A stretch of DNA of 64,000 nt. Source: Dehalococcoidia bacterium. Lineage in GTDB: Bacteria > Chloroflexota > Dehalococcoidia > CAUJGQ01. The translations under genes and the position numbers were made by a program. Positions within the stretch are counted from its first letter, which is position 1, and each line of letters begins with the position of its first letter. Of this stretch, positions 1 to 64,000 are shown one piece after another. The notes below the pieces were generated by a model that worked only from the letters and a program-made list of their open reading frames with translations, searched no databases and was not told the DNA's origin. The stretch covers positions 4,779 to 68,778 of the forward strand of contig DATGEL010000003.1 of NCBI GenBank assembly GCA_035310145.1, read 5' to 3'.

Positions 1-561
1 GAGCGGCGCCTGGCCCGGATCGCGTCCCGTCTGCAATTGCAGCAGCAGCCGTGCCGTCGTGCGCTCGATATCCACGCCCGGTGCGTCGGAGCGGAAGATG
101 CTCCACACCTCGCGTCGCTCCGGCACGGCGTAGCTGCCGGCGGTCAGCGCCTTGCCGGGTTGCGCCGGATCGTTGAGCACTTCGCCGAGATAGATCGAGA
201 TCGGGCCGGGGGGCGGCTGCAGGCCCAGCAGCTCGCCCAGTGCACTGATTAGCGTCTCCAGCCGCTGGCCGACAGAGGCCGACTGTTGATCGGCGAAGGA
301 ACCGGTCTGCACGAAGATGCGCAGGTGCGGCGTCGTCTCGACACGGCGCTCGACCGGGCGGCCGATCGAGCCGTCGAGGCGCGAGGCGTCGAGCCGGCGG
401 CCAACCTGGCGGCCACACTGGTTGCAGAACTGCGCGTCGGGCGCGAGCATCGCCTGGCAGCCAGGGCAGGCGAGCGGCGTGGCACAGGCGGAGCAGAAGA
501 ACGACCCCGCCGCGTTGGTGCGCCCGCACGCAGGGCAGGTGATACCGGGCGGCGCCGTCAT
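1..561 (-). CDS. Partial CDS (C-terminus lies beyond the window start). The N-terminus carries a double zinc-ribbon (CPxCG...CSAC...CPGC...CNQCG); function unknown.
   Basis: Reverse-strand translation from ATG at 561 gives MTAPPGITCPACGRTNAAGSFFCSACATPLACPGCQAMLAPDAQFCNQCGRQV..., with four CxxC pairs. The ORF stays open to position 1 and is absent from the ORF track because it has no in-window stop. Confidence 0.45.
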   Translation of the reverse strand, partial: MTAPPGITCPACGRTNAAGSFFCSACATPLACPGCQAMLAPDAQFCNQCGRQVGRRLDASRLDGSIGRPVERRVETTPHLRIFVQTGSFADQQSASVGQRLETLISALGELLGLQPPPGPISIYLGEVLNDPAQPGKALTAGSYAVPERREVWSIFRSDAPGVDIERTTARLLLQLQTGRDPGQAPL

Positions 562-847
562 CTGAGCAGACCCCTTCGCACCGGCCGCGCTCCGGCTCTG
601 GCGAAAGTATCAGAGATCGGCTTCCCGCGTGGCAAGCAAGCACCCGCCGGCAGTTCCGCGCGCGTGCAAGCTCGCAACAGGGGTTTGGCGGAGCGCGGGC
701 CGCTGTTCGTCAGCAGGCGGTTGGCGCACAGCAGCAGACGGCGGTTCCGCCCGCCGGCTGAGCGCGGTTTGCCGGGAAATCCTGCACCAACGCAGCGAAT
801 TGTTGCATCGCCTCGTGCTCGCCCGATTGCCCAAGGTGGTGCAGGGC

Positions 848-1960
848 CTACAAGCCGCCTCTCTCTCCCCTCTTGCCCGCTCCCTCGTGCAGCTCATGCA
901 GCACGGCGCGAGTGAACTCGCGCGTGCCGACGACGCGCGTCTCCATGCCGTGCGGCAGGTCCGCGGTGCGCACCTCGCCGTCGCGCAGCACGCTGCGCAC
1001 CGACTCGTCCACGCGGTTAGCGGCGGCGTCTTCGCCCAGGTGGCGCAGCATCAGTACACCGGAGAGGATCGCGGCCGTGGGGTTGGCAAGGTCCTTGCCG
1101 GCGATGTTCGGGGCGCTGCCGTGCACGGGCTCGAACATCGCGGCCTCCGCCCCGATGTTGGCGCCGGGCGCGATGCCCAGGCCGCCCGAGAGCCCGGCGC
1201 AGAGATCGGAGACGATGTCCCCGTAAAGGTTGGGCAGCACCAGCACGTCGAACATCTCAGGGTGCTGCACGAGCTGGGCGCAAAGATTGTCCACGATCAT
1301 GTCGTCGAAGAGGATATCGGGGTACCGGGCCGCCACCTCGCGCGCGACGGCGAGAAAGAGCCCGTCCGAGCTCTTCATGATGTTCGCTTTGTGCACCGCC
1401 GTGACTTTGCGCCGGCCGTTGCCGCGCGCGTACTCGAAGGCGTAGCGCACCACGCGCTCGGTGCCGAAACGTGAGATCAGCTTGATCGAGACGCCCACGT
1501 CCTCGCGCACGTCCGCGTAGCCGTGCGTGTTGATCCAGCGGATCAACTCGTCGGTGCGCGTGTCCTGGTAGCCGAACTCGATGCCGGCGTAGACATCTTC
1601 GGTGTTCTCGCGCACGACGACGATATCGACGTGGCCGAAGCGCGCGCCCGTGCCGGGGTAGCTGCGGGCCGGCCGCACGGCGGCATAGAGGTCCAACGCC
1701 TTGCGCAGGGCCACGTTCACACTGCGGAAGCCCGTGCCCACGGGCGTTGTCACCGGCCCTTTGAAGGCGACTCTTGTCACGCGGATGGCGTCGATCACGC
1801 GTTCGGGCAGCGGCGTGCCTTCCACTGCCATCACCTCAGCGCCGGCACGCTCTTCGCGCCAGTTGAAGCGCACGCCGCTGGCCTCCAGCACCTCGCAGGC
1901 GCAGCTCATCACCTCGGGGCCGATGCCGTCGCCGGGGATCAGGGTCACGTCGTGGGCCAT
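848..1960 (-). CDS. Isocitrate dehydrogenase of the isocitrate/isopropylmalate dehydrogenase family, short NAD-IDH-like type (371 aa).
   Basis: MAHDVTLIPGDGIGPEV N-terminus, FKGPVTTPVGTGFRSVNVALRKALDLYA and NLYGDIVSDL motifs. The start at 1960 was chosen over the long upstream arginine-rich extension of the ORF. Confidence 0.85.
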   Translation of the reverse strand: MAHDVTLIPGDGIGPEVMSCACEVLEASGVRFNWREERAGAEVMAVEGTPLPERVIDAIRVTRVAFKGPVTTPVGTGFRSVNVALRKALDLYAAVRPARSYPGTGARFGHVDIVVVRENTEDVYAGIEFGYQDTRTDELIRWINTHGYADVREDVGVSIKLISRFGTERVVRYAFEYARGNGRRKVTAVHKANIMKSSDGLFLAVAREVAARYPDILFDDMIVDNLCAQLVQHPEMFDVLVLPNLYGDIVSDLCAGLSGGLGIAPGANIGAEAAMFEPVHGSAPNIAGKDLANPTAAILSGVLMLRHLGEDAAANRVDESVRSVLRDGEVRTADLPHGMETRVVGTREFTRAVLHELHEGAGKRGERGGL

Positions 1961-1983
1961 CGTAGCGGGTGCTCCACTGTGGA

Positions 1984-2934
1984 TCAGGCTGAGGCCGGGC
2001 GTGGGGCGAACGGTTCGCGGCCGGCCTTCACGCGCTCGGTCAGATCGACGGCCAGCGGCTCGTTTGCGGCGATGATCGCGCCCTGCCACTTCCGCAGCGG
2101 CCGCCCGAGCGGCGCTTCGAAGGCGCGCAGCGGCTGCCAGGGGCGCTCGCGCTCCTGGCGCTGCATCACGCAGCCGCCCGCTTCGAGGATGAGCGAGACC
2201 CCAGCCGCCACGTCCCAGATGCGCGGAATCCAGAACGCGGAGAACTGCAGCGCCCCGCAGGCGGTGAGCGCCAGCTCCAACGCGATGCTGCCCAGGGTGC
2301 GGACCTCGGGCCGGCCGCGCGCCTCGCGCCGCCGCTCGATCTCGCCTTGGTAGACCTCCGGCAGGCAGGCGAGTCGCGACGAGCGTAGCTCGGCCGCGGC
2401 GTCGACGGCGATCGGGCGGCCATTGAGCCGGGCGCCGCCGCCCTTGCGCGCCGAGAAGAGCGCCGGCTCGCCGGCCACGCCCAGCGGCGCAAAAATGGCT
2501 CCGGCCACGGGCACGCCATACCAGAGCACGCCGATCGAGACGGACCACATCGCCTGCCCGTTCAGGTAGTTCGAGGTGCCGTCCAGCGGGTCGATCACCC
2601 AGACGATCGGCGCGCCGTCCGGTCCGGGGTCGCGTCCCTCCTCACCGATCATGCTGTGGTCGGGGAAATGGTGCGTCACCTGGCGGAAGAGGAACTCCTC
2701 GGCCTCGCGATCCGCTTCGGAGACGGGGTTGCTGCGGCTGCCGCCCTTGTACTCCACATGCAGCGCCTCGCGGGCGCGCGCGCTCAGGCGCTCGCCGGCC
2801 GCGATCGCCCATTTGCCCGCGCACGCCTCGATCTCGCGGAACAGCGAGCTGTCCGCCGGCTCGGGGCCGCACACGACTCCGTCTGGGCTGGTCTCCTGCG
2901 CCATCGTCCTCATCATGCCACAGTCGGCAGTCAT
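1984..2934 (-). CDS. Inositol monophosphatase family protein (IMPase/SuhB-like).
   Basis: WVIDPLDGTSNY metal-binding motif and EADREAEEF. It lies immediately upstream of, and co-directional with, the IDH gene. The exact start is uncertain (MRTMAQE or MAQETS). Confidence 0.8.
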   Translation of the reverse strand: MTADCGMMRTMAQETSPDGVVCGPEPADSSLFREIEACAGKWAIAAGERLSARAREALHVEYKGGSRSNPVSEADREAEEFLFRQVTHHFPDHSMIGEEGRDPGPDGAPIVWVIDPLDGTSNYLNGQAMWSVSIGVLWYGVPVAGAIFAPLGVAGEPALFSARKGGGARLNGRPIAVDAAAELRSSRLACLPEVYQGEIERRREARGRPEVRTLGSIALELALTACGALQFSAFWIPRIWDVAAGVSLILEAGGCVMQRQERERPWQPLRAFEAPLGRPLRKWQGAIIAANEPLAVDLTERVKAGREPFAPRPASA

Positions 2935-3064
2935 CGCGCGGAGTGGCGCGCTCCCTTGCCTTCGCCTCGCCGGCTGAACACGCCGCGACTCTCACCCCTG
3001 CTGGACCTCACCGCTTCGGTCGATTAATGACGGGGGTCCGAAGAGGTGGCCGCCGGAGTAGCTG

Positions 3065-3943
3065 GTGATGACCGACTGCACAAGCGACACGGCCGGACCG
3101 CGAACGGAGGCGGTCGAGGCGATCAACACGCTGATGGACGCCGGCCTGCGACCGCGCGACTGGGACAGCCTCAGTGTCAGCCGGCTGGAGAGCACGGCCG
3201 ATGGCTGCCCAGCTTCGGCCGAAGCGAACCTGCTGCTCTATTACCGCTTTAGCGACGCCGGCCAGCCCGCGCTGGCCGCTGCGCATCTCAATCGGCTGCT
3301 GGACGTGGGCCACCGGCTCGCGCCGTCGCTGCAGGCCGAGCTGGCCTTGACCGCCGCCTATTTCGCCGCGCGCCATGTCGGCGACGCGGGTGCGGCACGG
3401 GACTGGCTCGAACGGGCGCCGGCCGACGGCGCGCATCCGGCGCTGCGCGCCCAGGCCGAGGCAGCAGTGCTGCTGGCGGAAGGCCGCTGCTCTGCTGCCC
3501 AGGACGCGGCGGAATCGGGGCTGCTCAGCCTGCGCGACGGCCTGCTCGGCGGTCTGAGCGCCGTACAGGGCGATGCCCTGCGTGAGCTGGTCAACGCTGC
3601 AGTAGCGGCGAAGCCCGCGCCACCACCTGCGCCCCTCGCCCCGACGTCGTCGACGCCGCCGGCGCCGTCGCATCAACCGACGGCTGCTGAACCACCCAAC
3701 CGCGGCGGCGGCGGCGCGACGGTGCCGGCCGATGCCGGTGCCACCGGGCCGACGATCGGCCTCGGCGTCACGATCGCGATCGTGGCCGCGGTGACCCTGG
3801 TGGTTGCGGTGATGCCGCTGCCGCGCTGCGGGTCAGCGCGCCTGACCGGGCGGCAAGTCGATCCGGCGTTCACCCAATCCGACGGGTCCGGCCAAATCGT
3901 GATCGTCGGTCCCGACGGTCAGACGGTGCAGATCGACCGCTGA
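3065..3943 (+). CDS. Hypothetical protein with a Pro-rich linker and a C-terminal transmembrane anchor.
   Basis: Protein-like composition, whereas the overlapping minus-strand ORFs are poly-Arg junk. It has a C-terminal hydrophobic helix GLGVTIAIVAAVTLVVAV, and GGAG lies 12 nt upstream of the ATG. Confidence 0.4.
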   Translation: MMTDCTSDTAGPRTEAVEAINTLMDAGLRPRDWDSLSVSRLESTADGCPASAEANLLLYYRFSDAGQPALAAAHLNRLLDVGHRLAPSLQAELALTAAYFAARHVGDAGAARDWLERAPADGAHPALRAQAEAAVLLAEGRCSAAQDAAESGLLSLRDGLLGGLSAVQGDALRELVNAAVAAKPAPPPAPLAPTSSTPPAPSHQPTAAEPPNRGGGGATVPADAGATGPTIGLGVTIAIVAAVTLVVAVMPLPRCGSARLTGRQVDPAFTQSDGSGQIVIVGPDGQTVQIDR

Positions 3944-3959
3944 ACCAGCCGCAGCGATA

Positions 3960-5258
3960 TCACGGGATGGGTAACTGCCTGAGCCGTTCGATGCCGGCCG
4001 CTGCCCTGCCGGCGATGGCCGCCGCGCCGGCCCGCGCCTGGTCCATTCCCGCTGCCGCGTGATCTCGGGCGCCTTGGGCTGCGGCGTGGGCAGCGGCCCG
4101 GACGATGGCCGCGCCGATCCGCGCGAAGCCGGCGGCGCCGCGCGTGCTCCCAGACGGCTCCGCGGCTGCATCAAGGCCGCTGCTCAGGACGAAGTTTTGG
4201 ATCGCGCTCTGGCCGGGCCGTAGCGTAACGCTGGCAGCAGCCACGCGATCGCCTTCATCGCCCGCTGCGAAATGCAGCGCCATGCCTGCCGGCACATCGT
4301 CGACGCGGTAGGCGCCGTCCACGTCCGTCACCACGCTGCCGCCGCCGTACCAGACGCGCACGCCCGTGGCCGGACTGCCAGCCTCGTTGCGCACCACACC
4401 GACCAGACTGCCGGCCGCGGTCTCTGGCGCGATCGTGACGGCGGCCAGGGCGTCGCCGAGCAGTGCGTAGCCGCGATCGTTGGGGTGGATATTGATGATG
4501 CACTTGCATGACATCCACGTGGTTTGCTGCTCGACGCCCGCGAATGCCGCGTACGGCTCGGCCACACGCAGGCCATGCTCGGCGGCGATGTCCAGAATCG
4601 TCTGGTTGAGCCGGCCCATGGCCCACAGGTCAGAGTCGGCATCGCCGAAAGGCTCGTAGTAGGCGAGCAACACCAGGTCGGCGGTCGAGTCCGCCGCCCG
4701 CAATTCGCTCTCCAGCTTGGAGACGATCGTTTCGAGGTTGGTTCGAAGCGTCGCCAGCGCCGCCAGCTTCGCCGCGGTCGAATGGCCGGAGCCATGCACG
4801 TTCAGCGCGTCGTTTCCGCCGATGTCCAGGGTGACCGGGCCGATGCCGGCGCCGTGGTTGCGGATCTCCGCCACGGCGCGGGCCAGTTGCGAGCGGCTGT
4901 CCGGGTTGCTGAAATAGTCGCCGATGAAGGAGTTGGTCGTCTCGCCGCTGACGCCGAGATCGCGCACGCTCACGGCATGGCCCGCGAAACCTTCGAGCCG
5001 GCGGGCGAAGTCGGCGACATAGCCGGAGCGGCCGGCGCAGCCGACCGGGCAGCGCGACGAGCCAACGCCGGTGGCCAGAGAATCGCCCAGGGCAAGATAC
5101 TCGTTGCCGGTCGCGAATACGCGGGCGTCGGAAGGCGTGTAGCCGCGGACTGGCGCGACCACAAACAGCGACGTGAAGACGGCGACGACGCCAAGCGTTG
5201 AAGGCAGCGCCCAACGGCGCAGCGGTGGCCGTTGCGCCCCCGCGGTGTCTGCGGTCAT
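3960..5258 (-). CDS. Secreted SGNH/GDSL hydrolase with a C-terminal carboxypeptidase-regulatory-like (CarboxypepD_reg) beta-sandwich domain.
   Basis: N-terminal signal/TM segment; GDSL block ALGDSLATG; GGNDA block; HPNDRGY (the DxxH block); C-terminal RVWYGGGSVVTDVDGAYRVDDVPAG. Confidence 0.75.
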   Translation of the reverse strand: MTADTAGAQRPPLRRWALPSTLGVVAVFTSLFVVAPVRGYTPSDARVFATGNEYLALGDSLATGVGSSRCPVGCAGRSGYVADFARRLEGFAGHAVSVRDLGVSGETTNSFIGDYFSNPDSRSQLARAVAEIRNHGAGIGPVTLDIGGNDALNVHGSGHSTAAKLAALATLRTNLETIVSKLESELRAADSTADLVLLAYYEPFGDADSDLWAMGRLNQTILDIAAEHGLRVAEPYAAFAGVEQQTTWMSCKCIINIHPNDRGYALLGDALAAVTIAPETAAGSLVGVVRNEAGSPATGVRVWYGGGSVVTDVDGAYRVDDVPAGMALHFAAGDEGDRVAAASVTLRPGQSAIQNFVLSSGLDAAAEPSGSTRGAAGFARIGAAIVRAAAHAAAQGARDHAAAGMDQARAGAAAIAGRAAAGIERLRQLPIP

Positions 5259-5375
5259 CGTGGCCCGACTCCGAGGCGTGGGACTGAACGAGCGGCTGCC
5301 CGCTCGGGCACCCAGTGTAGCGGGAAGGGGGCTACCGCACGAAGCCGGCGCCCGGCGCGGCGGGCATGCGCCGCA

Positions 5376-5732
5376 TCAGCCGAGCAACATGTACGCGCCC
5401 GCCGCAGCCCAGGAGGCGACGCTGATCAGCGTGCCCCACAGCCCGAGCGTGGTCCAGCGCAGGCCGTGCCAGCGGTCGTCCGGCGGATCCCACGGCTCGA
5501 GGGCGCTGAGCAGCGCAAAGAGGCCCGGCACCAGCAGGACGATGTCCAGAGCCACCAGCACCGGGCCGCCGCCCGGCCCTTCGCCGTTGAGGAAGACGCT
5601 GGCGACCAGGCCCACGCCGAGGATGACGCCGAACAGGCACTGCACCGAGCCGACGAACAGGAAGACCGCGCGTGCCGCCACGCGCAGCCAGCGCACCCAG
5701 CGAAGTCGATACTGCCGTGCCGCCGAGTTCAC
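5376..5732 (-). CDS. Small hypothetical membrane protein (about 118 aa, 3 predicted TM helices) upstream of and co-directional with the SGNH hydrolase.
   Basis: GTG start at 5732 with GGAGG 6 nt upstream. Hydrophobic helices (AVFLFVGSVQCLFGVILGVGLVASVFL, VLVALDIVLLVPGLFALLSAL, LGLWGTLISVASWAAAGAYMLLG). The upstream part of the 347-aa ORF is Arg-rich and was rejected. Confidence 0.4.
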   Translation of the reverse strand: MNSAARQYRLRWVRWLRVAARAVFLFVGSVQCLFGVILGVGLVASVFLNGEGPGGGPVLVALDIVLLVPGLFALLSALEPWDPPDDRWHGLRWTTLGLWGTLISVASWAAAGAYMLLG

Positions 5733-5843
5733 GCGGCCCTCCGTTCGCCCGCGACCCGGCTTCGCCGCGACGGCGGACGATACTATTCTAGCGTCAGTCG
5801 CGATCCGGTTGCTGAAGATCGCGCGGGACGGATTGTACGCAGG

Positions 5844-6578
5844 ATGCCGCCGAGCGCTATCCTCTTCGACTTCTACGGCACGCTGGCCTCCGGCCAAAAC
5901 CTCGGCAACGTGCGTGAGTTGGAACTGTTCGCCCAGTTCGGCTACCGGGTCGACGCCGAGCAACTCCGCCGCAGCCGCGCGGCAGTGCAGGCGCGGCTCG
6001 ACGGGCCGGAGCCGATCGACCACCGCGAGTTCAGCGTGAGCCGTGAGCGGTACAACGAGTTTCAGCGCCGCCATTATGCCGTCGGGCTGCGCGAATGCGG
6101 CGTCGATCCGGACCATCCGGGACTGTTCGAGCGGCTTTGCGAACTGTGGGACGACCCGTCGCCGATCTACCTCTTCGACGACGCCCTGCCCGTGCTGGCC
6201 GAGCTGCGCGGTGCCGGCTACCGCCTCGGCCTCGTCTCGAACTGGTCGTGGGGACTGGAGACGATCCTGCAGCGTACCGGCCTGGCGCCGCTGCTGGAGT
6301 GCGCCGTGGTTTCGGCCCGCGCCGGCTACCGCAAGCCGCATCCGGCGATCTACCGCCTCGCGCTCGACGCGCTCGGGCTGGAGGCCGACGAAGTCCTGTT
6401 CGTGGGCGACAACCCGCACGCCGATGTCGACGGCCCGCTTGCGGTGGGTATGGCGCCGGTGCAGATCGACCGCGTGGGCGAAGCGCTTCGCCGGCCCGGA
6501 ATCCCATGCATCTCTGAGCTTGCCGGACTGTTCAAGCTGCTGCCCGAGGGCCGCGCCGCGTCACGGCATTTTCCGTAG
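5844..6578 (+). CDS. HAD-superfamily hydrolase, L-2-haloacid-dehalogenase-like (motif I is DxYGTL).
   Basis: Motif I ILFDFYGTL, motif II GLVSNWS, motif IV VGDNPHADVDG. The start was moved to the ATG at 5844; the 5' 600 nt of the ORF is Arg-rich antisense junk. Confidence 0.75.
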   Translation: MPPSAILFDFYGTLASGQNLGNVRELELFAQFGYRVDAEQLRRSRAAVQARLDGPEPIDHREFSVSRERYNEFQRRHYAVGLRECGVDPDHPGLFERLCELWDDPSPIYLFDDALPVLAELRGAGYRLGLVSNWSWGLETILQRTGLAPLLECAVVSARAGYRKPHPAIYRLALDALGLEADEVLFVGDNPHADVDGPLAVGMAPVQIDRVGEALRRPGIPCISELAGLFKLLPEGRAASRHFP

Positions 6579-6606
6579 CGGCTGCACCGCAACTTCAGTT
6601 CGATGA

Positions 6607-6645
6607 CCCCTCGCCTTCCCTCCTGGAGTGGGAGGAGGCGAGGGG
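6607..6645. repeat. GC-rich palindromic hairpin repeat (family member, reverse orientation). Possible bidirectional terminator between convergent genes.
   Basis: cccctcgccttccctcc / tggagtg / ggaggaggcgagggg, an imperfect inverted repeat of about 16 bp, flanked by gcgatc. Confidence 0.5.
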
Positions 6646-6784
6646 CGATCGCTGGCTGGATGTTCCGGGGCCGCGGCCGGTTAGCAGGCAAGGGCAGGAG
6701 CAGGTGGCGCCCCCTTCGCGCCGCGATGCGCGAGCAGCGGCGCTCGACCACCTCGACGTCGCCCGAAGCGCTTCAAACAGGATC

Positions 6785-6812
6785 GCCCCTCTCCCAATCC
6801 TGGGAGAGGGGC
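6785..6812. repeat. GC-rich palindromic hairpin repeat (family member).
   Basis: gcccctctccca / atcc / tgggagaggggc, a perfect 12-bp stem, preceded by gatcgc. Confidence 0.55.
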
Positions 6813-6860
6813 AAGTGACGACGGACAAGTGACATGAAATGCGGGCCGAACGGCGCCGGG

Positions 6861-7370
6861 TTACACGCCCACCGGCACCTTCGTGGGGCGGGTGATCGGC
6901 GTGGCGCGGGTCTGCACCGAGTCGTCGAGGTCGCGCTCGTCCAACGCGCGCACCCAGCAGGCGAACTCCAGCAGGATGCCGTCCGGGTCGCGGAAGTAAA
7001 TCGACTTGCAGAACTCGTGATCAAGCGCCCACATCGACTCGACGCCGGCCTCTTCCAGCCGATCCCAGGCGGCCCAGAGCTCGTCTTCGTTCTCGACGGT
7101 GAAGGCCACGTGGTGCATTGAGGCGTGCGCGCTGTGGAACTGCGTGTAGCCGGCGTTGCCGACGCCGGGCTGCGCCTCGGGCGCCTCGGGGAACCAGAAG
7201 AAGGCGAGCTGGTTGCCGCCGCCCATGTCGAAGAAGTAGTGCTTCGCGCCGCCGCGGATATTCAGCTTCGCGGTGAGCTTCATGCCCATCACGTCGGTGT
7301 AGAACCGCACCGTGCGGTCCATATCGCTGCAAACCAGCGCGAGGTGGTGAACGCCCTGTGCCCGGATCAT
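6861..7370 (-). CDS. VOC family protein (glyoxalase / bleomycin resistance / extradiol dioxygenase fold).
   Basis: MIRAQGVHHLALVCSDMDRTVRFYTDVMGM...HVAFTV pattern, with an AAGGAG RBS. Confidence 0.8.
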   Translation of the reverse strand: MIRAQGVHHLALVCSDMDRTVRFYTDVMGMKLTAKLNIRGGAKHYFFDMGGGNQLAFFWFPEAPEAQPGVGNAGYTQFHSAHASMHHVAFTVENEDELWAAWDRLEEAGVESMWALDHEFCKSIYFRDPDGILLEFACWVRALDERDLDDSVQTRATPITRPTKVPVGV

Positions 7371-7520
7371 GCTCGTCTCCTTTCGGGGTGCCGGCTACGA
7401 ACTGCTTCTTACAGTAGCACCGATATGCCCAGCTTTCCACAGACCCGCGCGAAGATCGCGATTCCGCTGGGCCGGATCGCTTGCACATCTCAGGCGTCCG
7501 CCGAGCGACGGAAGGTATTC

Positions 7521-8798
7521 TCAGGCGGGGAAGCGCTGCTTCAGCCATGCCGCGAGGATGCCCGCGAACTCCGCGCGCGGGTTTGTGCCCGGTGCGTCCG
7601 GCAGCGGGCGCAGGTAGTGGTCGGCGCCGCTGAGGTCGTGGCGCACCTTGTCCGGCGCCGCGATCGCGTTCCACATCGAATCGGCGTTGGCGGGCAGGAT
7701 ATCGCTGTCGCCATCGGCCGCTGTGAACAGTGTCGGCACGGTGATGCTGCGCGCGTTCTCGACGAAGTTCGCCCGCGACGACGTGCCGCTCCAGGTCGAA
7801 AGCCAGGCGCGGGGCGAGAGCACGCGCGAGATGTTGCTGGAGAAGTAGTTGCCGAACTCCGGCCGCGCCGTCGGGCCGCCGAAGATCGTGCCGATCGGCC
7901 GGCGATTCGGGTCGATGCTCAGGTCGAGATAGGCCGGATTCGCCACGGTGCGGTAGATCAGCATCAGCCGGTGCGGAATCGCGCGGCGGCGGGCGCGAAT
8001 CAGCGCGTACGGCGCCATGCCGCTGCCGGCCGCCGCGCCCGCTCCCTCCCGTTCCTCGGCCAGGTGGGCGCGGGCGATCGCATCGAGCCGCAGGTGGCGC
8101 GCCCGCTGCGCCTCTCGGTAGCTTGCCAGCCAACCGCGGGCGTACGTCGCCGTGCCCGTTCCCGGGTCGTAGCCGTTCTCCGGGTTGAACATGTCGAGCG
8201 CGGGGTCGCAGGAGAGCGGGTCGGCCTCGTCCGTGACCGAGGGGTCGATGCTTTGCAGCATGAACAGCCCCTCGCCCGAGTGCGCGGCCAGCGCCACGAA
8301 GCCGTCGCCTGCAGGCAGGTCGCCGGTCAGGTCCACGTGGCTGCCGCCGGGCGTGTCCTGCTCGCGTTCCGCCGGCGGCAGCACCGCCTGCGCCTGGTAG
8401 AAGGCATAGAGCGAGGCACCGCCGCTGTTGCCGAGCAGCACGATGTTCTGAAAGCCGCGGGCGCGCAGGTGACGTAACCCAGCGGCGATGTCCAGCACCA
8501 GCCGCTCATGAATCGCTTCGGTGTCGTTGTTGAGGTAGCGGCTGTTGTGCCCCCAGGCCGCGTAGCCGGCCGCCACCAGGTAGGGCACGGCGTAGTGGCG
8601 GGCGAAGTCGCCGCGGGGGTGCATCAGGCAGCACACGGTGCGCGGCAGCCGGCCGGCGGGATAGTAGAGCACGCCGGCGCTCTCGGCGCTGTCGTCGGCG
8701 AAGAGCCGCTGCGGCTCGATCGCCGTGTTATCGGGGAGCGCATCGTAAAACGGCCCTCCGCGGAACTCGGCGGTGTGGGAAACCACCTGCTGTGTCAT
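7521..8798 (-). CDS. Alpha/beta-hydrolase fold protein.
   Basis: GNSGGA nucleophile elbow (GxSxG). The start was set at ATG 8798 (MTQQVVSH), downstream of an Arg-rich extension. Confidence 0.65.
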   Translation of the reverse strand: MTQQVVSHTAEFRGGPFYDALPDNTAIEPQRLFADDSAESAGVLYYPAGRLPRTVCCLMHPRGDFARHYAVPYLVAAGYAAWGHNSRYLNNDTEAIHERLVLDIAAGLRHLRARGFQNIVLLGNSGGASLYAFYQAQAVLPPAEREQDTPGGSHVDLTGDLPAGDGFVALAAHSGEGLFMLQSIDPSVTDEADPLSCDPALDMFNPENGYDPGTGTATYARGWLASYREAQRARHLRLDAIARAHLAEEREGAGAAAGSGMAPYALIRARRRAIPHRLMLIYRTVANPAYLDLSIDPNRRPIGTIFGGPTARPEFGNYFSSNISRVLSPRAWLSTWSGTSSRANFVENARSITVPTLFTAADGDSDILPANADSMWNAIAAPDKVRHDLSGADHYLRPLPDAPGTNPRAEFAGILAAWLKQRFPA

Positions 8799-8905
8799 CG
8801 CTGCAGACCTCACAAACCTCGCTGATCTTGGCCTTCGCCCGGCCAGTGTGGGCGATGGCCGGCGCGGAGTAAAGGGGCGTTTGACGGGAAGCCTCAGCGC
8901 TCGCA

Positions 8906-11155
<2,250 letters not shown>

Positions 11156-11173
11156 TCGGACCAAACGCCGACC

Positions 11174-11557
11174 TCAGTCCAGCTCCGCGATCGCCTCGAT
11201 CTCCACGAGGAAATCTGGCGTGGCGAGGCTGGAGATCACGACGAACGTGCTGGCCGGCCAGTCGGACTGCCAGTACTTGCTCCGCGCCTCCGCAATCGCC
11301 GGCCGGTAGGCGAGGCTTGTCGTGTAGGTATTCAGCTTGACGATGTTCTGCATCTTGCCGCCGGCGGCTTCCACGACGTTCTGCAAGTTGGCGAAGACCT
11401 GCGCCGCCTGCGCGGCGATGTCGCCCGGCCCGACCAGCTTGCCATCGCTGTCCTGCGCGACCTGCCCGCTGATGTAGAGCGTCTTGCCGGCGCGCGTGGC
11501 GTGTGAATAGCCGGTGGTGGGGTGCACGGCGCCCGGCTTCAGGATCTCGTGAGCCAT
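11174..11557 (-). CDS. RidA/YjgF/TdcF family reactive-intermediate deaminase.
   Basis: MAHEILKPGAVHPTTGYSHA...LYISGQ...NIVKLNTYT...ATPDFLVEIEAIA. Start at ATG 11557. Confidence 0.8.
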   Translation of the reverse strand: MAHEILKPGAVHPTTGYSHATRAGKTLYISGQVAQDSDGKLVGPGDIAAQAAQVFANLQNVVEAAGGKMQNIVKLNTYTTSLAYRPAIAEARSKYWQSDWPASTFVVISSLATPDFLVEIEAIAELD

Positions 11558-11588
11558 CGTCTCTCTCCCCGGCCGCTGGATATGAGGG

Positions 11589-12260
11589 TCAGCCGTCTTT
11601 GAAACGGTAGCCCACGTTGCGCACCGTGTCGATGAAGATGTCGCCCTGGCGCAGCTCGATCTTGCTGCGCAGGCGGCGGATGTGCACATCCACGGTGCGG
11701 GCGCCGCCGAAGTAGTCGTAACCCCAGACGCGGTTGAGCAACTGCTCGCGGGTGAAGACCTTGGCCGGATTGCTCATCAGGAAGCGCAGCAGCTCGTACT
11801 CTTTGTAGGTCAGCTCCACGGGCTGGCCGGCCACCGTGACCTTGTAGTTGGCGAGGTCGATCATCAGGTCACCGCAGCGCAGCACGTTCTGCGCGTCCAC
11901 ATTCGTCCTCCGGCGCAGCGCCAGCCGCACGCGCGCCACCAGCTCACCGGGCCGTGTCGGCTTAAGCAGCACGTCGTCCGGCGGTGGTCCGCCGTCGAGA
12001 CCCGCCAGCGATTCGTCGGCCAGCATCACCAGCACGGCGGCGTGCTCCGCGATCGCCTGGTCATCTTGCAGCCGGCGCAGCAACTCCGTGCCCGCCGCCT
12101 CCAGATCGACGAGCAGGAGATCGGGCGGCGCCTGCTGGATGCGCTCGAACGCGGATTCGGAAACCGCCAGCGCGGCGGCGCGAAAGTCGTGTTGCTCCAG
12201 CACGCCGGCGAGAAAGCGCCCCTCGCCGTCGTCGTTGCCGAGCAGCACGATGTGGTACAT
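11589..12260 (-). CDS. OmpR/PhoB-family response regulator (receiver domain plus winged-helix domain), orphan (no adjacent kinase).
   Basis: Receiver domain with LLVDL phospho-Asp region, and a C-terminal YKEYELLRFL...VDVHIRRLRSK...VGYRF winged helix. GGGAGGAG RBS before ATG 12260. Confidence 0.8.
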   Translation of the reverse strand: MYHIVLLGNDDGEGRFLAGVLEQHDFRAAALAVSESAFERIQQAPPDLLLVDLEAAGTELLRRLQDDQAIAEHAAVLVMLADESLAGLDGGPPPDDVLLKPTRPGELVARVRLALRRRTNVDAQNVLRCGDLMIDLANYKVTVAGQPVELTYKEYELLRFLMSNPAKVFTREQLLNRVWGYDYFGGARTVDVHIRRLRSKIELRQGDIFIDTVRNVGYRFKDG

Positions 12261-12402
12261 GGCTCCTCCCGACTGGTCGATGGCTCGCTGGACAGGCAAG
12301 TGTAGCAGACGGATCGTACAGGGAGGTTTCAGGCGCGTTTCCTGCCGTTGCGGCCCCGCGCCGCGGCTGGCATGATCGCGGCAACCCGCGAAGGAGCCGC
12401 AG

Positions 12403-13212
12403 ATGACCAGCGCCGCGAAAGCCTACAGCGACATTCTCTACGAAAAGCACGACGACGGCGTGCTCGTCCTGACGCTTAACCGGCCCGAACGCATGAACGC
12501 GCTCGGCGGCGAGCTTGCGTCCGAGTTGATGGACGCCTTCGCCCGCGCCCGCCTCGATGACGACGTGCGCGCCGTGGTGCTTACCGGCGCCGGTCGCGGC
12601 TTCTGCGCGGGCGCCGATCTCTCGCGCGGCACGCCGAAGAGCGGGGACACCGCCCGCCACGCACGCTTGGACCGCATGGGCCGCGCTGGCCCGTTCATGC
12701 TCGCGCTGCGCGACATTGACAAGCCGACGATCGGCGCGATCAACGGCGTGGCCGCCGGCGCCGGCATCGGCATCGCCACCTCGCTCGACATCCGCATCGC
12801 CTCCAGCGAAGCCCGCTTCACCACGGTCTTCATCAAGCGCGGCCTGGGGCCGGACTTCGGCTCGTCCTACTTCATTCCGAGGCTGGTCGGCAGCGCGCGG
12901 GCCTACGAGCTGTTCTTCACCGGCCGCTTCGTCACGGCGGAGGAGGCGCTGCAGATCGGCCTCGTCAATCGCGTGGTCGAGCCATCGAGGCTGATGGACG
13001 AGGCGCTGGCGCTGGCGCGCGAGCTGGCCGCCGGCCCGCCCATGGCGATGACCTTCACGCGGCGCGCCCTGCAGCGCAGCCTGCAAAGTACGCTGGAACA
13101 GCAGCTTGAGTTCGAGTGGACCAACCAGATCGTGGCGCTCGACTCCGAGGACGCGCGCGAGGGCGTGCAGGCCTGGGCGGAGAAGCGCACGCCGCACTTC
13201 GAAGGGCGCTGA
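12403..13212 (+). CDS. Enoyl-CoA hydratase/isomerase (crotonase) family protein.
   Basis: VLTGAGRGFCAGADL oxyanion-hole motif, with an AAGGAG RBS. Confidence 0.85.
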   Translation: MTSAAKAYSDILYEKHDDGVLVLTLNRPERMNALGGELASELMDAFARARLDDDVRAVVLTGAGRGFCAGADLSRGTPKSGDTARHARLDRMGRAGPFMLALRDIDKPTIGAINGVAAGAGIGIATSLDIRIASSEARFTTVFIKRGLGPDFGSSYFIPRLVGSARAYELFFTGRFVTAEEALQIGLVNRVVEPSRLMDEALALARELAAGPPMAMTFTRRALQRSLQSTLEQQLEFEWTNQIVALDSEDAREGVQAWAEKRTPHFEGR

Positions 13213-13247
13213 GCCCCCGACGACTCCATGCGACACGGAGGCCCGCC

Positions 13248-15926
13248 ATGCCCTACGACGCGATCGTGGTCGGCGCCGGCTCGGCCGGCTCGGTGATCGC
13301 CGCCCGGCTCAGCGAAGATCCGCGGCGCTCCGTGCTGCTGCTGGAGGCCGGGCCGGACTACGCCGATCTCGCCAGCACACCGCCGGACCTGCTCAACGGC
13401 CTCTGGAACTCGACCCGGCCGCACGACTGGCGCTTCCGCGCCCATCATTCCCAGACGGGCCGCCCGCACCTGATGCCGCGCGGCCGCGTCACCGGCGGCT
13501 CCTCGGCGGTGAACACGACGATCGCCCTGCGCGGCGTGCCGGAGGACTACGACGCGTGGGCGGCGCTCGGCAACGGCGAGTGGTCCTGGGAGAGCGTCCT
13601 GCCGTTCTTCCGCGCCATGGAGCACGACGTCGACTTCGCCGACGACTTTCACGGCCAGTCCGGCCCGATCCCGGTGCGGCGTTACTCCTATACGCGCAAT
13701 GAGCTGGTCAACTGGCAGCGCGCCTTCGTGGACGCCTGCCGGCACCTCGGCCTGTCCAGCGCCGCCGACAACAACGACCCCAACGCCACTGGCTGTGGCC
13801 CGCACCCGATGAACCGCGAGGGCAGCCTGCGCATCTCGACCGCGATCGCCTACCTGGCGCCGGCGCGCGGCCGGCCGAACCTGACCGTGCGCGGCGACAC
13901 GCACGTGCGCCGCGTGCTGCTGGATGGCTCGCGGGCGGTGGGCGTCGAGATCGAGACCGATGGGGCGCCGGAATCGATCTTCGCGGACCTGATCGTGCTC
14001 TGCGCCGGCGCACTGCAAAGCCCGGCGATCCTGATCCGCTCCGGCATCGGCGGGCGCGAGGCACTTGGCCGGCTCGGGCTGCCTGTCGCCGTGGAGCTGG
14101 CGGGCGTCTGCGAACACCTCTGCGACCACCCGGTGGCCGGCGTGATCTACGAACCACGGCCGGGGGTCTGCCGCACGGACGTGCCCTCGGTGCAGGTGAC
14201 GTACCGCTATACGGCGGCAGGCAGCGATCAGCGCAACGACATGCAGGTGATGCCGGTTTCCTTCTACCAGACCGCAGACGGGCCGGTGTATTCGATCGGC
14301 GTCGTCGTGGAGCAGGTGCGCGGCCACGGCCGGCTCGTGGTCGAGTCGCTGAACCCGCGTCTGCAGCCGCGCATCGAGTCGCACTTTCTGGAAGACGAGG
14401 AAGACCTGCGGCGCATGGTTGACGGCATGCGCCTGGCGCTGCGCCTGGGCGAGACGGAGCCGCTGCGCGCGCTGCATACCGGCATCCGCCGGCCGCGCGC
14501 GCAGCACCTGGAAAGCGATGCGTCGTTGGCGGCCTGGGTGCGGCGGGTGGCCGACTCCGGCTTTCATCCCTGCGGCACGGCGAAGATGGGGCCGGCGAGC
14601 GACCCCATGGCCGTAGTCGATCAGCACGGCCGCGTATACGGCGTGCGGGGGCTGCTGGTGGCCGACGCCTCGATCATGCCGACGGTGCCGCGCGCCAACA
14701 CCAACTTCACCTCGATCATGATCGGCGAGCGCATCGGCGCCTGGCTGCGCGACGGCATGGCGGGCACCGACGTCGCCGCTGCTCCGGCGCACGCCATTGC
14801 GTCCAAAGACCTGCAGGCCGTCGCACCGAACGGCCGGCCTATGCCGGAACACCCGGTCGCGCCGCGCCCCACACGCAGCCCGTTCGCCGTTGCCAGGGAT
14901 CGCGGCGCAGATTATCTCGAATCCCGCCAGCGCGAGGACGGCCTCTTGGGCGACGAATCCGGCGGCCTGGGCGGCTTCTACAAGGCGACCTACGCCCTGG
15001 CAGCGGCCGGTCGCACGCGGGCCGCCGGGCGGATGGCCGGCTGGCTGCGCAGGAACGCAGCCACGCCGGAGGGCGACTTCGTCGGCGACTGGGAACGCGG
15101 CGGTCTTGCCGATCTGTATCCGTACGGCAACGCCTGGATCGCGGCCGGGCTGATTCGCGCCGGCGCCATCGGCCTCGGCGGCCGTGGGCTGGACTTCCTC
15201 GCGACGATGCAAGACCCGGAGTCGGGCGGCCTGCGCACACGCATCGACCGCAACGGCCCGGAGGTGCGGCAGGAGGTGATGTCCAGCGCAATGGCAGGCG
15301 TCGCGGCGCTGATCGGCGGGCGGCTGGAGATGGCGGACGGTGTCGCCCGCTTCCTGCGCACCGTGCTGGCGGCGCAGCCGCGGCCGGCGGAGATGCTTTG
15401 CCACGTCTATACCCCCGCGCAAGGCGTGATCACCGAGTTTCCGGAGGAGAAGGCGCGCGAGTTCGCCGTGATCGCAAACCGGCCGCTGCAGGCGTACTTC
15501 ATGTACGGCATCGGCGCCGCCTTCATGACCGGCTACGCACAGGCTCGCGGCGACGGCCGCGCCCTCGACGACGCGGCCGCCTTCCTGCTGCCCGCCCTCA
15601 ACGCGACGGACGCGATGTACGAGACGGCGCAGGTGGGCAAGGTCGCCTGGGGCGCGGCGCTGCTGGCCGGCGCGACGGGAGACAGGACGCACCGCGATCT
15701 CGCCCTCCGCGCCGCCGGGGCGCTGCTGGCGCAGCAGAACCCGGACGGCAGCTGGGACAACACCGGCGGCTACACGACGGAAGGCTCTCGCGACGAGGTC
15801 ACGGCCGAGTTCGTGGCGATCATGGACTGGGTCGAGCAGGGGCTGGCCGGCGCCTCGCTCGACGGATTCAGGCCCCCGACACCGGCCGCGCTGCTGGCGG
15901 GCGCGCCGGCGAGCGGGCGGCGATGA
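13248..15926 (+). CDS. Fusion protein (892 aa): an N-terminal GMC-family FAD oxidoreductase of about 560 aa, joined to a C-terminal prenyltransferase/squalene-oxidase-repeat alpha/alpha-toroid domain of about 330 aa.
   Basis: MPYDAIVVGAGSAGSV Rossmann motif and the GMC C-terminal signature ADASIMPTVPRANTNFTSIMIGERIG. Then three Qx(D/E)GS(W)-type repeats (YLESRQREDGLLGDESGG, FLATMQDPESGGLRT, LLAQQNPDGSWDNTGG). GGAGG RBS. The reading frame is continuous. Confidence 0.75.
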   Translation: MPYDAIVVGAGSAGSVIAARLSEDPRRSVLLLEAGPDYADLASTPPDLLNGLWNSTRPHDWRFRAHHSQTGRPHLMPRGRVTGGSSAVNTTIALRGVPEDYDAWAALGNGEWSWESVLPFFRAMEHDVDFADDFHGQSGPIPVRRYSYTRNELVNWQRAFVDACRHLGLSSAADNNDPNATGCGPHPMNREGSLRISTAIAYLAPARGRPNLTVRGDTHVRRVLLDGSRAVGVEIETDGAPESIFADLIVLCAGALQSPAILIRSGIGGREALGRLGLPVAVELAGVCEHLCDHPVAGVIYEPRPGVCRTDVPSVQVTYRYTAAGSDQRNDMQVMPVSFYQTADGPVYSIGVVVEQVRGHGRLVVESLNPRLQPRIESHFLEDEEDLRRMVDGMRLALRLGETEPLRALHTGIRRPRAQHLESDASLAAWVRRVADSGFHPCGTAKMGPASDPMAVVDQHGRVYGVRGLLVADASIMPTVPRANTNFTSIMIGERIGAWLRDGMAGTDVAAAPAHAIASKDLQAVAPNGRPMPEHPVAPRPTRSPFAVARDRGADYLESRQREDGLLGDESGGLGGFYKATYALAAAGRTRAAGRMAGWLRRNAATPEGDFVGDWERGGLADLYPYGNAWIAAGLIRAGAIGLGGRGLDFLATMQDPESGGLRTRIDRNGPEVRQEVMSSAMAGVAALIGGRLEMADGVARFLRTVLAAQPRPAEMLCHVYTPAQGVITEFPEEKAREFAVIANRPLQAYFMYGIGAAFMTGYAQARGDGRALDDAAAFLLPALNATDAMYETAQVGKVAWGAALLAGATGDRTHRDLALRAAGALLAQQNPDGSWDNTGGYTTEGSRDEVTAEFVAIMDWVEQGLAGASLDGFRPPTPAALLAGAPASGRR

Positions 15927-16975
15927 GCGTGCGCATCGTCATTCCCGACGACTTCCCTCCGGCCTACGCCGGCCGGCCGGAGCTGGAGGAGCTGCGCAAG
16001 CTCGGCGAGGTCACGCTCTACGGCGACCGCGCCGACACGCGCGAGGAGCTCGTGCAACGGCTGGCCGGCGCGGACGCAGCGATCAACGTGCGCGCCTACA
16101 CGCGCTTCGACGAGGAGCTGTTTGCAGCGCTGCCGCGGCTCAAGCACGTCGCCATCTTCGGCGTCGGCACCGACAACTTCGACCTCGACGCGGCCACGCG
16201 GCACGGCGTAATCGTCAGCAACTGCCCCGGAGAAAACGCGCGCTCGGTGGCCGAGCTGGCGATCGCGCTGATGCTCGCCGTGGCGCGCACGATCCCGGCC
16301 TACGACCGCGACGTGCGCGCCGGACTCTGGAAGCACTACCATGGCATAGAGCTGGAGGGCAAGACACTCGGCGTGCTTGGCCTGGGCAGTATCGGACGGC
16401 ACGTGGCGCGCATGGGCGCAGGGCTGGGGATGAAGGTCGTGGCCTGGAGCCCGACACGTGACGAAGCCCGCGCGGCTGCCCTCAGCCTCACACAGCTTGA
16501 GCTCGGCGGCGTCCTGCGTCAGGCCGACGTGCTGCAAGTCTGTGTCGCCCTCTCCGAGCGCACGCGCGGGCTGATCGGCGAGCGGCAGTTCGCACTGATG
16601 AAGCCGGGCGCGATCCTGGTCAACACCGCCCGCGCCCCGATCGTGGACGAGCCGGCGTTGATCGCCGCGCTGCAGTCGGGCCGGCTGCGCGGCGCGGGCC
16701 TCGACGTCTTCGCGTCGGAGCCGCTGGCGCCGGACAGCCCGCTGCGAGCGCTGGAGAACGTCGTGCTCACGCCGCACGCCGGCTGGGTCACGACCGAGGC
16801 CAGCGCCCGCCTGCTGATCGCGCCGGTGCGCAACCTCGCCAACTGGCTTGCCGGCCAGCCGACGAACGTGGTGAACCCTGCGGCGCTCGCCCGCACAACT
16901 GACCCCGCTCCCTCTCCCAATGCTGGAGGGAGGGAGCGGGGCAATCCACTGGATGAAGGTCCGGGGACTCGCTGA
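15923..16975 (+). CDS. D-isomer-specific 2-hydroxyacid dehydrogenase, NAD-binding.
   Basis: GKTLGVLGLGSIGRHVA Rossmann motif and catalytic region ...LTPHAG.... Its ATG overlaps the upstream stop (ATGA), suggesting translational coupling. The C-terminal 25 aa are encoded through a hairpin-repeat element. Confidence 0.8.
   Translation: MSVRIVIPDDFPPAYAGRPELEELRKLGEVTLYGDRADTREELVQRLAGADAAINVRAYTRFDEELFAALPRLKHVAIFGVGTDNFDLDAATRHGVIVSNCPGENARSVAELAIALMLAVARTIPAYDRDVRAGLWKHYHGIELEGKTLGVLGLGSIGRHVARMGAGLGMKVVAWSPTRDEARAAALSLTQLELGGVLRQADVLQVCVALSERTRGLIGERQFALMKPGAILVNTARAPIVDEPALIAALQSGRLRGAGLDVFASEPLAPDSPLRALENVVLTPHAGWVTTEASARLLIAPVRNLANWLAGQPTNVVNPAALARTTDPAPSPNAGGRERGNPLDEGPGTR
16903..16941. 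repeat. GC-rich palindromic hairpin repeat (family member), located inside the 3' end of the 2-hydroxyacid dehydrogenase ORF.
   Basis: ccccgctccctctccc / aatgc / tggagggagggagcgggg. Confidence 0.5.
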
Positions 16976-17070
16976 GTTGGCCCTGCTCGGCGCGAATCCG
17001 ATCATGCCGCGAGCCATTGCAACTGATCAGAGATTCGCGCCTTCAGCCTTGATCGCCCGAAGATCGCTCT

Positions 17071-17098
17071 CCCCTTCCCCCAGAATTGGGGGAAGGGG
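17071..17098. repeat. GC-rich palindromic hairpin repeat (family member).
   Basis: ccccttccccc / agaatt / gggggaagggg, a perfect 11-bp stem, preceded by gatcgc (present twice). Confidence 0.55.
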
Positions 17099-17215
17099 CA
17101 GGGGGATGAGGGCCGGCCCCGAAGCTGCGCAAACCTGCGCGCGTCTCTGGCACCGCCGGATGCTAAGCTCAAAGCAGATTGTGGCTTCTGTCACAGGCTT
17201 CGCGGAGGGCGGGAG

Positions 17216-18208
17216 ATGCGCTACCGGCCGATCGGCGGCACCGGCTTGATGGCCTCGGAGTTCGGCTTCGGCGCCTGGACCATCGGCAGCGACTGGTGGG
17301 GGCACATCGACGACGATCAGGCGCGGCGCATGTTGAACCACGCCTTCGATCTCGGCGTCAACTTCTACGACACTGCGGACCAGTACGGCGAAGGCCGCAG
17401 CGAGCGCCTGATCGGCGAGACGTTCGCCGGCCGGCGCGACAAAGTCCTGATCGCCGGCAAGTTCGGTTACGACTTTTACGCCGGCCACCGGCGTGAGGGT
17501 CACAACGAGCTGCCGCAGAACTTCGCGCCGGAATTCGTGCGCTTCGCCCTCGAACGCTCGCTGCGCCGGCTGCAGACCGACTATCTCGACATCTGGCATA
17601 TCCACAACGCGCGCATGGAGTCGCTGCGCGACGACCGTCTCTGGCAGACGCTCGCCGACCTGCGGCGCGAGGGCAAGGTCCGCCACCTGGCGGTGGCGCT
17701 CGGCCCGGCAATCGGCTGGCTCGACGAGGGGTTGGCCGCGCTGCGCGAGCGGCCGATCGCGGCGATGCAGATCATCTACAACCTGCTGGAGCAGGAGCCG
17801 GGGCGCTCGTTTGTGCCCGACGCGGTGAAGCGCAACATCGGCCTGCTGGTGCGCGTGCCGCATTCCTCCGGCCTGCTCGAAGGCAAGTTCACGCTGGAGA
17901 CGACATTCGGCCCGAACGACCACCGTAGCCACCGTAAGCGCGAGTGGCTCGTGGACGGCCTGACGAAGCTGGAGCAACTGCGCTTTCTCACCGACGACGG
18001 CTCGCGCACGATCGGCCAGGCGGCGCTGCAGTGGCTCTACGCGCAGCCGCAGGTCTTCTCCGTGCTGCCGAACCTCTACGGCATGGAGCAGATCGAGGAG
18101 TTCGCCGCCGCCTCCGACGCGCCGCCGCTGAGCGAAGAGCAGGTCAACCGCGTGAACAAGCTGTTCGCGACGAACTACGGCCTGGCGACGGCAAGCGCCA
18201 GCGCGTAG
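17216..18208 (+). CDS. Aldo/keto reductase family oxidoreductase.
   Basis: GFGAWTIG...FYDTADQYG...SERLIGE...DYLDIWHIH motifs. Confidence 0.85.
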   Translation: MRYRPIGGTGLMASEFGFGAWTIGSDWWGHIDDDQARRMLNHAFDLGVNFYDTADQYGEGRSERLIGETFAGRRDKVLIAGKFGYDFYAGHRREGHNELPQNFAPEFVRFALERSLRRLQTDYLDIWHIHNARMESLRDDRLWQTLADLRREGKVRHLAVALGPAIGWLDEGLAALRERPIAAMQIIYNLLEQEPGRSFVPDAVKRNIGLLVRVPHSSGLLEGKFTLETTFGPNDHRSHRKREWLVDGLTKLEQLRFLTDDGSRTIGQAALQWLYAQPQVFSVLPNLYGMEQIEEFAAASDAPPLSEEQVNRVNKLFATNYGLATASASA

Positions 18209-18268
18209 CGGCCTCGCCGCTCGTTCCTCGTTCCTATTTCCTTGGCTCTATTTTCTCAGGAGTGCGCC

Positions 18269-19081
18269 ATGGCCGAGCAGCACACCAGTGGCAACGGGCA
18301 GCATCGCTACGGCACGGGCCGCGTGCCGCTGCCGCAGACCAGCCACGAAGGCATGGACGAGATCAAGAAGGGCCAGTTCGTCCAGTACGCCTTCTACACG
18401 ATCGATTCCGCCTGGCGGCGGCTTCCGGCCGAAGAGCGGGCGCGGCAGAAGTCCGAGTTTGCCGATACCGTGGCGGCGCACGCGGGCGAGGTGCAGACAC
18501 GGGTCTATAGCCTCGTGGGGCTGCGTCCCGACGCCGACCTGCTGCTCTGGAACGTCGCCGGCACGCTCGATGCCTTCAGCCGGCTCGGCGCGGCGCTGCT
18601 GGGCACCGGCATGGGCGCCTATCTGCGCACGCCGTATGCGTATCTCGCCGTCACCAAGCGATCGATCTACGTCACGCGGCACGCGCACAGCGGCCAGGAC
18701 GGCCAGCGGCTGGAGATGCGGCCCTCCGGCGCAAAATATTTGTTCGTCTATCCCTTCGTGAAGACGCGCGCCTGGTACAAGCTCACCCAGTCGGCGCGGC
18801 AGGGGATGATGGACGAGCACATCACGATCGGCCACAAGTATCCGAGCGTGAAGCTGAACACCACGTACTCGTTTGGCCTCGACGACCAGGAGTTCGTTGT
18901 CGCCTTCGAGACCGACGAGCCGCGCGATTTCGTCGATCTCGTGCAGGAGCTGCGCGAAACCGAGGTCAGCCTCTACACACTGCGCGATACGCCGATCTTC
19001 TCCTGCGTGGCGATGACCCTGCCGGAGGCGCTCGACGCGCTGGATGGCGCCCGCGCGGCCGCGCCGCATCCCGTCGCCTGA
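18269..19081 (+). CDS. Chlorite dismutase family protein (HemQ/ChdC coproheme decarboxylase-like).
   Basis: YAFYTIDSAWRRL...ITIGHKYPSVKLNTTYSFGLDDQEFVVAFETDEPRDFVDLVQELRETE. AGGAG RBS before ATG 18269. Confidence 0.75.
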   Translation: MAEQHTSGNGQHRYGTGRVPLPQTSHEGMDEIKKGQFVQYAFYTIDSAWRRLPAEERARQKSEFADTVAAHAGEVQTRVYSLVGLRPDADLLLWNVAGTLDAFSRLGAALLGTGMGAYLRTPYAYLAVTKRSIYVTRHAHSGQDGQRLEMRPSGAKYLFVYPFVKTRAWYKLTQSARQGMMDEHITIGHKYPSVKLNTTYSFGLDDQEFVVAFETDEPRDFVDLVQELRETEVSLYTLRDTPIFSCVAMTLPEALDALDGARAAAPHPVA

Positions 19082-19099
19082 GCGCGGAGCAGTGAGGCG

Positions 19100-20185
19100 C
19101 TACGCCGCACTCACACCGCTCACCCCCACGCCCAGGAAGCGGCCGTACCGATCGGCCGCCGCGGCGATCGCCTGCGCCTGAGAGGCAGGGCCGGCAGCGA
19201 ACAAGTCGTAGGTGAGGCTTGCCGCATGCCGTGTCAGCGTCCGCTTCCAGGTACCCGCGACGCGGCCGTCGATCACCACTGTCGGAAAAAAGATGCCATT
19301 GCCGCCGGGGACGATGCGCGGCGCGTGCGCGGGAGCCAGCACGGCGCCCCGATCGGCGTAGCCGAGCAGATACTCGTCGAATCCGGGTAACAGATACGTG
19401 CTCGGCTCAGTCGTGCCGGCGATCGGCGCGCTGTCGGCGAACCAGCAGGCTTGGCCATCCACGTCATCGCCGGTCAGACCCGGCTTAACGAGATCGAGCC
19501 CCGCCCGCGCCTCGCCGGCAGAGAGGCCGGACCACCAGGTGAAATCGCGCAGCGTGGCCGGGCCGTGGCTGGTGAAATAGCGCCGTGCCAGCTCGCCGAT
19601 CGCCTGTTCGCGATCGAATGCGGTCGTCGCCGGCAGCCACTCGTCGAGCAGGACAAATGTTTGCTGCGTCCCGGCCGACGGACCGAAGCAGATCACGCCG
19701 TCATTGGCGAGCCGCCAGAGGATGTGATAGCCGCGCTGCCCGGCGGTGGAGACGCCGGCCCGCTCAAGCGATTGCAACAGTGTCGCGCGCGTCAGTGGTC
19801 CGCCGCCTGCCAGCGCGGCTTCCACTGCTGCTCGACTGAGGGCGAAGACGGCCTCATCGAGCTCGAGTTGCCGCTGGCGCCGCGCGCTGCGCGCGATGTT
19901 GCGCGGCGCCAGCAGCGCCAGCAGCCAGCGCATATCGGCCGCCGCAACGAAGTGCAGCGTGCCGCGCAGCGCCCAGGTGCGCACGACCTGGCGATCGCCG
20001 ACCGCCTGCTCAACCTGCGCAATCGTGGCCGCGGGCAGCCGCAGCCCGATGGACCAGAGGGCGCCGGCGTAGTCCTGCGCCTGCATCGCCCCCAGCCAGG
20101 AGACGATCTGCCCCGGCTCCGGGCACTCGTGCCGTGCGATCTGCTGGTTGTGCAGGCGCAGTCGAGCGACGGTGGCGGCATCCAT
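19100..20185 (-). CDS. Winged-helix DNA-binding domain protein of the YcaQ/AlkZ-like (DUF1006) family.
   Basis: Start MDAATVARLRLHNQQIA... with overall family-like organisation. The Arg-rich N-terminal ORF extension was rejected. Confidence 0.55.
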   Translation of the reverse strand: MDAATVARLRLHNQQIARHECPEPGQIVSWLGAMQAQDYAGALWSIGLRLPAATIAQVEQAVGDRQVVRTWALRGTLHFVAAADMRWLLALLAPRNIARSARRQRQLELDEAVFALSRAAVEAALAGGGPLTRATLLQSLERAGVSTAGQRGYHILWRLANDGVICFGPSAGTQQTFVLLDEWLPATTAFDREQAIGELARRYFTSHGPATLRDFTWWSGLSAGEARAGLDLVKPGLTGDDVDGQACWFADSAPIAGTTEPSTYLLPGFDEYLLGYADRGAVLAPAHAPRIVPGGNGIFFPTVVIDGRVAGTWKRTLTRHAASLTYDLFAAGPASQAQAIAAAADRYGRFLGVGVSGVSAA

Positions 20186-20318
20186 TGCCTTCAGTGTAGC
20201 GGACGCCGAGCACCCGCCGCCGCGTGTGTACCTTCGTTGAGCCTGCGCCGCGGCCGCACCTATACTTGACCGGAACGATGGCGTGGGCCGCCGCCTGCCG
20301 CGCGGCCGGGGGTGCGTA

Positions 20319-21680
20319 ATGGTCACGATTCTCGAACGATATGAGCAGACCCATGCCGGATCGGCGGCGATGCACGCCGAGGCGGCGAAGGTGTTTCCCT
20401 CCGGCGTCACGCACGACATCCGCCACTTCACACCGTTCCCGATCTGCGTCCAGCGGGCGCGCGGCAGCCGCAAGTGGGACGTGGACGGCAACGAGATCAT
20501 CGACTACGTGATGGGCCACGGCGCTCTGCTGCTCGGTCACCTGCACCCGGCGGTCGAGGCGGCCGTTGAGCAGCAGATCCATCTCGGCACGCACCTGGGC
20601 GCCTCGCACCCGTACGAGCTGGCCTGGGGCCGGCTTGTGCAGCAGCTCGTACCCTCGGCCGAAAAGGTGCGCTTCACCAGCTCGGGCACCGAGGCGACGC
20701 AGATGGCCGTGCGCCTCGCCCGTTTCCGCACCGGCCGTAGCCGCGTGATCCGCTTCGCCGGGCACTTCCACGGCTGGAGCGACACGCTGATCGAAGCGCG
20801 GGGCGGCAGCGCCGAGGATCCGAGCGCGCCCGGCATTCCGGGCGTGGCGCTGCGCCAGCAGCTCTCGCTGCCGCAGAACGACATCGATGCCCTCGCCAAT
20901 GCGCTGGCCGAGCACGGTTCCGACGTGGCCGCGGTGATTCTTGAACCGACGGGCGCTGCCTGGGGCGACAACCCGATCGACCTCTCGTTCGTGCAGGCCG
21001 TGCGCGAGCTGACGGCGAAGGCCGGGGTGATCTTGATCTTCGACGAAGTGATCACCGGCTTCCGCGCCTCGAAGGGCGGGGCGCAGGCGCGCTACGGCAT
21101 CCTGCCCGACCTGACGACGATGGCCAAGATCGTCGCCGGCGGCCTGCCCGGCGGCTGCGTGGCCGGCCGCGCCGACCTGCTCGACCAGATCGCCTTCACC
21201 GACGACCCGGAGCACGACAGCAAAGGCCGCATCTCGCATCCGGGCACATTCAACGCCAATCCGCTCTCTGCCGTGGCCGCCGCCGCCTGCCTGAGCGAAG
21301 TGGCGAAGGGCGAGCCGAACAAGGCGGCCGACGCGGCGGCGCTGCGCCTCGCCAGCGGCATGAACGAGATCGTGGCCAAGCGCGGCGTGCAAGGCTGCGT
21401 CTACGGCTACGCTTCGATGCTGCACATCCTGCTCGGCCAGCCGGCGCGCCTGCCCGACGATGGCATCACCTACGTCTGGCAGTCGCAGGACCATCGCCGC
21501 GCCCCGCACACCGCGCACGAGATCGAGTTCGCCCTGCGCCGCGCCATGCTCAATGAGGGCGTGGACCTGATGCACGCCGGGATGATGGTCTCCGCGGTGC
21601 ACGATGATCGCGACGTGGACGCCACGATCGAGGCCTTCGACCGCTCGCTGGCGGCGTTGCAGGCCGAGGGCGTGGTCTGA
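20319..21680 (+). CDS. Class III (fold type I) PLP-dependent aminotransferase, glutamate-1-semialdehyde aminomutase-like.
   Basis: IDYVMGHGALLLGH, DEVITGFR, and the PLP lysine region TMAKIVAGGLP. Confidence 0.8.
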   Translation: MVTILERYEQTHAGSAAMHAEAAKVFPSGVTHDIRHFTPFPICVQRARGSRKWDVDGNEIIDYVMGHGALLLGHLHPAVEAAVEQQIHLGTHLGASHPYELAWGRLVQQLVPSAEKVRFTSSGTEATQMAVRLARFRTGRSRVIRFAGHFHGWSDTLIEARGGSAEDPSAPGIPGVALRQQLSLPQNDIDALANALAEHGSDVAAVILEPTGAAWGDNPIDLSFVQAVRELTAKAGVILIFDEVITGFRASKGGAQARYGILPDLTTMAKIVAGGLPGGCVAGRADLLDQIAFTDDPEHDSKGRISHPGTFNANPLSAVAAAACLSEVAKGEPNKAADAAALRLASGMNEIVAKRGVQGCVYGYASMLHILLGQPARLPDDGITYVWQSQDHRRAPHTAHEIEFALRRAMLNEGVDLMHAGMMVSAVHDDRDVDATIEAFDRSLAALQAEGVV

Positions 21681-21690
21681 GCCGCCGCCC

Positions 21691-23124
21691 GTGACCGACG
21701 CCTTGGCTGCCGTCGAGAGCACGTTGCCGGAGCCGCCGGGCTTCGGCGATCTGCTGCCGCGGATCGTCACGCCGCCGCCGGGGCCGCGCTCGCGCGCGTA
21801 TGCCGAACGCCTCGCCGCAGTCGAAGCGCCGGCAATCTCGACGCTTGCCAACGGCGACCGGCCGATCTTCTGGGCGAGCGCGGCGGGCGCCAACGTGCTC
21901 GACGTCGACGGCAACCTCTACCTCGACACGACCTCGGCCTTCGGCGTCGCCTCAGTCGGCCACCGCAATCCGGCGGTTGTTGCCGCAGTGGAGGCGCAGG
22001 CGCGGCGGTTGCTGCACGGCATGGGCGACTTCCTGCCGCCGGCCGTGCGGCTGGAGCTGGCGGAGGCGCTCCGCGGCGTGCTGCCGCGCGGAGTCGACCG
22101 CGTGCTCTTCGGCCTGAGCGGCGCGGATGCGGTCGAAATCGCGCTAAAGGCCGCGGCGGTATACACGGGCAAGCCCGGCGTCGTCGCCTTCGAGGGCGCC
22201 TTCCATGGCCAGTCATACGGCGCCTTGGCTGTCACCAGCCGCGAGTCGTTCCGGCGGCGCTTTGCCGCGCAGCTCGGCGCGCACGTCGAGCGGGCGCCCT
22301 ACCCATACCCGTACCGGCGGCCGTCTGGCTGCAGCGCCGAGGACGATGGCTCACGCTGCCTCGCCGGCGTGGATGCCGCGATTGAGCGGCTGGCGCGGCG
22401 CGGCTTTGCGCCTGGTTGCGTGATCGTCGAGCCGTTCCAGGGGCGGGAGGGCGAGATCTTCCCGCCCGATAGCTTCCTGCCGGGCCTGCGCCGCCTCTGC
22501 GACGAGCGCGGCCTGCTGCTGATCGCGGACGAGATTTACACGGGCTTCGGCAGAACCGGCCGCATGTGGGCCTGCGAGCATACCGGCGTGCTACCGGACC
22601 TGCTCTGCGCCGGGAAGGCGCTGGGCGGCGGCTTGCCCGGTTCGATCGTCGCGGGCCGTGGCGAGGTGCTCGACGCCTGGCGGCCGGATACGCCCGAAGC
22701 GCCGCACTCAAGCACGTTCCTCGGGCACCCGCTCGGCTGCGCCGCCGCGCTTGCTGTGCTGCACGAGCTGGGCGAGCATCGCCTGGTCGAACGTGGCGCC
22801 CGGCTTGGCGCGGACTTGCTGGCCGAATTGCAGGCTGCCGTGCGAGGCAATCCGCATGTGGGCGAGGTGCGCGGGCGAGGCATGATGCTCGGCATCGAGC
22901 TGGTGAAGGACCGAACGAGCCGTGAGCCCTATCCCGATCTGATCCCCGGCGTGCTGCAGCGCGGCCTCGAACGCGGGCTGATCCTGCTGCCGGCGGGCAT
23001 GTTCGGCAACGTGATCTCGCTGGCGCCGCCGCTGACCATTACCGAGCACCAGTTGCGCTATCTCGGTGAGAACCTGCCGGAGGTGCTCCGGGCATCAAGC
23101 GTTTATGTTCGGCCGCCGTTGTGA
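21691..23124 (+). CDS. Second class III aminotransferase (tandem paralog).
   Basis: GLSGADAVEIALK, DEIYTGFGRTGRMWA, and PLP lysine LLCAGKALGGGLP. GTG start 11 nt after the upstream stop. Confidence 0.8.
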   Translation: MTDALAAVESTLPEPPGFGDLLPRIVTPPPGPRSRAYAERLAAVEAPAISTLANGDRPIFWASAAGANVLDVDGNLYLDTTSAFGVASVGHRNPAVVAAVEAQARRLLHGMGDFLPPAVRLELAEALRGVLPRGVDRVLFGLSGADAVEIALKAAAVYTGKPGVVAFEGAFHGQSYGALAVTSRESFRRRFAAQLGAHVERAPYPYPYRRPSGCSAEDDGSRCLAGVDAAIERLARRGFAPGCVIVEPFQGREGEIFPPDSFLPGLRRLCDERGLLLIADEIYTGFGRTGRMWACEHTGVLPDLLCAGKALGGGLPGSIVAGRGEVLDAWRPDTPEAPHSSTFLGHPLGCAAALAVLHELGEHRLVERGARLGADLLAELQAAVRGNPHVGEVRGRGMMLGIELVKDRTSREPYPDLIPGVLQRGLERGLILLPAGMFGNVISLAPPLTITEHQLRYLGENLPEVLRASSVYVRPPL

Positions 23125-23189
23125 CGGCGACGCGCGGCCTGTAGACTTTCCGTGTAGATCGCGGCGCCCGGCCGGGGCGGGGAGCGGGC

Positions 23190-24539
23190 ATGGGTCGGAG
23201 GGGCGGATCCCGCGTGGCGGGATGGATCGGGCTGGTCGGCGTACTCTTTCTCTTATTGTTCGTGGCCGCTTGCACTGGCTCCTCGAATCACCAGCGCGGC
23301 GTGGCCACCCGTCCGCCAGACCTCATAATCGCCACACCGTCCGCGGCTCGGATCGCTTCGGCCAGTGCCACTGCTTCGCCAACGGCTACGGCGACGCCCC
23401 GTGCGACGCCTTCGCCCACTCCCTCCGCCACACCCAGTCCGATGCCGAGCGCCACGCCGGAGCCGACCGATACGCCTGTGCCGCCGCGGGAGACGCTGGC
23501 CGACGGCACGCACGGCTATGCTGTGAGCAGCGGCGCCTCCGTCTACAGCCAGCCCACCACTCGAAGCGCCCCGGTGCGCCGCCTGGCCTACGAAGAACAG
23601 CTGAACCTGCGTGCCAAAGTACGTGGCGAGAACGTCGTCGTGGGTGACCAGACCTGGTACATCGCCCGCCAGGATTGGCAGAACCTCTGGTACCAGGTCG
23701 ATGGCGGCTACGTGTACTCGGCTTTCGTCTGGATCCCGCGGCCCGGAGAGGTGCTCGCCTCACAACTGCCGCGCGGCGAACGTTGGGTGTCCGTGGACCT
23801 CGCCACGCAGACGGCGAAGCTGCTGATCGGCAGCAGCGTGATCTACTCCGCGGACGTGACCACCGGCAAGACCGGCTACGAGACGCCGACCGGCCACTGG
23901 CGCGTCAACTACCAGGTGCTCAACGAGACGATGACCTCCAGCCAGGCGGGCATCAACGATCCGGCGGAGCACTACGACGTCAAGAACGTGCTGTTCACGC
24001 AGTACTTCGACGGCCTGGGCGACGCGCTGCACCTGAACTACTGGCAGCCGGCCGGCGTCTTCGGCGACTCGCGCACCAGCCACGGCTGTGTCGGCCTGTA
24101 CCTGAACGACGCGCAGTATTTCTGGATGTTCGGCCAGCCGGGCATGCGCGTGGAGATCACGCAGAACGGCCGCATCCTGCCGCCGCAACCGGCCACCGTG
24201 GCGCCGACGCCGCCGCCCACGCATACGCCAGCGCCGCGCCCCACGCCGCTGGCCACCCGCCCGCCGACGCCTGCTCCCGCCACTGCGACGCCGGCTGGCC
24301 CGACAACACTCACGCCCGCAGCGCAACCGGCAAATCTCGCCCCGCAAACGGCGACACCGGCGCGGCGCCCGACGCCCATTTTGAATCTCACCCCGCCGCC
24401 GGGTGATGCCACACCCCGCACCGACGAGGCCACGATCAACTCACCCCTTGTGCCGCGCACTGGTACGGTTACAACGACGCCAACACCGGCCACAGCCCAC
24501 GTGCTGACAGCGACGAGCACGCCGCCGGCCGGCCGCTGA
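23190..24539 (+). CDS. L,D-transpeptidase (YkuD) lipoprotein with Pro/Thr/Ala-rich linkers.
   Basis: Signal peptide with lipobox LLFVAAC; the catalytic SHGCVGL motif; long (A/T)P-repeat low-complexity regions on both sides. Confidence 0.75.
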   Translation: MGRRGGSRVAGWIGLVGVLFLLLFVAACTGSSNHQRGVATRPPDLIIATPSAARIASASATASPTATATPRATPSPTPSATPSPMPSATPEPTDTPVPPRETLADGTHGYAVSSGASVYSQPTTRSAPVRRLAYEEQLNLRAKVRGENVVVGDQTWYIARQDWQNLWYQVDGGYVYSAFVWIPRPGEVLASQLPRGERWVSVDLATQTAKLLIGSSVIYSADVTTGKTGYETPTGHWRVNYQVLNETMTSSQAGINDPAEHYDVKNVLFTQYFDGLGDALHLNYWQPAGVFGDSRTSHGCVGLYLNDAQYFWMFGQPGMRVEITQNGRILPPQPATVAPTPPPTHTPAPRPTPLATRPPTPAPATATPAGPTTLTPAAQPANLAPQTATPARRPTPILNLTPPPGDATPRTDEATINSPLVPRTGTVTTTPTPATAHVLTATSTPPAGR

Positions 24540-24753
24540 GCGACCAGCGCGCTCGCAGCACGGCGGATAGCGCTCTTCCCCTCCCATCGGTAGACAGCTC
24601 GCGAAGCGCGCGGGGAGAGTGAAGGCGCGCGCACAGGAGCGGGCCTGGCGAGCGGAACACTCCCTCGCTTTCTGGCGGGCCAGCCGCACCTGCGCGACAA
24701 TGGTTGTGCGGCCGCTCTTGGCCGCGCGAGCATCTCCTGCCGGAGCTACATGC

Positions 24754-27045
24754 ATGCCGGAGACGCACCGGCCCCAGTCCGAGCCGCCGCCGGTCGTCGA
24801 TGATCTCTCGATCGGCCCCTTCCGCACGGCGGAAGCGGAGCCAATGGCGATCGAGGACATCCGTGACGCGCTTGTCGTGCGCGAGAACGGCACCTTTCTG
24901 CTCACGGACAAGTACGGCAACGTTCCTGCCGGCAACGAGTCCGGCTTCGGGCTCTATCGCGGCGACACCCGCTTCCTCTCGACCTACGAGTTCGTCTGCA
25001 CAAACGCGCCGCCGGTGCTGCTGCTCTCCGAAGCCGGGCTGGGCTACGCCTGCGAGCAGGTCCTGACCAATCCACGCATGACCAGCAGCGACGGTCACGA
25101 ACTCCCGCGCGAGACGATCGAGCTGCGTCGCCGGCGCACGATTGACATCGAGCTGCATGAAACGCTGCAAATCACCAACTTCAACGCCGTCCCCGTCACG
25201 CTGGAGTACCGCTACCGCTTCGACGCCGACTTCGCGGATATCTTTGAGGTGCGAGGCCAGAAGCGCAGGCACAGCGGCTTGCGACTGCCCGCCGTGGCGA
25301 CCGAGAACGGCTTCTGCCTGGCCTATCACACCCTCGACGGCCGCGAGCTGCGCACGCACGTGTCCTTCGAACAGCAGCCAGCTCGGATTCAAGACCGTGT
25401 GGCCGTCTTCCGGCTCGCGCTTGGCCCGCGCGAGACGCAGGCGCTGTCGTTGCACGTGCGCACCGAGGATCTGGCGCGGGCGCCGGAGCCGGATCCGCCG
25501 GCGCCGTATCTCCGGCCGCGCGTTGCTCTCGCGGAACAGTACCGCCGCTGGAAGGACGCGTGCACGCGTTTCTTCACCGGCAATGAGATCTTCAACGCGG
25601 TGCTCGACCAGTCGCTGCACGACCTGCGCATGCTCTGGAACTTCGACGGCGACGGCGAAGATGGCTATCTCTCGGCCGGCACGCCGTGGTTCGATACGCT
25701 CTTCGGCCGCGACAGCCTGATCACCTCGCTAGAGCTGCTGGCGTTCAATCCACGCCTGGCGCGCAGCACCCTGCTGCGGCTGGCGGAGCACCAGGGCCAG
25801 GTCAACGACGAGTGGCGCGACGAAGAGCCCGGCAAGATCTTGCACGAGCTGCGCACTGGCGAGCTGTCGCGTCTCGGCGAAATCCCCTTCGCCCGCTATT
25901 ACGGCAGCATCGACTCCACCCCGCTCTTCTTGCTGCTCGCGGCCGAATACTGGCGCTGGACGGCCGACACCGCGCTGCTGCAGCGGCTCAAACCCAACCT
26001 GCGCGCGGCACTCGACTGGGTGTGGCGCTCGGGTGATCGGGATGGCGACGGCTACATCGAGTACGAGCGGCACTCAGAAAACGGCCTGCTGAACCAGGGC
26101 TGGAAAGACTCGGGTGACGCGATCGTCCACAGCGACGGACGCCTGGCGCGGCCGCCGATCGCACTGGTCGAGGTGCAGGCGTATCTCTACGCCGCGTTGC
26201 TCGGGCTGGCGCCGGCGGCCGAGGCGCTGCGCGACAGCCGCTGGGCGGGCGAGCTGCGCCGCGCCGCGTTCGCGCTGCGCGCCCGCTTCAACCGCGACTT
26301 CTGGCTCGAAGACGAGGGCTGCTACGCCCTGGCGCTGGACGGCGAGAAGCAGCCCGTGCGCTCGATCGCCTCCAACGCCGGCCATGCGTTGTTCGCGGGC
26401 ATTGCCACGCCGCCCCGCGCCGCCGCGGTCGCCGAGCGCCTGTTGCAGCGTGAGATGTTCAGCGGCTGGGGCGTGCGCACGCTCAGCGCCGCCTCCGCGC
26501 GTTTCAACCCGATGGGCTATCACCTTGGCTCGATCTGGCCGCACGACAACGCGCTGATCGCCCTCGGCCTCAAGCGCTACGGCCAGGAAACCGCGCTCTC
26601 GGCGCTGGCGACCGCGATTTACGATACGGCGCGGACGATGGACCATTTCCGCCTGCCGGAGCTGTTCTGCGGCCTGCCGCGCTCGCCCGAGGGTCAGCCG
26701 GTGCCGTATCCCGTCGCCTGCCGGCCACAGGCCTGGGCCGCCGGCGCCGTGCCGGCGATCCTCACCGCACTGCTTGGTCTCAGCCCCGACGCGCAGCGCA
26801 GCGAGTTGCTGATTGTGCAGCCGCGCCTGCCCTACTGGCTGAACAGCGTGCAGGTGCGCGGGCTGCGGGTGGGCAGCGGCAGCGTTGATTTGCTGTTCGA
26901 ACTGAAACAGCGGCGCACCCAGGTAACGGTGTTGAACGTGAGCGGCGCGTTGCGTGTCACCGTGGTGCCGCGCTGGCCCCGCAATGAGCCGGCGTCTCCG
27001 GGCCGCGCCGAGAACGACACCCCGAAAGGGAGGCGGCGTGACTGA
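24754..27045 (+). CDS. Amylo-alpha-1,6-glucosidase / glycogen-debranching-enzyme-like protein (GDE N-terminal domain plus a GH133-type six-hairpin catalytic domain).
   Basis: FLLTDKYGNVPAGNESGFGLYRGDTRFLS N-domain; WFDTLFGRDSLIT; C-terminal GWKDSGDAIVH and HLGSIWPHDNA motifs. Confidence 0.8.
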   Translation: MPETHRPQSEPPPVVDDLSIGPFRTAEAEPMAIEDIRDALVVRENGTFLLTDKYGNVPAGNESGFGLYRGDTRFLSTYEFVCTNAPPVLLLSEAGLGYACEQVLTNPRMTSSDGHELPRETIELRRRRTIDIELHETLQITNFNAVPVTLEYRYRFDADFADIFEVRGQKRRHSGLRLPAVATENGFCLAYHTLDGRELRTHVSFEQQPARIQDRVAVFRLALGPRETQALSLHVRTEDLARAPEPDPPAPYLRPRVALAEQYRRWKDACTRFFTGNEIFNAVLDQSLHDLRMLWNFDGDGEDGYLSAGTPWFDTLFGRDSLITSLELLAFNPRLARSTLLRLAEHQGQVNDEWRDEEPGKILHELRTGELSRLGEIPFARYYGSIDSTPLFLLLAAEYWRWTADTALLQRLKPNLRAALDWVWRSGDRDGDGYIEYERHSENGLLNQGWKDSGDAIVHSDGRLARPPIALVEVQAYLYAALLGLAPAAEALRDSRWAGELRRAAFALRARFNRDFWLEDEGCYALALDGEKQPVRSIASNAGHALFAGIATPPRAAAVAERLLQREMFSGWGVRTLSAASARFNPMGYHLGSIWPHDNALIALGLKRYGQETALSALATAIYDTARTMDHFRLPELFCGLPRSPEGQPVPYPVACRPQAWAAGAVPAILTALLGLSPDAQRSELLIVQPRLPYWLNSVQVRGLRVGSGSVDLLFELKQRRTQVTVLNVSGALRVTVVPRWPRNEPASPGRAENDTPKGRRRD

Positions 27046-27826
27046 GTATCGCATCGGTACGCAGGGCTGGAGCTACCAGGACTGGGTCGGGCCGTTCTAT
27101 CCCGCGGGCACGCCCAGCAGCGACTGGCTGGAGGTCTACGCCCAGCGCTTCGACACGGTTGAGCTGGATACCACCTTCTACCGGGCGCCGTCCCCGGCGC
27201 TGGTGCGCGGCTGGGACGCGAAGACGCCGGACGGCTTCCTCTTCGCGGCAAAACTGCCGCGCGCGATCACGCACGACGCGATGCTGGAAAACCCGGCGGA
27301 CGAGCTGCACCACTTCCTACGCAGCGTCGAGCCGCTCGGCGCCAAGCTCGGTCCGATCCTGGCGCAACTGCCGCCGCAGTTTCACCGCGACGCGCAGACC
27401 TTCGCCACGCTGCGCGGCTTCATCGAAACGCTGCCGGAGGGCTTTCAGTTCGCGGTCGAGTTCCGCCACCGCTCCTGGCTGCGCCCGGAAGTCTACGACC
27501 TGCTGCGCGAGCGCGGCGTGGCCTTCTGCATGATCGACCTCTTCTACATGCCGAAGACGTACGAAGTCACGGCGCCGTTCACCTATGTGCGTTGGCTGGG
27601 CGAGCGCAGCAAGGTCGAGAAGGTCGATCACGTGCAGATCGACCGGCGGCGTGAGCTGATCGACTGGGCCGCGGTGCTGAAGGAACGCGTGGTGGACAAG
27701 GTGCAGCGCGTCTACGCCTACGTCAACAACCACTACTCCGGCCACTCGCCCGCCAACGTGCGCCAGCTTCACCTGCTGCTCAACGGCGAGCTGCCGCCGG
27801 GCTCCGAGCCGGAACAGGACGACTGA
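27038..27826 (+). CDS. DUF72 (YecE-like) family protein.
   Basis: IGTQGWSYQDWVGPFYP signature. GTG start with a GGGAGG RBS, overlapping the upstream stop by 8 nt. Confidence 0.8.
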   Translation: MTEYRIGTQGWSYQDWVGPFYPAGTPSSDWLEVYAQRFDTVELDTTFYRAPSPALVRGWDAKTPDGFLFAAKLPRAITHDAMLENPADELHHFLRSVEPLGAKLGPILAQLPPQFHRDAQTFATLRGFIETLPEGFQFAVEFRHRSWLRPEVYDLLRERGVAFCMIDLFYMPKTYEVTAPFTYVRWLGERSKVEKVDHVQIDRRRELIDWAAVLKERVVDKVQRVYAYVNNHYSGHSPANVRQLHLLLNGELPPGSEPEQDD

Positions 27827-27877
27827 CGTTCACCGCTCCAAAGCGGCCGCTTCGTGGCGGCGCCGGTGAAGCTCCGC

Positions 27878-29083
27878 CTACGCCAGGTCCGCGATGATCG
27901 CGACGAAGCGATCGATCTCGCGCTCCGTGTTGTAGTAGTGCAGCGAGGCGCGCACGACCTCGTTCAGCCCGCGCGCGTCCATGTCGAGCATCGTGCTCTG
28001 GCGCGACGAGGTCGTCACGTTCACGCGCGGCTGCATCTCCGCCAGCACCGCCTTCAGCGCCTCCGGCTCGCGGCCCGCGACGGTAAACGAACAGATGCCG
28101 CACAGCTCCTCGCCCGGATCGGTCACGCGCACGCCGGGAACCGCCGCCAGACCGCGCCGCAGCCGCGCGGCCAGCGCCTGGATCCGCGGCCAGGTGCGCT
28201 CGACGCCCAGCGCCAGGGCATACTCGACCGCGGCGCCGAGGCCGAGCAAGCCGGCGACGTTCGACTCCCAGTTTTCGAAGCGGCGAGCGTCATCGCGCAG
28301 GATGTAGGTGTCGCGCGCCGTCCAGGTGGCGGCGCGCAGGTCGACGAAGGGCGGATGCAGCTCGTGCAGACGCTCGCGGCGCACGAAGAGGAAGCCGCTG
28401 CCGCGCGGGCCGCGCAGATACTTGCGGCCGGTCGCGGCCAGCAGGTCGCAGCCCAGCGTCCGCACGTCGATCGGCAGGTGGCCGGCGGCCTGTGTCGCGT
28501 CCAGCGCATACCAGGCGCCAGCGGCACGAGCGAGCCTGCCGACCTCGGCCGCCGGCTGCACGAGGCCGGAGTTGGTCGGAATCCAGGTGAGCGAGACGGC
28601 CCGCACCCGCGGCTCGGCCAACATGCGCTCGAGGGCAGCGAGCGCGATCTGCCCGTGCGCGTCGTTCGGCACGTGGCGCAGCTCGATGCCGTCTTCGCGC
28701 ACGCGGCGCAGCGCCGCCATGTAGTTGCTGGCGTAGTCGGCCATGCTCACCAGCACCGCGTCGCCCTTGCGCAGCGGCAGCGCGTGGAAGCCCATGTCAA
28801 AGGCGCGGGTCGCGTTCTCGATCAGCGCAATCTCGTCCGGGCCCGCGTTGAGCAGGCGGGCGATCGAGGAGTACACGGCCTCGTATCGCGCCGCGGCCTC
28901 GTCCAGCGCCTCGTAGCCGCCGATCTCCGCCTCGCGCCGCAGGTGGCCGGTCACCGCATCGAGCACGGATTGCGGCATCAGCGCGGCGCCGGCTGCGTTG
29001 AAGTGCAGCACCCGGGCGCAACCAGGCGTCTCCGCGCGCAGCCGCGCGATGTCGAGCGCGGTGTCGGCCGCTGCCTCGGTCAT
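27878..29083 (-). CDS. Class V PLP-dependent aminotransferase / cysteine-desulfurase-like enzyme.
   Basis: ALDATQAAGHLPIDV and the PLP lysine in ATGRKYLRGPRGSGFLFV. GGAGG RBS before ATG 29083. Confidence 0.8.
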   Translation of the reverse strand: MTEAAADTALDIARLRAETPGCARVLHFNAAGAALMPQSVLDAVTGHLRREAEIGGYEALDEAAARYEAVYSSIARLLNAGPDEIALIENATRAFDMGFHALPLRKGDAVLVSMADYASNYMAALRRVREDGIELRHVPNDAHGQIALAALERMLAEPRVRAVSLTWIPTNSGLVQPAAEVGRLARAAGAWYALDATQAAGHLPIDVRTLGCDLLAATGRKYLRGPRGSGFLFVRRERLHELHPPFVDLRAATWTARDTYILRDDARRFENWESNVAGLLGLGAAVEYALALGVERTWPRIQALAARLRRGLAAVPGVRVTDPGEELCGICSFTVAGREPEALKAVLAEMQPRVNVTTSSRQSTMLDMDARGLNEVVRASLHYYNTEREIDRFVAIIADLA

Positions 29084-29162
29084 ACCGCCTCCGTCGTGCT
29101 TGCGACCAACTCGCCTGTCTTGAACAATAACGGTGCCGAGCATGCAGGAAGAAGGCCCGACG

Positions 29163-29615
29163 ATGACCAGCTCTCACGAACCGCAGCCCCTGCCGCTTGT
29201 CGATGCCGGCGCCGAAACAACCGCGCGCGGCCGTGCCGGCGCCGTGACCCTCAGCGAAGCCGGCCGTGAACGCGTGGAGACGGCCTTTGAGCGGCTGGTG
29301 ACAGCGCTCTCGTCCTGCTACGTGTACGTCGTCGGCCATACGGCGCTCGAAGCCTGCGCGTTTCAGGTCGAGCGCGACGGCACCGGGCGCTGCCTGCTCT
29401 CCGGCGTGCCGCAGTGGGAGGTCGCGCTGCCGGCGGCCGCGCATGCGCAGCTGGCCGTGGTCGTGCAGCGCTGGCAGGAGGGCGTTCTGCCTCGCAGCAG
29501 CCAGCTCGACAGCATTCGCCTGGGAGAGGTGCGCGAGTTGCCGGACGGCTCCCGTGCCGTCGATGTGCTGCCGGCCGACGATCCGCGCCGGCGCACGCGC
29601 ACGACGATCGGCTGA
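29163..29615 (+). CDS. Hypothetical protein.
   Basis: AGGAAGAAGG RBS 8 nt before ATG 29163. Non-repetitive composition; no recognisable motif. Confidence 0.35.
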   Translation: MTSSHEPQPLPLVDAGAETTARGRAGAVTLSEAGRERVETAFERLVTALSSCYVYVVGHTALEACAFQVERDGTGRCLLSGVPQWEVALPAAAHAQLAVVVQRWQEGVLPRSSQLDSIRLGEVRELPDGSRAVDVLPADDPRRRTRTTIG

Positions 29616-29632
29616 GCCAACGGAGCGAAGCG

Positions 29633-29848
29633 GTGGCCGCGGAGCACGCCGACGACCGCAATATCGACCGCAGCTACATGCGCGACTTCGTCGTGCGTCT
29701 TCGGCTTTCGGGCGAGTCGGCGCCCCGCGAGTTCCTGGTGCGCTCCTCCACCGTGCGCGGAGCCCTCAGCCGGGCGATCGAATCCGAAAGCGAAACGATC
29801 GGGGGCGACGGCGGGCGGCTGCTGGGCGCGGAGATCACCGAGGCGTAG
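29633..29848 (+). CDS. Small hypothetical protein (71 aa).
   Basis: GTG start with GGAG upstream, 18 nt after the preceding stop: YMRDFVVRLRLSGESAPREFLVRSSTVRGALSRAIESE. Confidence 0.25.
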   Translation: MAAEHADDRNIDRSYMRDFVVRLRLSGESAPREFLVRSSTVRGALSRAIESESETIGGDGGRLLGAEITEA

Positions 29849-30022
29849 ACTGCGGCATAGCCGGAAGCCCTGCCGCGGCCATGCGCCACGTCGGGCGCCG
29901 CCGGCCGGCACGCAGCGGGCCGCTGCCAGGATTGAACGCCGGCGCCGCGACAGCGGAGCGAATCCACAAAAGCGTGCGAGCGCCGCGGAGATTCGACGTT
30001 CTTGCGCCGCGGGAGGTCGCGG

Positions 30023-30355
30023 GTGTCGTTTCACTTCATCGTCCAATTTGAACCGCGGCCGGGGAAGGCGCGGGAGTTTCGCGAGGAGTTGTTGCGGGTC
30101 AATGAGCCGTCGCGGGCAGAAGGCGGCTGCCTGGCGATCCGCGTGTACGAGTCGCTGCGGGAGCCACACGTGTACGCCATTCATTCCGAGTGGGTGGATG
30201 AGGCCGCGTTTGAGCGGCACGCGCAATTGCCGCACACGATCCGCTTCATTGAAGCGGCCGAGCGGCTGCTGACCCATCCTGTGCAGGGGCTGCGAACGCG
30301 CGAGATCGGCGGAGGAGCAGGCGCGGGCGCCGTAGCGAGCCCCGCGCCGTCGTAA
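30023..30355 (+). CDS. Antibiotic-biosynthesis-monooxygenase (ABM) domain protein.
   Basis: VSFHFIVQFEPRPGKAREFREELL...YESLREPHVYAIHSEWVDEAAFERH ferredoxin-like ABM pattern. GGGAGG RBS before GTG. Confidence 0.55.
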   Translation: MSFHFIVQFEPRPGKAREFREELLRVNEPSRAEGGCLAIRVYESLREPHVYAIHSEWVDEAAFERHAQLPHTIRFIEAAERLLTHPVQGLRTREIGGGAGAGAVASPAPS

Positions 30356-30434
30356 CGGCTTCCACGTCCGCCAGTAAGCGCGGGGACGGCCACCGCACAG
30401 TCCGCACTGCCGCGGAACGTCACTCCGAGCGCCG

Positions 30435-31274
30435 CTACGGGCCGGCCGACGCGACCGTATCGGTCGTCACCGAGATCGTGCCGTCCAGTGCGCCGGCGGC
30501 GAGCGGCGCGAGGCGCTGGAAGGCGGCGGCCGAAAGGTCGATCGCGCCGGGCGGCAGGTGGCCGCGGTCGCGAACGGCGACGGTTACGCACTTCGCGCCG
30601 GCGCAGACTTTGAGATGTGTGCCGCAGGGGTAGCCGTTAGCGGCCGCGATACCGGGGTCGTCGGCGCTGAAGCTGCCGCCGCAGGCCAGCACGCCGCCGT
30701 CGAATTCGTGGCCGTACCAGGTGATGCGCGCCGCCTGACCGTCGGGCGGCAGCGCCGTCAGGTACTGGCCGTCCACCCAGCCGGCGACGCCGTTCGCCGT
30801 CACCGAGTACCAGCCGTCGGCTGTTGGGTCGCCGTAAATGTGCACCTGCGTGCCGGGCGGCAGCACGCTGATGATCGTGCCGTTCAGGCCGGGCGTGCTG
30901 CGCAGGCGTACGCCGTCCGCGGGGGCAACGATCGCGTCGCCGCGGAGCGGCTGGGAGGGCGTCGCATCGAGATAGAGGCTCTTCACGTAGCCCTGCAGGC
31001 CCTGGGCGCTGACATTGACCCAGCCGTCGTCGCCGGGCGCGGCCAGTTCGTCAACGCCGGCGCCGAAGGGCAAGACGGCCAGCACGTTGCCGGAGAGCGA
31101 CGGCGCATCGCGCAGATTGAGTCCGTCGGGGCTGCTTACTCGTGCGTGCACGGCCGCCAGCCCCGGGGCGGAGGTGAGGAGCGCGACCAGTACGGCGATG
31201 AAGGAGAGAAGGAAGAGGCCGCGCCTGCCTGGGTGTACCCACCACCGTACCGCGGCGGGTTCCGCCTTCAGCAA
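30435..31274 (-). CDS. Secreted protein with two SH3b domains and a C-terminal RlpA-like double-psi beta-barrel domain.
   Basis: Signal peptide; two copies of (D)GLNLR...GW(V/Y)...GYV(K/D)..YL; C-terminal ARITWYG...ACGG...NGYPCGTHLKVC...VAVRDRGHL...IDLSAAAFQRL. Confidence 0.7.
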   Translation of the reverse strand: MLKAEPAAVRWWVHPGRRGLFLLSFIAVLVALLTSAPGLAAVHARVSSPDGLNLRDAPSLSGNVLAVLPFGAGVDELAAPGDDGWVNVSAQGLQGYVKSLYLDATPSQPLRGDAIVAPADGVRLRSTPGLNGTIISVLPPGTQVHIYGDPTADGWYSVTANGVAGWVDGQYLTALPPDGQAARITWYGHEFDGGVLACGGSFSADDPGIAAANGYPCGTHLKVCAGAKCVTVAVRDRGHLPPGAIDLSAAAFQRLAPLAAGALDGTISVTTDTVASAGP

Positions 31275-31440
31275 TACGATCTCCTGGTGATGCGCGGCCG
31301 CAGCAGATTGGCCGCGAGGGTCTTGCGCACCGCGGCCGCAGCCGCGGCGGTCTCAACTCCCGCACTGTTGTACAGGACTCGCGCGCAGCGGTCAATGCGG
31401 GTGAGCGCCGGAAGCGCTCGGGCCGAGGCGGAGATCCGCG

Positions 31441-31704
31441 CTACGGCGGCGGTGAGCTTGCGCCGTCGTCGCTGCGCTCGACCTCCACGGTCACCTCGCC
31501 CGCGGCGACGGCGATCGCCCCGATGGCGGCCAGCACCGGCGCGACGATGATGGCCGCGACGCCGATGGTGACCGGCACTTCCATCAGGATGTGCCCGTCG
31601 TGCTTGAGGATGATGCGGCGCACATTGCCCTCGTGAATCAGGCGCCGCACCCGTTCGACCAGCTCGTCGCCCCTGGCGCGAAAGGTCTCTCTGCGCAATG
31701 TCAT
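31441..31704 (-). CDS. DUF4342 domain protein (87 aa).
   Basis: GDELVERVRRLIHEGNVRRIILKHDGHILMEVPVTIGVAAIIVAPVLAAIGAIAVAAGEVTVEVE. GGAGAG RBS. Confidence 0.65.
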   Translation of the reverse strand: MTLRRETFRARGDELVERVRRLIHEGNVRRIILKHDGHILMEVPVTIGVAAIIVAPVLAAIGAIAVAAGEVTVEVERSDDGASSPPP

Positions 31705-31833
31705 CGGTTGCTCTCCGGTTGCAATTCCCGATCGTGGTGTCGGCGCACGCTGCCCGGGCGACATGGGCCGATCGGCTCGATTTCGCCGGTCCAGCAGCCG
31801 TGCGGCCATGGACGCCCCGTGGCGGCGCTCGCG

Positions 31834-32886
31834 CTACCCGGCGGCCGTCAGCGGGGGCAGCGGGTCGAACTCGATCCGGCGCTGCTCCACGAATGACCGG
31901 CGCGCGCACAGCGCAATTTGCAGCGCCCGACGCGCGTCTTCCACGCCGGGCCGCGGCGCCCGTCCCGATCGCAGCGCATCGACGAACGCCTGCAGCTCAT
32001 CGCGGAAGGCCTCCGCAAAGCGCATTCCGAAACCGCTTACTAACTCTCGGCCGGCACGGCCGCCCGACAGGGTGAGCAACGGCTGCCGCCGCGTGCCGCC
32101 GAGGCGCAGCGTGCCTTCGGTTCCCTGCACCTCGGCAAAGACATCCTCGCCGTAGCCCGCAAAGCGATTCCACTCGCACACGCCCAACGCGCCGTCCGCA
32201 AAGTCGAGCAACGTGACGCAGGTGTCGAGGTCGTCGATCGCCGCCAGTTCCGGGTAGGCCAGGTTGGCGCCGTGCGCCAGCACCCGCACCGCTTCGTTGC
32301 CCGCGGCGCCGCCGAGCAGGAAGCGCGCGGCGTCAAAATCGTGGATCGCGGCGTCGAGGAAGATGCCGCCGCCGCTGGCCGGGTCATGATAGGCGATCGG
32401 CGCCGGCGCCGGATCACGGCCGATCGCGCGGAAAAGACGCGGCCTGCCGATCGCCCCCGCCTCGATCTGCTGCCGCGCCAGCAGATACGCCGCGTCCCAG
32501 CGCCGCTGGAAGCCGATCTGGAAGGCAACGCCAGCCTCTACGACCTCCCGCAGCGCCCCATCGCTCGCCGCCTGCGTCAGCGCCACGGGCTTTTCGGCGA
32601 AGACCGCCTTCCCGGCTCGCGCCGCAGCGGCGATCAGCTCCGGATGCGAGGCGGTGGTGGTCGCGATGACCACGACCTCGACATCGTCGCGGGCGAACAC
32701 AGCTTCGGGCGCCGTGCAGGCCGCGACGCGCAGCTCTGCGGCGACCCGCTCGCAAGCCGCGGCATCCACATCGCAGACGGTCAGCAGCCGCGCCCCGTGC
32801 ACCGCCCGCGCCAGGTTCGCCGCGTGCACCCGGCCGATGCGGCCGAGGCCGATCACCGCGCAGCCGATCTCATCCGTCCCGCCCAT
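31834..32886 (-). CDS. Gfo/Idh/MocA-family NAD(P)-dependent oxidoreductase.
   Basis: GCAVIGLGRIGRVHAANL Rossmann motif, and EKPVAL. GGGAGAG RBS before ATG 32886. Confidence 0.8.
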   Translation of the reverse strand: MGGTDEIGCAVIGLGRIGRVHAANLARAVHGARLLTVCDVDAAACERVAAELRVAACTAPEAVFARDDVEVVVIATTTASHPELIAAAARAGKAVFAEKPVALTQAASDGALREVVEAGVAFQIGFQRRWDAAYLLARQQIEAGAIGRPRLFRAIGRDPAPAPIAYHDPASGGGIFLDAAIHDFDAARFLLGGAAGNEAVRVLAHGANLAYPELAAIDDLDTCVTLLDFADGALGVCEWNRFAGYGEDVFAEVQGTEGTLRLGGTRRQPLLTLSGGRAGRELVSGFGMRFAEAFRDELQAFVDALRSGRAPRPGVEDARRALQIALCARRSFVEQRRIEFDPLPPLTAAG

Positions 32887-32990
32887 CCGCTCTCCCGACA
32901 CGTGCAGCGTAGTACGGTACAGTCTGAGCGAATGCGCTGCCGGATACCAGCACGAACCGCGCGGCAGAACGGATGGAGGTAAGCGGCAGG

Positions 32991-33503
32991 ATGCGCGATT
33001 CCATGGATGCGCCGCCCGATGGGACGGCCGGCCCGGAGGCGGTCTGGGCCGGCGGCAAGCCCGTTTCGGCGGAGTGGCTGGCGCGCTGGCGGGCCGAGCC
33101 GCTGCACAAGTTCCTCGACCTCGCGCTGGAAGCGCAGCGCGACGGCTACTGCCGCATCGTGCTGCGCATGGGTCCACAGACGCGCGGCGGCGTGGGCGGC
33201 TCGGTGCACGGCGGCATCATCGCCACGCTGGTCGACATCGTCACGATCGGCGCCGTCGCTTCGGCGATCGAGCCGCACGACGTGATGAACGGCACGGCTG
33301 AGCTGAACATCAGCTATCTGCGCCCGGCGTTGGGGGCGCAGGTGGTGGCCGAAGGCCGTGTGCTCAAGAAAGGGCGCAGCCTCGCGGTGGTGGACGCCGA
33401 GTGCTCGGACGGCGCCGGCCGGCTGTTCGCCAAGGGCCGCGCCCAGTACGCGCTCCGTCAGCGCGAGCCCCCACCCCCCGGTTCATCCGGTGGCCCCCGA
33501 TAA
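32991..33503 (+). CDS. PaaI-family hotdog-fold thioesterase.
   Basis: GSVHGGIIATLVD motif. Alternative starts at 32973 and 33003. Confidence 0.7.
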   Translation: MRDSMDAPPDGTAGPEAVWAGGKPVSAEWLARWRAEPLHKFLDLALEAQRDGYCRIVLRMGPQTRGGVGGSVHGGIIATLVDIVTIGAVASAIEPHDVMNGTAELNISYLRPALGAQVVAEGRVLKKGRSLAVVDAECSDGAGRLFAKGRAQYALRQREPPPPGSSGGPR

Positions 33504-33510
33504 GCGGGGG
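33494..33510 (+). terminator. Hairpin that overlaps the thioesterase stop codon (the TAA lies in the loop). Possible terminator; it has no U-tract.
   Basis: cccccg / ataag / cggggg. Confidence 0.3.
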
Positions 33511-33717
33511 AAGAGCGGATCGCAACGCCGCAGATTCGGGCTGAAGGCGTTGCAGTCTGCTCCGGTGTGGGCGTTGCGCATCACGTGCGACCTTGTGCGT
33601 GCACGGTTCGCCGCTCCGCGGAGTCTCCCCTGCCCGGTCGTTTGCAGCGCCCGGCGGATCTTCCGAGCACCGATTCGTGCGACCGAGGGCAGTTTGCGGG
33701 AGCGACGGTCGCCCGTT

Positions 33718-34371
33718 TCAGCCCGCCGCGCAGAGGCGCTGGTAGAGCTGCAGCGTGATCTGTACGTCCCCGGCGGCGCGGTGCCGCGTAACGTTGTCCA
33801 GGGAGATGCCGAGGGCCATGCAGCAGCGGTCGAGGGCATAGCGCAGTCCGGGAGCCGGCCGGTCCAGCGTTTCGCAGGCGAAGGTCCAATGGTCCTGGCC
33901 GGGGCGCGGCTTCAGGGCGAGCCTCTGCGCCTTGTACAACGCCGCCGTGTCGCGGTAGCGGCCGCGCGACGGCGCCACGAGACCGGCGCGGCGGCAGGCC
34001 GACTCCAGAAAGAAGGCGTCGAAGCGCACGACATTGTGCCCGACCAGCGGCAAGTCGCCGCAGTCGGCGAAGAACTGGCCGAGCACCACAGCCAGGGCGA
34101 GCGCCTCCCGTGCCAACAGCTCATCCGAGATGCCCGTGAGCGCCTGCACCGCGCCCGGCAGCGGCACCGGAATCTGTGCGAGCAGGGAGCGCAGCGGCCC
34201 GGGCGTGCCGTCGCGCACCACGCACCAGCCGATCTCGATCACGTGATCGGTTGCGGGGCGCAGGCCCGTGGTCTCGAGGTCGAACACCACGTAGTTGAGC
34301 GCGTCGCCGTCCCGCTGAGTGGCGGGCGTGGACGCGATCGTCCCGTGCATCTCGCTGAGCCTGGCTGACAT
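33718..34371 (-). CDS. DnaQ-like DEDDh 3'-5' exonuclease domain protein.
   Basis: Exo I VVFDLETTGL, Exo II HNVVRFDAFFL, Exo III HRAAGDVQIT. GGAGGG RBS before ATG 34371. Confidence 0.7.
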   Translation of the reverse strand: MSARLSEMHGTIASTPATQRDGDALNYVVFDLETTGLRPATDHVIEIGWCVVRDGTPGPLRSLLAQIPVPLPGAVQALTGISDELLAREALALAVVLGQFFADCGDLPLVGHNVVRFDAFFLESACRRAGLVAPSRGRYRDTAALYKAQRLALKPRPGQDHWTFACETLDRPAPGLRYALDRCCMALGISLDNVTRHRAAGDVQITLQLYQRLCAAG

Positions 34372-34441
34372 GGCGCCCTCCGCCGGCCGACCACCCGGTT
34401 TCCTGACTGTTATAGCATAACACCCTGTGCGGTGCCAGCCG

Positions 34442-36841
34442 CTAATGCAGCGCTCCACCGGCCGACAGCCGCTCCAGCGTCTCCGACGGAATGCCAAGCA
34501 GCCCGCCGAACACGGCCGCGTTGTCCTCGCCGAGGCGTGGCGCCGGACGGCGCACGGGCAGCGGGTCCGGGCCAAAGCGGTAGGGCGCGCTGTACACAGG
34601 CAGCGTTGCCCAGCCGGGATGCTCGACCGGATGGAAGAAGCGGCGGGCCCGCAGGTGTTCATCTTCGAGGAGATCGCCGGCGTGCTGAGAGCGCATTGCC
34701 GGCACGCCCGCCGCCTGCAGCCGCGCCGCGAGTTCCGCCGCGTCCTGGTCCGCCGTCCATGCTGCGATCCGCAGGTCGATCGCTTCACGGCGGTCCAGTC
34801 TGCCCGCGACGCTGGCGAGCATCGCAGCTTGCGACCACTCCGGCGCGTCCATCTCCTGCGCCAATGCCTGCCACTCTGTGTCGGATGTGACAGCGACGGC
34901 GAGCCAGCGGCCTTCGCGACATGGGAAGACGTTGTGGGGCGCCCAGCGGCGGTCGGCGTTGCCGAGGCGAGGCGGGTCCACGCCGTGTTCCGCCAGCAGA
35001 GCGTATCCCTCGGTCAGCGCGAACAGCAGTCCCTCGGCCTCCGAGAGGTCGATGTGCTGGCCGCGGCCGCTGAGGCCGCGATGGCGCAGCGCCGCCAGCA
35101 CGGCCACGGCGCCGAGCAGGCCGCCGATCGGGTCCGCGTAGGGCAGGCCGAGCGCTTCCGGCGGCCCGGCGGCGTACCCGGTCAACTCGGCCAGGCCGGA
35201 GAAGGCTTCCATCGTGTAGCCGTACGCGACATAATCCCGCTCCGGGCCGGTCTGGCCGAAGCCGGAGAGGCTGATCATGACCAGCTCGGGTCGCAGGGCG
35301 CGTAACGTCTCGTAGCCGAGACCCAGCCGCTCCATCACGCCCGGCGCGTAGTTTTCCACGACGACATCGCTGACGCTCACCAGCTCGCGCGCCAGCGCCA
35401 GTCCCTCGGCGCTGCGCAGGTTGAGCGTGATGCCGGCCTTGCCGCGGTTGAAGGCGGCGAAGCGCAGGCTCTTGTCGGGGTCGATCGGCGCGCCGCGCGG
35501 GAACGGCCCCACGCCGCGAGCAGAGTCGATCCGCTCGCGCGTCTCAATCTTGATCACCTCGGCGCCGAGGTCGGCAAGCTGCAGGGCGCAGTGCGGCCCC
35601 GCCCATGCCCAGGAGAAATCGGCGACGCGAATGCCTGTCAAGGGCGCAGGTTTTAGGGCGTAGGGCGTAGGAGGCGTGCCGGATTCAGCCGAGGCCGCGG
35701 GCTGTGCCTCGCTGTTACCCCTCTCGGCGAGGACTTCGGCCGTGTGCCGGCCGAGGCGCGGCGCCGGCCGTGTCAGCCGCCAGGCCGTCTCGCCGCTTCG
35801 GAAAGGGGCGCCGGGCAGCAGGCGCGAGCCGCCGTCCGGCCAGGGCACGGCGACGAACGCCTGGCGCGCGACAAATTGCGGCTGGCTCTGCGCTTGCGAG
35901 GGGCGGTTGACCGGGGCGAAGGGCAGGCGCAGGCGCTGGCCGGCATGATAGACCTCCTGTTTGGAGTGGCCAGCCGCCCACGCTGCCGCGCGAGCCTCGA
36001 TCTCCTCGCGGCTCGCCAGCCGTGCCCGGCGATCCGGAACCATCACCAGCGCCTCGGCCCCGATCAGCTCGCCCAGCTTCTGCCAATGCTGCTCGGTCAC
36101 GGCCATCAGCCGCGCCAGGCCGTCCGCGGCTGGGGTGAAGCCGGCGAAGACGATTGTCGGCGAGAAGCGATCGCGCACTTTGCCGGTGATCACGACTTCC
36201 GGCAGGCTGGAGTGCAGGATCGAGGCCACGCACTCCTGCGTCGAAACGTCGATCGCGGCGCCGGCCTGCATGGACGGCTCACCTCGCTCGCGGCCGAACA
36301 GCGCCGCGACCAGTGCGACCGCCGCGTGCAGCGCCGCCAGCACTTCGGCCTGGCGCGGAGCGGGACGCAGCGGCGGCTTCGCCGGGTCGTCCACCCAGTC
36401 CGGCACGATCGCGGCCAGCCCGCCGGCGTGGATGCCGATCAGGTCTTCGCCTTTCCACAGCCGCCGCGGCCCGCTTTGGCCGAAGGGCGAAAGCGAGACC
36501 ACGATCAGGCCTGGCCGCAGGCGCTGCAGCCGCTCGACGCCGAACCCGGCTACGTCGAGAAAGCCGGGAGGGTGGTTCTCGATCAGTGCGTCGGCCCCGG
36601 CGATAAGCCGCTCGATCTGTGCGCGGCCCGCCACCGTCGTCGCATCGGCGACCACGCTGCGCTTGTTGAAGTTGAGCGCGGGAAAGAGCGGATCGCCGCG
36701 CAGCCAGTCGCCGGCAGGAGGTTCCAGCTTCACCACGTCGGCGCCGAGGTCTCCGAGCAGCCGGGCGCAGAGCGGCGCGGCGAAGCCTTCGCCCCACTCG
36801 ACGATGCGCAGCTCGCGCAGGGCGCCCTCCGATTCAGGCAT
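34442..36841 (-). CDS. Tandem-fused CoA-transferase family III (CaiB/BaiF) protein, with two complete CoA_transf_3 domains in one 799-aa chain.
   Basis: Domain 1 starts LRIVEWGEGFAAPLCARLLGDLGADVVKLEPP; domain 2 starts LTGIRVADFSWAWAGPHCALQLADLGAEVIKIE. Each is followed by the characteristic GxGxxxE/D core. Confidence 0.75.
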   Translation of the reverse strand: MPESEGALRELRIVEWGEGFAAPLCARLLGDLGADVVKLEPPAGDWLRGDPLFPALNFNKRSVVADATTVAGRAQIERLIAGADALIENHPPGFLDVAGFGVERLQRLRPGLIVVSLSPFGQSGPRRLWKGEDLIGIHAGGLAAIVPDWVDDPAKPPLRPAPRQAEVLAALHAAVALVAALFGRERGEPSMQAGAAIDVSTQECVASILHSSLPEVVITGKVRDRFSPTIVFAGFTPAADGLARLMAVTEQHWQKLGELIGAEALVMVPDRRARLASREEIEARAAAWAAGHSKQEVYHAGQRLRLPFAPVNRPSQAQSQPQFVARQAFVAVPWPDGGSRLLPGAPFRSGETAWRLTRPAPRLGRHTAEVLAERGNSEAQPAASAESGTPPTPYALKPAPLTGIRVADFSWAWAGPHCALQLADLGAEVIKIETRERIDSARGVGPFPRGAPIDPDKSLRFAAFNRGKAGITLNLRSAEGLALARELVSVSDVVVENYAPGVMERLGLGYETLRALRPELVMISLSGFGQTGPERDYVAYGYTMEAFSGLAELTGYAAGPPEALGLPYADPIGGLLGAVAVLAALRHRGLSGRGQHIDLSEAEGLLFALTEGYALLAEHGVDPPRLGNADRRWAPHNVFPCREGRWLAVAVTSDTEWQALAQEMDAPEWSQAAMLASVAGRLDRREAIDLRIAAWTADQDAAELAARLQAAGVPAMRSQHAGDLLEDEHLRARRFFHPVEHPGWATLPVYSAPYRFGPDPLPVRRPAPRLGEDNAAVFGGLLGIPSETLERLSAGGALH

Positions 36842-37011
36842 GGGTGCGGCTCGGCGGCGCGGAGACGTGGGTGAGCACGGTGTCTTGCTGGCCTCAAGGT
36901 GTGGTGCGGCGCCGCCGCCATCGTAGCGCGGCGCGGCCGCCCACGCCCCTGCGGATTGCCGGCTGTGACACAATGCGAGGAACCAGGCAGCGCGGGGACG
37001 GAGGCGCAGCG

Positions 37012-38049
37012 ATGGCGAGTCAAGGCAAGCGGCCGATCATTGCGATCACGATCGGCGATCCGGCCGGCATCGGCCCCGAGGTCACGGCGGGCGCCCTGGC
37101 GCACGGCCGGCTCGACGAGGTCTGCCGGCCGCTGCTGCTGGGCGACGCCGGCGTGCTGCGGCAAGCGGCGCGCTGCATGGGTGTCGAGCTCAAGCTGGTG
37201 CCCGTCGCCTCGCCTGCCGACGCAACGTTCGCGCCGGACGAGGTTTCCATGCTCGACCTGGCGAACGTCGATCTTGGCGTCCTGCGCATGGGCGAGATCC
37301 AGGGCGCCTGCGGGCAGGCTGCCTACGGCTATATTCGCAAGAGCATCGAGCTGGCGCTGGCGGGCGAAGTCGACGCCGTTGCCACCGCGCCGATCAACAA
37401 GGAGGCGCTGCGCGCCGGCGGCGTGCCCTACCTCGACCATACCGCGATGTACGCCGACCTCACGCACAGCCTCAACCCGATGACGATGTTCACCGTGGGA
37501 ACGCTGCGCATCTTTTTCGCCACGCGCCATGTCTCGCTGCGCACCGCAGTGGATCAGATCGCCCAAGACCTCGTGCTCGAGAACCTGGTCAACGCCGACG
37601 AGGCGCTGAAGTCGTACGGCCTTACGGCGCCGCGCATCGCTCTGGCCGCGCTGAACCCGCACAACGGCGAAGGCGGCCTCTTCGGCGACACGGAGTCACG
37701 CGAGCTGCGCCCCGCCGTCGAGGCGGCGCGGGCGCGTGGCATTAACGCCAGCGGGCCATATCCGGCGGACTCGGTCTTTCACATGGCGATGCAAGGCGGC
37801 GCCGACGCGGTGCTCTCGCTCTTCCATGACCAGGGCCACATCGCCGCCAAGAGCATCGACTTCGAGAAGACGATCGCGATCACGACCGGCCTGCCCTTCG
37901 TGCGCGCCAGCGTGGACCACGGCACCGCCTTCGACATCGCCGGCACGGGCAAGGCGAGCTGGGTGAGCATGGCCGAGGCCGTGCGCGTCGGCGCCGAGTA
38001 CGCCCGCCTCTTCCGCGAGACCAGGGAGGGGCAGGCAGCCCAGACGTGA
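37012..38049 (+). CDS. PdxA-family NAD-dependent 4-hydroxythreonine-4-phosphate / 4-phospho-sugar-acid dehydrogenase.
   Basis: IAITIGDPAGIGPEV, TAPINKEAL, HDQGHIAAK, DHGTAFDIAG motifs. GGAGG RBS. Confidence 0.8.
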   Translation: MASQGKRPIIAITIGDPAGIGPEVTAGALAHGRLDEVCRPLLLGDAGVLRQAARCMGVELKLVPVASPADATFAPDEVSMLDLANVDLGVLRMGEIQGACGQAAYGYIRKSIELALAGEVDAVATAPINKEALRAGGVPYLDHTAMYADLTHSLNPMTMFTVGTLRIFFATRHVSLRTAVDQIAQDLVLENLVNADEALKSYGLTAPRIALAALNPHNGEGGLFGDTESRELRPAVEAARARGINASGPYPADSVFHMAMQGGADAVLSLFHDQGHIAAKSIDFEKTIAITTGLPFVRASVDHGTAFDIAGTGKASWVSMAEAVRVGAEYARLFRETREGQAAQT

Positions 38050-38099
38050 TCGGTGCGGCTTAGCCGAGCGCGATGGCTCGGACGCTGGTCAAATCTCGC

Positions 38100-39263
38100 T
38101 CAGCGCAACGAGCCGCTGGCCATCAGCCGGTCGAGGTCTTCGAGCATGGCGCGCGGGCCGGGCTGCTGGAAGTGCTCCCGCGCCGGGGCCAGCAGGGCGA
38201 TCAACGCCTCCGAGACGCCGGCCTTCAGGTCCATCGGGTGCAGGGCGCCGGTGCTGTACGCTTCGGCCAATTCCTCGAAGCTTGTGAAGGTGACCGAGCC
38301 GCCGTTTTCCGGCGTGCGCGGAATGTGCAGCGCCGCGCCCGGTTCGTTGAAGATCAGGTAGCGCGCCCAGTCGAGGATCGGATTGAAGGCGACTTCGTTC
38401 GGCGGGCAGAACGCCTTGCGGATCTTCTGGCGAATCTCGTCTTCGCTGTCGTGGATGAAGATGGCCGAGGACGGATCGGACTTGCTCATCTTCATCGAGG
38501 CGGCGAAGTCGTGCACGTTGTCCGTCGGCGGCGGCCAGACGGCCGGCTTGCGCAGGCCCATCAGCAGGTGATGGTGGATGGCGATCGGCTTGATCTGCTG
38601 GCCCGCGGCGTTGTGAATCGCGTTGATCTTCATCTGCAGCGCCGTGTCGCGCGCGATCACGTGCGCCTTGCGCTGGTCCAGGCCTGCGTGGGCGAGCTGG
38701 ACGTGCATGGCGAAGATGTCGGCAACCTGCAACGCGGGATAGAGCAGCTTGGCGAAGTCTCCGGATTCGCCCTCTTTGCGACCGAGAATGGTGATGCTGC
38801 GCTGCATGCGCCCCAGCGTGGTGTTCTTGGAGACGTCGATCACCGTGGCCCAGTAATCGTCGTTGCAGTGGTACAGCTCCGTGCCGAGGATGAACTTCAA
38901 CCTGCCCGGGTCGTGCCTGAAGCACTTGAGCGAGGCGATGAAGCCCTCTTTGAAGTAGTTGACGGCCACACGCTGGATCACTTCGCGGTCGCCGCCCAGC
39001 TTGTCGTTGATCCAGCTGTGCCAGTCGGCCAGAAAAACCGAGCAGTCGATGCCCGCGTCCATGAAGTCGCGGACCTTGGACATGCTCATCAGGCCGGAGC
39101 CCAGATGCATCTTGCCGGAGATCTCGAAGCCGATGTAGTGCTGGATCGGCTCGCCCGTGGCCAGCAGCCTGCGCAGGTCATCGACGGTGATGATCTCTTC
39201 CACGTTGCGGCCGATCAGGGCCAGCCGCTCCTCCACCGTGTTTGCAGTGTCCGTCTCACTCAC
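38100..39263 (-). CDS. tyrS: Tyrosyl-tRNA synthetase, archaeal/eukaryal type.
   Basis: HIGH-region YIGFEISGKMHLGS, KMSKS motif, and C-terminal ALHPMDLKAGVSEALIALLAP. From memory, this closely parallels Methanocaldococcus TyrRS (YIGFEPSGKIHLGH ... ELHPMDLKNAVAEELIKILEP). GTG start. Confidence 0.8.
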   Translation of the reverse strand: MSETDTANTVEERLALIGRNVEEIITVDDLRRLLATGEPIQHYIGFEISGKMHLGSGLMSMSKVRDFMDAGIDCSVFLADWHSWINDKLGGDREVIQRVAVNYFKEGFIASLKCFRHDPGRLKFILGTELYHCNDDYWATVIDVSKNTTLGRMQRSITILGRKEGESGDFAKLLYPALQVADIFAMHVQLAHAGLDQRKAHVIARDTALQMKINAIHNAAGQQIKPIAIHHHLLMGLRKPAVWPPPTDNVHDFAASMKMSKSDPSSAIFIHDSEDEIRQKIRKAFCPPNEVAFNPILDWARYLIFNEPGAALHIPRTPENGGSVTFTSFEELAEAYSTGALHPMDLKAGVSEALIALLAPAREHFQQPGPRAMLEDLDRLMASGSLR

Positions 39264-39344
39264 GCTGGGCGCCTCACTCCGTTGCTGCTTTCAGTGTAGC
39301 CGGAAAGCGGCGGGGCGCTCACCAGCAGCGGTGTGGCGGCGCGT

Positions 39345-40562
39345 TCAGATCGCGCCTTGCTCGCGCAGCTCCGCGATCTGCCCGGCGCCGAGGCCAAGCA
39401 ATTCGTGCAGCACCTCGTCGGTGTGCTGGCCCAGCAGCGGCGGCGCCGTGCGCGGGCCGACGTGCGAGTCCGAGAGCGCGATCGGTGAGCCGACCATGGG
39501 CAGCTCACCGATCGTGGGGTGCGGCAACAACGTGACCACGCCCAGCGCCTGCACCTGCGGGTCGGCGAAGGCCTGCGCCACGGTGTTGATGGCGCCGGAC
39601 GGCACGCCATGCGCGTTGAGCAACTCCACCCACTCCGCCGCCGTCTTCTGTGCGATGAGCGATTGCACCATCGCGATCAGCGCCTTGCGGTTGGCGACGC
39701 GATCCGCGTTCGTGCGGAAGCGCGGGTCGTCGGGCAGGTCGGGGCGGCCGGCCAGCTCGCAAAAGGTCTTGAACTGGCGCGGGTTGGCGCAGGCCAGGGA
39801 GATCGGCTGGTCGCTGGCGTGGAAGACCTGGTAGGGCACGATGTTGGGGTGGGCGTTGCCGAAGCGGCCGGCGTCCTTGCCGCTGACGAGATAATTTTGA
39901 CCCACGTTCGCCAGCCAGGCCATGGCGGACTGCAGCAAGGAGGCGTCCACGCGCTCGCCCCGGCCCGTCTCTGTGCGGCGGTAAAGCGCGGCCAGGACGC
40001 CGTTCAGCATAAACAGGGCCGCGGTGATGTCCACGATGGCGATACCGACCTTCATCGGCTCGCCCGCCGGCTCGCCGGTGACGCCCATGATGCCCGCCAG
40101 CCCCTGAACGACGAAATCGTAGCCGGCGTACTCGGCGTACGGCCCCGTCGTACCGAAGCCGGTGAGCGAGGCGTGAATCAGGCCGGGGTTCGCTTGCCAG
40201 AGCACATCGTCACCGAGGTCCATGCGCTCCAGGGTGCCGGTCCTGAAGTTCTCGATCAGGATGTCGGACTTGCGCACGAGCTCGAGCGCCAGCTCGCGCG
40301 CGGCCGCGTGCTTGAGATTGAGCGTGATGCTGCGCTTGTTGCGGTTGACCGAGAGGTAGTAGGCGCTTTCACCGCCGGCGAAGGGGGGACCCCAGCCGCG
40401 CGTCTCGTCGCCCTCGCCTGGCTGTTCGACCTTGATTACGTCGGCGCCCATGTCGCCCAGTGTCATCGCGGCGTACGGCCCGGCCAGCACACGCGAGAGA
40501 TCGAGCACGCGTACGCCGGCGAGCGGGCCGGGTCCTTGAGCTTCCCGATTGGCTTCGTTCAT
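39345..40562 (-). CDS. CoA-transferase family III (CaiB/BaiF) protein.
   Basis: VRVLDLSRVLAGPYAAMTLGDMGADVIKVE N-terminus. Confidence 0.8.
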   Translation of the reverse strand: MNEANREAQGPGPLAGVRVLDLSRVLAGPYAAMTLGDMGADVIKVEQPGEGDETRGWGPPFAGGESAYYLSVNRNKRSITLNLKHAAARELALELVRKSDILIENFRTGTLERMDLGDDVLWQANPGLIHASLTGFGTTGPYAEYAGYDFVVQGLAGIMGVTGEPAGEPMKVGIAIVDITAALFMLNGVLAALYRRTETGRGERVDASLLQSAMAWLANVGQNYLVSGKDAGRFGNAHPNIVPYQVFHASDQPISLACANPRQFKTFCELAGRPDLPDDPRFRTNADRVANRKALIAMVQSLIAQKTAAEWVELLNAHGVPSGAINTVAQAFADPQVQALGVVTLLPHPTIGELPMVGSPIALSDSHVGPRTAPPLLGQHTDEVLHELLGLGAGQIAELREQGAI

Positions 40563-40581
40563 CGGAACCTCGGTGGCTGCA

Positions 40582-41358
40582 TCAGTCGAGATAGAGGCCG
40601 CCGGCCGGGTGCAGCATCTGGCCGGTGAAGTAGCTGGCCTCGTCGGAGCAGAGGAAGAGCGCCGTGGCGGCGATCTCCTCCGGCTCGCCCATGCGATGCA
40701 TCGGCACGGCGCGTAGGATCTGCTGCAGCCGCTCCTCGCTCTGGTGCATCGGCTGGGTCATCGGCGTGTCGATGTAGCCGGGGCCGATCGCGTTGATGCG
40801 GATGTTTTGCGCCGCAAGCTCCAGCGCCATGACTTTGGTGAGCATCCAGACGCCGGCCTTGGCGATGCAGTAGTGGCCGCCGCCGGCCAGCGGCAGCCGC
40901 GCCGCTCCCGAGCTGATCGTGACGATGGCGCCGGGGCGGCCGGCGTTCAGCATCTCGCGCACGGCCGCGCGGCAGGTGAGCAGGACACCGCGCAGATTCA
41001 CGTCCAGCATGCCGTCGAAGGCTTCGAGCGGCATGTTCCAGAGCGGCTCGCCGCCTTGCTGGCCGGGCGCCCGCGCGATGCCCGCCGCGGCCACGACGCA
41101 ATCCAGGGCGCCGTACGTCTCGACGCAGCGGTGGCTGACGCCGTTGACGATCGCCTCACTCGTCACGTCGGCCTGTGCGGCGAACGCCTGCCCGCCGGCC
41201 GCCTCGATGCGGCGCACCGTCTCTGCCGCGCCCTCCAGCGAGCGATCGATGACGCAGACGCGCGCGCCTTCCGTGGCGAAGCGCTCGGCGCTCGCTCGGC
41301 CGATGCCCGAGCCGCCTCCCGTGATCAACGCGACCTTGCCTTCCAGCCGTCCCGGCAT
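40582..41358 (-). CDS. Short-chain dehydrogenase/reductase (SDR).
   Basis: TGGGSGIG, NAIG, and the Y-x3-K region (HYCIAK). AAGGAG RBS before ATG 41358. Only 19 nt separate it from the downstream CoA-transferase. Confidence 0.8.
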   Translation of the reverse strand: MPGRLEGKVALITGGGSGIGRASAERFATEGARVCVIDRSLEGAAETVRRIEAAGGQAFAAQADVTSEAIVNGVSHRCVETYGALDCVVAAAGIARAPGQQGGEPLWNMPLEAFDGMLDVNLRGVLLTCRAAVREMLNAGRPGAIVTISSGAARLPLAGGGHYCIAKAGVWMLTKVMALELAAQNIRINAIGPGYIDTPMTQPMHQSEERLQQILRAVPMHRMGEPEEIAATALFLCSDEASYFTGQMLHPAGGLYLD

Positions 41359-41463
41359 CTGCTGCTCCTTCGCTGTCCGAACCTCGCCACCAGCATACTG
41401 GCCGGACGTGTAGCATGGGCACTGCCGCCCGCAGCCGGGCGAGCCCTGCAACGGGTGCTTCAC

Positions 41464-42390
41464 ATGCGCTTCGGCATCGTGCTCCCGCACTTTCGCGCTG
41501 TGGCCGGCGCCGCCGCCATCCGCGACGTGGCGCAGGCCGCCGATTCGCTGGGCTTCGATTCGATCTGGATCACCGATCGCGCCGCCATTCCGCGCGGCGA
41601 GGTGAACCGCCGCTTCGGTCCGGCCTTCTACGATCCGCTGGTCACGCTCGGTTACGTCGCGGCCTGCACCACGCGCGTGCGGCTGGGCGCCACGGTGTTC
41701 GTGCTGCCGTTTCGTCATCCGGTGCTGATGGCCCGCGCCATCGCTTCGCTCGACCAGCTCTGCGGCGGACGGCTGGACGTCGGCGTGGGCACGGGCTGGA
41801 TGCGCGAGGAGTTCGACGCGATCGGCGTGCCGTTTGAGCAGCGCGGCGCCCTCACCGACGAATATCTTGACGCGATGATCGCCCTCTGGAGTGCGCCCGT
41901 CGCCTCGTTCGCCGGACCGACGGTGCGCTTCGAGAATCTGCACGCTGAGCCGCTGCCCGTGCAGCAGCCGCACCCGCCGATCTGGGTGGGCGGCCGCACG
42001 CCGCCCGCCTACCGGCGCGCGATCAAATACGGCCAGGTGTGGCACGCCTCGCCCGTCGGCCTCTCCGAGCTGTTGCCCGCCATCGCGGGGCTGCGCGAGA
42101 CGGCGAAGCGGCTTGGCCGCGACCCGGAGACTATCGCCCTGACGACGCGGGCGCCGCTGTACTTCGAACTGACGTCGCATCGGTTCGGGGAAAGTGAGCC
42201 GCCGGAGATGCCGATCGGCACGCCGGACGCGGTGCTCGCCACGCTGCGCCGCTACCAGGCAGCCGGCTTCTCCGAAATCGTCTTCGACACGTTCTTCGCC
42301 GGCTTTCCCGAGCTGGAGGGCGCCACGCCGGACGGGATTCTGCAGACGATGTCGCAGTTCACGCGGGTGGTGCGGCCCGCCTTCCCCTGA
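41464..42390 (+). CDS. Luciferase-like monooxygenase (LLM) class flavin/F420-dependent oxidoreductase.
   Basis: MRFGIVLP..., FDSIWITD, and VGVGTGWMREEF, typical of LLM TIM-barrel enzymes. Confidence 0.7.
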   Translation: MRFGIVLPHFRAVAGAAAIRDVAQAADSLGFDSIWITDRAAIPRGEVNRRFGPAFYDPLVTLGYVAACTTRVRLGATVFVLPFRHPVLMARAIASLDQLCGGRLDVGVGTGWMREEFDAIGVPFEQRGALTDEYLDAMIALWSAPVASFAGPTVRFENLHAEPLPVQQPHPPIWVGGRTPPAYRRAIKYGQVWHASPVGLSELLPAIAGLRETAKRLGRDPETIALTTRAPLYFELTSHRFGESEPPEMPIGTPDAVLATLRRYQAAGFSEIVFDTFFAGFPELEGATPDGILQTMSQFTRVVRPAFP

Positions 42391-42505
42391 TCGCAACGGG
42401 CCAGGCGGCCGATGCTATAAGCAGACGAGCTCATCGCCGGTGCGATGCAGTTCCCGGCGTTGGCGTACGATAGGTAAGCACGCGCCGCAGCGAGGGAGAC
42501 CAGGG

Positions 42506-43321
42506 ATGACCACTGACACAAACAGCTCCGAGATGCCGATGGCGTTTCCGCCGGTTCAGCCCGAGCGCTACGACTGGGAAGCGGTCGTCGACGAGCTCAA
42601 CCGCCTGCTGCGGCTGCGCACCACGCCGATCGGCATGAAACTGTTCGAGACCGTGGCCGAGATGGAGGCGATTCCGCGCATTCGGCGGCCTAAGGCGATC
42701 CATACGACCGATCAGATCGTGGCGCAGGCTGCCCGGCTCGGTTGGACCGTCGGCATCACCAACGACGACCTCGTAGGCGCGCAGTGCGGCGCCGTGATCG
42801 GCCTGCATCCGCAGGACGCGGACTGGCTCTCCGGCAGGCGCATGGCCGGCGTCTGGTTCGACACGCTGGAGAACTCGGCGGCGCACCAGGCGGCGATGGA
42901 CGTGGTGCCCTACGGCCGCTTCACGGCGCTGGCCGTCTCGCCGCTGACCTCGGGCCGGCTCGATCCGCCGGACGTTTGCCTGATCTACGGCACGCCCGGG
43001 CAGATGATCATCCTGATCAACGGCCTGCAGTGGACGGGCTACCGCAAGTTCGAGTGGGGCGTGGTGGGCGAGTCGGCCTGCGCCGACTCGTGGGGCCGGG
43101 CGCTGAAGACGGGCGAGCCGAGCCTCTCCATCCCCTGCTACGCCGAGCGGCGTTACGGCGGCGTGCTGGACGACGAGCTGCTGATGGCGATTCCGCCGCG
43201 CTTCCTGCCCGGCGCGATCGAGGGGATGAAGCGCATTGCCAGGAACGGTCTGCGCTACCCGATCCCGCAGTACGGCATCCAGAGCGACGTCCGCGCCGGC
43301 CTGGCCTACAGCTACGGGTGA
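42506..43321 (+). CDS. DUF169 (COG2043) family protein.
   Basis: PIGMKLF, GTPGQMIILINGLQW, ESACADSWGRAL, PCYAERRY, and DDELLMAIPPRFLPGAIEGMKRIARNGLRYP, all consistent with archaeal DUF169 members. GGGAG RBS. Confidence 0.7.
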   Translation: MTTDTNSSEMPMAFPPVQPERYDWEAVVDELNRLLRLRTTPIGMKLFETVAEMEAIPRIRRPKAIHTTDQIVAQAARLGWTVGITNDDLVGAQCGAVIGLHPQDADWLSGRRMAGVWFDTLENSAAHQAAMDVVPYGRFTALAVSPLTSGRLDPPDVCLIYGTPGQMIILINGLQWTGYRKFEWGVVGESACADSWGRALKTGEPSLSIPCYAERRYGGVLDDELLMAIPPRFLPGAIEGMKRIARNGLRYPIPQYGIQSDVRAGLAYSYG

Positions 43322-43450
43322 TCGTCGGGAGTCGTATGGAGGCTGTTGGGCGCAGTGAAACGTCACCACGGTCCGACCGTTTACGCTGCGGTTCCTGTGG
43401 TTCTAGTTTGATGAGGATGCACCCGCGCCGAACCGAGCGAGAGGACGGCT

Positions 43451-44533
43451 ATGCGCGTCCTGCTGCACCTGCTGCCGCTGATCAGCGTCTTCGTGCTCGC
43501 CTGTGGCGGTGGGTCGCACCACGCCACACACGCGCCGGCGAGCAATGCGAGCTTCGTGGCTCCACAGGCGCTAGCCGCCACGCCGCGCGTCGCGCCGCCC
43601 ACGACAGGCACACCGGCGCCCGCCGCGCTCGTGATGCCCGCCGGACTGCAGGACGTGGGCCAGTTCGTGGTGAGCGCGAGCGGCCCGGTACAGGCCGAGA
43701 ACCGCGCGGCCACGATGGTGTTGCACCTCAGGCGAGGCGACGAGATTCACTTTCCGCCGAGCATGACGTGGGGAACGCTCCCCAACGTCGGGCTGTCCGC
43801 ACCGCACTGGATTGGCGCGGCCGTTCGGCTGTCCGGCCACCTCCTCTACCTCACCGGTGAAACGGGCTTTGGGCCTGGCGATGCTGCATTCGACCGCGCG
43901 GACGACCGCACCTTTCGCGTGACTATGCCCGGCGAAGTGCTCTTCTGGGCGAATGAAGACGGGGTGCGAAACGAAGGCGGCACGCTGGCGGACTACCCGA
44001 TCGCCGTCGATGCCGCCGGCCATCTCTGGCTCGGGCCTCTGCCCGTGCCGCCGAACAGCGTAGTGGACTACAACACCGGCGTTGGGCTCGATCTCGGCGG
44101 CATGAAGCGGGTCGGCTGGCTGCCGTCCGCGGGGAACACCGGCGCCTTCTTCTTCACGACTTGCGGACCGGCGACCTGCGGCTATACCGACCGGCTCGCG
44201 ACCACGCTGACCTCACCCATCACAGGCACGCTCACCTGCCGCTCCGGCACGAACTTTGATCTCGTCGGCGACGGCTATCGGCTGCTGTTTCGAGATACGG
44301 CGACGCTGATCCGGCCGCGAGACAGCACGCCGACTGCAACGCCGGCCGCTGCCTGCGGCCAGAGCTTCGCCATTCAAGCGGGTGAGCCGGTTGACGACAC
44401 GGGAGCCCACTACTTCGTGACCGCCGTTGCAAGCGACGGTGAGCCGCTCTCGGTCGTCGTCGCCTACGACGGCACGCTGTATGTGGGGCATCTGACGGCG
44501 CCGCCGCTTGAAGGGCCGAGTCGCGCCCTTTGA
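43451..44533 (+). CDS. Hypothetical lipoprotein.
   Basis: Signal peptide with lipobox VFVLACGGG; GAGAGG RBS. Confidence 0.55.
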   Translation: MRVLLHLLPLISVFVLACGGGSHHATHAPASNASFVAPQALAATPRVAPPTTGTPAPAALVMPAGLQDVGQFVVSASGPVQAENRAATMVLHLRRGDEIHFPPSMTWGTLPNVGLSAPHWIGAAVRLSGHLLYLTGETGFGPGDAAFDRADDRTFRVTMPGEVLFWANEDGVRNEGGTLADYPIAVDAAGHLWLGPLPVPPNSVVDYNTGVGLDLGGMKRVGWLPSAGNTGAFFFTTCGPATCGYTDRLATTLTSPITGTLTCRSGTNFDLVGDGYRLLFRDTATLIRPRDSTPTATPAAACGQSFAIQAGEPVDDTGAHYFVTAVASDGEPLSVVVAYDGTLYVGHLTAPPLEGPSRAL

Positions 44534-44619
44534 GCCGGCGTGGCGGCCGACGCGCGTGCGCGATTCGGCGTATGATAAGCCACATTCAGGCGCGGTGTTC
44601 AGCGCAAAGGAGCCTCCGC

Positions 44620-45144
44620 ATGGCGCGCGTGGTTGGCCTCGGGCACGTCGGCATTTACGTCCAGGATCTCGAAAAGATGGTGGCGTTCTACCGCGACCTG
44701 CTCGGCATGCAGGTGACGAAGCAGAACTGGGAGGCCGGCGCCGTCTTCCTCAGCTCGGATCCCGCGCGCAGCGACCACGAGATCGCGCTGATGCGCGGCC
44801 GGCCCAGCGCCGAGGATCCGCACCTGATCAATCAGATCTCCATGCGCGTGGTCAGCCTCGCGGATCTGCGCGAGATGTACCGCGCGATCAAGGCCGGCGG
44901 CTACAGGATCCACCGCGTGGTCAGCCACGCCAGCGCGATCGGCTGCTACTTCGCCGACCCGGAGAACAACACGACCGAAGTCTTCTGGGTGACGAGCCGG
45001 CCCTGCTGGGTGATGGCCGGCGATCCGATCGATCTGGAGCAGCCGGACGAGGTGATCATGGCGCAGGTCGATCGCCAGTGGGAGCGGCTGCGCGACGTGC
45101 CCGTCGGCGGTGTGCCGCTGCCCGCGGCGGCGCCGGCGGGTTAA
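44620..45144 (+). CDS. VOC family protein (glyoxalase/dioxygenase fold).
   Basis: MARVVGLGHVGIYVQDLEKMVAFYRDLLGMQV. AAAGGAG RBS. Confidence 0.65.
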   Translation: MARVVGLGHVGIYVQDLEKMVAFYRDLLGMQVTKQNWEAGAVFLSSDPARSDHEIALMRGRPSAEDPHLINQISMRVVSLADLREMYRAIKAGGYRIHRVVSHASAIGCYFADPENNTTEVFWVTSRPCWVMAGDPIDLEQPDEVIMAQVDRQWERLRDVPVGGVPLPAAAPAG

Positions 45145-45159
45145 CCAGGTTGCCCACCG

Positions 45160-45783
45160 CTACCGGCCCAGGTCGCCGCAGATGCCGCCCGCCTGGATCA
45201 GCAGGTCTTCCAGTTCCGCCTGCCAGGCGAGGGCGGCGCGGCGCTTCTCGCGCGTGTCCGCTAGCTCCTCGTAGATCGCCTGGCCCCACTTCAGGTGCTC
45301 CTCCTCCTCCAGCAGGATGTGGCGGAGGATACGCACCGTGGGCGCGTCGCAAACCTGGTCCGTCACCAGCGCGTGATGGCGGTAGTAGACGCAGAGCTGC
45401 GTCTTCAGCACGCGGTAGAGGCCGACGAGCCGCAGCAGCGGCTCGGTCTGGAGCTGCATCGTCTCGACGAACTTCACGAACTGCTCGTTGGGCGGCTCCA
45501 TCTTGTAGCTGCTGCGCAGCGTAGGGGGCGCCTCGATGTCGGCGCCCTCGGTGACGCGCAGCTCGGGCAGGCGTTGCCCCAGCCAGAACCAGTGCACCGA
45601 GTCCTGGTAGCAGTGCTCGCCCAGGGCAAATTTGGCCTTGATCTGCGGCATGGTTGAGGCCCAGGCGCCCGCCGCCGTCATGCAGGCGTGCTCGGCGAAG
45701 CGGTAATGCAACAGCCGGCGGCCGTTCTCGTCCACCGAGAAGGCGCCGCCGACGGTGCGCGGGTCGATGCAAAGCTCGGGCAT
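45160..45783 (-). CDS. Hypothetical helical protein with a possible ExxH metal-binding motif, last gene of the diiron/ferredoxin cluster.
   Basis: LLEEEEHLKWG and FAEHACM. It starts 7 nt after the ferredoxin stop. Confidence 0.45.
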   Translation of the reverse strand: MPELCIDPRTVGGAFSVDENGRRLLHYRFAEHACMTAAGAWASTMPQIKAKFALGEHCYQDSVHWFWLGQRLPELRVTEGADIEAPPTLRSSYKMEPPNEQFVKFVETMQLQTEPLLRLVGLYRVLKTQLCVYYRHHALVTDQVCDAPTVRILRHILLEEEEHLKWGQAIYEELADTREKRRAALAWQAELEDLLIQAGGICGDLGR

Positions 45784-45790
45784 GCGGTCT

Positions 45791-46132
45791 TCACCTCGAA
45801 GGGCCGGCGTCTGCCGGCCGCGCCCGTACCCCTGCCGCCGCCGCTTCCGCCCGGAGCTTGCGTTGCTGCGCGGTTTGGCGCTGTCTTCGGGCCCAGGCGC
45901 GGGCGTGCGCTTTGGCCGCCTCCAGGTCGATCGGATCGTGCCGGTACTCCTGGTCGTAGCTGATCACGTCCACCGGGCAGACGCGGGCGCAGATGCCGCA
46001 GTCGATGCAACCCTCAGGCCTGATCACGTGCGTGCGCTGGCGCGTCAGGAAGAACGCGATCGTTTCCGTTGGGCAGGCGCGGCGGCACCAGCCGCAGTTG
46101 ATGCAGCCTTCCAGGGCAATGCGGTAGGTCAT
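45791..46132 (-). CDS. 2[4Fe-4S] ferredoxin.
   Basis: CINCGWCRRACP and CIDCGICARVCP (two CxxCxxCxxxCP motifs), with a basic C-terminal tail. Confidence 0.8.
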   Translation of the reverse strand: MTYRIALEGCINCGWCRRACPTETIAFFLTRQRTHVIRPEGCIDCGICARVCPVDVISYDQEYRHDPIDLEAAKAHARAWARRQRQTAQQRKLRAEAAAAGVRARPADAGPSR

Positions 46133-46147
46133 ACCTGGTCCTGAATG

Positions 46148-46945
46148 CTAGCCCAGCGCCGTGCTGGCGCGGTCGGCTTCTTCGGCGAAGAAGGCGCGGA
46201 TCTCGTCCTTCTGTTCACCGCTGAGCTGGGCACGGATCTGCTCAAATTTCGCGTGGGCGCGCAGGGCGCGGCCCTCCTGCGCCGGGTCCGCCGCGCATAG
46301 CTCCTTCACGAAGTAGTCGCCAATCGCCGTGTGCGTGACTTCGTCGGCCCAGTTGTAATCGTAGACGTGCTGCATCAGCGCATCGCCGATTCGGCCGCCC
46401 AGCTCGCTGGTGGCCTGGAACAGCGCCAGCGCCTCGCCCTCGAGCGAGACATTGGTCGTTTCCAGGCTGATTAGCGGGTCCTGCGGGTTGTCGCCCAGCG
46501 CCAGTTCGAGCATCTGCCGCACCTGGCCGCCGCCACCGCCCAACGTGTCCGGATACTCGTCGATCTTTCCGCCGTACGAGTCGAGCAGGCCCAGGGCGAG
46601 CTGCGCGTGGCGCACCTCGTCCCAGGTCTGGCGGGCCATCGCCATGATCAGCTCGGGCGGCACGTTCCAGTCCTGCCACTCAGCCACTTTGCGGCTGAAG
46701 GCGTCCACTCCGGCGAACTCGGCGCTGGCGATGCCGCAGACCATCGCCTTGCGGAACTCGACGTTCGCTGGGTCTGCCTGCACCATGTCGCGCAGCAAGC
46801 CGATCTCGTAGTTGGCGGCGTCGCCCAGCTTCTCGGCCAACGCCGCGCGCTCGGCGGCGGGGAGCAGCATCGCCGGACGGTAGGGAGGCTCGCGTTGCGG
46901 CATCGACTGCTGCAGTTGCTCGCTCAAGCGGGATCGCGTCACCAT
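46148..46945 (-). CDS. Ferritin-like diiron-carboxylate domain protein.
   Basis: Four-helix pattern E...ExxH...E...ExxH: AEFAGVD, WDEVRHAQL, LEGEAL, ADEVTHTAIG. Confidence 0.6.
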   Translation of the reverse strand: MVTRSRLSEQLQQSMPQREPPYRPAMLLPAAERAALAEKLGDAANYEIGLLRDMVQADPANVEFRKAMVCGIASAEFAGVDAFSRKVAEWQDWNVPPELIMAMARQTWDEVRHAQLALGLLDSYGGKIDEYPDTLGGGGGQVRQMLELALGDNPQDPLISLETTNVSLEGEALALFQATSELGGRIGDALMQHVYDYNWADEVTHTAIGDYFVKELCAADPAQEGRALRAHAKFEQIRAQLSGEQKDEIRAFFAEEADRASTALG

Positions 46946-47086
46946 CGCGCTCCTCCGTGCCTGCCGGCCGCCTGTCGCCTGCGTGGGCGGCGCGACGTAG
47001 AATCAACGCGCATAACCGCGGAAACGCCCGGCCGGGCGATGCCTCTACGATACGCGCAAAAAGCAGTTGTGTAAAGGGCAAATAGT

Positions 47087-47548
47087 ATGGCGCATGATCG
47101 TGCGGCGCTCGTCGGGGCGGCGCGGCTCTACGGTGAGGCGGTGGCAATTGTGGACCCGCTGCGGGCGCGCCTCTGGGCGGAGTGCGGCCTGACCGTGCCC
47201 CAGTTGCGACTGATGTTCATGCTGCGCGAGGAGCCCGGCAGCACCGGCAGCCTGCTTGCTGAACGGTTCGGCGTCAATCCCTCGACGATCACGGGTCACG
47301 TCGAGAAGCTGCTGCAGCGCGAGCTCGTCTGGCGCGAAGAAGACGAGCAGGACCGGCGCGTACAGCACAACTACCTGACGGAGCTGGGCGCCGACCTAAC
47401 CGGCCGGCTCGAGCGTGCCGCCGGCCATTACGTGATCGAGATCCTCGGCCGGCTTACGGAGTCGCAACTGGCCCGGCTCACGGAAGCGCTCGGCGATCTC
47501 GTTATGGCAGCCAGAGCCGGGCCGGCGGCTGCAACCCATTCGGGCTAG
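47087..47548 (+). CDS. MarR-family transcriptional regulator, divergent from the diiron/ferredoxin cluster.
   Basis: LTVPQLRLMFMLREEPGSTGSLLAERFGVNPSTITGHVEKLLQRELVWREEDEQDRR winged-HTH. AT-rich upstream region. Confidence 0.8.
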   Translation: MAHDRAALVGAARLYGEAVAIVDPLRARLWAECGLTVPQLRLMFMLREEPGSTGSLLAERFGVNPSTITGHVEKLLQRELVWREEDEQDRRVQHNYLTELGADLTGRLERAAGHYVIEILGRLTESQLARLTEALGDLVMAARAGPAAATHSG

Positions 47549-47662
47549 CGTGATAGTCTTTTGTCACCACGTCCTTGTAATCTCTTAACGACTCACGCGC
47601 CCGCCGATGATAGTACTCAGTCAGCGGATCACCGTACACACCGCGCGAGGAGCCGATCGCTG

Positions 47663-48208
47663 GTGACAGTTTCGCAGGCCGCCACGCGCCGCCGTGAGCC
47701 CTCGGTCTCCTGGCAGGCGATCCGCTTCGGCATGATTGGGCTCAGCGGCACGGTAATCTCCTTTGTGCTCTTCACCCTGCTCAATCAGCAGCTTGGCTGG
47801 CGTGTGATCGTCGCCAATCCGATCGCCTACGGTGCCGGCATCGTCAACAACTACTTCTGGAACCGCATCTGGAACTACCGGCACGTCGAGCGGCGCAGCG
47901 TGCTGCATCAGGGTGGGCAGTTCGCGCTGATCAGCCTCGGCGCCCTCGTGCTGCACACGGGCATTCTCGGCTTCGCCACCCGCTGGGGCGTAGGCATCAA
48001 GCGAGATTTCTTCGTCTACTGCGCGGTCTACGCCGGCGCCACCGCCGTCTCATATGCGTGGAACTTCACGTTCAATCACCACATTACTTTCCGCGAACGG
48101 GCGCCGAAGACGCTGCAGGCGCTGGCCCACCCGCATGTGCCGCACCCGCATCTGCCGCACCTGCACCCAGAGAAGGAAGGCACGACGCTCGCGGGAGACG
48201 GCGATTAG
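47663..48208 (+). CDS. GtrA-family membrane protein.
   Basis: RFGMIGLSGTVISFVLFTLL...ANPIAYGAGIVNNYFWNRIWNYR. GTG start with a GAGGAG RBS. Confidence 0.7.
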   Translation: MTVSQAATRRREPSVSWQAIRFGMIGLSGTVISFVLFTLLNQQLGWRVIVANPIAYGAGIVNNYFWNRIWNYRHVERRSVLHQGGQFALISLGALVLHTGILGFATRWGVGIKRDFFVYCAVYAGATAVSYAWNFTFNHHITFRERAPKTLQALAHPHVPHPHLPHLHPEKEGTTLAGDGD

Positions 48209-49998
48209 CCCCCAGGTTGCTGACGTGCCCGCCGCGCCCGCTCCGAGCGGCCCTGCAGGCGCGAGGCGGCGCTGTATGAGCGCAGGATCGCGGAACGTTC
48301 CAGCACACCCACGTACTGTTCCCCGTGGCGGCGCACCACCGGCACGATCGGCATGAACGAGGCGGCGCCGGCCAGCGCCAGCGCAACCTCGTGCAACGTT
48401 TCGTCAGGGTCGAGCAGCGGCACGTCGCGCAGCGCCAGGTCACGTACACGGCGGTCCTCGAACTGCGTTTCGCCGGCGGCGTCCGCCCGTTCCAGCGCGG
48501 CCGCCACCTGGTCGAGGCTGAGCACGCCCTCGAAACGCCCGTCGCGATCGACCACCGGAAAAACCGTGCGGCCGCTGGTGCGCGCCTGCGCCATCGCCTG
48601 GCGCAGCGTGCGATCGGGCGCGATCGTCGGCCAGTCGCGGATCAGGACTTCGCGCACGCGGATGCGCGCCAGCGGGCTGAGGCGGATCAGCTCGCGGTCG
48701 ATGCCACGCAGGCGCAGCGGCAAGGTGTAGATCGACTCCGCGTGCAGCCGGCGGGCCAGCATCACACTTGCCGCCACCGCGGCGACGATCTGCGGCAGCA
48801 GGTTGAAATCGCGCGTGAACTCGCAGACCAGCAGCACCGCGGTGAGCGGCGCGTTGACGACGGCCGCCACCACCGTGCCCATGCCGACCAGCGTGTAAGC
48901 CGGCTCCGGGCTGGCGCCGCTCCAGACGCGGCCGACGATCGCGCCGAAGGCGCCGCCCAGCGTCGCGCCGATGAAGAGCGAGGGCGTGAACACGCCGCCC
49001 GTGGCGCCGGATCCCAGCGTGAAGCTGGTGGCCGCCAGCTTGGCAAGCGGCAGGGCAAGCAACAGGCCGGTTTCCAGGTGACCGTTCAGCGCCTGCTCGA
49101 TGCCGGTGTCACCGCTGCCGAGCACGCGCGGCAGAAACAGGCCGATGGCGCCCACCGCGAGCCCGCCGAGCGCCGGACCGAGCCAGAAGGGAATACGCGA
49201 CTGCTCGATGCGGCTGCCCAGCGAATGCACGGCCAGGAAGAGCGCCACGCCCAGCGGGGCCGCAATCAGCCCCAGCAGCAAGTCGAGCGGCACGTCCTGC
49301 CAGGGCGCCGGCGGCAGCGCGGGCGCCGTGATCACGTGCTCGACGCTGAACTGCTGCGCCACGGCAGTAGCGGCCACCGCGGCCAGCGCCAGCAGCGAGA
49401 AACGCCTCGGCTCCAGCTCCTCCAGCAGCACTTCGCTGGCGAAGGCGGCGCCGGTGAGCGGCGCATGGTACATGCCCGCGAGGCCGGCCCCGGCGCCGCA
49501 GGCCAGCAACGTGCGCAGCCGCGGCGCCGGCAGACGCAGGAGCTGGCCGAGCCCGGAGGAGAGCGCCGCGCCGATCTGGATGATCGGCCCCTCCGGCCCG
49601 GCCGAACCGCCGGAGCCGATCGTCACGGTCGAGCCGATCGCCGTGTGCACGCCGGCGATCCAGGGCAGGCGGCTCCCTCTCGTTTCCACGGCCACGATCA
49701 CCTCGGAGACGCCGTGGCCCGCCGGTGCGTGCAGCACGAAGCGCAGATAGAGGCCCACCAGCAGCCCGCCCGCCGCCGGCAGCAGCGCGACCTAGGGCCG
49801 GTCGAGCAGCGTGGCGGCGAGATCTACACCCTTAAACGAGCCGAAGAAGAGCTGGTTGGCGCCGTGCAGCAGCTCGCGGAAGCCGACCGCGACCAGCCCC
49901 ATGCCCGCGCCCGTGGCGACGACGAGCAGCAGAAAGCCGGCCTGCTCAGCCAACCCCGCCGATTCGACGCGCTCGCGCAGCCCCAGCCAGCGGCTCAT
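48205..49998 (-). pseudogene. ClC-family chloride channel/transporter with C-terminal CBS domains, interrupted by an in-frame TAG at 49792..49794.
   Basis: ORFs 49792..50127 and 48205..49758 are in the same frame, separated by a single amber codon (...TLLDRP*VALLPAAGG...). The pore motif GSGGSAGPEGP, GMYHAPLTG and C-terminal CBS pair are intact. Confidence 0.6.
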
Positions 49999-50101
49999 GA
50001 GGCTATTGTGAGAGCCAGCGCCGGCAGAGAACAGCGCACTCCGACCGATGCCCGCGCGATCCGATAGCCGCGGTCGGTGAGAAGCGATCTGGGGTGAGCG
50101 G

Positions 50102-51197
50102 ATGACGCGGCGCCAGCGGCCACTCAATCCTGCCCCCGACGCCGACGTGGCGGCGATCTTGCGTCGTGTGCCGAAGATCGAGCTGCACCTGCATCTGGAG
50201 GGCAGCCTGCGCCCGCAGACGGTGCGCGAGCAGGCGAACCGCTATGCGCCTGGGTCGCCGCTGGCGCAGCCCGGCTGGGAGCGCGACTTCTGGCGCTTCA
50301 CGGATCTACCGAGCTTCATCCCCGAGTTCGGCACAGTGTTGCGTACGACGATTCGATCGGCCGCCGACTACTACCGCGTCGCCCGCGAATGCTTCGAGGA
50401 TCTCGTGGCGCAGAACGTGATCTACGCGGAGCCGAGCTTCGGTCCGCGCACGCCCGGACAGCCGTTCTACGTGCCCCTCGGCGAGACGCTGGCGGCGATC
50501 GACCAGGCGCGGCGCGAGGTGGAAGCGCGGAAGCCGCTGCGGATCGGGCTGATCCTCGGCTTCAGCCGCACCCATCTCATGCCCGATGGCCAGAGCGCCG
50601 CCACGCTGGCGCGCGACTGGTTGGAGGAGGCGCTGGCCGCTCGCAAGGGCGGCCTGCCGCTCTGCGGCGTCGATCTGCACGGCGATGAGCGGGGGGGCGC
50701 CCGACGCAGGCATCTTTCGCGACGTGTTTCGCGCGGCCGCGGCAGCCGGGCTCGGACGTCGCGTCCATGCGGGCGAAGGCGCCGGGCCGCGAAGCGTGCG
50801 CGACTGCCTGCAAGATCTGCGGCCGCGGCGCCTCGCGCACGGCGTGCGGGCGGTCGAGGATCCTGAGCTGCTGGCCACGCTGTCGCGGCAGCGCGTTGCG
50901 CTCGACGTCTGCCCGACGAGCAACCTGCGGCTGGGCGTCGTGCCCGCGCTCGAACAGCATCCGATTCGCGCACTGGTGGCGGCCGGCGTCCCCGTCACCG
51001 TCAGCTCGGACGACCCGCTGCCGTTTCAGACCAACCTCAGCAAGGAGCTTGGCCTGCTGCATGACCGGCTCGGCTTCACGCTGCCGGCGTTGCGTGAGCT
51101 GACCCTGCACGCTGCGCGGCACAGCTTCTTGCCGGAGGCGGAGCGTGCGGCACTGGCGGCAGTGGTTCGTGCCGGCTGGCCGGCGGGCGAGGTGTAG
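50102..51197 (+). pseudogene. add: Adenosine/AMP deaminase family gene with a +1 frameshift in a G7 homopolymer (50691..50697).
   Basis: The N-terminal half in frame A has IELHLHLEGSLRP...CGVDLHGDERG. The C-terminal half in frame B has APDAGIFRDVF...HAGE...CPTSN...SSDDPLPF. Removing one G restores ...HGDERGAPDAGIF.... Confidence 0.65.
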
Positions 51198-51214
51198 CGG
51201 CCGCGGGCCAACCG

Positions 51215-53035
51215 TTAGTGCAACAACACCTCGCCGCTGGTGCCGTCCACAGTGATCTCCTGGCCATCGCGAATCTGTTTGGTGCCGGTCTTGACGTTGA
51301 CCACCGCGGGCAGGCCGTACTCGCGCGCCACGGTCGAGCCGTGCGAGAGCGGCCCGCCGAGATCGACGACCACGGCCGCGGCGGTGAAGAAGAGCGGCGT
51401 CCAGGCCGCGTCGGTGAACGGCGCAACCAGGATCTCGCCCGGCTCGACCGCGGCATCCTCGTCGAGTTGGGTAATCACGCGCGCCCGTCCGCGCGCGCGT
51501 CCAGGGCTGACGGGGATGCCCTTGAGGGTCGCCGCGGCGGGCATGTCGCCGGCCGGTTTGCTTTGCTCTGCGCCGGTCCAGTGAGGCTCGGGCCGCCCGT
51601 CGAACCACTCCGGTAACTCGACGCGCTCGCAGATCGCCAGGTCGCGCCGTCTGCGATCGACGGCCTGCCGGGCGGCGGCCGTGTCGAGCCGACCGCGCAG
51701 CGCTTGCTCGAACTCATCGTAGAGCAGCAGGTACACGTCGTCCGTGGTGGCGAGCACGCCTTGCTCCGTGAGACGCCGCCCGGCCTCGCGGCAGATGGCG
51801 CGGGCCGGCTGCATCGCCCGCACCCACTGCGCCTTGGTCTTCTCACGCAGGGCAATGAAGCGCTGCGCCACCCCGAGCTGTTGGCGGAAGAGACGCCGTT
51901 TCAACGGATTCAGCTGCTTGAACGCGTACGCTTCTGCCTCGCGGCGGAACGCCTCCTGGCGTGCGTGCGCGAGGAAGGGGTCGGCGTCCTCGCCGGCCTG
52001 CGCGTAGCTTTTGATCGTGGCGTAGACGAAGGTTGGGTCTTCCGCCCACGACTTTGACGACAGCTCGGCCTCGCGCATCGCGCGGTAGCCATAGCGGCCG
52101 AGGAAGCCGTCCAGGGCTTCACGGAGGCCCGTGGCCGCGTCGCCGGGCGCGGCGGCCAGCGCCGCGGCGGTCTCGCCGGCGTCTGTCCGCGCGAACAGGC
52201 GCGTGAGACCGTCGTCGGCCTTCACCAGGCGCGAGAGCCGCCAGATCTCGTAAGCCGGCTTGGCGCTCTCCACGTCCGGCAGCCCGGTGACCAACCGCTC
52301 CACCAGCCCGGCCGGAGCATTCGGCAGCCAGCGGCGCACACTGCGCGAGAGGGTCTCCAGGCCCGTGCTGGCGCCGGCGCTGTTCAGCAGATGCAGGCCG
52401 GCAACGGGCACCTGGAAGCGCCCCGAGTATGCCAGGCGAGCGAGCAGCGTGTCGCCGCTCGCCTGGTGCAGATCGAGGGCGCTTTCGTGTCGCACATACT
52501 CGGTGACCCGTTGCTCCTGCTCATCGGTCAGCCGGGGAGCGCGCAGCGTTGCCCGCAGCAAGTGCGGGATCACCGTGAGCTTGATTCGTCGTTCCGCCAG
52601 GGTCAGCCGGCGCGGCGGCGCGCCGGGATTGCGCACGCCGCCCAGGTACTGCTCCTCCACCGCCGCGGTGGAGGTGCCGGGGATCAGGTCCGCGCCCTCG
52701 GTGATCAGGCTGAGATTGAGATAGGCGCGGCCGAAGAAGACGCCCACCCAGGCGCCGGTCTTCGCCGTGCCGTCTTCGATGCCGGGCGGCAGGCGGCGCC
52801 GGTAGGGTTCGAAGGTGCCCAGCATCTTCGACAGGAGGATGAAGCCCTGGTCGAGCGCGTTCGTGCCGACCGAGGCGCCGAGCGGCGACATCAACCCCGG
52901 AATGACTTCGCCGACATTCGCGCGGGTGTAGACGGGAAAGCCCTCGATCGGGCCGAAGTCCCAGTCGGGGCGCCATGATCTGAGGTCCACCGGCGGCTGG
53001 GCAGTGTCCAGCTCGGGAAAGAGATTCTGCGACAT
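51215..53035 (-). CDS. PEP-utilizing-enzyme mobile-domain protein (PEP synthase / pyruvate-phosphate dikinase / rifampicin-phosphotransferase-like architecture).
   Basis: C-terminal GIPVSPGRARGRARV...GEILVAPFTDAAWTPLFFTAAAVVVDLGGPLSHGSTVAREYGLPAVV phospho-His swivel domain. AAGGAAG RBS. Confidence 0.65.
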   Translation of the reverse strand: MSQNLFPELDTAQPPVDLRSWRPDWDFGPIEGFPVYTRANVGEVIPGLMSPLGASVGTNALDQGFILLSKMLGTFEPYRRRLPPGIEDGTAKTGAWVGVFFGRAYLNLSLITEGADLIPGTSTAAVEEQYLGGVRNPGAPPRRLTLAERRIKLTVIPHLLRATLRAPRLTDEQEQRVTEYVRHESALDLHQASGDTLLARLAYSGRFQVPVAGLHLLNSAGASTGLETLSRSVRRWLPNAPAGLVERLVTGLPDVESAKPAYEIWRLSRLVKADDGLTRLFARTDAGETAAALAAAPGDAATGLREALDGFLGRYGYRAMREAELSSKSWAEDPTFVYATIKSYAQAGEDADPFLAHARQEAFRREAEAYAFKQLNPLKRRLFRQQLGVAQRFIALREKTKAQWVRAMQPARAICREAGRRLTEQGVLATTDDVYLLLYDEFEQALRGRLDTAAARQAVDRRRRDLAICERVELPEWFDGRPEPHWTGAEQSKPAGDMPAAATLKGIPVSPGRARGRARVITQLDEDAAVEPGEILVAPFTDAAWTPLFFTAAAVVVDLGGPLSHGSTVAREYGLPAVVNVKTGTKQIRDGQEITVDGTSGEVLLH

Positions 53036-53120
53036 TTGAACTTCCTTGTGTCGTGTGTGAAGACGCTCGTGGTCTCCGCTCGTTCGCGCACGCGGAGGCG
53101 GCGGATGCGGAGAGCCTGGC

Positions 53121-53765
53121 CTAATGCGCCGCAGGCGTCGTCACCGGTCCACGCAAGAGGCCGAGCACCTGGTCAAGTTTGCGATTGCGCAGCGGGCCGG
53201 TGACCGGATCGTCTGCGAGCGCGGGCTGCAGGCGGTTCTGGGCGTTGAGAAGCAGCAGCCCTTGCGGACCGGAGACCAGCCCGTACTTGCCGTTGGCGGC
53301 ACGCCTGAGGAACAGCAGGTAGTGCGAGCCGGCCACCAGCGGCGTATTCTCAGCGGCCGCGGCTGCGCTGCCCTGGTTGCTTGCCTGCGTCACCGTGATT
53401 GTCTGCGCAGGCTCGCTGGTGCCGCGCACCACGCGATCCACGCGCACGCTGAAGTCCTGCACGGCTCTGCTTGCGGGCGCCGGCCCCGCGCCGCTGCCGT
53501 CCACCCGCGGCGTTGCCAGGTAGGGCGGCGACTCGGAGAGCACGGTGCAGGCGCAGATCAGGTCGGCCGACTGCACCAGCGCGAGCAGCGACGACTTCAG
53601 CGTGTAATCGATGCGCTGGGCGCTGACGGTGGGAGCCGGCGGCGCGAGCGTGTGGGTGTTGCTGCGCATCATGATCAACGAGGCGCCGGTCACGGCCGCC
53701 GCCAGCACAACGAGGCCGCCGATTGCGAACCGCACTCGCCGGCTGCGCGGCAAGAAGCGCCACAC
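53121..53765 (-). CDS. Hypothetical N-terminally anchored secreted protein.
   Basis: Signal-anchor RSRRVRFAIGGLVVLAAAVTGASLIMM. GTG start chosen; the ORF-track start at 53909 is a TTG. The opposite strand here is Arg/His-rich junk. Confidence 0.4.
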   Translation of the reverse strand: MWRFLPRSRRVRFAIGGLVVLAAAVTGASLIMMRSNTHTLAPPAPTVSAQRIDYTLKSSLLALVQSADLICACTVLSESPPYLATPRVDGSGAGPAPASRAVQDFSVRVDRVVRGTSEPAQTITVTQASNQGSAAAAAENTPLVAGSHYLLFLRRAANGKYGLVSGPQGLLLLNAQNRLQPALADDPVTGPLRNRKLDQVLGLLRGPVTTPAAH

Positions 53766-53908
53766 GCGCCCATCTCTCCGAAATTTCACTTGCCTCCAGT
53801 ATAGGGCAGCGCCTCGGCGGGGCAGTGGTAGAATCCGCCCAGCGCCGGCCGGGACGGGCGTGTGCTCATTGTCCGCTCGCGAGCCGGCGACTCTCGGCGT
53901 CGGGTGCA

Positions 53909-55411
53909 ATGCGCATGGAGACCGTCGGCAAGAAGCGCGCCGAGCCCCCCTTTGTCCTGGCCCTCGATGTTGGCTCCTCCGGCACGCGCGGCCGCCTGTT
54001 CGACGCGCGCGGGCGCACGCTCAAGCGCTGTGAGGTGCGCATCCGCCACCAGGCGACGAGCAAGCCCGATGGCACCGTGGTCGGCGACGCGGAGGCGGTG
54101 CTGAACGAGGCGATCCAGATCATCGACGGCCTGCTCAAGGCGGCGGGCAGACACGCGGAACAGATCGCCGCGGTCGCCTGCGATACCTACGCCTCAAGCC
54201 TCGTCGGCGTGGACGCGCGCGGCCGGCCGCTGACGCCCGTCTTCACCTACGCCGACGCGCGCCCTGCGCCGCAGGTCGCGCAGCTCCAGCGCGAATTGGA
54301 CGAGGACGCGGTGCAGCAGCGCACCGGCTGCCGCTTCCACGCCAGCTATCTGCCGGCGCGCTTCCGCTGGCTGCAGGCCACGGAGCCGCAAACGCTTGCG
54401 AGCGCGGCCTACTGGCTCTCGCTCGGCGAGTTCGTCTACGTGCATCTGCTGGGCAAGCGCGCGGCGTCCTTCTCTACCGCCGCCTGGACGGGCTTGCTCA
54501 ACCGGCACGAGCTTGACTGGGACGCGGAGCTGCTCGCCGCGCTGCCGGTGAAGGCCGACCAGCTCTCGAGCCTGCGCGACACGGGCGAGCCACTGCAGGG
54601 GCTGCGGCAGAAGTTCGCCCGCCGCTGGCCGCAGCTCAAGCAGGCGAAGTGGTTCCCCGCGATCGCCGACGGCTACGCCAGCAACATCGGCAGCGACGCG
54701 ACCGACCTGCAGAGCTACGCCCTCTCGCTCGGCACCAGCGGCGCCGTGCGGGTGCTGCTGGAGGGCACGCCCGATGTCGTGCCGCACGGACTCTGGTGCT
54801 ACCGCGTGAACCGACGGCAGTCGCTGCTGGGTGGTGCGCTGAACGACGGCGGCCGCGCGGTCGCCTGGCTGCGCGGCCTGCTGAAGCTGCCGCCGGTCGA
54901 CGGCCTGCGGCCCGTGATCACCGCGCCGCCGGCCATGGATACGCCCGTCGTCTTGCCCTTCCTCACCGGCGAGCGCAGTCCCGGCTGGGCCGGCCACGCG
55001 ACCGCCAGCTTCACTAACATGGATCTCCACACCGACCCGGCGGCGCTGTTCCGCGGCCTGCTGGAGGGGATCGCGCTGCGGTTGGGACTGATTGCGGACG
55101 AGGTGCGCCGGCTTGCGCCGGACGTCGCGCGCGTCGTGGTGAGCGGCGGGGCGGCCGAAGACCTGCCGGAGTGGCTCGGCATCCTGGCGGACGTCATCGG
55201 GGCGCCGATGGTGGCCTCGCTCGAAGGCCAAACCACGCTGCGCGGTACGGCTGTAACCGCACTGGAGGTGGTTGCGCCGAAGGCCGAGCGCGTTCCCGCT
55301 GCGATCGGCGACACGTTTTCTCCGAATGCCGAGCACCGCGCCGCCTATGACGCCGCGCGCGAACGGCAAATTTCAGCCTACGACGCGCTCATCGCTGCAC
55401 CCCCTGCGTAG
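53909..55411 (+). CDS. FGGY-family carbohydrate kinase (gluconokinase-like).
   Basis: ALDVGSSGTRGRLFD N-terminal motif and PFLTGERSP. Confidence 0.8.
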   Translation: MRMETVGKKRAEPPFVLALDVGSSGTRGRLFDARGRTLKRCEVRIRHQATSKPDGTVVGDAEAVLNEAIQIIDGLLKAAGRHAEQIAAVACDTYASSLVGVDARGRPLTPVFTYADARPAPQVAQLQRELDEDAVQQRTGCRFHASYLPARFRWLQATEPQTLASAAYWLSLGEFVYVHLLGKRAASFSTAAWTGLLNRHELDWDAELLAALPVKADQLSSLRDTGEPLQGLRQKFARRWPQLKQAKWFPAIADGYASNIGSDATDLQSYALSLGTSGAVRVLLEGTPDVVPHGLWCYRVNRRQSLLGGALNDGGRAVAWLRGLLKLPPVDGLRPVITAPPAMDTPVVLPFLTGERSPGWAGHATASFTNMDLHTDPAALFRGLLEGIALRLGLIADEVRRLAPDVARVVVSGGAAEDLPEWLGILADVIGAPMVASLEGQTTLRGTAVTALEVVAPKAERVPAAIGDTFSPNAEHRAAYDAARERQISAYDALIAAPPA

Positions 55412-55631
55412 ACACACCGCGCGCCGCGCCTGACCGCGCTCTGGTTCAAGATACCCGCGCCGCGGCGAGCTTCAGATCGCCGCGTCTGCGTGGAAAGTCT
55501 CCGACGGTTGCGCTGCGCTCTGGCCGGACACGGGAGGAGTAAGGGCGAGGACGCCCCGTAGCTCTCGGACAAGCGCTTCCTCGCAGGAAGGGGACAGCCG
55601 AGCGAAGCGAAGCAGGAATAGGCGCCACGCC

Positions 55632-56357
55632 CTACTGAATCGAGACCTGCTGGGCGACGCCGTTGCGCACCGCGGCCGTGATCATCGCACCAGTGGCGAT
55701 CTCCGCCTGCGTGCCCGCGGCCAGCGTGAGGAGCTGCGCGTCGGGCGCGATGCTCACCTGTTCGCCGCCGCCGGGAAACGAGGCGTGGAAGCTGCTGCCC
55801 GCGACCCTGTCGATCGTCGCGTTGGTCATCAAGTTGCCGGCGTCCAGCGGGCTCTGCCCGAGCCGGAAGCCGCTCGGCGCGCCGGGAAAGACCACGATCA
55901 TGCTCGCCAGCAGCGTATTGTCCGGCTGGCGCCGGGCGGTGATCGCCACCGTCTGACCCGTCTTCAGATCCGCCGCCGTGATCATCGCCCGCTTCGTCAC
56001 GACCGTTTGCGGTGAGAGCGAGAAGCTGCCGCCGTCCTTCAGCGTGACCTTGCCCGCGTCCACGCTCTGCACGGTCCCACTCAGCCGTTCGACCGGATTG
56101 GTCGCCGGCGTGCCCAGACCGGCCGGTCCAGCGGCGGCCGTGCCGCCTGGGGCCGGACTGGGTGACACGGCGGCAGCCGCTGACGGCGGCGCGCTCGTCG
56201 CGGCCGAGTTGGCAGCCTGCGCCGCAACGACCGTTACGCCGGCTGGCGCGGGATTGTTCGCGGTATGGCTGCCGTTGTTCGAAGAGCCGCAAGCGGCCAG
56301 CGCCATGATGGCCGCGGCCGTCAGACAGGCCGGAACGATCCGGAGTACGCGTCCCAT
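55632..56357 (-). CDS. Hypothetical lipoprotein.
   Basis: Signal peptide with lipobox MALAACGSS and an Ala/Pro/Ser-rich linker. Co-directional with and downstream of the Mo-enzyme gene. Confidence 0.5.
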   Translation of the reverse strand: MGRVLRIVPACLTAAAIMALAACGSSNNGSHTANNPAPAGVTVVAAQAANSAATSAPPSAAAAVSPSPAPGGTAAAGPAGLGTPATNPVERLSGTVQSVDAGKVTLKDGGSFSLSPQTVVTKRAMITAADLKTGQTVAITARRQPDNTLLASMIVVFPGAPSGFRLGQSPLDAGNLMTNATIDRVAGSSFHASFPGGGEQVSIAPDAQLLTLAAGTQAEIATGAMITAAVRNGVAQQVSIQ

Positions 56358-56408
56358 GATCCGCCCTCCGCTCAAGGCTTCCGCTTGTGCACCAATGCCG
56401 GGATCCGC

Positions 56409-57962
56409 TCAGCCGCCGACACGCACGCGGATCTGGTGGTAACCGGTAGCGCCGGCGGGGAACGGATCGGTGCGCCGCGCCGGCTGCTCCGTCCCCGAGC
56501 CGTCCGTGGCGCGCACGCTGAGCGTGAAGGCGCCGCTCCCCGCTGGCTGCCAGGCGTTCTGCCAGAACGTCCAGGTGTTGGGGCCGAGCGAGGGCAGGAG
56601 CCGCGCGTCCGCCCAGCTCACACCGCCGTCGCTCGAGACCTCGACGCGTGCGATGCCGCGGGCGCCGGCGAAGGCGATGCCGGCAAGTTGCACGGTTCCC
56701 GCCGCAAGCTTTGCGCCGTCTACCGGCGTGTTGATCTGCGCCATCGTCTGGATGATGCCCTGCTCATCCCAGCCCTGCTGCTGCCAGAAGCCCGGCTGCT
56801 CGGCCGCGACCAGGTCGATGCGCGTCAGCCACTTCGGGTTCTTCATGCCGTAGAGGCCGGCGGCCAAAACGCGCACCGGGTAGCCGTGCTTGTGCGGCAA
56901 CGGCGCGCCGTCGAGCTGGTACGCGAGCAGCGTGGAGGGATCCTGCGCCTGCGCCAGGGGCAGGGCGGAGGTGTACTTGTCGGCGCTGCTGAAGGTGATC
57001 GCGGCGGCGCCCGGTTGCACGCCGGCCCGCTGCAGCACGTCGGCCAGACGTGCGGCAGTCCAGACGCCGTTGCTGATCAGGTCGCCGCCAGTCTCGTTGG
57101 AGATGCACTCCAGCGTGCGGTCCTGAGTGACCGCCGGCAGGGCGGTAATCTCGCCGTAACCCAGGGTCAGCGGCCGCTCGACCATGCCGCCCACGTGCAA
57201 CCGCCAGCTCTTGCCGTTGGAGACCGGGTCCAGCAGGTTCTTGGAGACGATGTAGAAGCGATCGACGGGCGTCACCGGCGGCGGCAGGCCGCTGAACGCT
57301 TCATCGGCGCCGCCGGCGGAGGCATCGCCGCCCCCGGCCGCCAGCGCCGAACCGCCGCCACCGCGCGGGGGCAGCTCGGGGAGCCGGCCGATCGCGCGCC
57401 GTGTCAAGAGCACCGTGGCGAGGCCCAGCGTGCCGCCGGCCAGCAACCGTCGACGGTCGATCTGCGCGGCCGCACGCGCCTCAGGCGTCTCTGCTTCGGC
57501 TTGCCGCGTCTCCTGCGCCGGGCCAAATAGCGCGGCGAGGCTGAGCGGCAGACCAGCGAAGAGCGTGTACGTCAGCGCGTAGGCGGCCAGGCCGAGCAGC
57601 AGCACCAGCGCCACCTCGGCGCTGCCGGCGAACACGCCGCGATCCACCAGCGGCAGCAGCACGAAGCCCGTGAGCAGCCACAGCGCCGCGGCCGCCGCGG
57701 CGGGCCGGCCCCAGCGGCCGATCGCCAGCCCGGCGAGACCTCCGGCCGCCACCTCCGCCAGCAACAGCGCGGCGAAGAGCAGCGGCTTGCCGAGATAGAG
57801 AAGGCGATCCAGCAGCAGCGAGAACAGCGGCCCCGGCAGCAGCAGCACCAGGCGATCCTGCGCCAGCTCCGGCAGCGTGGGCACGCTGTCCGCCGCGCGG
57901 GCGATCAGCGAGACCACGACGAAGGCGCAGCCCGCGGCGGTGCCGTACCAGAAGTGGCGCAT
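56409..57962 (-). CDS. Sulfite-oxidase-family molybdopterin oxidoreductase, fused to an N-terminal polytopic membrane domain and carrying an internal twin-arginine-like motif.
   Basis: About 5 N-terminal hydrophobic helices. Then DRRRLLAGGTLGLATV (Tat-like), the Moco domain HGYPVRVLAAGLYGMKNPKWL, and a C-terminal dimerisation/Ig-like domain. Confidence 0.75.
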   Translation of the reverse strand: MRHFWYGTAAGCAFVVVSLIARAADSVPTLPELAQDRLVLLLPGPLFSLLLDRLLYLGKPLLFAALLLAEVAAGGLAGLAIGRWGRPAAAAAALWLLTGFVLLPLVDRGVFAGSAEVALVLLLGLAAYALTYTLFAGLPLSLAALFGPAQETRQAEAETPEARAAAQIDRRRLLAGGTLGLATVLLTRRAIGRLPELPPRGGGGSALAAGGGDASAGGADEAFSGLPPPVTPVDRFYIVSKNLLDPVSNGKSWRLHVGGMVERPLTLGYGEITALPAVTQDRTLECISNETGGDLISNGVWTAARLADVLQRAGVQPGAAAITFSSADKYTSALPLAQAQDPSTLLAYQLDGAPLPHKHGYPVRVLAAGLYGMKNPKWLTRIDLVAAEQPGFWQQQGWDEQGIIQTMAQINTPVDGAKLAAGTVQLAGIAFAGARGIARVEVSSDGGVSWADARLLPSLGPNTWTFWQNAWQPAGSGAFTLSVRATDGSGTEQPARRTDPFPAGATGYHQIRVRVGG

Positions 57963-58199
57963 GATCGCTCCATACGGCGGGCGCGCCGTCGCGCCGCGCG
58001 CCCTCGGCGGCGCGTGGGCCGGCGGCCTCCGCCCTGCTTCATGGAGAGTACGGCAGCGCCGTGCCGTCAGATGTTAGCGCGCGGTAGCCGGCGGGCTGAA
58101 ACCGCCCCGCTTCGCCGCAAGTGATCGAAATGGGTAGGTTCGTGGCCGGCAGCCGCGCGGATTCGCACGCCGGCGCGCCGGACCTGGTCAAGCCGGCGG

Positions 58200-58244
58200 T
58201 CCGATTCTGTTTCTTCAGCGTATCGCTATACTGTTGTTGCAAGA
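58200..58244 (+). promoter_or_regulatory. AT-rich patch with a TATACT -10-like hexamer immediately upstream of the histidine-kinase start.
   Basis: ccgattctgtttcttcagcgtatcgctatactgttgttgcaagattg, anomalously AT-rich for this genome. TATACT lies at 58227..58232. Confidence 0.3.
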
Positions 58245-60218
58245 TTGCCGACTGTACGGCTGGAGCGCACGGCCTTGCCCGACGAAGCCTCGGCCCTGCT
58301 CGATGCCCTGCTTGCCGCCGCGCCGGTCGGGCTTGCGCTGCTAAGCCGCGATCTGCGTTATCTCCGCATCAATCCGGCCCTCGCCGCGATCAACGGCGTC
58401 ACCGTGGAAGCCTGCCTCGGACGCCGCGTGCGCGACGTGGTGCCCGCACTGGCCGACACGGTCGAGCCGGCGCTGCGCCACGTGCTGAAGACGGGCAAAT
58501 CGTTGGTGAACGTCGAGGTGCGCGGCGAAACCGCGGCGAACCCCGGACGCCAACGAGAGTGGATGGTCAGCTACTTTCCGGTGCGCGACGCCTCGGGCGC
58601 GATTGTGGCGGCCGGCGCCAGCGTCAGCGAGATCACTGACCGCCGTGCCGGGGAAGATACGCTACGCCGGAGCGAGGAGCGCTTCCGCGCCCTCGTCCAA
58701 CAGAGCTCGGACGTGGTGGTCGTGCTGGACGCGCAGGGTGTGATGCGCTACGTCAGCCCTTCTGTGAAGCGCATCTTCGGCTACGATGCCACCGACGTCG
58801 TGGGCCAGAGCGCCTTCGCCTTCGTGCATCCCGATGATGTACCGCGCCTCGTGCAGTCGTTCTCCGGTGTGGTGCGGGAACCCGGCGACTATCTGCCGAT
58901 CGAGTTCCGTCTGCGCAACCCTGACGGCTCCTGGCGCTATGTCGAGGCCACGGCCAGCAACCTCCTGCACGATTCGAACGTTCGCGGTGTGGTGCAGAAC
59001 CTACGCGACATCAGCGAGCGCAAGGCGGCCGAGCACGAACGTGAGCAACTGCTGGCGCGGGAACAGGCCGCGCGTGCCGACGCCGAGGCCGCCAACCGCG
59101 CCCGCGACGCTTTTCTCTCAACCGTCTCCCACGAGCTGCGCACACCGCTGACCCCGATCCTCGCGTACGCGCAGTTGCTCGCCCGCGGGCGCCTCGGCCC
59201 GGAGCAAACGCGCCAGGCCCTGGCGCAGATTGAGCGCAGCGCGCAGACGCAGGCGCGGCTGGTCGAGGACATTCTCGACGCCTCGCGCATCATCATGGGC
59301 AAGCTCTCACTCGCAGCCGAGCAGGTGGATCTGTGCGCCGTGGTGGAAGCGGCGGCGGCGATCGTGCGCCCATCGGCCGAAGCCCGCTCGATCGAGCTGA
59401 AGCTCGCCGTCGCGGGCTGCCCTATCTTCGCTCGGGGCGATGCAACGCGCCTGCAGCAGGTGGTCTGGAATCTGCTTGCTAACGCGATCAAATTCACGCC
59501 GCTGCGCGGCCGCGTCGAGCTTATTCTCGCCGCCGAAGGCGGCGACGCCGTGCTCTCCGTACGTGATACGGGCCAGGGCATTGCGCCTGAGTTCCTGCCG
59601 CATGTTTTCGAGCGCTTCCGGCAGGCGGACCCCGCGGCTCCGCGCCAGACCGGCCTCGGGCTTGGCCTGGCTCTGGTGCGCCAGCTCGTGCTGATGCATC
59701 ACGGCAACGTGACGGCGTACAGCGCCGGCCGTGACCAGGGAGCGACGTTTACCGTGCGGCTGCCGTTGCTCGCGGCGCTGGCCGGCGCTGAGGGGAGCGA
59801 TTCGGATGTCGCCGTTGCCGGCGCGGTGGAAGCGGGCCGCCTCGCCGGCGTGCCGGTGCTCGTGGTTGAGGACGACGCGCCGACCCGCGAACTGCTTTCA
59901 CTGGTGCTCGCGGCTCAGGGTGCGGCGGTGTCCGCGGCCGATTCCGCCGAGGCTGCGCTTGAAGCGATAGCGCGGGTGCGACCGGCCGTACTGCTCGCCG
60001 ACATCGGTTTGCCGGGGATGGATGGCTACGAACTACTGGCGGCGGTACACCGGCTCACCTCTGGACGCGCATTGCCCGCCCTGGCGCTCACGGCCTACGC
60101 GGGCGACGAGGACCGCGAACGGGCACTGGCCGCCGGCTTCACGGCGCACCTGGCCAAGCCGCTCGACCCGGACGCGCTGGTCAATGCACTCGCGGCGCTG
60201 GTGCTGACCGGCGAATGA
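58245..60218 (+). CDS. Hybrid sensor histidine kinase: two PAS domains, HisKA, HATPase_c and a C-terminal receiver. Cytoplasmic.
   Basis: H-box VSHELRTPLTPI, G-boxes in RDTGQGIAPEF...GLGLGLALV, and receiver VLVVEDDAPTRELL...LLADIGLPGMDGYEL...LTAYA...KPL. The only in-frame start near the 5' end is TTG 58245. Confidence 0.8.
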   Translation: MPTVRLERTALPDEASALLDALLAAAPVGLALLSRDLRYLRINPALAAINGVTVEACLGRRVRDVVPALADTVEPALRHVLKTGKSLVNVEVRGETAANPGRQREWMVSYFPVRDASGAIVAAGASVSEITDRRAGEDTLRRSEERFRALVQQSSDVVVVLDAQGVMRYVSPSVKRIFGYDATDVVGQSAFAFVHPDDVPRLVQSFSGVVREPGDYLPIEFRLRNPDGSWRYVEATASNLLHDSNVRGVVQNLRDISERKAAEHEREQLLAREQAARADAEAANRARDAFLSTVSHELRTPLTPILAYAQLLARGRLGPEQTRQALAQIERSAQTQARLVEDILDASRIIMGKLSLAAEQVDLCAVVEAAAAIVRPSAEARSIELKLAVAGCPIFARGDATRLQQVVWNLLANAIKFTPLRGRVELILAAEGGDAVLSVRDTGQGIAPEFLPHVFERFRQADPAAPRQTGLGLGLALVRQLVLMHHGNVTAYSAGRDQGATFTVRLPLLAALAGAEGSDSDVAVAGAVEAGRLAGVPVLVVEDDAPTRELLSLVLAAQGAAVSAADSAEAALEAIARVRPAVLLADIGLPGMDGYELLAAVHRLTSGRALPALALTAYAGDEDRERALAAGFTAHLAKPLDPDALVNALAALVLTGE

Positions 60219-60308
60219 ACAGCATGGGAGCGGTCGGGCCTGCGTGTGGCGTATGCTGGGCTGCAAGACGCGCCGCAGCGTGCGCCGAGGGGGCAAGCGA
60301 TGATCCCG

Positions 60309-61157
60309 ACACTGCCGTTTGGCCGCACCGGCCACACCAGCACGCGCACGATCTTCGGCGCAGCCGCCTTTGCCCGCGTGGACCAGCCGACGGCCGACCG
60401 CAGTGTGGCGCTGCTGCTTGCGCGCGGTGTCAACCACATCGACACCGCGGCCAGTTACGGCGACTCGGAGCTGCGCCTCGGCCCGTGGCTGGCGAAGCAC
60501 CGCGATCGCTTCTTCCTGGCGACGAAGACGGGCGAGCGCACCTACGCCGGCGCCCGCGACCAGATCCGCCGCTCGCTCGATCGGCTGCAGGTCAATCAGG
60601 TCGACCTGATCCAGTTGCACAACCTCGTCGACGAAGCCGAGTGGGAGACGGCGCTGGGGCCGGACGGCGCCCTCAAGGCGGCGATCGAGGCGCGCGAGGC
60701 CGGCCTGGTGCGCTTCATCGGCGTCACCGGGCACGGCGTGACGGTGGCGCGGATGCACCGCCGCAGCCTCGAACGGTTCGCCTTCGACTCGGTGCTGCTG
60801 CCGCTCAACCACCCAATGCTGCAGAACCCGCAGTACGCTGCCGACTTCGCTGCCCTGCGGGCCGTCTGCCGCGAGCGCGGCGTGGCGATGCAGACGATTA
60901 AAGCGATCACACTGGCGCCCTGGAGCGAGCGCCCGCACGGCGCTCCGACCTGGTACGAGCCGCTGCGCGAGCAACCGGACATCGATCTGGCCGTGCACTG
61001 GGTCTTCGGCCACGAAGGCGTTTTCCTCAACACCGCGGGCGACGTCTCGCTGCTGCCCAGGATCATCGACGCCGCCGAACGCTTCACCGCGGCGCCGGAC
61101 GATGAGGCCATGCGTGAGCTCTCGGAGCACCGCGCCATGGCACCGCTCTTTACATAA
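60309..61157 (+). CDS. Aldo/keto reductase family protein.
   Basis: [27 protein letters not shown] motifs. GAGGGGG RBS. Confidence 0.8.
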
Positions 61158-61192
61158 CTGCGGCAACTCGGGGCGTCTCAGTGCCCGCCGCC

Positions 61193-62011
61193 TCACCCTG
61201 CGCCCGGACGCAATCCGTACTGAATCAGCCGCGAGTAGGGGCGGAACCCGAGCTGCCAGTAGACGTTGAGTCCCAGCTTCGACGACTGCAGCACGCCGAC
61301 GCGGTAGCCTTCGTCCCGCGCTTCCAGCAACGGCACACGCGTCACGGCCGTGCCGATGCCGCGCCGGCGCGCGGATGGCAAGGTGGCCACGTTATAGATG
61401 CCGGCTACCCCTTCCGCAAGATAGAGCGTCGAGGAGGCAACGGGTTCGCCTCGCCACAGGCCGAGGTAGTGGCGCATGAAGGAGTCCGGCCCAAAGCCCA
61501 AGCAGCGGTAGGCTACACCGATGGCGTCGCGCGCGATCACAGGCATGTCGAAGCCGCGGGCCATCACGTCTAGCCAGACGGCGAAGGCCACGGTGTCGCG
61601 CACGGGCTCGACGTCGACGCCGGCGATCGGGCGTCCGGCCGGGAGCGCGGCCAGCTCGGCCGCCATCCCCGGCTCTCCCAGCCCGCGCCACAGGCCGTGA
61701 TTGCGGAGCTGCTCGCCGAGATCGTCCGGCGCCGAGGAGCTGCCGACGTGCCACGTCATCTCGATCGCCCGCCCGCGAAACGGCGCCAGCAGCTCCTGGA
61801 TGCGAGCAGGCGCCGCCGCGGCAGGCAGACGCGCCCGCATCACGCCATTGAACAGTGCGTAGTCGATGTCGGTGATGAACCAGAGCGCGTCGCCCTCGTC
61901 GTGCGTTTCTCCGCCCATGCCCTCGGCGAGCAGGCCATACTGCGCCGCCTGGTTGGCGTCGATCGCCGCGGCCAGCGCCGTGTCGGAGGTGTCGCGCAGA
62001 ATCGCCGCCAT
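61193..62011 (-). CDS. GNAT-family N-acetyltransferase.
   Basis: Acetyl-CoA motif VATLPSARRRGIGTAVT. Its ATG directly abuts the stop codon of the upstream thioredoxin-fold gene (TAGATG). Confidence 0.75.
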   Translation of the reverse strand: MAAILRDTSDTALAAAIDANQAAQYGLLAEGMGGETHDEGDALWFITDIDYALFNGVMRARLPAAAAPARIQELLAPFRGRAIEMTWHVGSSSAPDDLGEQLRNHGLWRGLGEPGMAAELAALPAGRPIAGVDVEPVRDTVAFAVWLDVMARGFDMPVIARDAIGVAYRCLGFGPDSFMRHYLGLWRGEPVASSTLYLAEGVAGIYNVATLPSARRRGIGTAVTRVPLLEARDEGYRVGVLQSSKLGLNVYWQLGFRPYSRLIQYGLRPGAG

Positions 62012-63127
62012 CTAGCGCGGCATCCCCTCCATCTCGATCTGCGGGTAGTAGCGCCGGTCGCCCAGCGCATCAACCGCGGCCCAGAACGGCGGGCCGCCGG
62101 CGAGGCCAGGCTGCTCCAACGCCCAGGCCTGGCGCTTGTACGACCAGCTTTGCGGCCGCAGGCGCTGCGCTGCGTGGAAGTGCCGCTGCGCGGCCTCGGT
62201 CTGCCCCTGCTCGTGCAGCCAGGTACCCAGGCGGAAGTGCGTTGCCGCCAGCGCTTGCTCCTCGCTGGGACCGGGCAGGCGCCGCCGCGCCTCCGCTGCC
62301 GAGAGCACATGACGGCTCGCGGCGCCCTTCGCCACCCAGTCGCGCAGGGCGTTGAGGTAGACCTCACGCCGCACCCGGTAGTCTTCGATCGCTTCCGGCG
62401 GCATCTGGAAGGTGGTGCGGTCCATAGTGCGGAAGCCGTCGCCCGCGCCGGCGGGCTCGGTGGTGCGCACGATACGGCCCTGCTCGTCGATCCAGACCGC
62501 ACTCGGCACGTTGATCATGTCGTAGAGCCGCGCGACGACGTGATGCTCGTCGATCAGGCAGGGATAGGTCGGCTTCGCCTTCTCGATCCACTCGCGTGCC
62601 GCAGCCGCGCCGCCGGTATCCAGCGCCACCGAGATCGGCAGAAAGCCCTTCTCCCCCAGCTCCGCGTACAGCGCCTGCCAGACCGGCAGGTCCATGCGGC
62701 AGCCTCACCAGCTCGCCCAGGAGACGAGCAGCACCTTCTTGCCGCGGTAGTCGTTGAGCGAATGCATGCGCCCTTCGAGGTCGGGCAGGGTAAAGTCGGG
62801 CGCTTCGAGGCTCCGCAGCGCGTCGCGCCGCGCCGCGCCCGCCTCGCCAAAGGCCCAGGCGTCTGGGGTCGTCTCATGCAGCTCCGGTTGGCCCAGCAAC
62901 CGCGCCAGCGCCGCCAGGTTGAACTGCCGGCCGCCGTCACGCGTAAACTCGGTCTGGCGCCCCGCCGGCAAGGGCACACAGACATCGCCGCGGCAGGCGC
63001 CTTGGGGCTTCAGCTCCCAGCCACTCACGGCCGGCAACGCGGCGACGGGCAGCCAGAGGGCATCGCCCTCGGCTCGCGCTTCCGCGCAGGTTGCTTCGCG
63101 ATCTTCCCACAGTACCGTGACGGTCAT
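62012..63127 (-). CDS. Putative selenoprotein: a TlpA/ResA-like thiol-disulfide oxidoreductase (thioredoxin fold) with an in-frame TGA (62705..62707) at the catalytic Cys position.
   Basis: APDFTLPDLEGRMHSLNDYRGKKVLLVSWASW-[TGA]-GCRMDLPVWQALYAELGEKGFLPISVALD...VWIDEQGRIVRT, to be compared with canonical TlpA ...VLVNFWASWCGPCR.... The two ORF-track ORFs (62705..63316 and 62012..62695) are in the same frame. GGAGGGGAAG RBS before ATG 63127. Confidence 0.55.
62674..62690 (-). other. SECIS-like hairpin, 15 nt downstream of the in-frame UGA.
   Basis: mRNA 5'-CCUGCC GGUCU GGCAGG-3': a 6-bp stem with an apical loop containing GGUC. Spacing and loop resemble the E. coli fdhF SECIS (loop GGUC about 19 nt after the UGA). 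Confidence 0.45.
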
Positions 63128-63357
63128 CTTCCCCTCCAGCTCTGCGTAGGGCGGCGACGCACCATCATAGATCGACCAGAGCGATGCCGGCGGGGTCTGC
63201 CTGATTTCCGGTCGTTGCGTGAGCTGGCAGCGGGCGCCTCCCGGCCCGGCCGCACGAGCGGAGCGCCGCTTCAAGGATCGCGGCGCTCGGCGTACCGGCC
63301 GGCGGCCGATGCGCACGATTCGTTGCGGGCGGCGCCCATCCCCCGCATAGTGCAGTC

Positions 63358-64000
63358 ATGCTGGCACGTCGCCCTGGCCACTCGGCGCCGCTTGCCGGCG
63401 GCGCAGCGCCCGCCGCGTTTGCGCTTCACCCGCCGCGCACGTCGACGGACATGGCGGCACAGGCGTCGGTGGCGGCGCTGTTCCAGGCGGTCACGCCGCT
63501 GCTGGTACAGATCTCGGCGCGCCGTGATCCCAGGGCGATTCTCGCGCCTGGGACGATCGTCGCCTTCGCTCACAAGCGTGATCTGGATGTGCCGGCGCTG
63601 ATCGCAACCCTGCTTGGCCCTTCGGTCTGGCCGCGCTGGCTGGGGCGGGTAACCTTCGTCGGCAGCGCTGACCTCTACCTCGACGGTTTCCTTGGACTGT
63701 ACTTCCCTCAGCTCGGCCCGCCGCTGCGCAGGCTGCTGTACCGGACGAATCTCGGCCCCGTGCTCCGCGCCCTGCGGATCGTGCCCGTCGGTTCAACCGG
63801 GACACAGATGGTCGCTGAATGGCTGGACATACTGCGCGCCGTCTACCCGGGCGATACGCCGTTGAGCGCGGTGCTGAGCGAGGGGGGACTGGCGCTGGTC
63901 CGTGCTGCGGGTGCCGAACCGTCGCTGAGGCTGACCGAGGCGCGTCGTTGGCGCTACGAGCGGCTGCTGACCATTCAGACCGGCAACGACCTGATCAGTA
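63358..64000 (+). CDS. Partial CDS (3' end beyond the window): putative lysophospholipid acyltransferase-like protein (HX4D).
   Basis: Open frame from ATG 63358 to the window end; VAFAHKRDLD fits the acyltransferase HxxxxD motif; absent from the ORF track for lack of a stop. The start is uncertain (alternative ATG at 63448). Confidence 0.35.
   Translation, partial: MLARRPGHSAPLAGGAAPAAFALHPPRTSTDMAAQASVAALFQAVTPLLVQISARRDPRAILAPGTIVAFAHKRDLDVPALIATLLGPSVWPRWLGRVTFVGSADLYLDGFLGLYFPQLGPPLRRLLYRTNLGPVLRALRIVPVGSTGTQMVAEWLDILRAVYPGDTPLSAVLSEGGLALVRAAGAEPSLRLTEARRWRYERLLTIQTGNDLIS

Follow-up and report, generated by a model that had tools for sequence, protein, structure and literature searches.

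The question raised by this locus is what four GC-rich hairpins are doing in a bacterial genome of about 70% GC, and how one of them came to be translated as the end of a protein. All four lie within the stretch of DNA analysed here (64,000 nucleotides, hereafter the window), two of them between the convergent genes for a HAD hydrolase and a VOC (glyoxalase-family) protein, and two at the end of a gene for a 2-hydroxyacid dehydrogenase. They had originally been predicted to be related, REP/MITE-like elements, one of which had been inserted into a reading frame and extended it.

Existence and arrangement of the hairpins

All four hairpins were found where they had been predicted (Table 1). Copies 2 and 4 have perfect 12-bp stems with 4-nt loops, and copies 1 and 3 have longer, imperfect stems, for which RNA folding gave -33.6 kcal/mol (z = -4.4 vs shuffles) and -36.9 kcal/mol (z = -6.7), respectively. 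Copy 1 had been described as reversed, and so it is, but copy 3 shares this orientation, opposite to that of copies 2 and 4, and the four are accordingly not independent elements but make up two inverted pairs. A GATCGC flank, ascribed to every copy, was confirmed for three of the four (6645-6652, GCGATCGC; 6781-6786; and at copy 4) but not for copy 3, which has CAATCC. The copies do belong to one family but have diverged strongly from each other, and the predicted 32-nt consensus, with up to three mismatches allowed, matches copy 2 alone.

Table 1. Positions of the composites, repeat copies, spacers and overlapping coding region in the window
Feature	Position	Strand	Description
Composite 1	6604-6826		Inverted pair of copies 1 and 2, between the HAD-hydrolase and VOC genes
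Copy 1	6604-6652	-	Long palindromic variant; hairpin 6607-6645
Composite 1 spacer	6653-6780	.	Motif CTGGATGTTCCGGGG at 6656-6670
Copy 2	6781-6826	+	GATCG; perfect 12-bp hairpin 6785-6812; decayed third block
Composite 2	16900-17114		Inverted pair of copies 3 and 4, at the dehydrogenase gene end
Copy 3	16900-16946	-	Long palindromic variant; hairpin 16903-16941
Composite 2 spacer	16947-17061	.	CTGGATGAAGGTCCGGGG at 16949-16966; used stop TGA 16973-16975
Copy 4	17062-17114	+	GATCGC (17062-17067); hairpin 17071-17098; three-block motif 17071-17112
2-hydroxyacid dehydrogenase CDS	15923-16975	+	350 aa; last 24-25 codons (from ~16900) are copy 3 and spacer

Structures of this kind could be suspected of being accidents of composition, i.e., palindromes that arose independently of each other in a genome of 70% GC. 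Many local folds in the window are as stable as these, and a ranking by folding energy over 46 nt is not discriminating at 70% GC. A generic inverted-repeat search of the window produced output dominated by low-quality GC palindromes, in which the four hairpins were not listed, and custom scripts were used in its place to locate them. The divergence of the copies from the consensus (more than three mismatches) could be read in the same way, as could the lack of enrichment of GCGATCGC (15 observed, 10.4 +/- 2.8 expected). Against this, the window holds no hairpins with a pyrimidine arm and a purine arm other than these four, and for stems of at least 11 bp the two observed, both perfect, compare with none in 60 first-order Markov simulations of the window. 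A profile trained on other genomes picks out exactly the same four sites, flanks and a spacer motif are shared, and relatives have the same layout. The four hairpins are not chance palindromes: the simulations and the profile result together rule this out, leaving a probability that is practically negligible. Because the repeat family to which they belong is real and dispersed, and its flanks are consistent, the counter-case that the original prediction had named, chance palindromes without consistent flanks, is not what the window contains. As an identity for GCGATCGC, a highly iterated palindrome of the HIP1 type was also considered and rejected; the motif shows no over-representation in the window, and 8 of 100 shuffles reach 15 occurrences.

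Family identity

Judged by their sequence, the four hairpins are diverged copies of a described bacterial repeat, BoxC / PIT / triplex-motif (TM) in the broad sense; the type of repeat is known, the host (Dehalococcoidia) is new and the layout is a variant one. BoxC, PIT and TM_ECO are one and the same element, with the pattern CCCTCNCCC-N3-6-GGGNGAGGG-N3-GGGNGAGGG (Holder et al. 2015, PMC4666352; earlier work includes that of Bachellier et al. in the 1990s and of Hoyne, Maher et al. 2000). For TM_ECO, 3610 copies are recorded across 262 genomes of Proteobacteria; in E. coli it is found in inverted pairs, its loci are locally variable, and a stable triplex forms in vitro, though even in this species none was detected in vivo (PMC4666352).

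A profile HMM built from 191 three-block elements of other genomes, the window being excluded from the training set, matched only these four sites in the window (E-values of 4e-5 for copy 2, 2e-4 for copy 4, 1e-3 for copy 3 and a weak 2.2 for copy 1). A hairpin-only pattern, GCCCCTYYCCCN{4,9}GGGRRAGGGG, matched at least 120 loci in public genomes of at least eight phyla (Chloroflexota, Pseudomonadota, Cyanobacteria, Planctomycetota, Acidobacteriota, Gemmatimonadota, Armatimonadota and Verrucomicrobiota). Among the matches listed, 106 of 133 hairpins (~80%) are accompanied by a third block, a mirror of the purine arm in which 8/9 or more of the triads are allowed ones; it lies on one side in 99 cases and on both sides in seven. 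This G-rich block, GGGGTGAGGG, was not part of the search pattern, and it is the signature of the BoxC / PIT / TM intrastrand-triplex repeats.

The family is recognised in its broad rather than its strict form. On both strands of the window the strict TM_ECO pattern gave no match, and none of the four copies fits it; among the matches listed it was found at 8 of 120 genome loci and 3 of 70 metagenome loci, compared to 141 and 73 sites, respectively, for a relaxed TM form. A generic definition of GC-rich intrastrand triplexes (ITxF) was also applied, with three blocks, a stem of 6-15 nt, at most one mismatch, short loops, and G*G, A*A and T*A triads. Only copy 4 fits it in full: the stem measures 11 nt and the loops 6 and 3 nt, Watson-Crick pairing is free of mismatches and a single triad is mismatched, the layout being CCCCTTCCCCC-agaatt-GGGGGAAGGGG-cag-GGGGATGAGGG. 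It is the one copy of the four with an intact three-block triplex motif, and triplex formation would be plausible for this copy only, by analogy with the E. coli motif, the only one for which it has been demonstrated in vitro. Copy 2 has arms CCCCTCTCCC and GGGAGAGGGG, which enclose the 9-nt E. coli type B blocks CCCTCTCCC and GGGAGAGGG, but its third block has decayed (GTGACGACGG at 6815-6824, 6/10 triads). Copies 1 (TGACCCCTCGCC-TTCCCTCC-TGGAGT-GGGAGGA-GGCGAGGGG-CGATCGC) and 3 (TGACCCCGCT-CCCTCTCCC-AATGCT-GGAGGGAGGG-AGCGGGG-CAATCC) lack an adequate third block, the best triplex arrangement of copy 1 reaching 5/7; the arm GGCGAGGGGCGATC of copy 1 is identical to that of metagenomic left-hand elements. 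The core recurs with little change on viral contigs as well as in eight or more phyla, and can be translated in frame, neither of which is described in PMC4666352.

Composites, relatives and the dehydrogenase tail

Each inverted pair forms a composite of ~215-225 bp with GATC on the inner flanks and a spacer of ~115-130 nt; outer flanks are of the TGA/CCCTCA type and inner ones of the (C)GATC(G) type. Copy 1 forms the HAD-hydrolase-side terminus of composite 1 and starts 25 nt past the HAD stop codon (6576-6578), and the outer end of copy 2 is ~34 nt from the VOC stop codon (6861-6863, minus strand). The same composite layout occurs in metagenomic relatives (L202, L143/L161, L140, L164, L166 and L171), and the genome of the closest relative (L134) likewise has a hairpin pair, one in 41.5 kb compared to four copies at two loci in the 64-kb window. 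The motif CTGGATGTTCCGGGG is common to both composites and L134. About 75 nt of the composite 1 spacer, on the side of copy 2, can be aligned to the spacers of L004 and L143 (..GCGTCGAG.., ..GCTGCTCGCG..CGGCGCGAAGGG..), and with the hairpin included the match to L004 covers 103 nt at 72% identity (E = 6e-8), but this conservation does not extend to the spacers of composite 2 and L202. Terminal modules also occur alone and in other arrangements, and the elements are found in both orientations relative to flanking genes as well as inside coding regions, with in-frame family members in L134 and in gltX-like, VgrG-like and PolA-like ORFs. By eye, several metagenomic composites begin 10-45 nt after a stop codon. 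A GC3-based gene caller, applied to element positions in 190 loci, mis-called known genes of the window and was dropped.

Presence or absence of the elements differs between relatives, and they coincide with breaks in homology. The orthologous HAD-VOC intergenic region of L134 and of a second relative (L137) has no hairpins and is unalignable to the window; in the closest relative it is 413 nt long, with no readable insertion boundaries or target duplication. The hairpin after the dehydrogenase gene is absent from three orthologues (L001, L127 and L130). At the other end of composite 2, homology to L330, upstream of an aldo-keto reductase (AKR) gene, starts just outside copy 4, at ~17118; more distant relatives keep the dehydrogenase and AKR genes adjacent with a gap of ~146 nt, and one other relative has a methyltransferase gene between them. 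It is from this distribution that the elements may be judged mobile, because none of seven composite ends showed a recognisable target-site duplication, and neither a clean empty site nor an associated transposase was found at the loci examined.

As predicted, copy 3 lies inside the dehydrogenase ORF and supplies its C-terminal tail (...TDPAPSPNAGGRERGNPLDEGPGTR), the translation across it reading ..DPAPSPNAGGRERGN... The further claim, that an insertion had extended the reading frame, holds in that copy 3 is translated, but insertion would not have sufficed, a 1-nt change of frame being needed as well. Close homologues are 326-332 aa in length, against 350 aa here. The three orthologues all end in ..GCC TGA, where the window has CGC ACA AC|TGA (CGCACAACTGA, within 16890-16905). 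The ancestral TGA is still present at the homologous position (16900-16902), where it makes up the first bases of copy 3, but the two codons before it together lack one base that the orthologues have, which puts it one nucleotide out of frame, and translation therefore continues for 24 residues through copy 3. Pfam domains end at residue 493 of a 525-aa ORF. Three assemblies are identical over 12.9-16.2 kb but possibly derive from the same reads, so a read-level error at the frame position is possible. As the sequence stands, the coding overlap is real, and it is probably a by-product. The 350-aa dehydrogenase model should be flagged as having a repeat-derived C-terminal extension.

Explanations and known systems

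With chance set aside, it could be argued that the hairpins are mainly terminators or 3'-end stabilisers of mRNA, selected or co-opted at the ends of the HAD, VOC and dehydrogenase genes, the first pair acting bidirectionally. Their RNA hairpins are very stable (-27 to -37 kcal/mol), all but copy 4 lie at or within ~35 nt of gene 3' ends, and the metagenomic composites that begin shortly after stop codons fit this picture. On the minus strand, copy 2 passed a terminator-like scan, with a 14-bp stem and the tail TCCTGTTTGA, 49 nt past the VOC stop. This T-rich tail is what stands of the predicted bidirectional terminators between the convergent genes; termination in both directions appears doubtful, as copies 1, 3 and 4 have no T-tract on either strand. 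Moreover, terminator-like structures in 6000-18000 are no more frequent than in shuffled sequence (5 vs 5.3 expected), copy 3 would fall within a translated region, other family members lie in frame inside genes, and the third block, GATC flank and spacer are conserved yet unnecessary for termination. In its account of the E. coli members, PMC4666352, citing Maher's group, gives them neither terminator nor promoter activity. An effect on transcript 3' ends may exist, but as a principal explanation termination or stabilisation is unlikely. Structured non-coding RNA genes or cis-regulatory RNAs are far less probable still: the folds are stable and ~75 nt of spacer is conserved between pair 1, L004 and L143, but a scan of the whole window against Rfam gave nothing at the gathering thresholds, conservation of the spacer is confined to some composites, and the elements occur in both orientations relative to neighbouring genes and inside coding regions. 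Pfam domains were likewise not detected in ORFs overlapping the spacer.

Being short, intergenic, GC-rich palindromes in inverted doublets with a spacer, the hairpins might also be REPs, that is, species-specific palindromes mobilised in trans by a RAYT (an IS200/IS605-like Y1 transposase), with the pairs as REPINs and the conserved inner GATCG imaginable as a cleavage motif. REPs are lineage-specific and co-inherited with their RAYT, but the core seen here is the same in at least eight phyla. No GTAG-type head is present at the four copies, the mirror third block that is the defining extra feature here is not part of REPs, and among the genes checked near elements (the 64-kb window and loci of up to 20 kb) there was no Y1 transposase. 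The label REP/MITE-like suits the pairs, whose layout resembles that of MITEs or REP clusters, but these are very probably not REPs in the RAYT sense, because the GTAG-type head is missing and the same sequence recurs across phyla; such an origin is improbable, only slightly less so than an RNA gene.

The reading preferred here, with a probability of roughly 0.7, is that the hairpins are the ends of two ~215-225 bp inverted-pair composites of the BoxC/PIT/TM family, selfish or near-neutral and in decay, and that the protein tail is a by-product. In the basic unit, a short loop would join a pyrimidine arm to the purine arm that pairs with it, followed in the ideal case by a G-rich third block that is the mirror image of the purine arm; as single-stranded DNA the unit could adopt either a hairpin or an intrastrand triplex of the purine-motif type, and its G-rich strand has four G-tracts. 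Such repeats, themselves non-coding, may become established at the ends of genes and at the junctions of rearrangements and degenerate afterwards, and the window would hold one unit still intact, one half-decayed and two remodelled into long palindromes. Copy 3 would have arrived directly after the dehydrogenase stop codon, and the loss of 1 nt in the last two codons would have displaced the TGA from frame, giving a read-through of 24 residues to the next stop in a C-terminus whose length is variable across the family. A known repeat, and not new biology, would then explain two intergenic regions and a 24-residue protein tail.

A broader proposal can be offered only tentatively. BoxC/TM may be a single, horizontally spreading family, nearly base-for-base the same from E. 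coli to Chloroflexota and also present on viral/prophage contigs, with MITE-like composites that insert at stop codons and inter-domain linkers and are repeatedly exapted in the manner of Rickettsia palindromic elements (RPE), and with a widely distributed, putative mobilising activity that recognises the three-block structure. Candidate exaptations are the dehydrogenase tails in two lineages, an IOR-like (indolepyruvate-ferredoxin-oxidoreductase-like) linker in L134, and the gltX-, VgrG- and PolA-like ORFs. The translated and cross-phylum copies bear on the means by which such repeats spread and on the reason for the tight constraint on their sequence.

Among known systems, BoxC/PIT/TM_ECO is the closest. 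It has the same order of pyrimidine arm, loop, purine arm and mirror G-rich third block, the core blocks of copy 2 are those of E. coli type B, and in L202 all three blocks are identical to TM_ECO no. 1. In both, the elements are mostly intergenic, often in inverted pairs and in locally variable or rearranged regions, and without known function or mobilising enzyme; TM_ECO is multi-copy, as the present elements probably are within their genome. The host differs, being a ~70% GC Dehalococcoidia MAG, whereas TM_ECO is reported only in Proteobacteria, other GC-rich motifs being known from Cyanobacteria, Thermus and others (PMC4666352). In the window the arms are 10-12 nt long, with a TT/AA interruption in copy 4 and a variable loop 2, the third blocks face outward with GATC(G) inside and a 115-130-nt spacer, whereas in E. 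coli the members of a pair face inward, ~17 nt apart, and two of the four copies have been remodelled into long palindromes. TM_ECO is 'always intergenic', but some members of the present family are translated. The G-tracts also recall the G-quadruplex motif KP-PGQ-5 of K. pneumoniae, GGGAGAGGGCCGGGGTGAGGG (PMC11170735), since purine arm and third block together supply four (GGGGGAAGGGGCAGGGGGATGAGGG in copy 4); this would be a putative alternative fold of the same sequence, in competition with hairpin and duplex.

REP/BIME/REPIN elements share with the present family short GC-rich extragenic palindromes, inverted doublets at gene 3' ends and a non-autonomous nature, but the latter has no GTAG head, no RAYT seen near its elements, a cross-phylum core and an extra mirror block. 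MITEs with hairpins, such as Neisseria Correia/NEMIS, are similar in their ~200 bp composites with inverted terminal modules, their position at gene boundaries and their possible effects on transcripts, but differ in that here no target-site duplication or parent transposon was found and the modules also occur alone. The coding cases recall RPEs (Ogata et al. 2000; Claverie and Ogata 2003, cited in PMC2267715), palindromic repeats that come to lie within protein-coding genes, where in-frame translation adds them to surface or linker parts of a protein that is not destroyed by them. Comparable cases here are the dehydrogenase tail, the inter-domain insertion in L134, and the gltX-, VgrG- and PolA-like ORFs. 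RPEs are ~100-150 bp, AT-rich and specific to Rickettsia, whereas the elements described here are mostly intergenic, and their coding cases are a minority by-product.

Hairpin pairs in the window

The four predicted GC-rich hairpins are all present (see table), in a window of 69.8% GC where many other folds are roughly as stable. What distinguishes them is that one arm is nearly pure pyrimidine and the other nearly pure purine, a composition found in the 64-kb window only in these four; two such hairpins with stems of at least 11 bp were observed, against none in 60 first-order Markov simulations. Copies 1 and 3 both start with TGACCCC and finish with GGGGC(G/A)ATC, followed by CTGGATG-N2-4-TCCGGGG, and GATCG(C) precedes copies 2 and 4. 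Copies 2 and 4 share one orientation and copies 1 and 3 have the opposite one, so that each locus is an inverted pair with GATC facing inward and about 115–130 nt of spacer between the two copies.

Hairpins, pairs and genes in the window, and related elements at other loci
Feature	Position	Strand	Description
HAD hydrolase gene	end 6578	plus	Pfam
Pair 1	6604-6826		copies 1 and 2
Copy 1	6607-6645		longer imperfect stem; RNA fold -33.6 kcal/mol, z = -4.4
Copy 2	6785-6812		perfect 12-bp stem, 4-nt loop
VOC (glyoxalase-family) gene	6861-7370	minus	Pfam
2-hydroxyacid dehydrogenase gene	15923-16975	plus	Pfam
Pair 2	16900-17114		copies 3 and 4
Copy 3	16903-16941		longer imperfect stem; RNA fold -36.9 kcal/mol, z = -6.7
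Copy 4	17071-17098		perfect 12-bp stem, 4-nt loop
Aldo-keto reductase (AKR) gene	17216-18208	plus	Pfam
Element at dehydrogenase end	L004:10966-11010		three-block
MITE-like element	L004:6066-6304		about 240 bp
Palindrome upstream of AKR	L330:300-400		purine/pyrimidine
Inverted pair in IOR-like gene	L134:17825-18000		read in frame
Single element	L169:1284-1316		read in frame
Single element	L195:94-126		read in frame
Single element	L153	minus	read in frame
Single element	L199	minus	read in frame

A widespread three-block repeat

A hairpin-only pattern, GCCCCTYYCCCN{4,9}GGGRRAGGGG, was run against one genome per GTDB species and matched at least 120 loci, those listed including members of the Chloroflexota, Cyanobacteria, Planctomycetota, Acidobacteriota, Gemmatimonadota, Armatimonadota, Verrucomicrobiota and many Pseudomonadota. 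Beside most of the listed hairpins stood a block that the pattern had not asked for, either CCCTCACCCC just 5' or its complement GGGGTGAGGG just 3'. A third block mirroring the purine arm (at least 8 of 9 allowed triads) accompanied 106 of 133 hairpins among the matches listed, on one side in 99 and on both in seven. A full-text literature search for the block strings located Holder et al. 2015 (PMC4666352), where the E. coli BoxC repeat, rediscovered as PIT elements, was renamed TM_ECO, with the pattern CCCTCNCCC-N3-6-GGGNGAGGG-N3-GGGNGAGGG. They counted 3610 in 262 proteobacterial genomes; MG1655 has 23 copies, all intergenic, with inverted pairs at five loci. As a single strand, TM_ECO forms a stable purine-motif triplex in vitro, and none was detected in vivo (PMC4666352). 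Elsewhere, BoxC is listed as a family of 56 bp with 32 copies (PMC2267715), and work on K. pneumoniae has regarded the G-rich strand as a G-quadruplex (PMC11170735). Whereas TM_ECO was described from Proteobacteria only (PMC4666352), the BoxC/TM core, CCCTCACCCC - N1-2 - GCCCCTCTCCC - loop - GGGAGAGGGG, occurs near-unchanged in at least eight bacterial phyla (e.g., genome matches L061, L062, L015, L038 and L074).

None of copies 1–4 matches the strict published TM_ECO pattern. The generic three-block arrangement is found in copy 4 only (CCCCTTCCCCC-agaatt-GGGGGAAGGGG-cag-GGGGATGAGGG, with one triad mismatch). The arms of copy 2, CCCCTCTCCC/GGGAGAGGGG, include the 9-nt E. coli type B blocks CCCTCTCCC/GGGAGAGGG, and its third block is decayed (6 of 10 triads). 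Copies 1 and 3 take the form of long palindromes, with the pyrimidine/purine hairpin inside an outer stem, similar to fully palindromic forms in L061 and L062. A profile HMM trained on 191 three-block elements of other genomes, the window sequence being excluded, detected these four copies and nothing else in the window up to an E-value of 10 (E = 4e-5, 2e-4, 1e-3 and 2.2). On these sequence grounds, we file the copies as diverged members of a broad BoxC/PIT/TM family and not as strict TM_ECO. The kind of repeat is already known; these are new members of it, in a new host (a MAG labelled Dehalococcoidia) and with a variant paired layout.

A metagenome scan with the hairpin pattern and a GATC flank returned 70 loci, nearly all again with the unrequested third block. 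Many share the layout of the window, [third-block complement - hairpin - CGATC] - spacer - [GATCG - hairpin - third block], examples being the metagenomic relatives L202, L143/L161, L140, L164, L166 and L171; all three blocks of TM_ECO no. 1 recur unchanged in L202. The spacer of pair 1 could be aligned with those of L143 and of the dehydrogenase orthologue locus L004, and its GGATG..TYCGGG motif is shared by the spacer of a pair in the closest relative genome (GCA_037025045.1). Element clusters are common, with more than one site in 51 of 120 genome loci among the matches listed, where adjacent pairs were outward-facing (19), inward-facing (15) or direct (15). The third blocks of E. coli pairs point inward across about 17 nt, whereas those of the window point outward around a long spacer, making the latter a variant layout.

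Other arrangements were also seen. A highly uniform sub-family in WBZO/WBZY/WBZR metagenome contigs (L144, L146, L150, L156, L158, L160, L162 and others) has a longer conserved repeat, 110 nt or more, around the three-block element GATCGCCCCTTCCCCCATCGCATGGGGGAAGGGGCCGGGGGTTAGGGGTCGCG, with as many as two copies per short contig. In L167, three units of about 80 nt stand in tandem and are closed by a full element, resembling a BIME cluster. The separate MITE-like element of L004 lies in a divergent intergenic region; two nested hairpins, CTGCTTTGCCTGACGGCAAAGCTG and TCCCTTCCC..GGAAGGG, lie in each of its terminal inverted repeats (about 55 nt).

At least 120 loci in IMG/VR viral contigs also match the hairpin pattern, and 59 of 129 hairpins among the matches listed have the third block. 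Most of those lacking it resemble ordinary terminators. Viral contigs might be one way in which the repeat spreads horizontally, but this is only a lead, as host DNA can be included in predicted prophages; for the E. coli motif, an association with phages was reported to be lacking (PMC4666352).

Homology breaks and translated copies

In the closest relative, the HAD-VOC intergenic region is 413 nt long, has no hairpin, and is unalignable with the 282 nt of the window. There is likewise no hairpin after the dehydrogenase in the orthologous loci L001, L127 and L130, where the next gene differs from that of the window, being a methyltransferase with a conserved upstream region (CACTTGCCAT..GATACAGATA); in the window the next gene is the AKR gene, as it is in L126 and in more distant relatives. 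This break in gene order (16976-17215) coincides with the repeat pair. L330, whose AKR is 91% identical, aligns only from about 17118 on, just outside copy 4, and has a different palindrome, GGGAAGGGGTGATTCG...CGAATCACCCCTTCC, at the same junction. Together, these comparisons indicate that the elements sit where homology or synteny breaks, which agrees with the instability association of the E. coli motif, whose loci vary more between strains than control loci (PMC4666352). Neither a clean empty site nor a target duplication was found among the relatives compared.

The dehydrogenase gene, whose start overlaps the preceding stop as ATGA, specifies 350 aa in the window against 326–332 aa in close homologues (86–88% identity). 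Its product is 100% identical to an NCBI protein from a Dehalococcoidia bacterium MAG. The DNA of L001, L127 and L130 ends ...CGN NNC GCC TGA at the same position, but the window reads ...CGC ACA AC TGA CCCC..., one base shorter, so that the conserved TGA (16900-16902) no longer falls in frame and the ORF runs on across copy 3 into the spacer, stopping at the TGA of 16973-16975. Copy 3 thus lies inside the ORF and supplies its tail, as predicted; an insertion had been thought to extend the frame, but the ancestral TGA is kept, displaced by the 1-nt shortening. The NCBI contig, Logan SRR5579859 and JGI 3300027857 are mutually identical over 16.2 and 12.9 kb, so the frame state is no artefact of one assembler, although the three may share reads. 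In a fourth orthologue, L004 (86% identity), another three-block element stands in for roughly the last five codons; ...PIPRPLPQ comes from it, and so does the TAA stop, which lies in its hairpin loop. Repeat-derived C-termini are thus found at this gene end in two lineages. Such a tail is probably tolerated, since the C-terminus after NVVNP differs in length across the family.

A 1232-aa indolepyruvate-ferredoxin-oxidoreductase-like (IOR-like) protein of L134 (GCA_037025045.1, contig JBAIIE010000300.1) includes the in-frame translation of an inverted pair, at about residues 700–747 between its TPP_enzyme_C (458–546) and POR (789–975) domains. Single three-block elements are read as DRPSP..G.GGGEG within long ORFs at L169, L195, L153 and L199. 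Judged by eye, the ORFs with in-frame elements are candidates for glutamyl-tRNA synthetase, VgrG and DNA polymerase I, the element occupying the same position in glutamyl-tRNA synthetase-like ORFs of two contigs and occurring twice in the PolA-like ORF.

Termination or structured repeat

The original prediction allowed that the hairpins between the HAD and VOC genes act as bidirectional terminators. Read on the minus strand, where it lies downstream of the VOC gene, copy 2 ends in a T-rich tail and passed a simple terminator scan, which the other copies failed; terminator-like sites across 6000–18000 were as numerous as expected from shuffles. Termination as what the hairpins are for would fit copy 2, but earlier work found neither promoter nor terminator activity of the E. 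coli motif (as given in PMC4666352), copies exist in frame inside coding sequence, and features with no part in termination are conserved; we thus rank it below the repeat reading, as a possible side effect and not the explanation. The best-supported reading is that the copies are a selfish or near-neutral structured repeat, which would accumulate at gene boundaries and then decay. The original interpretation holds in part: the predicted dispersed repeat and translated copy 3 stand, the family is of the BoxC/PIT/TM type, and terminator-like character is limited to copy 2.

The conservation of sequence across phyla and the recurrent translation deserve follow-up. The nearest known parallel to the in-frame copies is provided by the Rickettsia palindromic elements, to which the insertion in L134 is much alike.

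Follow-up and report, generated by a model that had tools for sequence, protein, structure and literature searches.

At positions 34442..36841 of the window, as we call the whole 64-kb stretch of DNA analysed here, is a gene for a 799-residue protein that is probably a heteromeric CoA-transferase of family III, BbsEF type, in single-chain form, with one canonical active site and an intramolecular E/F body. In this protein an E-type N-terminal module and an F-type C-terminal module would be joined by a flexible tether of about 25 residues. The protein is a divergent member of a real and widespread fused form that is experimentally uncharacterised; its gene and functional parts are listed below.

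34442..36841, minus strand: complete coding sequence of the fused family III CoA-transferase (open reading frame listing and translation, two Pfam CoA_transf_3 matches, continuous coding-frame GC3)
35720..36841, minus strand: N-terminal half, residues 1–374, E-type (BbsE-like) CoA_transf_3 module whose nucleophile site is degenerate
36344..36346, minus strand: codon of Glu166, at the catalytic-Asp position of the N-terminal half (aligned with Asp570, half against half, and with the BbsE Glu in YRMAEAY)
35645..35719, minus strand: interdomain linker GNSEAQPAASAESGTPPTPYALKPA, residues 375–399, low pLDDT
34442..35644, minus strand: C-terminal half, residues 400–799 and the stop codon, F-type (BbsF-like) and predicted catalytic CoA_transf_3 module (HMM, PDB match, Foldseek, clade)
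35132..35134, minus strand: codon of Asp570, predicted catalytic nucleophile (aligned with D178 of 9fn0_B; column conservation)

The open reading frame is uninterrupted over its 2400 nt, from ATG to TAG. Its maximal form reaches an upstream TTG at 36973 (843 residues), and the ATG at 36841 is favoured as the start because homologues begin about ten residues ahead of the first conserved motif. The gene is confirmed as real, with one continuous frame through the domain junction. GC3 across the junction stays between 0.74 and 0.94 in the coding frame, without a break, and both other frames contain stops nearby (at residues 356, 375, 385, 396 and 401), giving no sign of a hidden frameshift there.

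Two stretches of the protein match the Pfam profile PF02515 (CoA_transf_3), with 611.9 bits in total (E 5.4e-184; cutoff 23.3). The best stretch, residues 401–774, covers profile positions 1–366 of 366, and the second domain begins at residue 401, coordinate 35641, in agreement with the junction placed near 35640 in the initial annotation. That the N-terminal half is also close to full length is based on its alignments to single-domain family III chains: residues 19–379 align with residues 15–394 of 9fn0_A, and residues 8–373 align with 4ed9. Together these matches bear out the initial annotation's description of two complete CoA_transf_3 domains on one 799-residue polypeptide, as does the pairwise alignment of the two halves (31% identity over 393 columns, E 2e-33). 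Linking the domains are about 25 residues of Pro, Ala and Ser, with block-mean pLDDT values of 52–67 and with residues 383–385 below 50. Across the fused family, linker length varies between 21 and 104 residues, and A, P, S, R and G are abundant. The linker examined here is similar to the A/P/S linkers, variable in sequence, that other fusions have, and contains neither a start codon nor a Shine–Dalgarno context.

The closest solved structure is that of benzylsuccinate CoA-transferase BbsEF (PDB 9fn0), and each half of the protein is nearer to a different subunit of it. The best PDB match of the C-terminal half is the BbsF chain (9fn0_B; 227.6 bits, E 2.4e-66), and this half superposes on BbsF chains with a Foldseek TM of 0.94–0.95 and an r.m.s.d. 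of 1.7–1.8 Å. The N-terminal half has its best PDB match in the BbsE chain (9fn0_A), with 133 bits versus 48.6 bits for chain B. On HMMs built separately from the N- and C-terminal halves of 62 fused homologues, the C-terminal half of our protein scores 535 bits with the C-half model versus 334 bits with the N-half model. The BbsEF subunits divide in the same way, BbsE (chain A) scoring 349 bits with the N-half model versus 199 bits with the C-half model and BbsF (chain B) 258 versus 446 bits, while a formyl-CoA transferase and the CaiB/BaiF protein 4ed9, taken as references and presumed to be homodimers, obtain similar scores from the two models.

A neighbour-joining tree of 164 domains, built without support values, contains two exclusive clades of 59 leaves each. 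The E-clade, the smallest that takes in every fused N-terminal half, consists of 35 such halves together with BbsE and 23 N-type proteins encoded by genes of their own; the F-clade, defined in the same way for the fused C-terminal halves, consists of 35 halves, BbsF and 23 C-type proteins from separate genes. Outside both are generic single-domain enzymes, the formyl-CoA transferase of Brucella (10uh) and 4ed9. By these sequence measures the N-terminal half is E-type and the C-terminal half F-type, paralogous rather than equivalent, and the HMM scores and the two-clade tree together indicate a covalently linked heterodimer of E and F rather than a duplicated homodimeric unit. The protein thus shares with BbsEF the possession of two distinct paralogous modules, E and F, and differs from it in carrying them on a single 799-residue open reading frame instead of on separate subunit polypeptides; it is a fused variant of that type. 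The initial annotation took family III enzymes to be obligate homodimers, a premise at odds with the heteromeric BbsEF being the best match in both structure and sequence.

Family III CoA-transferases are interlocked dimers that work through an Asp nucleophile, which forms an acyl-aspartyl anhydride and then a β-aspartyl-CoA thioester (PMC9813914). One canonical site of this kind is predicted per chain, centred on Asp570. In the alignment with 9fn0_B this residue falls exactly on D178 of BbsF, named in the title of PDB entry 9fol as the ‘D178-CoA adduct’, and in the AlphaFold2 model Asp570 lies at the start of helix 569–591, the place expected for the nucleophile after the Rossmann domain. Its column is Asp in 120 of 121 fused homologues and in all F-clade sequences (59/59).

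The expectation of a catalytic Asp in both halves fails for the N-terminal half, in which the equivalent position, at the start of helix 164–185 in the model, is occupied by Glu166 in a degenerate column. Across the 121 fused homologues this column holds Asp in 44, Glu in 42 and other residues in 35. In the E-clade (n = 59) it holds Glu in 18 (31%), Asp in 11 (19%) and a non-carboxylate residue in the remaining 30, among them Trp and Ser (six each) and His and Gln (four each), with a similar spread in fused and split members. Full-length CoA_transf_3 domains are therefore present in both halves, and the family's catalytic Asp in the C-terminal half only; the same holds for BbsEF, since the nucleophilic Asp is strictly conserved in the F-type module alone and BbsE has Glu. 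BbsE itself appears to be non-catalytic, judging from PDB titles and sequence. The N-terminal halves also diverge faster than the C-terminal halves (mean identity 30.9% versus 36.0%, the C-terminal value being the higher in 91% of pairs). Of the other residues that active family members conserve, the E-clade retains most, including G33, A34, E40, R48, K60 and D84, and the N-terminal site is best described as degenerate, not as proven inert.

In the mechanism that we propose, Asp570 would attack the donor acyl-CoA to give an acyl-aspartyl anhydride, which would be converted to a β-aspartyl-CoA thioester intermediate on the same residue, and CoA would be handed from this thioester to the acceptor carboxylate. 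The E-type half, with Glu166, would serve mainly as a partner ring and contribute its part of the wall around the active site; the symmetry-related site of this half is degenerate. The reaction of the fused protein would be an intermolecular CoA transfer.

AlphaFold2, run on the single chain with a 62-sequence alignment, gives a mean pLDDT of 94.3 and a pTM of 0.95 for the whole chain, with low confidence in the linker only. Owing to this pTM the two halves can be considered confidently placed relative to each other, an arrangement compatible with an E/F body formed within the chain. Taken singly, the halves can each be superposed on an entire ring-shaped subunit (TM 0.87–0.95). Most likely, the E and F halves assemble intramolecularly into the interlocked two-ring body of the separate subunits, and two rings within one chain would then be mutually threaded. 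The covalent pseudo-dimer of the initial annotation accordingly survives in part: tight intramolecular packing is predicted, and the halves are not equivalent, belonging to the E-type and F-type clades, respectively.

The architecture is not unusual. All of the best 120 protein-database matches are fusions of 727–927 residues (about 800), nearly all of them with approximately 97–100% query coverage, from Ca. Binataceae, Dehalococcoidia, Acidimicrobiia, Chloroflexota, the SAR324 cluster, Pseudomonadales and Ca. Poriferisodalis. Altogether, over 100 independent genomes encode a fusion of this kind. The closest relatives are three metagenomic sequences (P0001–P0003) with 60% identity, fused over about 99% of their length; other fused homologues are approximately 35–40% identical, and those from species-representative genomes at most 41%. 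Against 5.8 billion proteins, a collection from which the protein itself is absent, identity does not exceed 60%. The proteins of about 800 residues annotated as ‘CaiB/BaiF CoA transferase family proteins’, among them P0001–P0003 and members from Ca. Binataceae, Dehalococcoidia, Acidimicrobiia, Ca. Poriferisodalis and Mycobacterium spp., have the same E–F fusion and the same C-terminal Asp. M. tuberculosis Rv1866 may be such a fusion as well. In the open-access literature we found no paper describing or characterising a fused or two-domain family III CoA-transferase.

Among 86 loci surveyed (80 from species-representative genomes and six metagenomic contigs), we found 37 N–C fused open reading frames, including those of Mycobacterium spp. 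(homologues of about 780 residues at loci L017, L070 and L080), and two fused in the reverse, C–N order (L041 and L042). At about 16 loci an N-type and a C-type gene are separate and lie next to each other, with either one first. Each gene of the two-gene versions at L023, L029, L055, L045 and L064 has its own Shine–Dalgarno sequence and start codon. The boundary reads TAG, AAGGAGG, ATG at L023 and TGA, AAGGAGG, ATG at L055, from the cultured Paenibacillus periandrae; at L029 AGGAG is followed by a TAA directly abutting the ATG, and at L045 and L064 the genes overlap, at GTGA and ATGA, respectively. In the tree, reverse-order fusions group with reverse-order split pairs. Because E and F modules occur also as separate adjacent genes and in reverse-order fusions, fusion and fission appear to have happened repeatedly; parsimony gives at least 10–13 changes between the fused and split states, a rough figure, being taken from a neighbour-joining tree without support values.

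Two alternatives concern the origin of the double-length gene. One is that the single frame is an artefact, in which a lost stop codon, or a frameshift arising in sequencing or assembly, joined neighbouring E- and F-type genes, which the adjacent separate genes of other genomes make conceivable. It is extremely improbable given the continuous GC3 in one frame, the stops in the other frames around the junction, a linker that lacks start-codon and Shine–Dalgarno context and is like the A/P/S linkers found elsewhere, and the presence of the fused form in the two closest homologues (60% identity, from independent metagenomes) and in more than 100 others. We reject this artefact since the frame is intact and the fusion is shared by independent homologues; the frameshift or stop at the junction that the initial annotation named as refuting is not supported by the assembled sequence. 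The other, very improbable alternative is a pseudo-homodimer with two equivalent sites, made by recent in-place tandem duplication of the gene for a homodimeric enzyme. In its favour, both halves are complete CoA_transf_3 domains with 31% identity, but the C-terminal half scores 227 bits against BbsF and only 116 against the N-terminal half, each half is nearer to a different BbsEF subunit, the Asp is kept in one half only, and the halves belong to two distinct, old clades in which subunits from separate genes are found too. Recent tandem duplication is rejected as contradicted by this placement of the E and F halves in the neighbour-joining tree.

The remaining alternatives accept an E+F fusion and alter how it works. 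We consider it unlikely that the chain has two working sites, with Glu166 acting as a nucleophile (compare the Glu of family I) or with the N-terminal half forming a regulatory site for CoA or acyl-CoA, so that the chain would be bifunctional or allosteric. The presence of Asp or Glu in the column in 71% of fused proteins (n = 121) and 49% of the E-clade, the conservation of Glu in the protein's own subclade, including its three closest homologues, and the family-conserved residues that the E-clade keeps all speak for such a site; against it are the W, S, H, Q, A, L or F found in the same column in many members, the faster evolution of the N-terminal half and the D169E mutant of Frc, which is reportedly inactive. 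For this mutant there is a crystal entry, 1vgr. The fuller version, in which fused E–F proteins are self-interlocked single chains whose second site at Glu166 binds CoA or acyl-CoA in a catalytic or regulatory role, is likewise unlikely. Rather less probable is an inter-chain assembly, in which the N-terminal half of one chain pairs with the C-terminal half of another in a domain-swapped dimer or oligomer with the same chemistry. BbsEF crystals contain two copies of each subunit (chains A–D), some linkers are only 21 residues long, and an AlphaFold2 run on a single chain is blind to pairing between chains; however, a pTM of 0.95 denotes a sterically satisfied intramolecular arrangement, and linker length is not conserved (21–104 residues), as for a simple tether. 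Improbable, finally, is a family III racemase (MCR-like) or intramolecular CoA mutase (Mct-like) in place of an intermolecular transferase. Enzymes of both kinds belong to family III and are present among the matches, but MCR and Mct score approximately 95 and 93 bits, compared with 227 for BbsF, 204 for formyl-CoA transferase and 150 for SUGCT, and the 2-methylfumaryl-CoA isomerase model reaches 117 bits against a cutoff of 725.

For the fused E+F transferase with a single canonical site, the nearest characterised system is succinyl-CoA:(R)-benzylsuccinate CoA-transferase BbsEF (9fn0, 9fol and 9fun), which has BbsE and BbsF as separate chains where ours are fused in E–F order. Owing to the identity of only 28–34% between our two halves and BbsE/F, the same substrate is unlikely. 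The bbs operon genes (BbsG acyl-CoA dehydrogenase, BbsH hydratase, BbsCD and BbsAB) are absent among the neighbours in the window, and an orthologue of benzylsuccinate CoA-transferase is rejected on both counts. Homodimeric Frc/YfdW, CaiB, YfdE and human SUGCT share the fold (TM 0.83–0.93 to one half), the Asp position and the mechanism; unlike the fused protein, homodimeric family III enzymes have two identical chains and active sites, lie outside the E and F clades and score about equally with both HMMs. SptAB (succinyl-CoA:phthalate) and SmtAB (succinyl-CoA:malate) are two-subunit enzymes with succinyl-CoA as donor, and the literature assigns SptAB to family III.

All seven NCBIfam equivalog models that we tried, covering succinate-glutarate, succinyl-CoA:mesaconate, formyl-CoA, oxalate and carnitine CoA-transferases and mesaconyl-CoA isomerase, score far below their cutoffs, the best being succinate-glutarate CoA-transferase with 334.8 bits against 750. 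The fused gene is transcribed divergently from a PdxA-family gene starting at about 37012, and 61 bp beyond its 3′ end, with no predicted terminator between, is a DEDD/RNase_T exonuclease gene. The order of CoA-transferase then exonuclease recurs in both of the contigs with close homologues, of which there are only two; in one of them a carboxylate transporter of the CitMHS/Na-sulfate-symporter type is immediately upstream. Neighbours in the window include the PdxA-like protein, the DEDD exonuclease, a hotdog thioesterase, a GFO/IDH/MocA oxidoreductase and the TyrRS of the following cluster.

38100-39263: TyrRS gene, flanking the single-domain CoA_transf_3 gene
39345-40562, minus strand: single-domain CoA_transf_3 gene (Pfam)
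40582-41364: SDR gene, flanking the single-domain CoA_transf_3 gene

The initial annotation rightly reported this single-domain family III gene in an SDR–CoA-transferase–TyrRS string but placed it downstream; in the direction of transcription it is upstream. Elsewhere in the window, an open reading frame of about 808 residues (24619-27045) encodes a glycogen-debranching-type hydrolase and is not a second fusion. Scans for promoters and terminators gave nothing informative, and no Rfam families or tRNAs were found in the 64-kb window. A Pfam scan of 117 flanking open reading frames at homologue loci, with a sensitivity lowered by crude calling of open reading frames, yielded ECH (7), luciferase-like (5), TPP enzymes (3–4), SDR (3) and acyl-CoA dehydrogenase (3); it revealed generic acyl-CoA metabolism and no fixed partner gene. 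Distant members occur in varied gene contexts, and over five homologue contigs and these 117 open reading frames the neighbourhoods point to no substrate. Our low-confidence guess, made by analogy with BbsEF and the nearest transferases, is that the donor may be succinyl-CoA or another dicarboxyl-CoA and the acceptor an organic acid.

Fusion of heteromer subunits is common, and this architecture is abundant in databases under generic names, so that its existence will not surprise specialists; the value of the finding lies in the corrected E+F reading with one conserved Asp, in the repeated fusion and fission, and in the question of a self-threaded chain. For annotation, the ‘CaiB/BaiF family’ proteins of about 800 residues would be better named fused E+F (BbsEF-type) proteins with one predicted canonical site. 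Fusion fixes the E:F stoichiometry at 1:1 and offers a single-gene construct for probing the contribution of the E-type subunit. If the single chain does form two threaded rings, its topology would be an unusual one for folding studies. Were the chain threaded and its second site live, the repeated fusion and fission would provide a natural test set for the folding of threaded topologies, and, given a live second site, the same set would serve to ask why the heteromeric enzymes of family III have retained a subunit that is pseudo-active.

Directly downstream of the fused CoA-transferase gene is an exonuclease gene, and the window encodes several further enzymes, some of them possibly linked to acyl-CoA metabolism.

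Genes in the window (coordinates, strand, product):
13116–15926, +, 936-aa ORF with GMC-oxidoreductase domains
32973–33503, +, hotdog-fold (4HBT/PaaI-like) thioesterase, 1 kb from the fused gene on the opposite strand
33718–34380, −, DEDD/RNase_T-family 3'-5' exonuclease, 61 bp downstream of the fused gene
36844–38049 (real start about 37012), +, PdxA-family decarboxylating dehydrogenase paralogue, divergent from the fused gene
38100–39263, −, tyrosyl-tRNA synthetase (TyrRS; PRK08560 tyrosine-tRNA ligase model)
39345–40562, −, generic single-domain family III CoA-transferase, adjoining the SDR
40582–41364, −, SDR, adjoining the single-domain CoA-transferase
41446–42390, +, F420-dependent LLM oxidoreductase (TIGR03619, 244 bits, cutoff 167)

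No terminator is predicted in the 61-bp gap before the exonuclease gene, and the same gene order is found in L001 (exonuclease counterpart at 3839–4540) and L002 (8525–9232), the two contigs that alone carry close homologues. Why these genes should stay paired is not evident from their functions.

The single-domain CoA-transferase keeps the catalytic Asp and, scoring 312 bits with the profile of the N-terminal halves of fused homologues and 377 bits with that of the C-terminal halves, is by sequence classed as neither E-type nor F-type. Together with the SDR and the divergently oriented LLM oxidoreductase, it could form a small acyl-CoA gene cluster; the TIGR03619 gene also suggests that the host lineage uses F420. 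The thioesterase is possibly tied to acyl-CoA metabolism as well. The PdxA-family paralogue is a borderline candidate for a true PdxA, as it narrowly misses the equivalog model NF002992 (458 bits, cutoff 470) but passes TIGR00557 (302.2, cutoff 290.35). The TyrRS gene matches PRK08560, the archaeal/eukaryote-type TyrRS, with 404 bits (cutoff 220), far more strongly than TIGR00234 tyrS (93.6 bits, under the cutoff of 113.8), and may have been acquired horizontally, given the local dip in GC (0.61–0.63 versus about 0.70). In the GMC ORF, the recognized domains span only residues 47–537, leaving a long C-terminal extension that may stem from over-calling of the ORF.

Elsewhere, E-type (N) and F-type (C) modules occur in other arrangements.

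Homologue loci (coordinates, gene):
L041 5947–8658, reverse-order fusion, C-type then N-type, Dehalococcoidia MAG
L042 611–3307, reverse-order fusion, C-type then N-type, Dehalococcoidia MAG
L002 810–2018, E-type (N-type) CoA_transf_3 gene standing alone, with the fused gene 4 kb away

Both reverse-order fusions group with split pairs of C,N order (L045 and L050), which indicates that they arose by an independent fusion event. The stand-alone gene of L002, the closest homologue contig, carries Asp in the nucleophile column, and no F-type partner gene adjoins it. Two fused paralogues share a locus in L009 and L019, and tandem sets of split E/F genes occur at other loci (L033, arranged N,C,C,N, and L050), which points to a lineage-specific expansion within Dehalococcoidia.

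Follow-up and report, generated by a model that had tools for sequence, protein, structure and literature searches.

Three tightly packed genes on the minus strand of the window (the whole stretch of 64,000 nucleotides of Dehalococcoidia DNA analysed here) appear to encode the two halves of a split DUF455 enzyme and, inserted between these, a ferredoxin. We put the probability at about one in two that together they specify a MarR-repressed, ferredoxin-fed heteromeric diiron oxidase/oxygenase of the split DUF455 type, acting on a small-molecule substrate. Gene A (46148..46945, minus strand; 265 aa) carries a divergent DUF455 domain and would be the catalytic subunit, gene B (45791..46132, minus strand) encodes a 113-aa 2x[4Fe-4S] ferredoxin, the putative electron donor, and gene C (45160..45783, minus strand) a 207-aa ferritin-fold partner subunit. 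A and B are separated by 15 nt and B and C by 7 nt, each gap containing a Shine-Dalgarno-like AGGA or GAGGTG. Coordinates and gaps were as described in an earlier note on this DNA, with the five ORFs of the region in place. Hundreds of homologues at 55–95% identity show that these are real genes and not ORFs arising by chance at a genomic G+C content of 70%.

Gene A and its putative diiron site

Both A and C have the ferritin fold (a four-helix bundle). The full E/ExxH/E/ExxH ligand pattern seen before in A (E76, E110xxH113, E169 and E202xxH205, with spacings of 34 and 33 residues) is invariant across 37 A orthologues. Against DUF455 (PF04305), window A scores 23.5 bits (E 4.7e-5), below the Pfam gathering score of 34.3 bits, while three orthologues (P0035, P0110 and P0117) lie narrowly above it at 34.6–35.2 bits and 36 of 37 match at E<=0.01. 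Alignment of A by hhalign with the C-terminal DUF455 domain of the fused proteins described below gave a probability of 99.4% (E 3.4e-21) over 160 columns, including all ligand helices. Judged by these profile comparisons, A is a divergent DUF455 protein.

Nine of the 37 A orthologues also match the methane/phenol hydroxylase family PF02332, only over positions 105–229 of the 230-position profile, and some lie above the Pfam thresholds for PF02332 and DUF455 alike; passing the PF02332 threshold was counted as leaning to an oxygenase. In Pfam, window A matches neither PF02332 nor PF05138.

Another reading would be iron storage or mobilisation, with A/C as a ferritin-like store from which the ferredoxin releases iron, comparable to bacterioferritin and Bfd. 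We consider this highly improbable. Neither A nor C of the window matches PF00210 (ferritin), and a 265-aa protein with extra helices, from a family that also reaches 410–550 aa, fits poorly as a ~160-aa subunit of a 24-mer cage. Moreover, the partner here is a dicluster ferredoxin, whereas Bfd belongs to the [2Fe-2S] proteins, and the regulator is a MarR protein, not an iron regulator.

A and C correspond to the domains of fused DUF455 proteins

A search with the C profile yielded 689 cluster representatives, many of them 400–550 aa long. The relatives include two-domain DUF455 family proteins (~410–550 aa; MAGs of Chloroflexota, Bacteroidota, Thermomicrobiales and Syntrophorhabdaceae), whose domains are homologous to C and A and which bear the same diiron ligands. 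In hhalign, C corresponds to the N-terminal domain of these fused proteins (E 2e-53). A C-terminal DUF455 domain was found in all eight fused proteins tested (38–108 bits; gathering score 34.3 bits), and the E/ExxH/E/ExxH ligands are invariant in this domain too. As C matches the N-terminal and A the C-terminal domain, we suggest that the window encodes a split two-domain DUF455 enzyme into which a ferredoxin gene has been inserted. The earlier note had treated the two helical proteins as separate and their families as not nameable; by homology to the fused proteins, they would instead form one split enzyme, with A as a divergent DUF455 protein and C as the partner domain that stands N-terminally in the two-domain proteins.

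In the cassette, unlike in the fused DUF455 proteins, each domain has a gene of its own, the order is reversed (A first, C last) and the ferredoxin gene lies in between; the fused genes lack both a neighbouring ferredoxin and MarR. Given that no ferredoxin adjoins the fused relatives, the ferredoxin of the cassette could have a purpose other than turnover. No conserved partner emerged from the neighbourhoods of the fused relatives, where genes of a carbohydrate-related kind occur (sugar ABC transporters, alpha-amylase, PfkB, DeoC, FAD_oxidored). L077 bears a two-domain fusion of this type; the uncharacterised downstream genes of L083 and L085 show no homology to one another, and that of L085 shows none to the gene flanking the fusion in L077. 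A MAG of the Syntrophorhabdaceae, an anaerobic lineage, is among those that carry fused relatives, so the family may not strictly require O2 as its oxidant.

Gene C, the proposed partner subunit

C shows a partial ligand set, comprising E31, D61xxH64 and E160xxH163, with K127 at the position of the helix-3 Glu. Invariant among C orthologues are E31, D61xxH64, K127, H137 and E159–E161, and H163 is nearly so; the EEEH motif noticed earlier is present as a nearly invariant EEEEH run (E159–E162/H163), which is not conserved in the fused DUF455 proteins. C of the window scores 14.5 bits against DUF455, and six of 34 C orthologues match PF05138, at E 0.008 or worse. A direct profile comparison of A with C detected no similarity; from the shared fold alone, the two may be paralogues. 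C itself could retain a metal site, degenerate or non-canonical.

Median identity among orthologues is 74% for C versus 58% for A. Stronger conservation than in A would not usually be expected if C were structural only, and points to a role beyond the one that our model gives it. In a further-reaching reading, which we hold to be doubtful, A/C and their private dicluster ferredoxin would constitute a previously unrecognised class, a heterodimeric diiron oxygenase driven by ferredoxin. C would then be active with a second, non-canonical site (E31, D/H61, H64, K127, H137, E159/E160), either a Lys-containing metal/radical site or one for docking or substrate, and the reaction would be new to ferritin-fold enzymes. 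If true, DUF455 would thereby gain its first assigned function.

The ferredoxin and conservation of the cassette

B contains two CxxCxxCxxxCP motifs (C10/13/16/20 and C42/45/48/52), all eight Cys of which are invariant in 73 orthologues, and matches both Pfam Fer4 and Fer4_10 above threshold (PF00037, 47.2 bits, cut-off 21.1; PF13237, 45.8 bits). These matches and Cys residues bear out its earlier assignment as a 2[4Fe-4S] ferredoxin; none of the named NCBIfam ferredoxin subfamilies was reached at cut-off. Its C-terminal tail of ~55 residues is net-basic, with a net charge of +1 to +11 among orthologues.

The order A-ferredoxin-C was found in 70 of 70 related species-representative genome loci in which the contig reached upstream. 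The ferredoxin always lies between A and C. The conserved order supports the compact diiron cluster with a dedicated carrier proposed earlier and speaks against the outcome that the earlier note had named as refuting it, a housekeeping ferritin lacking such linkage. Synteny is kept down to orthologue identities of 39% for A and 60% for C. A scan of species-representative genomes returned 76 relative-encoding matches, all of them MAGs, Tepidiformaceae among them, and the 70 loci, from about as many species, all belong to uncultured Chloroflexota or Dehalococcoidia MAGs. One MAG holds two paralogous cassettes (L048 and L062), and no homologue of A or C was present in the plasmid collection. The restriction to part of the Chloroflexota, the two paralogous cassettes in one MAG and the variable flanking genes suggest an accessory rather than a housekeeping function. 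In a further reading, the cassette would be a lineage-specific, near-housekeeping system that modifies a conserved macromolecule or cofactor, for instance by hydroxylating tRNA as MiaE does or by taking part in making a cofactor; we regard this as improbable, and the MiaE family model was not matched.

Neighbourhood clustering of 79 loci and seven annotated contexts revealed no consistently linked gene family beyond MarR and a PNPOx-like gene, the latter located upstream in place of MarR in another subclade (five genome loci as well as L001 and L002). Genes for SDR, acyl-CoA dehydrogenase and CoA-transferase proteins recur near the cassettes at variable distance and on either strand, a recurrence that we attribute, putatively, to the large size of these paralogue families. 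Neither a reductase nor an effector protein nor a ring-cleavage pathway recurs near the cassette, be it in the window or in related loci, leaving the aromatic substrate suggested earlier as one option unsupported. The GtrA-family membrane protein gene (47561..48208, plus strand; PF04138, 74 bits, above the Pfam cut-off) does follow marR in the window, starting 12 nt after it. Among the related loci, L004 and L007 alone have it beside marR, and in L079 it is displaced; linkage is thus limited to the closest relatives, and GtrA is not a conserved component of the system.

A divergent MarR gene and its candidate operator

The divergently transcribed marR gene (47087..47548, plus strand) encodes a MarR-family regulator (PF01047, 50 bits, cut-off 24.6). 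A divergent MarR orthologue of 45–78% identity is present in 25 loci, ~40% of those scorable. The 141-nt spacer between A and marR has a G+C content of 64.5%, compared with 69.8% for the window, so that the earlier description of the region as AT-rich applies only to the 47 bp beside marR (47040..47086, 44.7% G+C). It contains the sole sigma-70-like site in 44900..48400, a promoter-like site for the A-B-C operon on the minus strand (47047..47075) composed of TTTACA (47075..47070), 17 nt and TATCGT (47052..47047). Another 26 MarR-linked loci keep the same architecture, TTTACA-17-TATAGT. Scanning the window for Rfam families and tRNAs returned nothing, and the ~100-nt leader contains no known riboswitch.

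Cross-species comparison of the spacers revealed a 13-mer, ATTTGCCCTTTAC, that is exact in 23 of the 25 MarR-bearing loci and in the window and absent from every MarR-less locus. It occurs once in the window, where 0.13 matches would be expected at up to two mismatches. The element shows one mismatch in L004 and L007 and three in L079; in these loci, it lies inside an inverted repeat, AGTTG...CAACT. The candidate MarR operator of the window (47064..47086) reads ACTATTTGCCCTTTACACAACTG on the operon strand and contains an imperfect inverted repeat, (A)[T/G]TTG-N-CAA[A/C]; it overlaps the -35 element and ends 1 nt before the marR ATG. Owing to its co-occurrence with MarR and its overlap with the -35 element, ATTTGCCCTTTAC is probably the operator, and MarR a probable repressor of both A-B-C and its own gene. 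The palindromic operator that the earlier note had suggested looking for in the spacer may thus have been found. MarR control, also proposed there, is consistent with the divergent gene and conserved candidate operator in 25 loci, but is limited to one subclade. A simple inverted-repeat search of the window spacer returned only GC-rich palindromes at 47007..47056, which were rejected as they are not conserved elsewhere. Thiol-based (OhrR-like) sensing by MarR was rejected as well; its sole Cys (C33) is replaced by D or G in orthologues.

The regulator bears on another reading, in which the cassette would be a ferredoxin-dependent peroxidase or oxidative-stress protection system that reduces H2O2, organic peroxides, O2 or NO in a rubrerythrin-like manner, with MarR as the stress switch. 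We consider this unlikely, as a MarR without a conserved Cys argues against thiol-based peroxide sensing, and neither a rubredoxin-like domain nor a rubrerythrin Pfam match was found. In addition, the two-domain, alpha/beta-like architecture and the partial phenol/methane hydroxylase matches favour substrate oxidation.

A proposed mechanism

In the oxidase/oxygenase model that we prefer, A and C would associate physically as the two halves of one DUF455-type ferritin-fold enzyme. A, holding the complete diiron-carboxylate site, would be the catalytic subunit, and C would serve as a four-helix-bundle partner, like the non-catalytic partners in PaaA/PaaC or multicomponent monooxygenases. Ferredoxin B would pass electrons singly to the diiron centre, which, once reduced, would react with O2 (less likely with peroxide) and oxidise or hydroxylate a small molecule. 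In this lineage, the operon would be transcribed from the TTTACA-17-TATCGT promoter, the -35 element of which would be covered by the conserved operator; MarR bound there would keep the operon, and probably marR as well, repressed until a ligand releases it. Counting against this model are the lack of a substrate clue and of a ferredoxin reductase near the cassette, and the position of window A below the DUF455 gathering threshold.

Implications for the DUF455 family

No functional study of DUF455 (COG2833, PF04305) or of a Chloroflexi ferritin-like diiron/ferredoxin cassette was found in the literature, which also places DUF455 in fungi, protists and plants; most literature matches to the name DUF455 concerned DUF4553 and the like. 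In the libraries searched, neither the family nor this cassette has a function assigned to it or a structure solved, in agreement with the earlier view of an uncharacterised system. Sequence searches of PDB chains with A, with C, with the profile of A and with one fused relative gave no meaningful match; matches of single proteins to ubiquitin and MetN were dismissed as noise.

The cassette makes DUF455 function experimentally approachable and is a lead rather than a new kind of system. Its natural split provides two subunits that can be expressed separately, and the cognate electron donor, often the missing part when diiron enzymes are reconstituted in vitro, is encoded between them. The cassette also offers a dedicated MarR with a defined candidate operator; the ligand of this MarR would be expected to be the substrate itself or a metabolite related to it. 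The outcome would add one reaction to ferritin-fold diiron chemistry and is unlikely to overturn current understanding.

Comparison with known diiron systems

The PaaA/PaaC phenylacetyl-CoA epoxidase is accompanied by PaaB, PaaD and PaaE, all lacking from the cassette, and the window proteins stay below the PF05138 cut-off. Likewise, the cassette lacks the effector (MmoB/DmpM-type), the flavin/[2Fe-2S] reductase and the Rieske ferredoxin of bacterial multicomponent monooxygenases, and the window proteins score below the PF02332 cut-off; the cassette differs from both systems in its carrier, a 2x[4Fe-4S] ferredoxin. Among ferredoxin-dependent soluble diiron enzymes, acyl-ACP desaturases and the cyanobacterial aldehyde-deformylating oxygenase have a single type of subunit, as homodimers or monomers, and draw on [2Fe-2S] ferredoxins whose genes lie elsewhere; they bear no significant sequence similarity to the cassette proteins. 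Bacterioferritin/Bfd and rubrerythrin share with the cassette the ligand motif, the four-helix bundle and an Fe-S partner, but differ from it in size, two-domain architecture, type of Fe-S partner and regulator.

Conservation and genomic context of the cassette

Three minus-strand genes encode a ferritin-fold diiron protein (A, 46148..46945, 265 aa), a 2x[4Fe-4S] ferredoxin (B, 45791..46132, 113 aa) and a ferritin-fold partner (C, 45160..45783, 207 aa). Plus-strand genes encode a MarR-type regulator (47087..47548, 153 aa) and a GtrA-type membrane protein (47561..48208, 215 aa). The ORF list places all five exactly where the earlier note had put them and reproduces the claimed gaps of 15 nt (A-B) and 7 nt (B-C). 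The Shine-Dalgarno-like sequence in each gap (AGGA or GAGGTG) makes translation of A, B and C from a single mRNA probable. B (dicluster Fer4), the regulator (MarR) and the membrane protein (GtrA) score above curated Pfam cut-offs. Long spurious ORFs are common at the genome's G+C content of about 70%; the cassette ORFs are nevertheless real genes, given 423 database homologues of A and 536 of C at up to 92-95% identity.

A GTDB scan with one genome per species, using the C alignment as query, yielded 76 relatives, all from metagenome-assembled genomes (MAGs) of Chloroflexota/Dehalococcoidia (including Tepidiformaceae) except for one binned as Planctomycetota. The earlier note had considered that A might be a housekeeping ferritin with no conserved linkage to the ferredoxin or MarR; instead, tblastn located A, ferredoxin and C in this order and on the same strand at 70 of the 70 loci whose contig extends upstream of C. 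Outside this set are four contig ends, a gene fusion (L077) and a weak match in Seohaeicola (L078; 39% identity over 59 residues). The closest genome match, an uncultured Chloroflexi MAG (L003), shares 94% identity in C. Compared with the window proteins, C has a median identity of 74%, against 58% in A and 56% in B, and is thus the most constrained component, a fact that no reading so far explains in full.

The genes around the cassette differ from locus to locus. The cassette occurs twice in each of two MAGs (L048/L062 in BQF170218_bin_250, L074/L076 in WY5.bin150); L048 and L062 are both complete, with proteins 72% and 66% identical to window C, and such double copies suggest that paralogues have diversified, as they do among accessory or catabolic enzymes. 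No homologue was found on known plasmids. Based on the varying neighbours, the duplications and the plasmid result, the module looks self-contained and accessory, unlike a ubiquitous housekeeping ferritin. A MiaE-like modification of a conserved macromolecule would account for the conservation of C, but the patchy distribution, the duplication and the repressor control of the cassette argue against it.

Three plus-strand genes also lie nearby. The first (42194..43321) belongs to DUF169, and its true start is probably further in than the first GTG. The second (43451..44533) encodes 360 aa, matches nothing in Pfam and shows a lipoprotein-like signal (…VLACGG…); the third (44530..45144), a glyoxalase/VOC gene, converges on C. 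These neighbours recur in L003, and DUF169 also in L079, which marks them as local synteny rather than conserved linkage. GtrA does follow marR in the window, as the earlier note had it; elsewhere it does so only in the closest relatives, and we leave it out of the system. Also unrelated to the cassette is a minus-strand ClC-type chloride channel gene with two CBS domains (48205..49758), convergent with GtrA and overlapping its 3' end by 4 nt. Scans of the whole 64 kb window detected neither tRNA genes nor, at the gathering threshold, any Rfam family.

A and C as a proposed split DUF455 enzyme

A search of 1.84 billion cluster representatives with a C profile returned 689 relatives, many of them 400-550 aa long. 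In all eight long relatives examined, the N-terminal domain is C-like and the one after it a bona fide DUF455 domain (38-108 bits); these proteins are labeled "DUF455 family protein" at source and come from MAGs of Chloroflexota, Bacteroidota, Thermomicrobiales and Syntrophorhabdaceae. One of the Chloroflexota loci compared (L077, 5986..7380, plus strand) also encodes such a fusion. In profile-profile comparisons, C matched the N-terminal domain of the fused proteins with a probability of 100% (E 2e-53), and A matched their C-terminal domain with 99.4% (E 3.4e-21), covering all ligand helices. Gene fusions of this sort are a classic sign that two proteins, here A and C, work as one unit. The window lineage differs from the fused form in having two separate genes, with A before C instead of after it and a ferredoxin gene inserted between them. 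The families that the earlier note could not name can thus be named: A is a divergent DUF455 protein, and C corresponds to the N-terminal domain of fused DUF455 proteins; its description of the system as uncharacterized stands, as the searched literature holds no described function, and we found no solved structure, for DUF455 or the cassette.

The surroundings of the fused genes tend to be carbohydrate-related (L077 flanks 4480..5793 and 7402..8673; L082, L083, L085), with sugar ABC permeases, alpha-amylase, PfkB kinase, DeoC aldolase and an AP_endonuc_2 TIM barrel, and also hold one or two genes of FAD_oxidored type. These four neighborhoods share no conserved partner gene; the downstream genes of L085 (431 aa) and L083 (450 aa) are unrelated to each other.

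Window A scores 23.5 bits against Pfam DUF455, under the threshold of 34.3; DUF455 is matched by 36 of 37 A orthologues, a few of them just over threshold. For the methane/phenol hydroxylase family, some orthologues score above the Pfam threshold with a match to the C-terminal half of the profile, and two (P0110 and P0117) exceed both the DUF455 and the Phenol_Hydrox thresholds. The latter two resemble A proteins of a subclade in which a PNPOx_N-type gene adjoins A. The full E/ExxH/E/ExxH diiron pattern claimed for A is present and invariant (E76, E110xxH113, E169, E202xxH205). This ligand motif is common to A and Bfr, as Bfr/Bfd-like iron storage would have it, but subunit size, architecture, type of Fe-S partner and regulator all differ, arguing against a storage role.

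At the canonical ligand positions, C bears E31, D61xxH64 and E160xxH163, with an invariant lysine (K127, alignment of C proteins), 33 residues before E160, at the position of the helix-3 glutamate ligand. In the wider C-like family, E31, H64, H137, D/E159 and E160 are each retained in roughly 55-90% of sequences, H163 is variable, and the K127 position is lysine in 82% of the fused forms. The invariant lysine and the partial ligand set suggest that C may harbor either a degenerate site that a salt bridge closes or one of a non-canonical type.

In keeping with its proposed identity as a 2[4Fe-4S] ferredoxin, B carries two CxxCxxCxxxCP motifs, invariant in 73 orthologues. Its C-terminal extension (residues about 60-113) is net basic in 73 of 73 orthologues (+1 to +11), and C has an invariant EEE(E) run of the opposite charge. 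The tail may be a docking element; that it docks electrostatically onto the acidic run of C is speculation from these charges.

A candidate MarR operator

At 25 loci, roughly 40% of those scorable, a marR orthologue of 45-78% identity is found upstream of A in divergent orientation. The MarR linkage holds for these loci; in another subclade, a co-directional PNPOx_N-type gene (split-barrel flavin or F420-binding) directly upstream of A takes its place (L001 5520..5915; L002 5504..5920; also L024, L025, L037, L051 and L057). The 141-nt spacer of the window, previously described as AT-rich, has 64.5% G+C and is AT-rich only in the 47 bp beside marR (44.7% G+C).

Cross-locus comparison of marR-A spacers revealed a conserved block, AATATTTGCCCTTTACAAAAG-N-AGTATAGTCGA, which includes a sigma-70-like promoter (TTTACA-17-TATAGT) facing A; the window version (TTTACA-17-TATCGT, 47075..47047, toward A) is the sole such site in 3.5 kb. 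Spanning the -35 element is a 13-mer, ATTTGCCCTTTAC, that is exact in 23 of 25 MarR-bearing loci and also in the window (47071..47083), has one mismatch in L004 and L007 and is missing from every locus lacking MarR. As to the palindromic operator that the earlier note proposed to look for, the 13-mer is part of an imperfect inverted repeat. From clade to clade, both arms of the repeat change together (AGTTG...CAACT in the closest relatives of the window, ATTTG...CAAAA in others). Strong conservation among genomes with proteins about 55% identical, together with strict marR co-occurrence, makes this element the probable MarR operator; MarR bound there would block the -35 element of the A-B-C operon. 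As the repeat ends 1 nt from the marR start codon, placing the element in or beside the marR leader, marR autoregulation is also suggested. MarR-clade loci also share a conserved TTCAAC, read as GTTGAA on the strand of marR, some 25-30 nt downstream from the -10 of the operon (e.g. L056, around 4625..4640) and 18 nt from a TATACT box (alignment of MarR-linked promoter regions). The pair may be the marR promoter, with a -10 overlapping the operon -10 on the opposite strand; the window has no clear equivalent.

MarR contains no conserved cysteine, so that a small-molecule ligand is a more likely trigger than thiol oxidation. This feature, together with the two-domain oxygenase-like architecture, weakens the idea of a rubrerythrin-like, ferredoxin-dependent peroxidase or stress function, to which relatives in a MAG of Syntrophorhabdaceae, a presumably anaerobic lineage, still lend some plausibility.

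Proposed function and relation to known systems

The evidence best supports reading the cassette as a heteromeric diiron enzyme of ferritin fold, fed by its co-encoded ferredoxin and repressed by MarR. A would be the catalytic and C the partner subunit; the ferredoxin would reduce the diiron site, which would then react with O2 to oxidize some small molecule, MarR keeping the operon off until its ligand arrives. We saw no sign of an aromatic substrate, as had been suggested earlier.

Diiron enzymes of ferritin fold that pair with an Fe-S electron carrier under a MarR repressor are a familiar kind of system, and the cassette is unsurprising in itself; new are the split two-domain DUF455 form, the private dicluster ferredoxin and the defined candidate operator, which make it a good experimental entry to an orphan family. 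The A/C architecture resembles that of PaaA/PaaC and of the alpha/beta hydroxylase subunits of multicomponent monooxygenases. However, the cassette lacks an effector protein, flavin reductase, PaaB/D/E and Rieske ferredoxin, and the window proteins fall under the family thresholds of both systems; by analogy, it would work like them and is not a member. Direct electron supply from ferredoxin, as proposed for A/C, is found in acyl-ACP desaturases and aldehyde-deformylating oxygenase.

Follow-up and report, generated by a model that had tools for sequence, protein, structure and literature searches.

Does the TGA triplet between two adjacent open reading frames terminate one gene, or does it represent a sense codon inside a single gene? 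This question is raised by positions 62012..63127 of the minus strand of the 64-kb window (the whole stretch of Dehalococcoidia DNA analyzed here), where a frame of 371 codons plus TAG, with start ATG at 63127..63125 and stop at 62014..62012, is broken only by TGA. The sequence-only reading had described here two same-frame ORFs split by nothing but this triplet, and direct inspection of the sequence confirmed the arrangement without any change of frame: the minus-strand frame preceding TGA ends GKKVLLVSWASW, so that its tail reads ...KKVLLVSWASW, and the same frame continues past the triplet with GGC TGC CGC ATG GAC CTG CCG GTC TGG CAG, that is G-C-R-M-D-L-P-V-W-Q (GCRMDLPVWQ). The ATG at 63127 provides an N-terminus agreeing with that of the homologs (MTVTVL...). 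The interpretation of both ORFs as one gene with TGA at 62707..62705 read as selenocysteine (Sec) is well supported by the comparisons of related sequences presented below. Taken as a whole, the locus very probably encodes a three-domain TlpA/ResA-like selenoprotein of the UGC type (NF041054), in which UGA141 would be read as Sec by means of a SECIS hairpin located downstream.

A conserved TGA in a catalogued protein family

For profile searches Sec was entered as Cys in the fused protein, which scored 344.2 bits against the NCBIfam equivalog model NF041054 (cutoff 300, E = 9.5e-103), residues 27-365 being aligned with profile positions 9-353 of 354. The model is entitled "ResA-like WAxxUGC motif-containing protein" (WAxxUGC_long), and the W-A-x-x-U-G-C motif is present in the window as W137-A-S-W-U-G-C143, with U originating from the in-frame TGA (62705..62707, minus strand; predicted Sec141) and the conserved Cys at +2, Cys143, encoded by TGC at 62699..62701 of the same strand as the predicted resolving partner of Sec141 in U-G-C. 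Pfam models AhpC-TSA (7.8e-20) and Redoxin match the fused protein as well. Judged by these profile matches, the gene is a member of an already catalogued and curated UGC family; its novelty is accordingly low, and the W-U-G-C spacing, earlier regarded as unusual and as a possible trace of an indel, turns out to be the defining, name-giving motif of NF041054. From the shared motif and fold we infer that the "long" family of NCBIfam is the one known from the literature (representative MDE0950781.1). The search of literature for "WAxxUGC" returned no paper, and in the literature searched no experimental characterization of any family member was found. A paper of 2008 reported the UGC family as less confined to the sea than to other habitats, with greater abundance outside marine samples, in agreement with the origin of the matching contigs from soil metagenomes. 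Members of the family are distributed widely among soil Chloroflexota, Binatota, Rokubacteria, and Myxococcota, with the Sec form dominant among the closest environmental relatives. Thus the expectation that a GC-rich carrier would be notable was not borne out: members of the family are commonly met in soil MAGs rich in GC, and Dehalococcoidia rank with the bacteria richest in selenoproteins. In BSepDB, Dehalococcoidia MAGs are found among bacteria with the largest number of selenoprotein genes (49 and 46; PMC13326102), which would make the use of Sec in this lineage unsurprising.

TGA occupies the same codon in all 162 related Sec-type loci, belonging to at least six phyla. The scan of genomes, with one genome per species, revealed 527 relatives, and the best 80 of them, all being MAGs (Chloroflexota/Dehalococcoidia/Tepidiformaceae, Binatia, Rokubacteria, Methylomirabilia, Myxococcales, and Acidiferrales), carried TGA in 79 of the 79 loci with upstream sequence, while N- and C-terminal parts were both present in 79-80 of 80. 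The metagenome scan seeded with Cys-form proteins gave 79 TGA and 1 TGC among the best 80. The window's own downstream 227-aa ORF was found on contigs of three independent assemblies (JGI 3300027857, ENA ERZ27279678, and Logan SRR5579859), all three having TGA at the site and all three presenting the gene as separate ORF calls of 140 and 227 aa. In protein searches this splitting manifests itself as two populations of matches, namely full-length proteins of 360-410 aa and many fragments of 219-227 aa, which start at MDLPVWQ or VWQ and correspond to C-terminal halves of split Sec genes. Purifying selection acts on either part of the gene, the C-terminal one having a mean column identity of 76%.

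Cys-containing orthologs with Cys aligned to TGA, for which the sequence-only reading had proposed to look, are represented by the full-length homologs: C-x-C occurs at the site in 68 out of 68, in the form of WASWCGCR in 41 of these. In seven Cys forms checked at the DNA level, the position of TGA is taken by TGC or TGT, and Cys at +2 is present in 156 of 156 Sec genes and in every Cys form. Since C-x-C spacing is common to all homologs, the assumption of a 3-nt indel or a lost CxxC is unnecessary and was rejected. Codon constraint at Cys+2 was also discarded as a candidate signal: TGC in 79 of 80 genes seemed frozen, but in the 156 genes its share is 85% versus a background of 82%. The assignment of TGA to the place of the nucleophilic Cys agrees with solved structures of ResA/TlpA type, as in alignments with 3kcm, 4nmu (ResA), and 2yp6 Sec141 falls on the first Cys of CxxC, and Cys143 falls on the second one after a one-residue deletion. 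All this, together with the hairpin considered in the next section, supports the original proposal of a selenocysteine-containing TlpA/ResA-like oxidoreductase; of the computational checks suggested with this proposal, each one carried out agreed with it.

The stop codon of the gene is abutted by the ATG (62011) of the downstream gene (TAGATG), in accordance with the sequence-only reading, but the GNAT identity proposed there is weak, Acetyltransf_1 scoring 21.8 bits where 20.7 are required, and the abutting GNAT-like gene is shared with the closest relative only. Synteny was observed only within the clade, no neighbor is kept beyond close relatives, and the gene neighborhood was dropped as a guide to function. 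No tRNA of any kind was detected in the 64-kb window, and the Pfam domains of its genes are those of ordinary metabolism, neither AIRS (SelD) nor SelA or SelB being represented among them. Neither tRNA-Sec in the flanks of 83 loci nor any match to E. coli SelD (tblastn, provisional query sequence) in 1.69 Mb of related flanks was found. Not found in the window or in related flanks, Sec machinery is evidently unlinked to the selenoprotein gene.

The hairpin downstream of UGA141

The predicted bacterial SECIS hairpin CCUGCC-GGUCU-GGCAGG (62674..62690, minus strand) is located within codons for D-L-P-V-W-Q-A and consists of 5′ arm CCUGCC (62690..62685), apical loop GGUCU (62684..62680), and 3′ arm GGCAGG (62679..62674), the first paired base being the 15th nucleotide after UGA and the loop beginning after 20 nt. 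Its assignment is based on conserved structure and synonymous constraint. The published model of bacterial SECIS (bSECIS) postulates a loop of 3-9 nt, a stem of 4-16 bp, G in the first two loop positions, spacing of 16-37 nt, and minimum free energy of -7.5 kcal/mol or lower, with the loop pattern N1 G [G|U] N N2, where N1 and N2 are able to pair (PMC13188914). The window hairpin lies within all four limits, having a 5-nt loop, 6 bp, 20-nt spacing, and -10.0 kcal/mol; in its loop G-G-U-C-U, N1 is G and N2 is U, with a possible G.U pair. All four features are also combined in 127 of 156 distinct genes, the remaining 29 deviating only in the energy of the 17-mer folded alone. G is found within the first two loop positions in 156 of 156, and the 20-nt spacing of the window recurs in every aligned ortholog, the alignment being free of indels.

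Folded alone, the 17-nt hairpin (-10.0 kcal/mol) has z = -3.27, and folding of its 76-nt context was no better than that of shuffled sequence (z = +0.89). By the same measure the E. coli fdhF SECIS, the archetype of bacterial SECIS elements and a target of SelB binding, gave z = -1.33; its sequence was verified in >5,400 E. coli genomes, being located with 100% identity within the annotated fdhF gene. Thermodynamic significance in context was dropped as a criterion, given z = +0.89 and the equally unremarkable value for the genuine fdhF element. Rfam provided no match in the window at gathering thresholds, and relaxed thresholds applied to 62600..62760 yielded no relevant match either. The earlier description of the hairpin as SECIS-like, with a GGUC loop at fdhF-like spacing, holds with respect to the bSECIS model, and the comparison with fdhF is fair: both are intra-coding stem-loops just past UGA with GGUC in the apical loop (G-U exposed), which starts 18 nt after UGA in E. 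coli fdhF and 20 nt here. The differences are that the upper stem in the window is a perfect GC-rich helix of 6 bp without the bulged U and that its loop has 5 nt (N-G-U-N-U) with coupled positions 1 and 4. RNAalifold revealed no conserved lower stem in 80 sequences.

Alternative explanations

RNAalifold, applied to 80 Sec genes aligned over 72 columns without gaps, predicted the 6-bp hairpin as the sole consensus structure, and its cells are paired in 98.7% of cases versus 25-60% in controls with pairing partners displaced by 1-3 columns. Classical covariation support is thin, however, because four of six stem pairs are invariant and compensatory double changes are limited to two. One may therefore suppose that the protein is a selenoprotein indeed, but the hairpin is a by-product of GC-rich codons for L-P-V-W-Q, and SelB uses another or atypical element; SECIS of some bacterial selenoprotein genes do depart from the consensus model (PMC13188914). 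Since the stem is formed by codons of the conserved peptide D-L-P-V-W-Q, synonymous sites were taken as a control, and stem codons were compared with other codons for the same residues within the same 156 distinct genes, all hairpin and codon statistics being counts across related sequences with kinship ignored. Leu+6 is encoded by CUG (142) or UUG (14) in 156 of 156 genes, while these two codons make up 47.4% of other Leu codons; Gln+10 is CAG in 153 of 155 (background 75.8%), and Asp+5 is GAC in 144 of 154 (background 65%). Thus the stem codons are frozen, whereas other Leu, Gln, and Asp codons of the same Sec genes vary freely, and the wobble positions of Pro+7 and Val+8, falling into the loop, are variable. 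Some informative variants keep the pairing: UUG is accompanied by CAA (L014), GAU by a following A (L007 and L045), and the replacement of Pro by Ser (CCC to UCC) retains a G.U pair. Coupling between loop positions 1 and 4 is perfect (C-G 97 times, G-C 15 times), position 4 being free if position 1 is A, for which the U at the loop end is a possible partner; both loop classes are present within the same protein clusters of 70-80% identity. As the coupled positions are synonymous sites in two different codons, this coupling implies selection on RNA. In Cys forms the hairpin is partly relaxed: three of seven lost stem pairs or loop GU (CUA...CAA, CAU, loops CCUAU and CAUAU), and in four it is preserved with a CUGCC/GGCAG-type stem, so that the intact hairpin is found in 149 of 156 Sec genes versus 4 of 7 Cys forms (Fisher p = 0.005, ignoring phylogeny). 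In view of these four, part of the hairpin is explained either by the peptide itself, as encoded in GC-rich genomes, or as a relic, and the genes retaining it could be recent conversions from Sec to Cys. Yet in the Sec forms codon choice and loop coupling indicate RNA constraint beyond such a by-product, and the opinion that SelB relies on something other than this hairpin seems unlikely to us.

Other explanations concern the UGA itself and are less plausible still. Decoding of UGA141 without selenium, either by near-cognate read-through with Trp or Cys or by local reassignment of UGA, would be compatible with the lack of Sec machinery in the 64-kb window and in 1.69 Mb of related flanks, and two JGI gene calls (P0004 and P0008) do have Trp at this codon, reading "WASW-W-GCR". 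These are TGA codons translated as Trp owing to the code chosen by the gene caller, the locus being untranslatable under table 11. UGA is not globally reassigned, since in the window TGA serves as the normal stop of 26 of 49 genes, more often than any other stop codon. Considering also that every homolog has the catalytic Cys there, in place of which Trp would be inactive, and that a hairpin of SECIS type is conserved at the right distance, decoding without selenium appears very improbable. A pair of genes for proteins of 140 and 227 aa, or a gene truncated at residue 140, is what public annotation offers in all three assemblies, and in the window ATG stands 4 codons past TGA; but in the orthologs ATG is found at +4 in only 31 of 156, so relatives do not end at TGA as two genes, and in other Sec genes the first in-frame ATG, GTG, or TTG comes 6 to 63 codons past TGA. 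Such arrangement would leave the conserved G-C-R-x-D-L-P untranslated and cut a single thioredoxin fold between two chains, whereas Cys-form homologs are single proteins of 360-410 aa and the fused protein fits the full-length NF041054 model; we consider it extremely improbable. Least credible of all, with hardly any weight left to it, is the explanation of TGA by an error of sequencing or assembly (TGC/TGG miscall or indel) or as the mark of a pseudogene, because the identical TGA recurs in 162 related loci and in the assemblies of JGI, ENA, and Logan, which were built on different data; this disposes of the suspected miscall, while C-x-C spacing in all homologs and purifying selection on both halves speak against an indel and a pseudogene, respectively. 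Thus, Sec at UGA141, inserted with participation of the downstream hairpin, remains the preferred reading.

Domain architecture, proposed catalysis, and relation to known systems

Three domains are distinguished in the predicted selenoprotein. The N-terminal one (62813..63127, minus strand), earlier estimated as ~170 aa long, comprises only ~105 aa, as the Pfam AhpC-TSA match begins at residue 108, and has a C-x4-C pair formed by Cys45 (62995..62993) and Cys50 (62980..62978), which is present in 146 of 153 Sec genes. Modeled from the window's own sequence, it reached pLDDT of 90; no meaningful relative was found among PDB structures, and the domain is essentially confined to the UGC family. 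Ten matches to its core in P0234 (1881 aa) were rejected, being apparently just the short G-x-C-x4-C hairpin motif in Ig-like repeats. It is followed by the thioredoxin-fold (redoxin) domain, residues 108-220 (62468..62806, minus strand), and by an all-helical C-terminal domain (approximately 62015..62425, minus strand), the latter being delimited by the AlphaFold2 model of P0002, the closest full-length Cys homolog (57% identity). This model is compact and of high confidence (pLDDT 92.7, pTM 0.90) and includes N-terminal alpha/beta structure at ~10-100, thioredoxin fold at ~115-230, and C-terminal helices at 248-357. Of the TPR-like C-terminal tail suggested by the sequence-only reading, one repeat can be retained, at residues 294-326 (62150..62248, minus strand), and even this lies under the Pfam cutoff (TPR_2, E = 0.0017), with one TPR-like stretch of the C-terminal domain also recorded by the PDB profile search. 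The N-terminus of the protein, MTVTVLWEDREATCAEAR, and the rest of its sequence contain neither signal peptide nor transmembrane segment (maximum Kyte-Doolittle(19) value of 0.97), by which the protein is probably cytoplasmic.

According to the proposed mechanism, the hairpin 20 nt past UGA141 would act as SECIS recruiting SelB-GTP-Sec-tRNA(Sec), UGA141 would be read as Sec in a presumably SelB-dependent way, and translation would continue. Sec141, placed at the nucleophilic Cys position of the thioredoxin-fold CxxC, may then attack a disulfide, sulfenate, or peroxide of the substrate, and Cys143 would resolve the adduct with formation of a strained selenenylsulfide, cycling with the selenol/thiol state and regenerated by an external reductant or by the N-terminal Cys pair. 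The enzyme would thus be a thiol/selenol oxidoreductase of either reductase/isomerase or peroxidase type, in which electrons might be relayed, or the substrate bound, at the C-x4-C pair and at the helical C-terminal domain. Compared with CxxC, a CxC disulfide has lower stability, and peptides with CxC act as mimics of protein disulfide isomerase; these properties would favor oxidant/isomerase-like character or fast turnover. It may further be suggested, though only tentatively and with more doubt than confidence, that the "long" UGC family is a distinct three-domain cytoplasmic selenoenzyme and that its SECIS loop, with co-varying positions 1 and 4 and exposed G-U, is a specific variant of SelB recognition. 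If so, a U-G-C selenenylsulfide center in a TlpA-like fold would cooperate with the C-x4-C N-domain and the TPR-like helical domain in a redox-relay or substrate-capture arrangement without a characterized counterpart.

For general knowledge of selenoproteins these data change nothing, as a catalogued family is confirmed in another uncultured GC-rich Chloroflexota genome. What is added here is the evidence for SECIS at the RNA level (freezing of synonymous sites and loop coupling), the domain architecture with its family-specific N-terminal Cys-pair domain, and the systematic character of gene splitting in public assemblies. In every public assembly examined, the gene is annotated as two "hypothetical" or "AhpC/TSA" ORFs, and protein databases contain dozens of halves of split Sec genes; recognition by NF041054 corrects such annotation and simultaneously flags the organism as a selenocysteine user. 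Unusual U-x-C spacing combined with the N-terminal Cys pair makes the protein a reasonable target for enzymology.

With respect to known systems, no substantive difference is seen between NF041054 and the window protein, which share the motif, the single Sec, the redoxin/cd02966-type fold, and a score over the whole length. Its thioredoxin fold is of the TlpA/ResA subtype (cd02966 type), but the active site differs from C-x-x-C of ResA, TlpA, and CcmG (DsbE), being U-G-C here and C-G-C in Cys forms, that is, U-x-C shorter by one residue. Proteins of the TlpA/ResA/CcmG type are membrane-anchored or secreted, whereas extracytoplasmic location signals (signal peptide or anchor) are lacking here, and they are devoid of both flanking domains of the window protein, namely the C-x4-C domain at the N-terminus and the helical one at the C-terminus. 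Sec-containing Prx-like thiol:disulfide oxidoreductases and thioredoxins, with their abundant Cys homologs (PMC13188914), likewise combine the thioredoxin fold with Sec at the N-terminal redox position, the spacing being UxxC in them and UxC in the window protein. Finally, peroxiredoxins (AhpC/TSA, BCP) are distinguished by the P-x-x-x-T/S-x-x-C signature, in place of which the window protein reads ...KKVLLVSWASW-U.

Apical loop and surroundings of the predicted SECIS hairpin

Comparison of the apical loop of the hairpin (GGUCU, 62680..62684, minus strand) in the alignment of 156 distinct TGA-bearing orthologs (Sec genes) collected from the related loci L001-L173 revealed perfect coupling between its first and fourth positions, which correspond to the wobble bases of the Pro and Val codons, respectively. 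The pairs observed are C/G (97 genes), A/C (33), G/C (15), A/U (8) and A/G (3), while among the same 156 genes C at position 1 is never accompanied by a base other than G at position 4, nor G by a base other than C; both loop classes are found inside the same protein clusters of 70-80% identity. This coupling suggests that closure of the loop is by either an N1:N4 pair, with G-U extruded, or an N1:U5 pair. Clear exceptions to the hairpin are confined to two of the 156 Sec genes: in L106 (position 2373) W-Y replaces W-Q (GGUAC) and the hairpin is broken, and in L092 (position 972) CUG is paired with CAA, giving a C-A mismatch in the stem; decaying copies or sequencing errors possibly account for these variants. 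For the window's own region (62668..62709, minus strand), the minimum-energy fold of the 46-nt context (-18 kcal/mol, z = +0.16) places a lower stem around the hairpin; this stem is absent from the consensus structure of 80 sequences.

Representation of the gene in public records

In all three public assemblies whose sequence is that of 62012..63127 (L081, L082 and L083), gene callers divide the selenoprotein gene into ORFs of 140 and 227 aa. Among the homologous proteins retrieved from databases (P0001-P0120 and P0121-P0268) there are at least 42 N-terminal halves, each with W-A-S-W as its exact end. C-terminal halves with MDLPVWQ or VWQ as their first residues number in the dozens, and the separate halves are labelled "hypothetical" or "AhpC/TSA" proteins. 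Two JGI proteins, P0004 and P0008, read W-A-S-W-W-G-C-R instead. Since translation of the P0004 locus (L173:2-1189) under table 11 does not give P0004, the Trp of this protein is, for L173 alone, a TGA translated by the gene caller with another genetic code. One record, L059 (CAMBFS010000011.1), is titled "MAG: Klebsiella pneumoniae"; its gene copy is near-identical to those of the Deltaproteobacteria/Binatia-type MAGs L058 and L063, and the contig is probably mis-binned or mislabelled.

Genomic setting and the abutting gene

The nearest relatives of the window (GC 69.8%; stop codons TGA 26, TAG 15, TAA 8) are Chloroflexota soil MAGs (Dehalococcoidia/Tepidiformaceae-like). Its genes are those of ordinary metabolism, including a chlorite-dismutase-family gene (18269..19081), family III CoA-transferases (34442..36841 and 39345..40562) and a CLC channel (48205..49758); neither a tRNA nor an Rfam match was detected within 1..64000. 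The gene abutting the selenoprotein stop via TAGATG (61193..62011, minus strand, 272 aa), designated a GNAT acetyltransferase in the sequence-only reading, shows borderline GNAT matches only (Acetyltransf_1, 21.8 bits versus a cutoff of 20.7). This adjacency is shared with L001 alone, the 89%-identical relative, and therefore the downstream gene is not a conserved partner of the selenoprotein gene.

Repeats resembling the N-terminal domain

The representative search also yielded P0234, an apparently secreted protein of 1881 aa with about 10 Ig-like repeats, each bearing P-[DN]-G-[ST]-C-x4-C-T-A, which matches the core of the N-terminal domain (query residues 22-76) ten times. The likeness probably reflects merely a common disulfide-stapled beta-hairpin motif.
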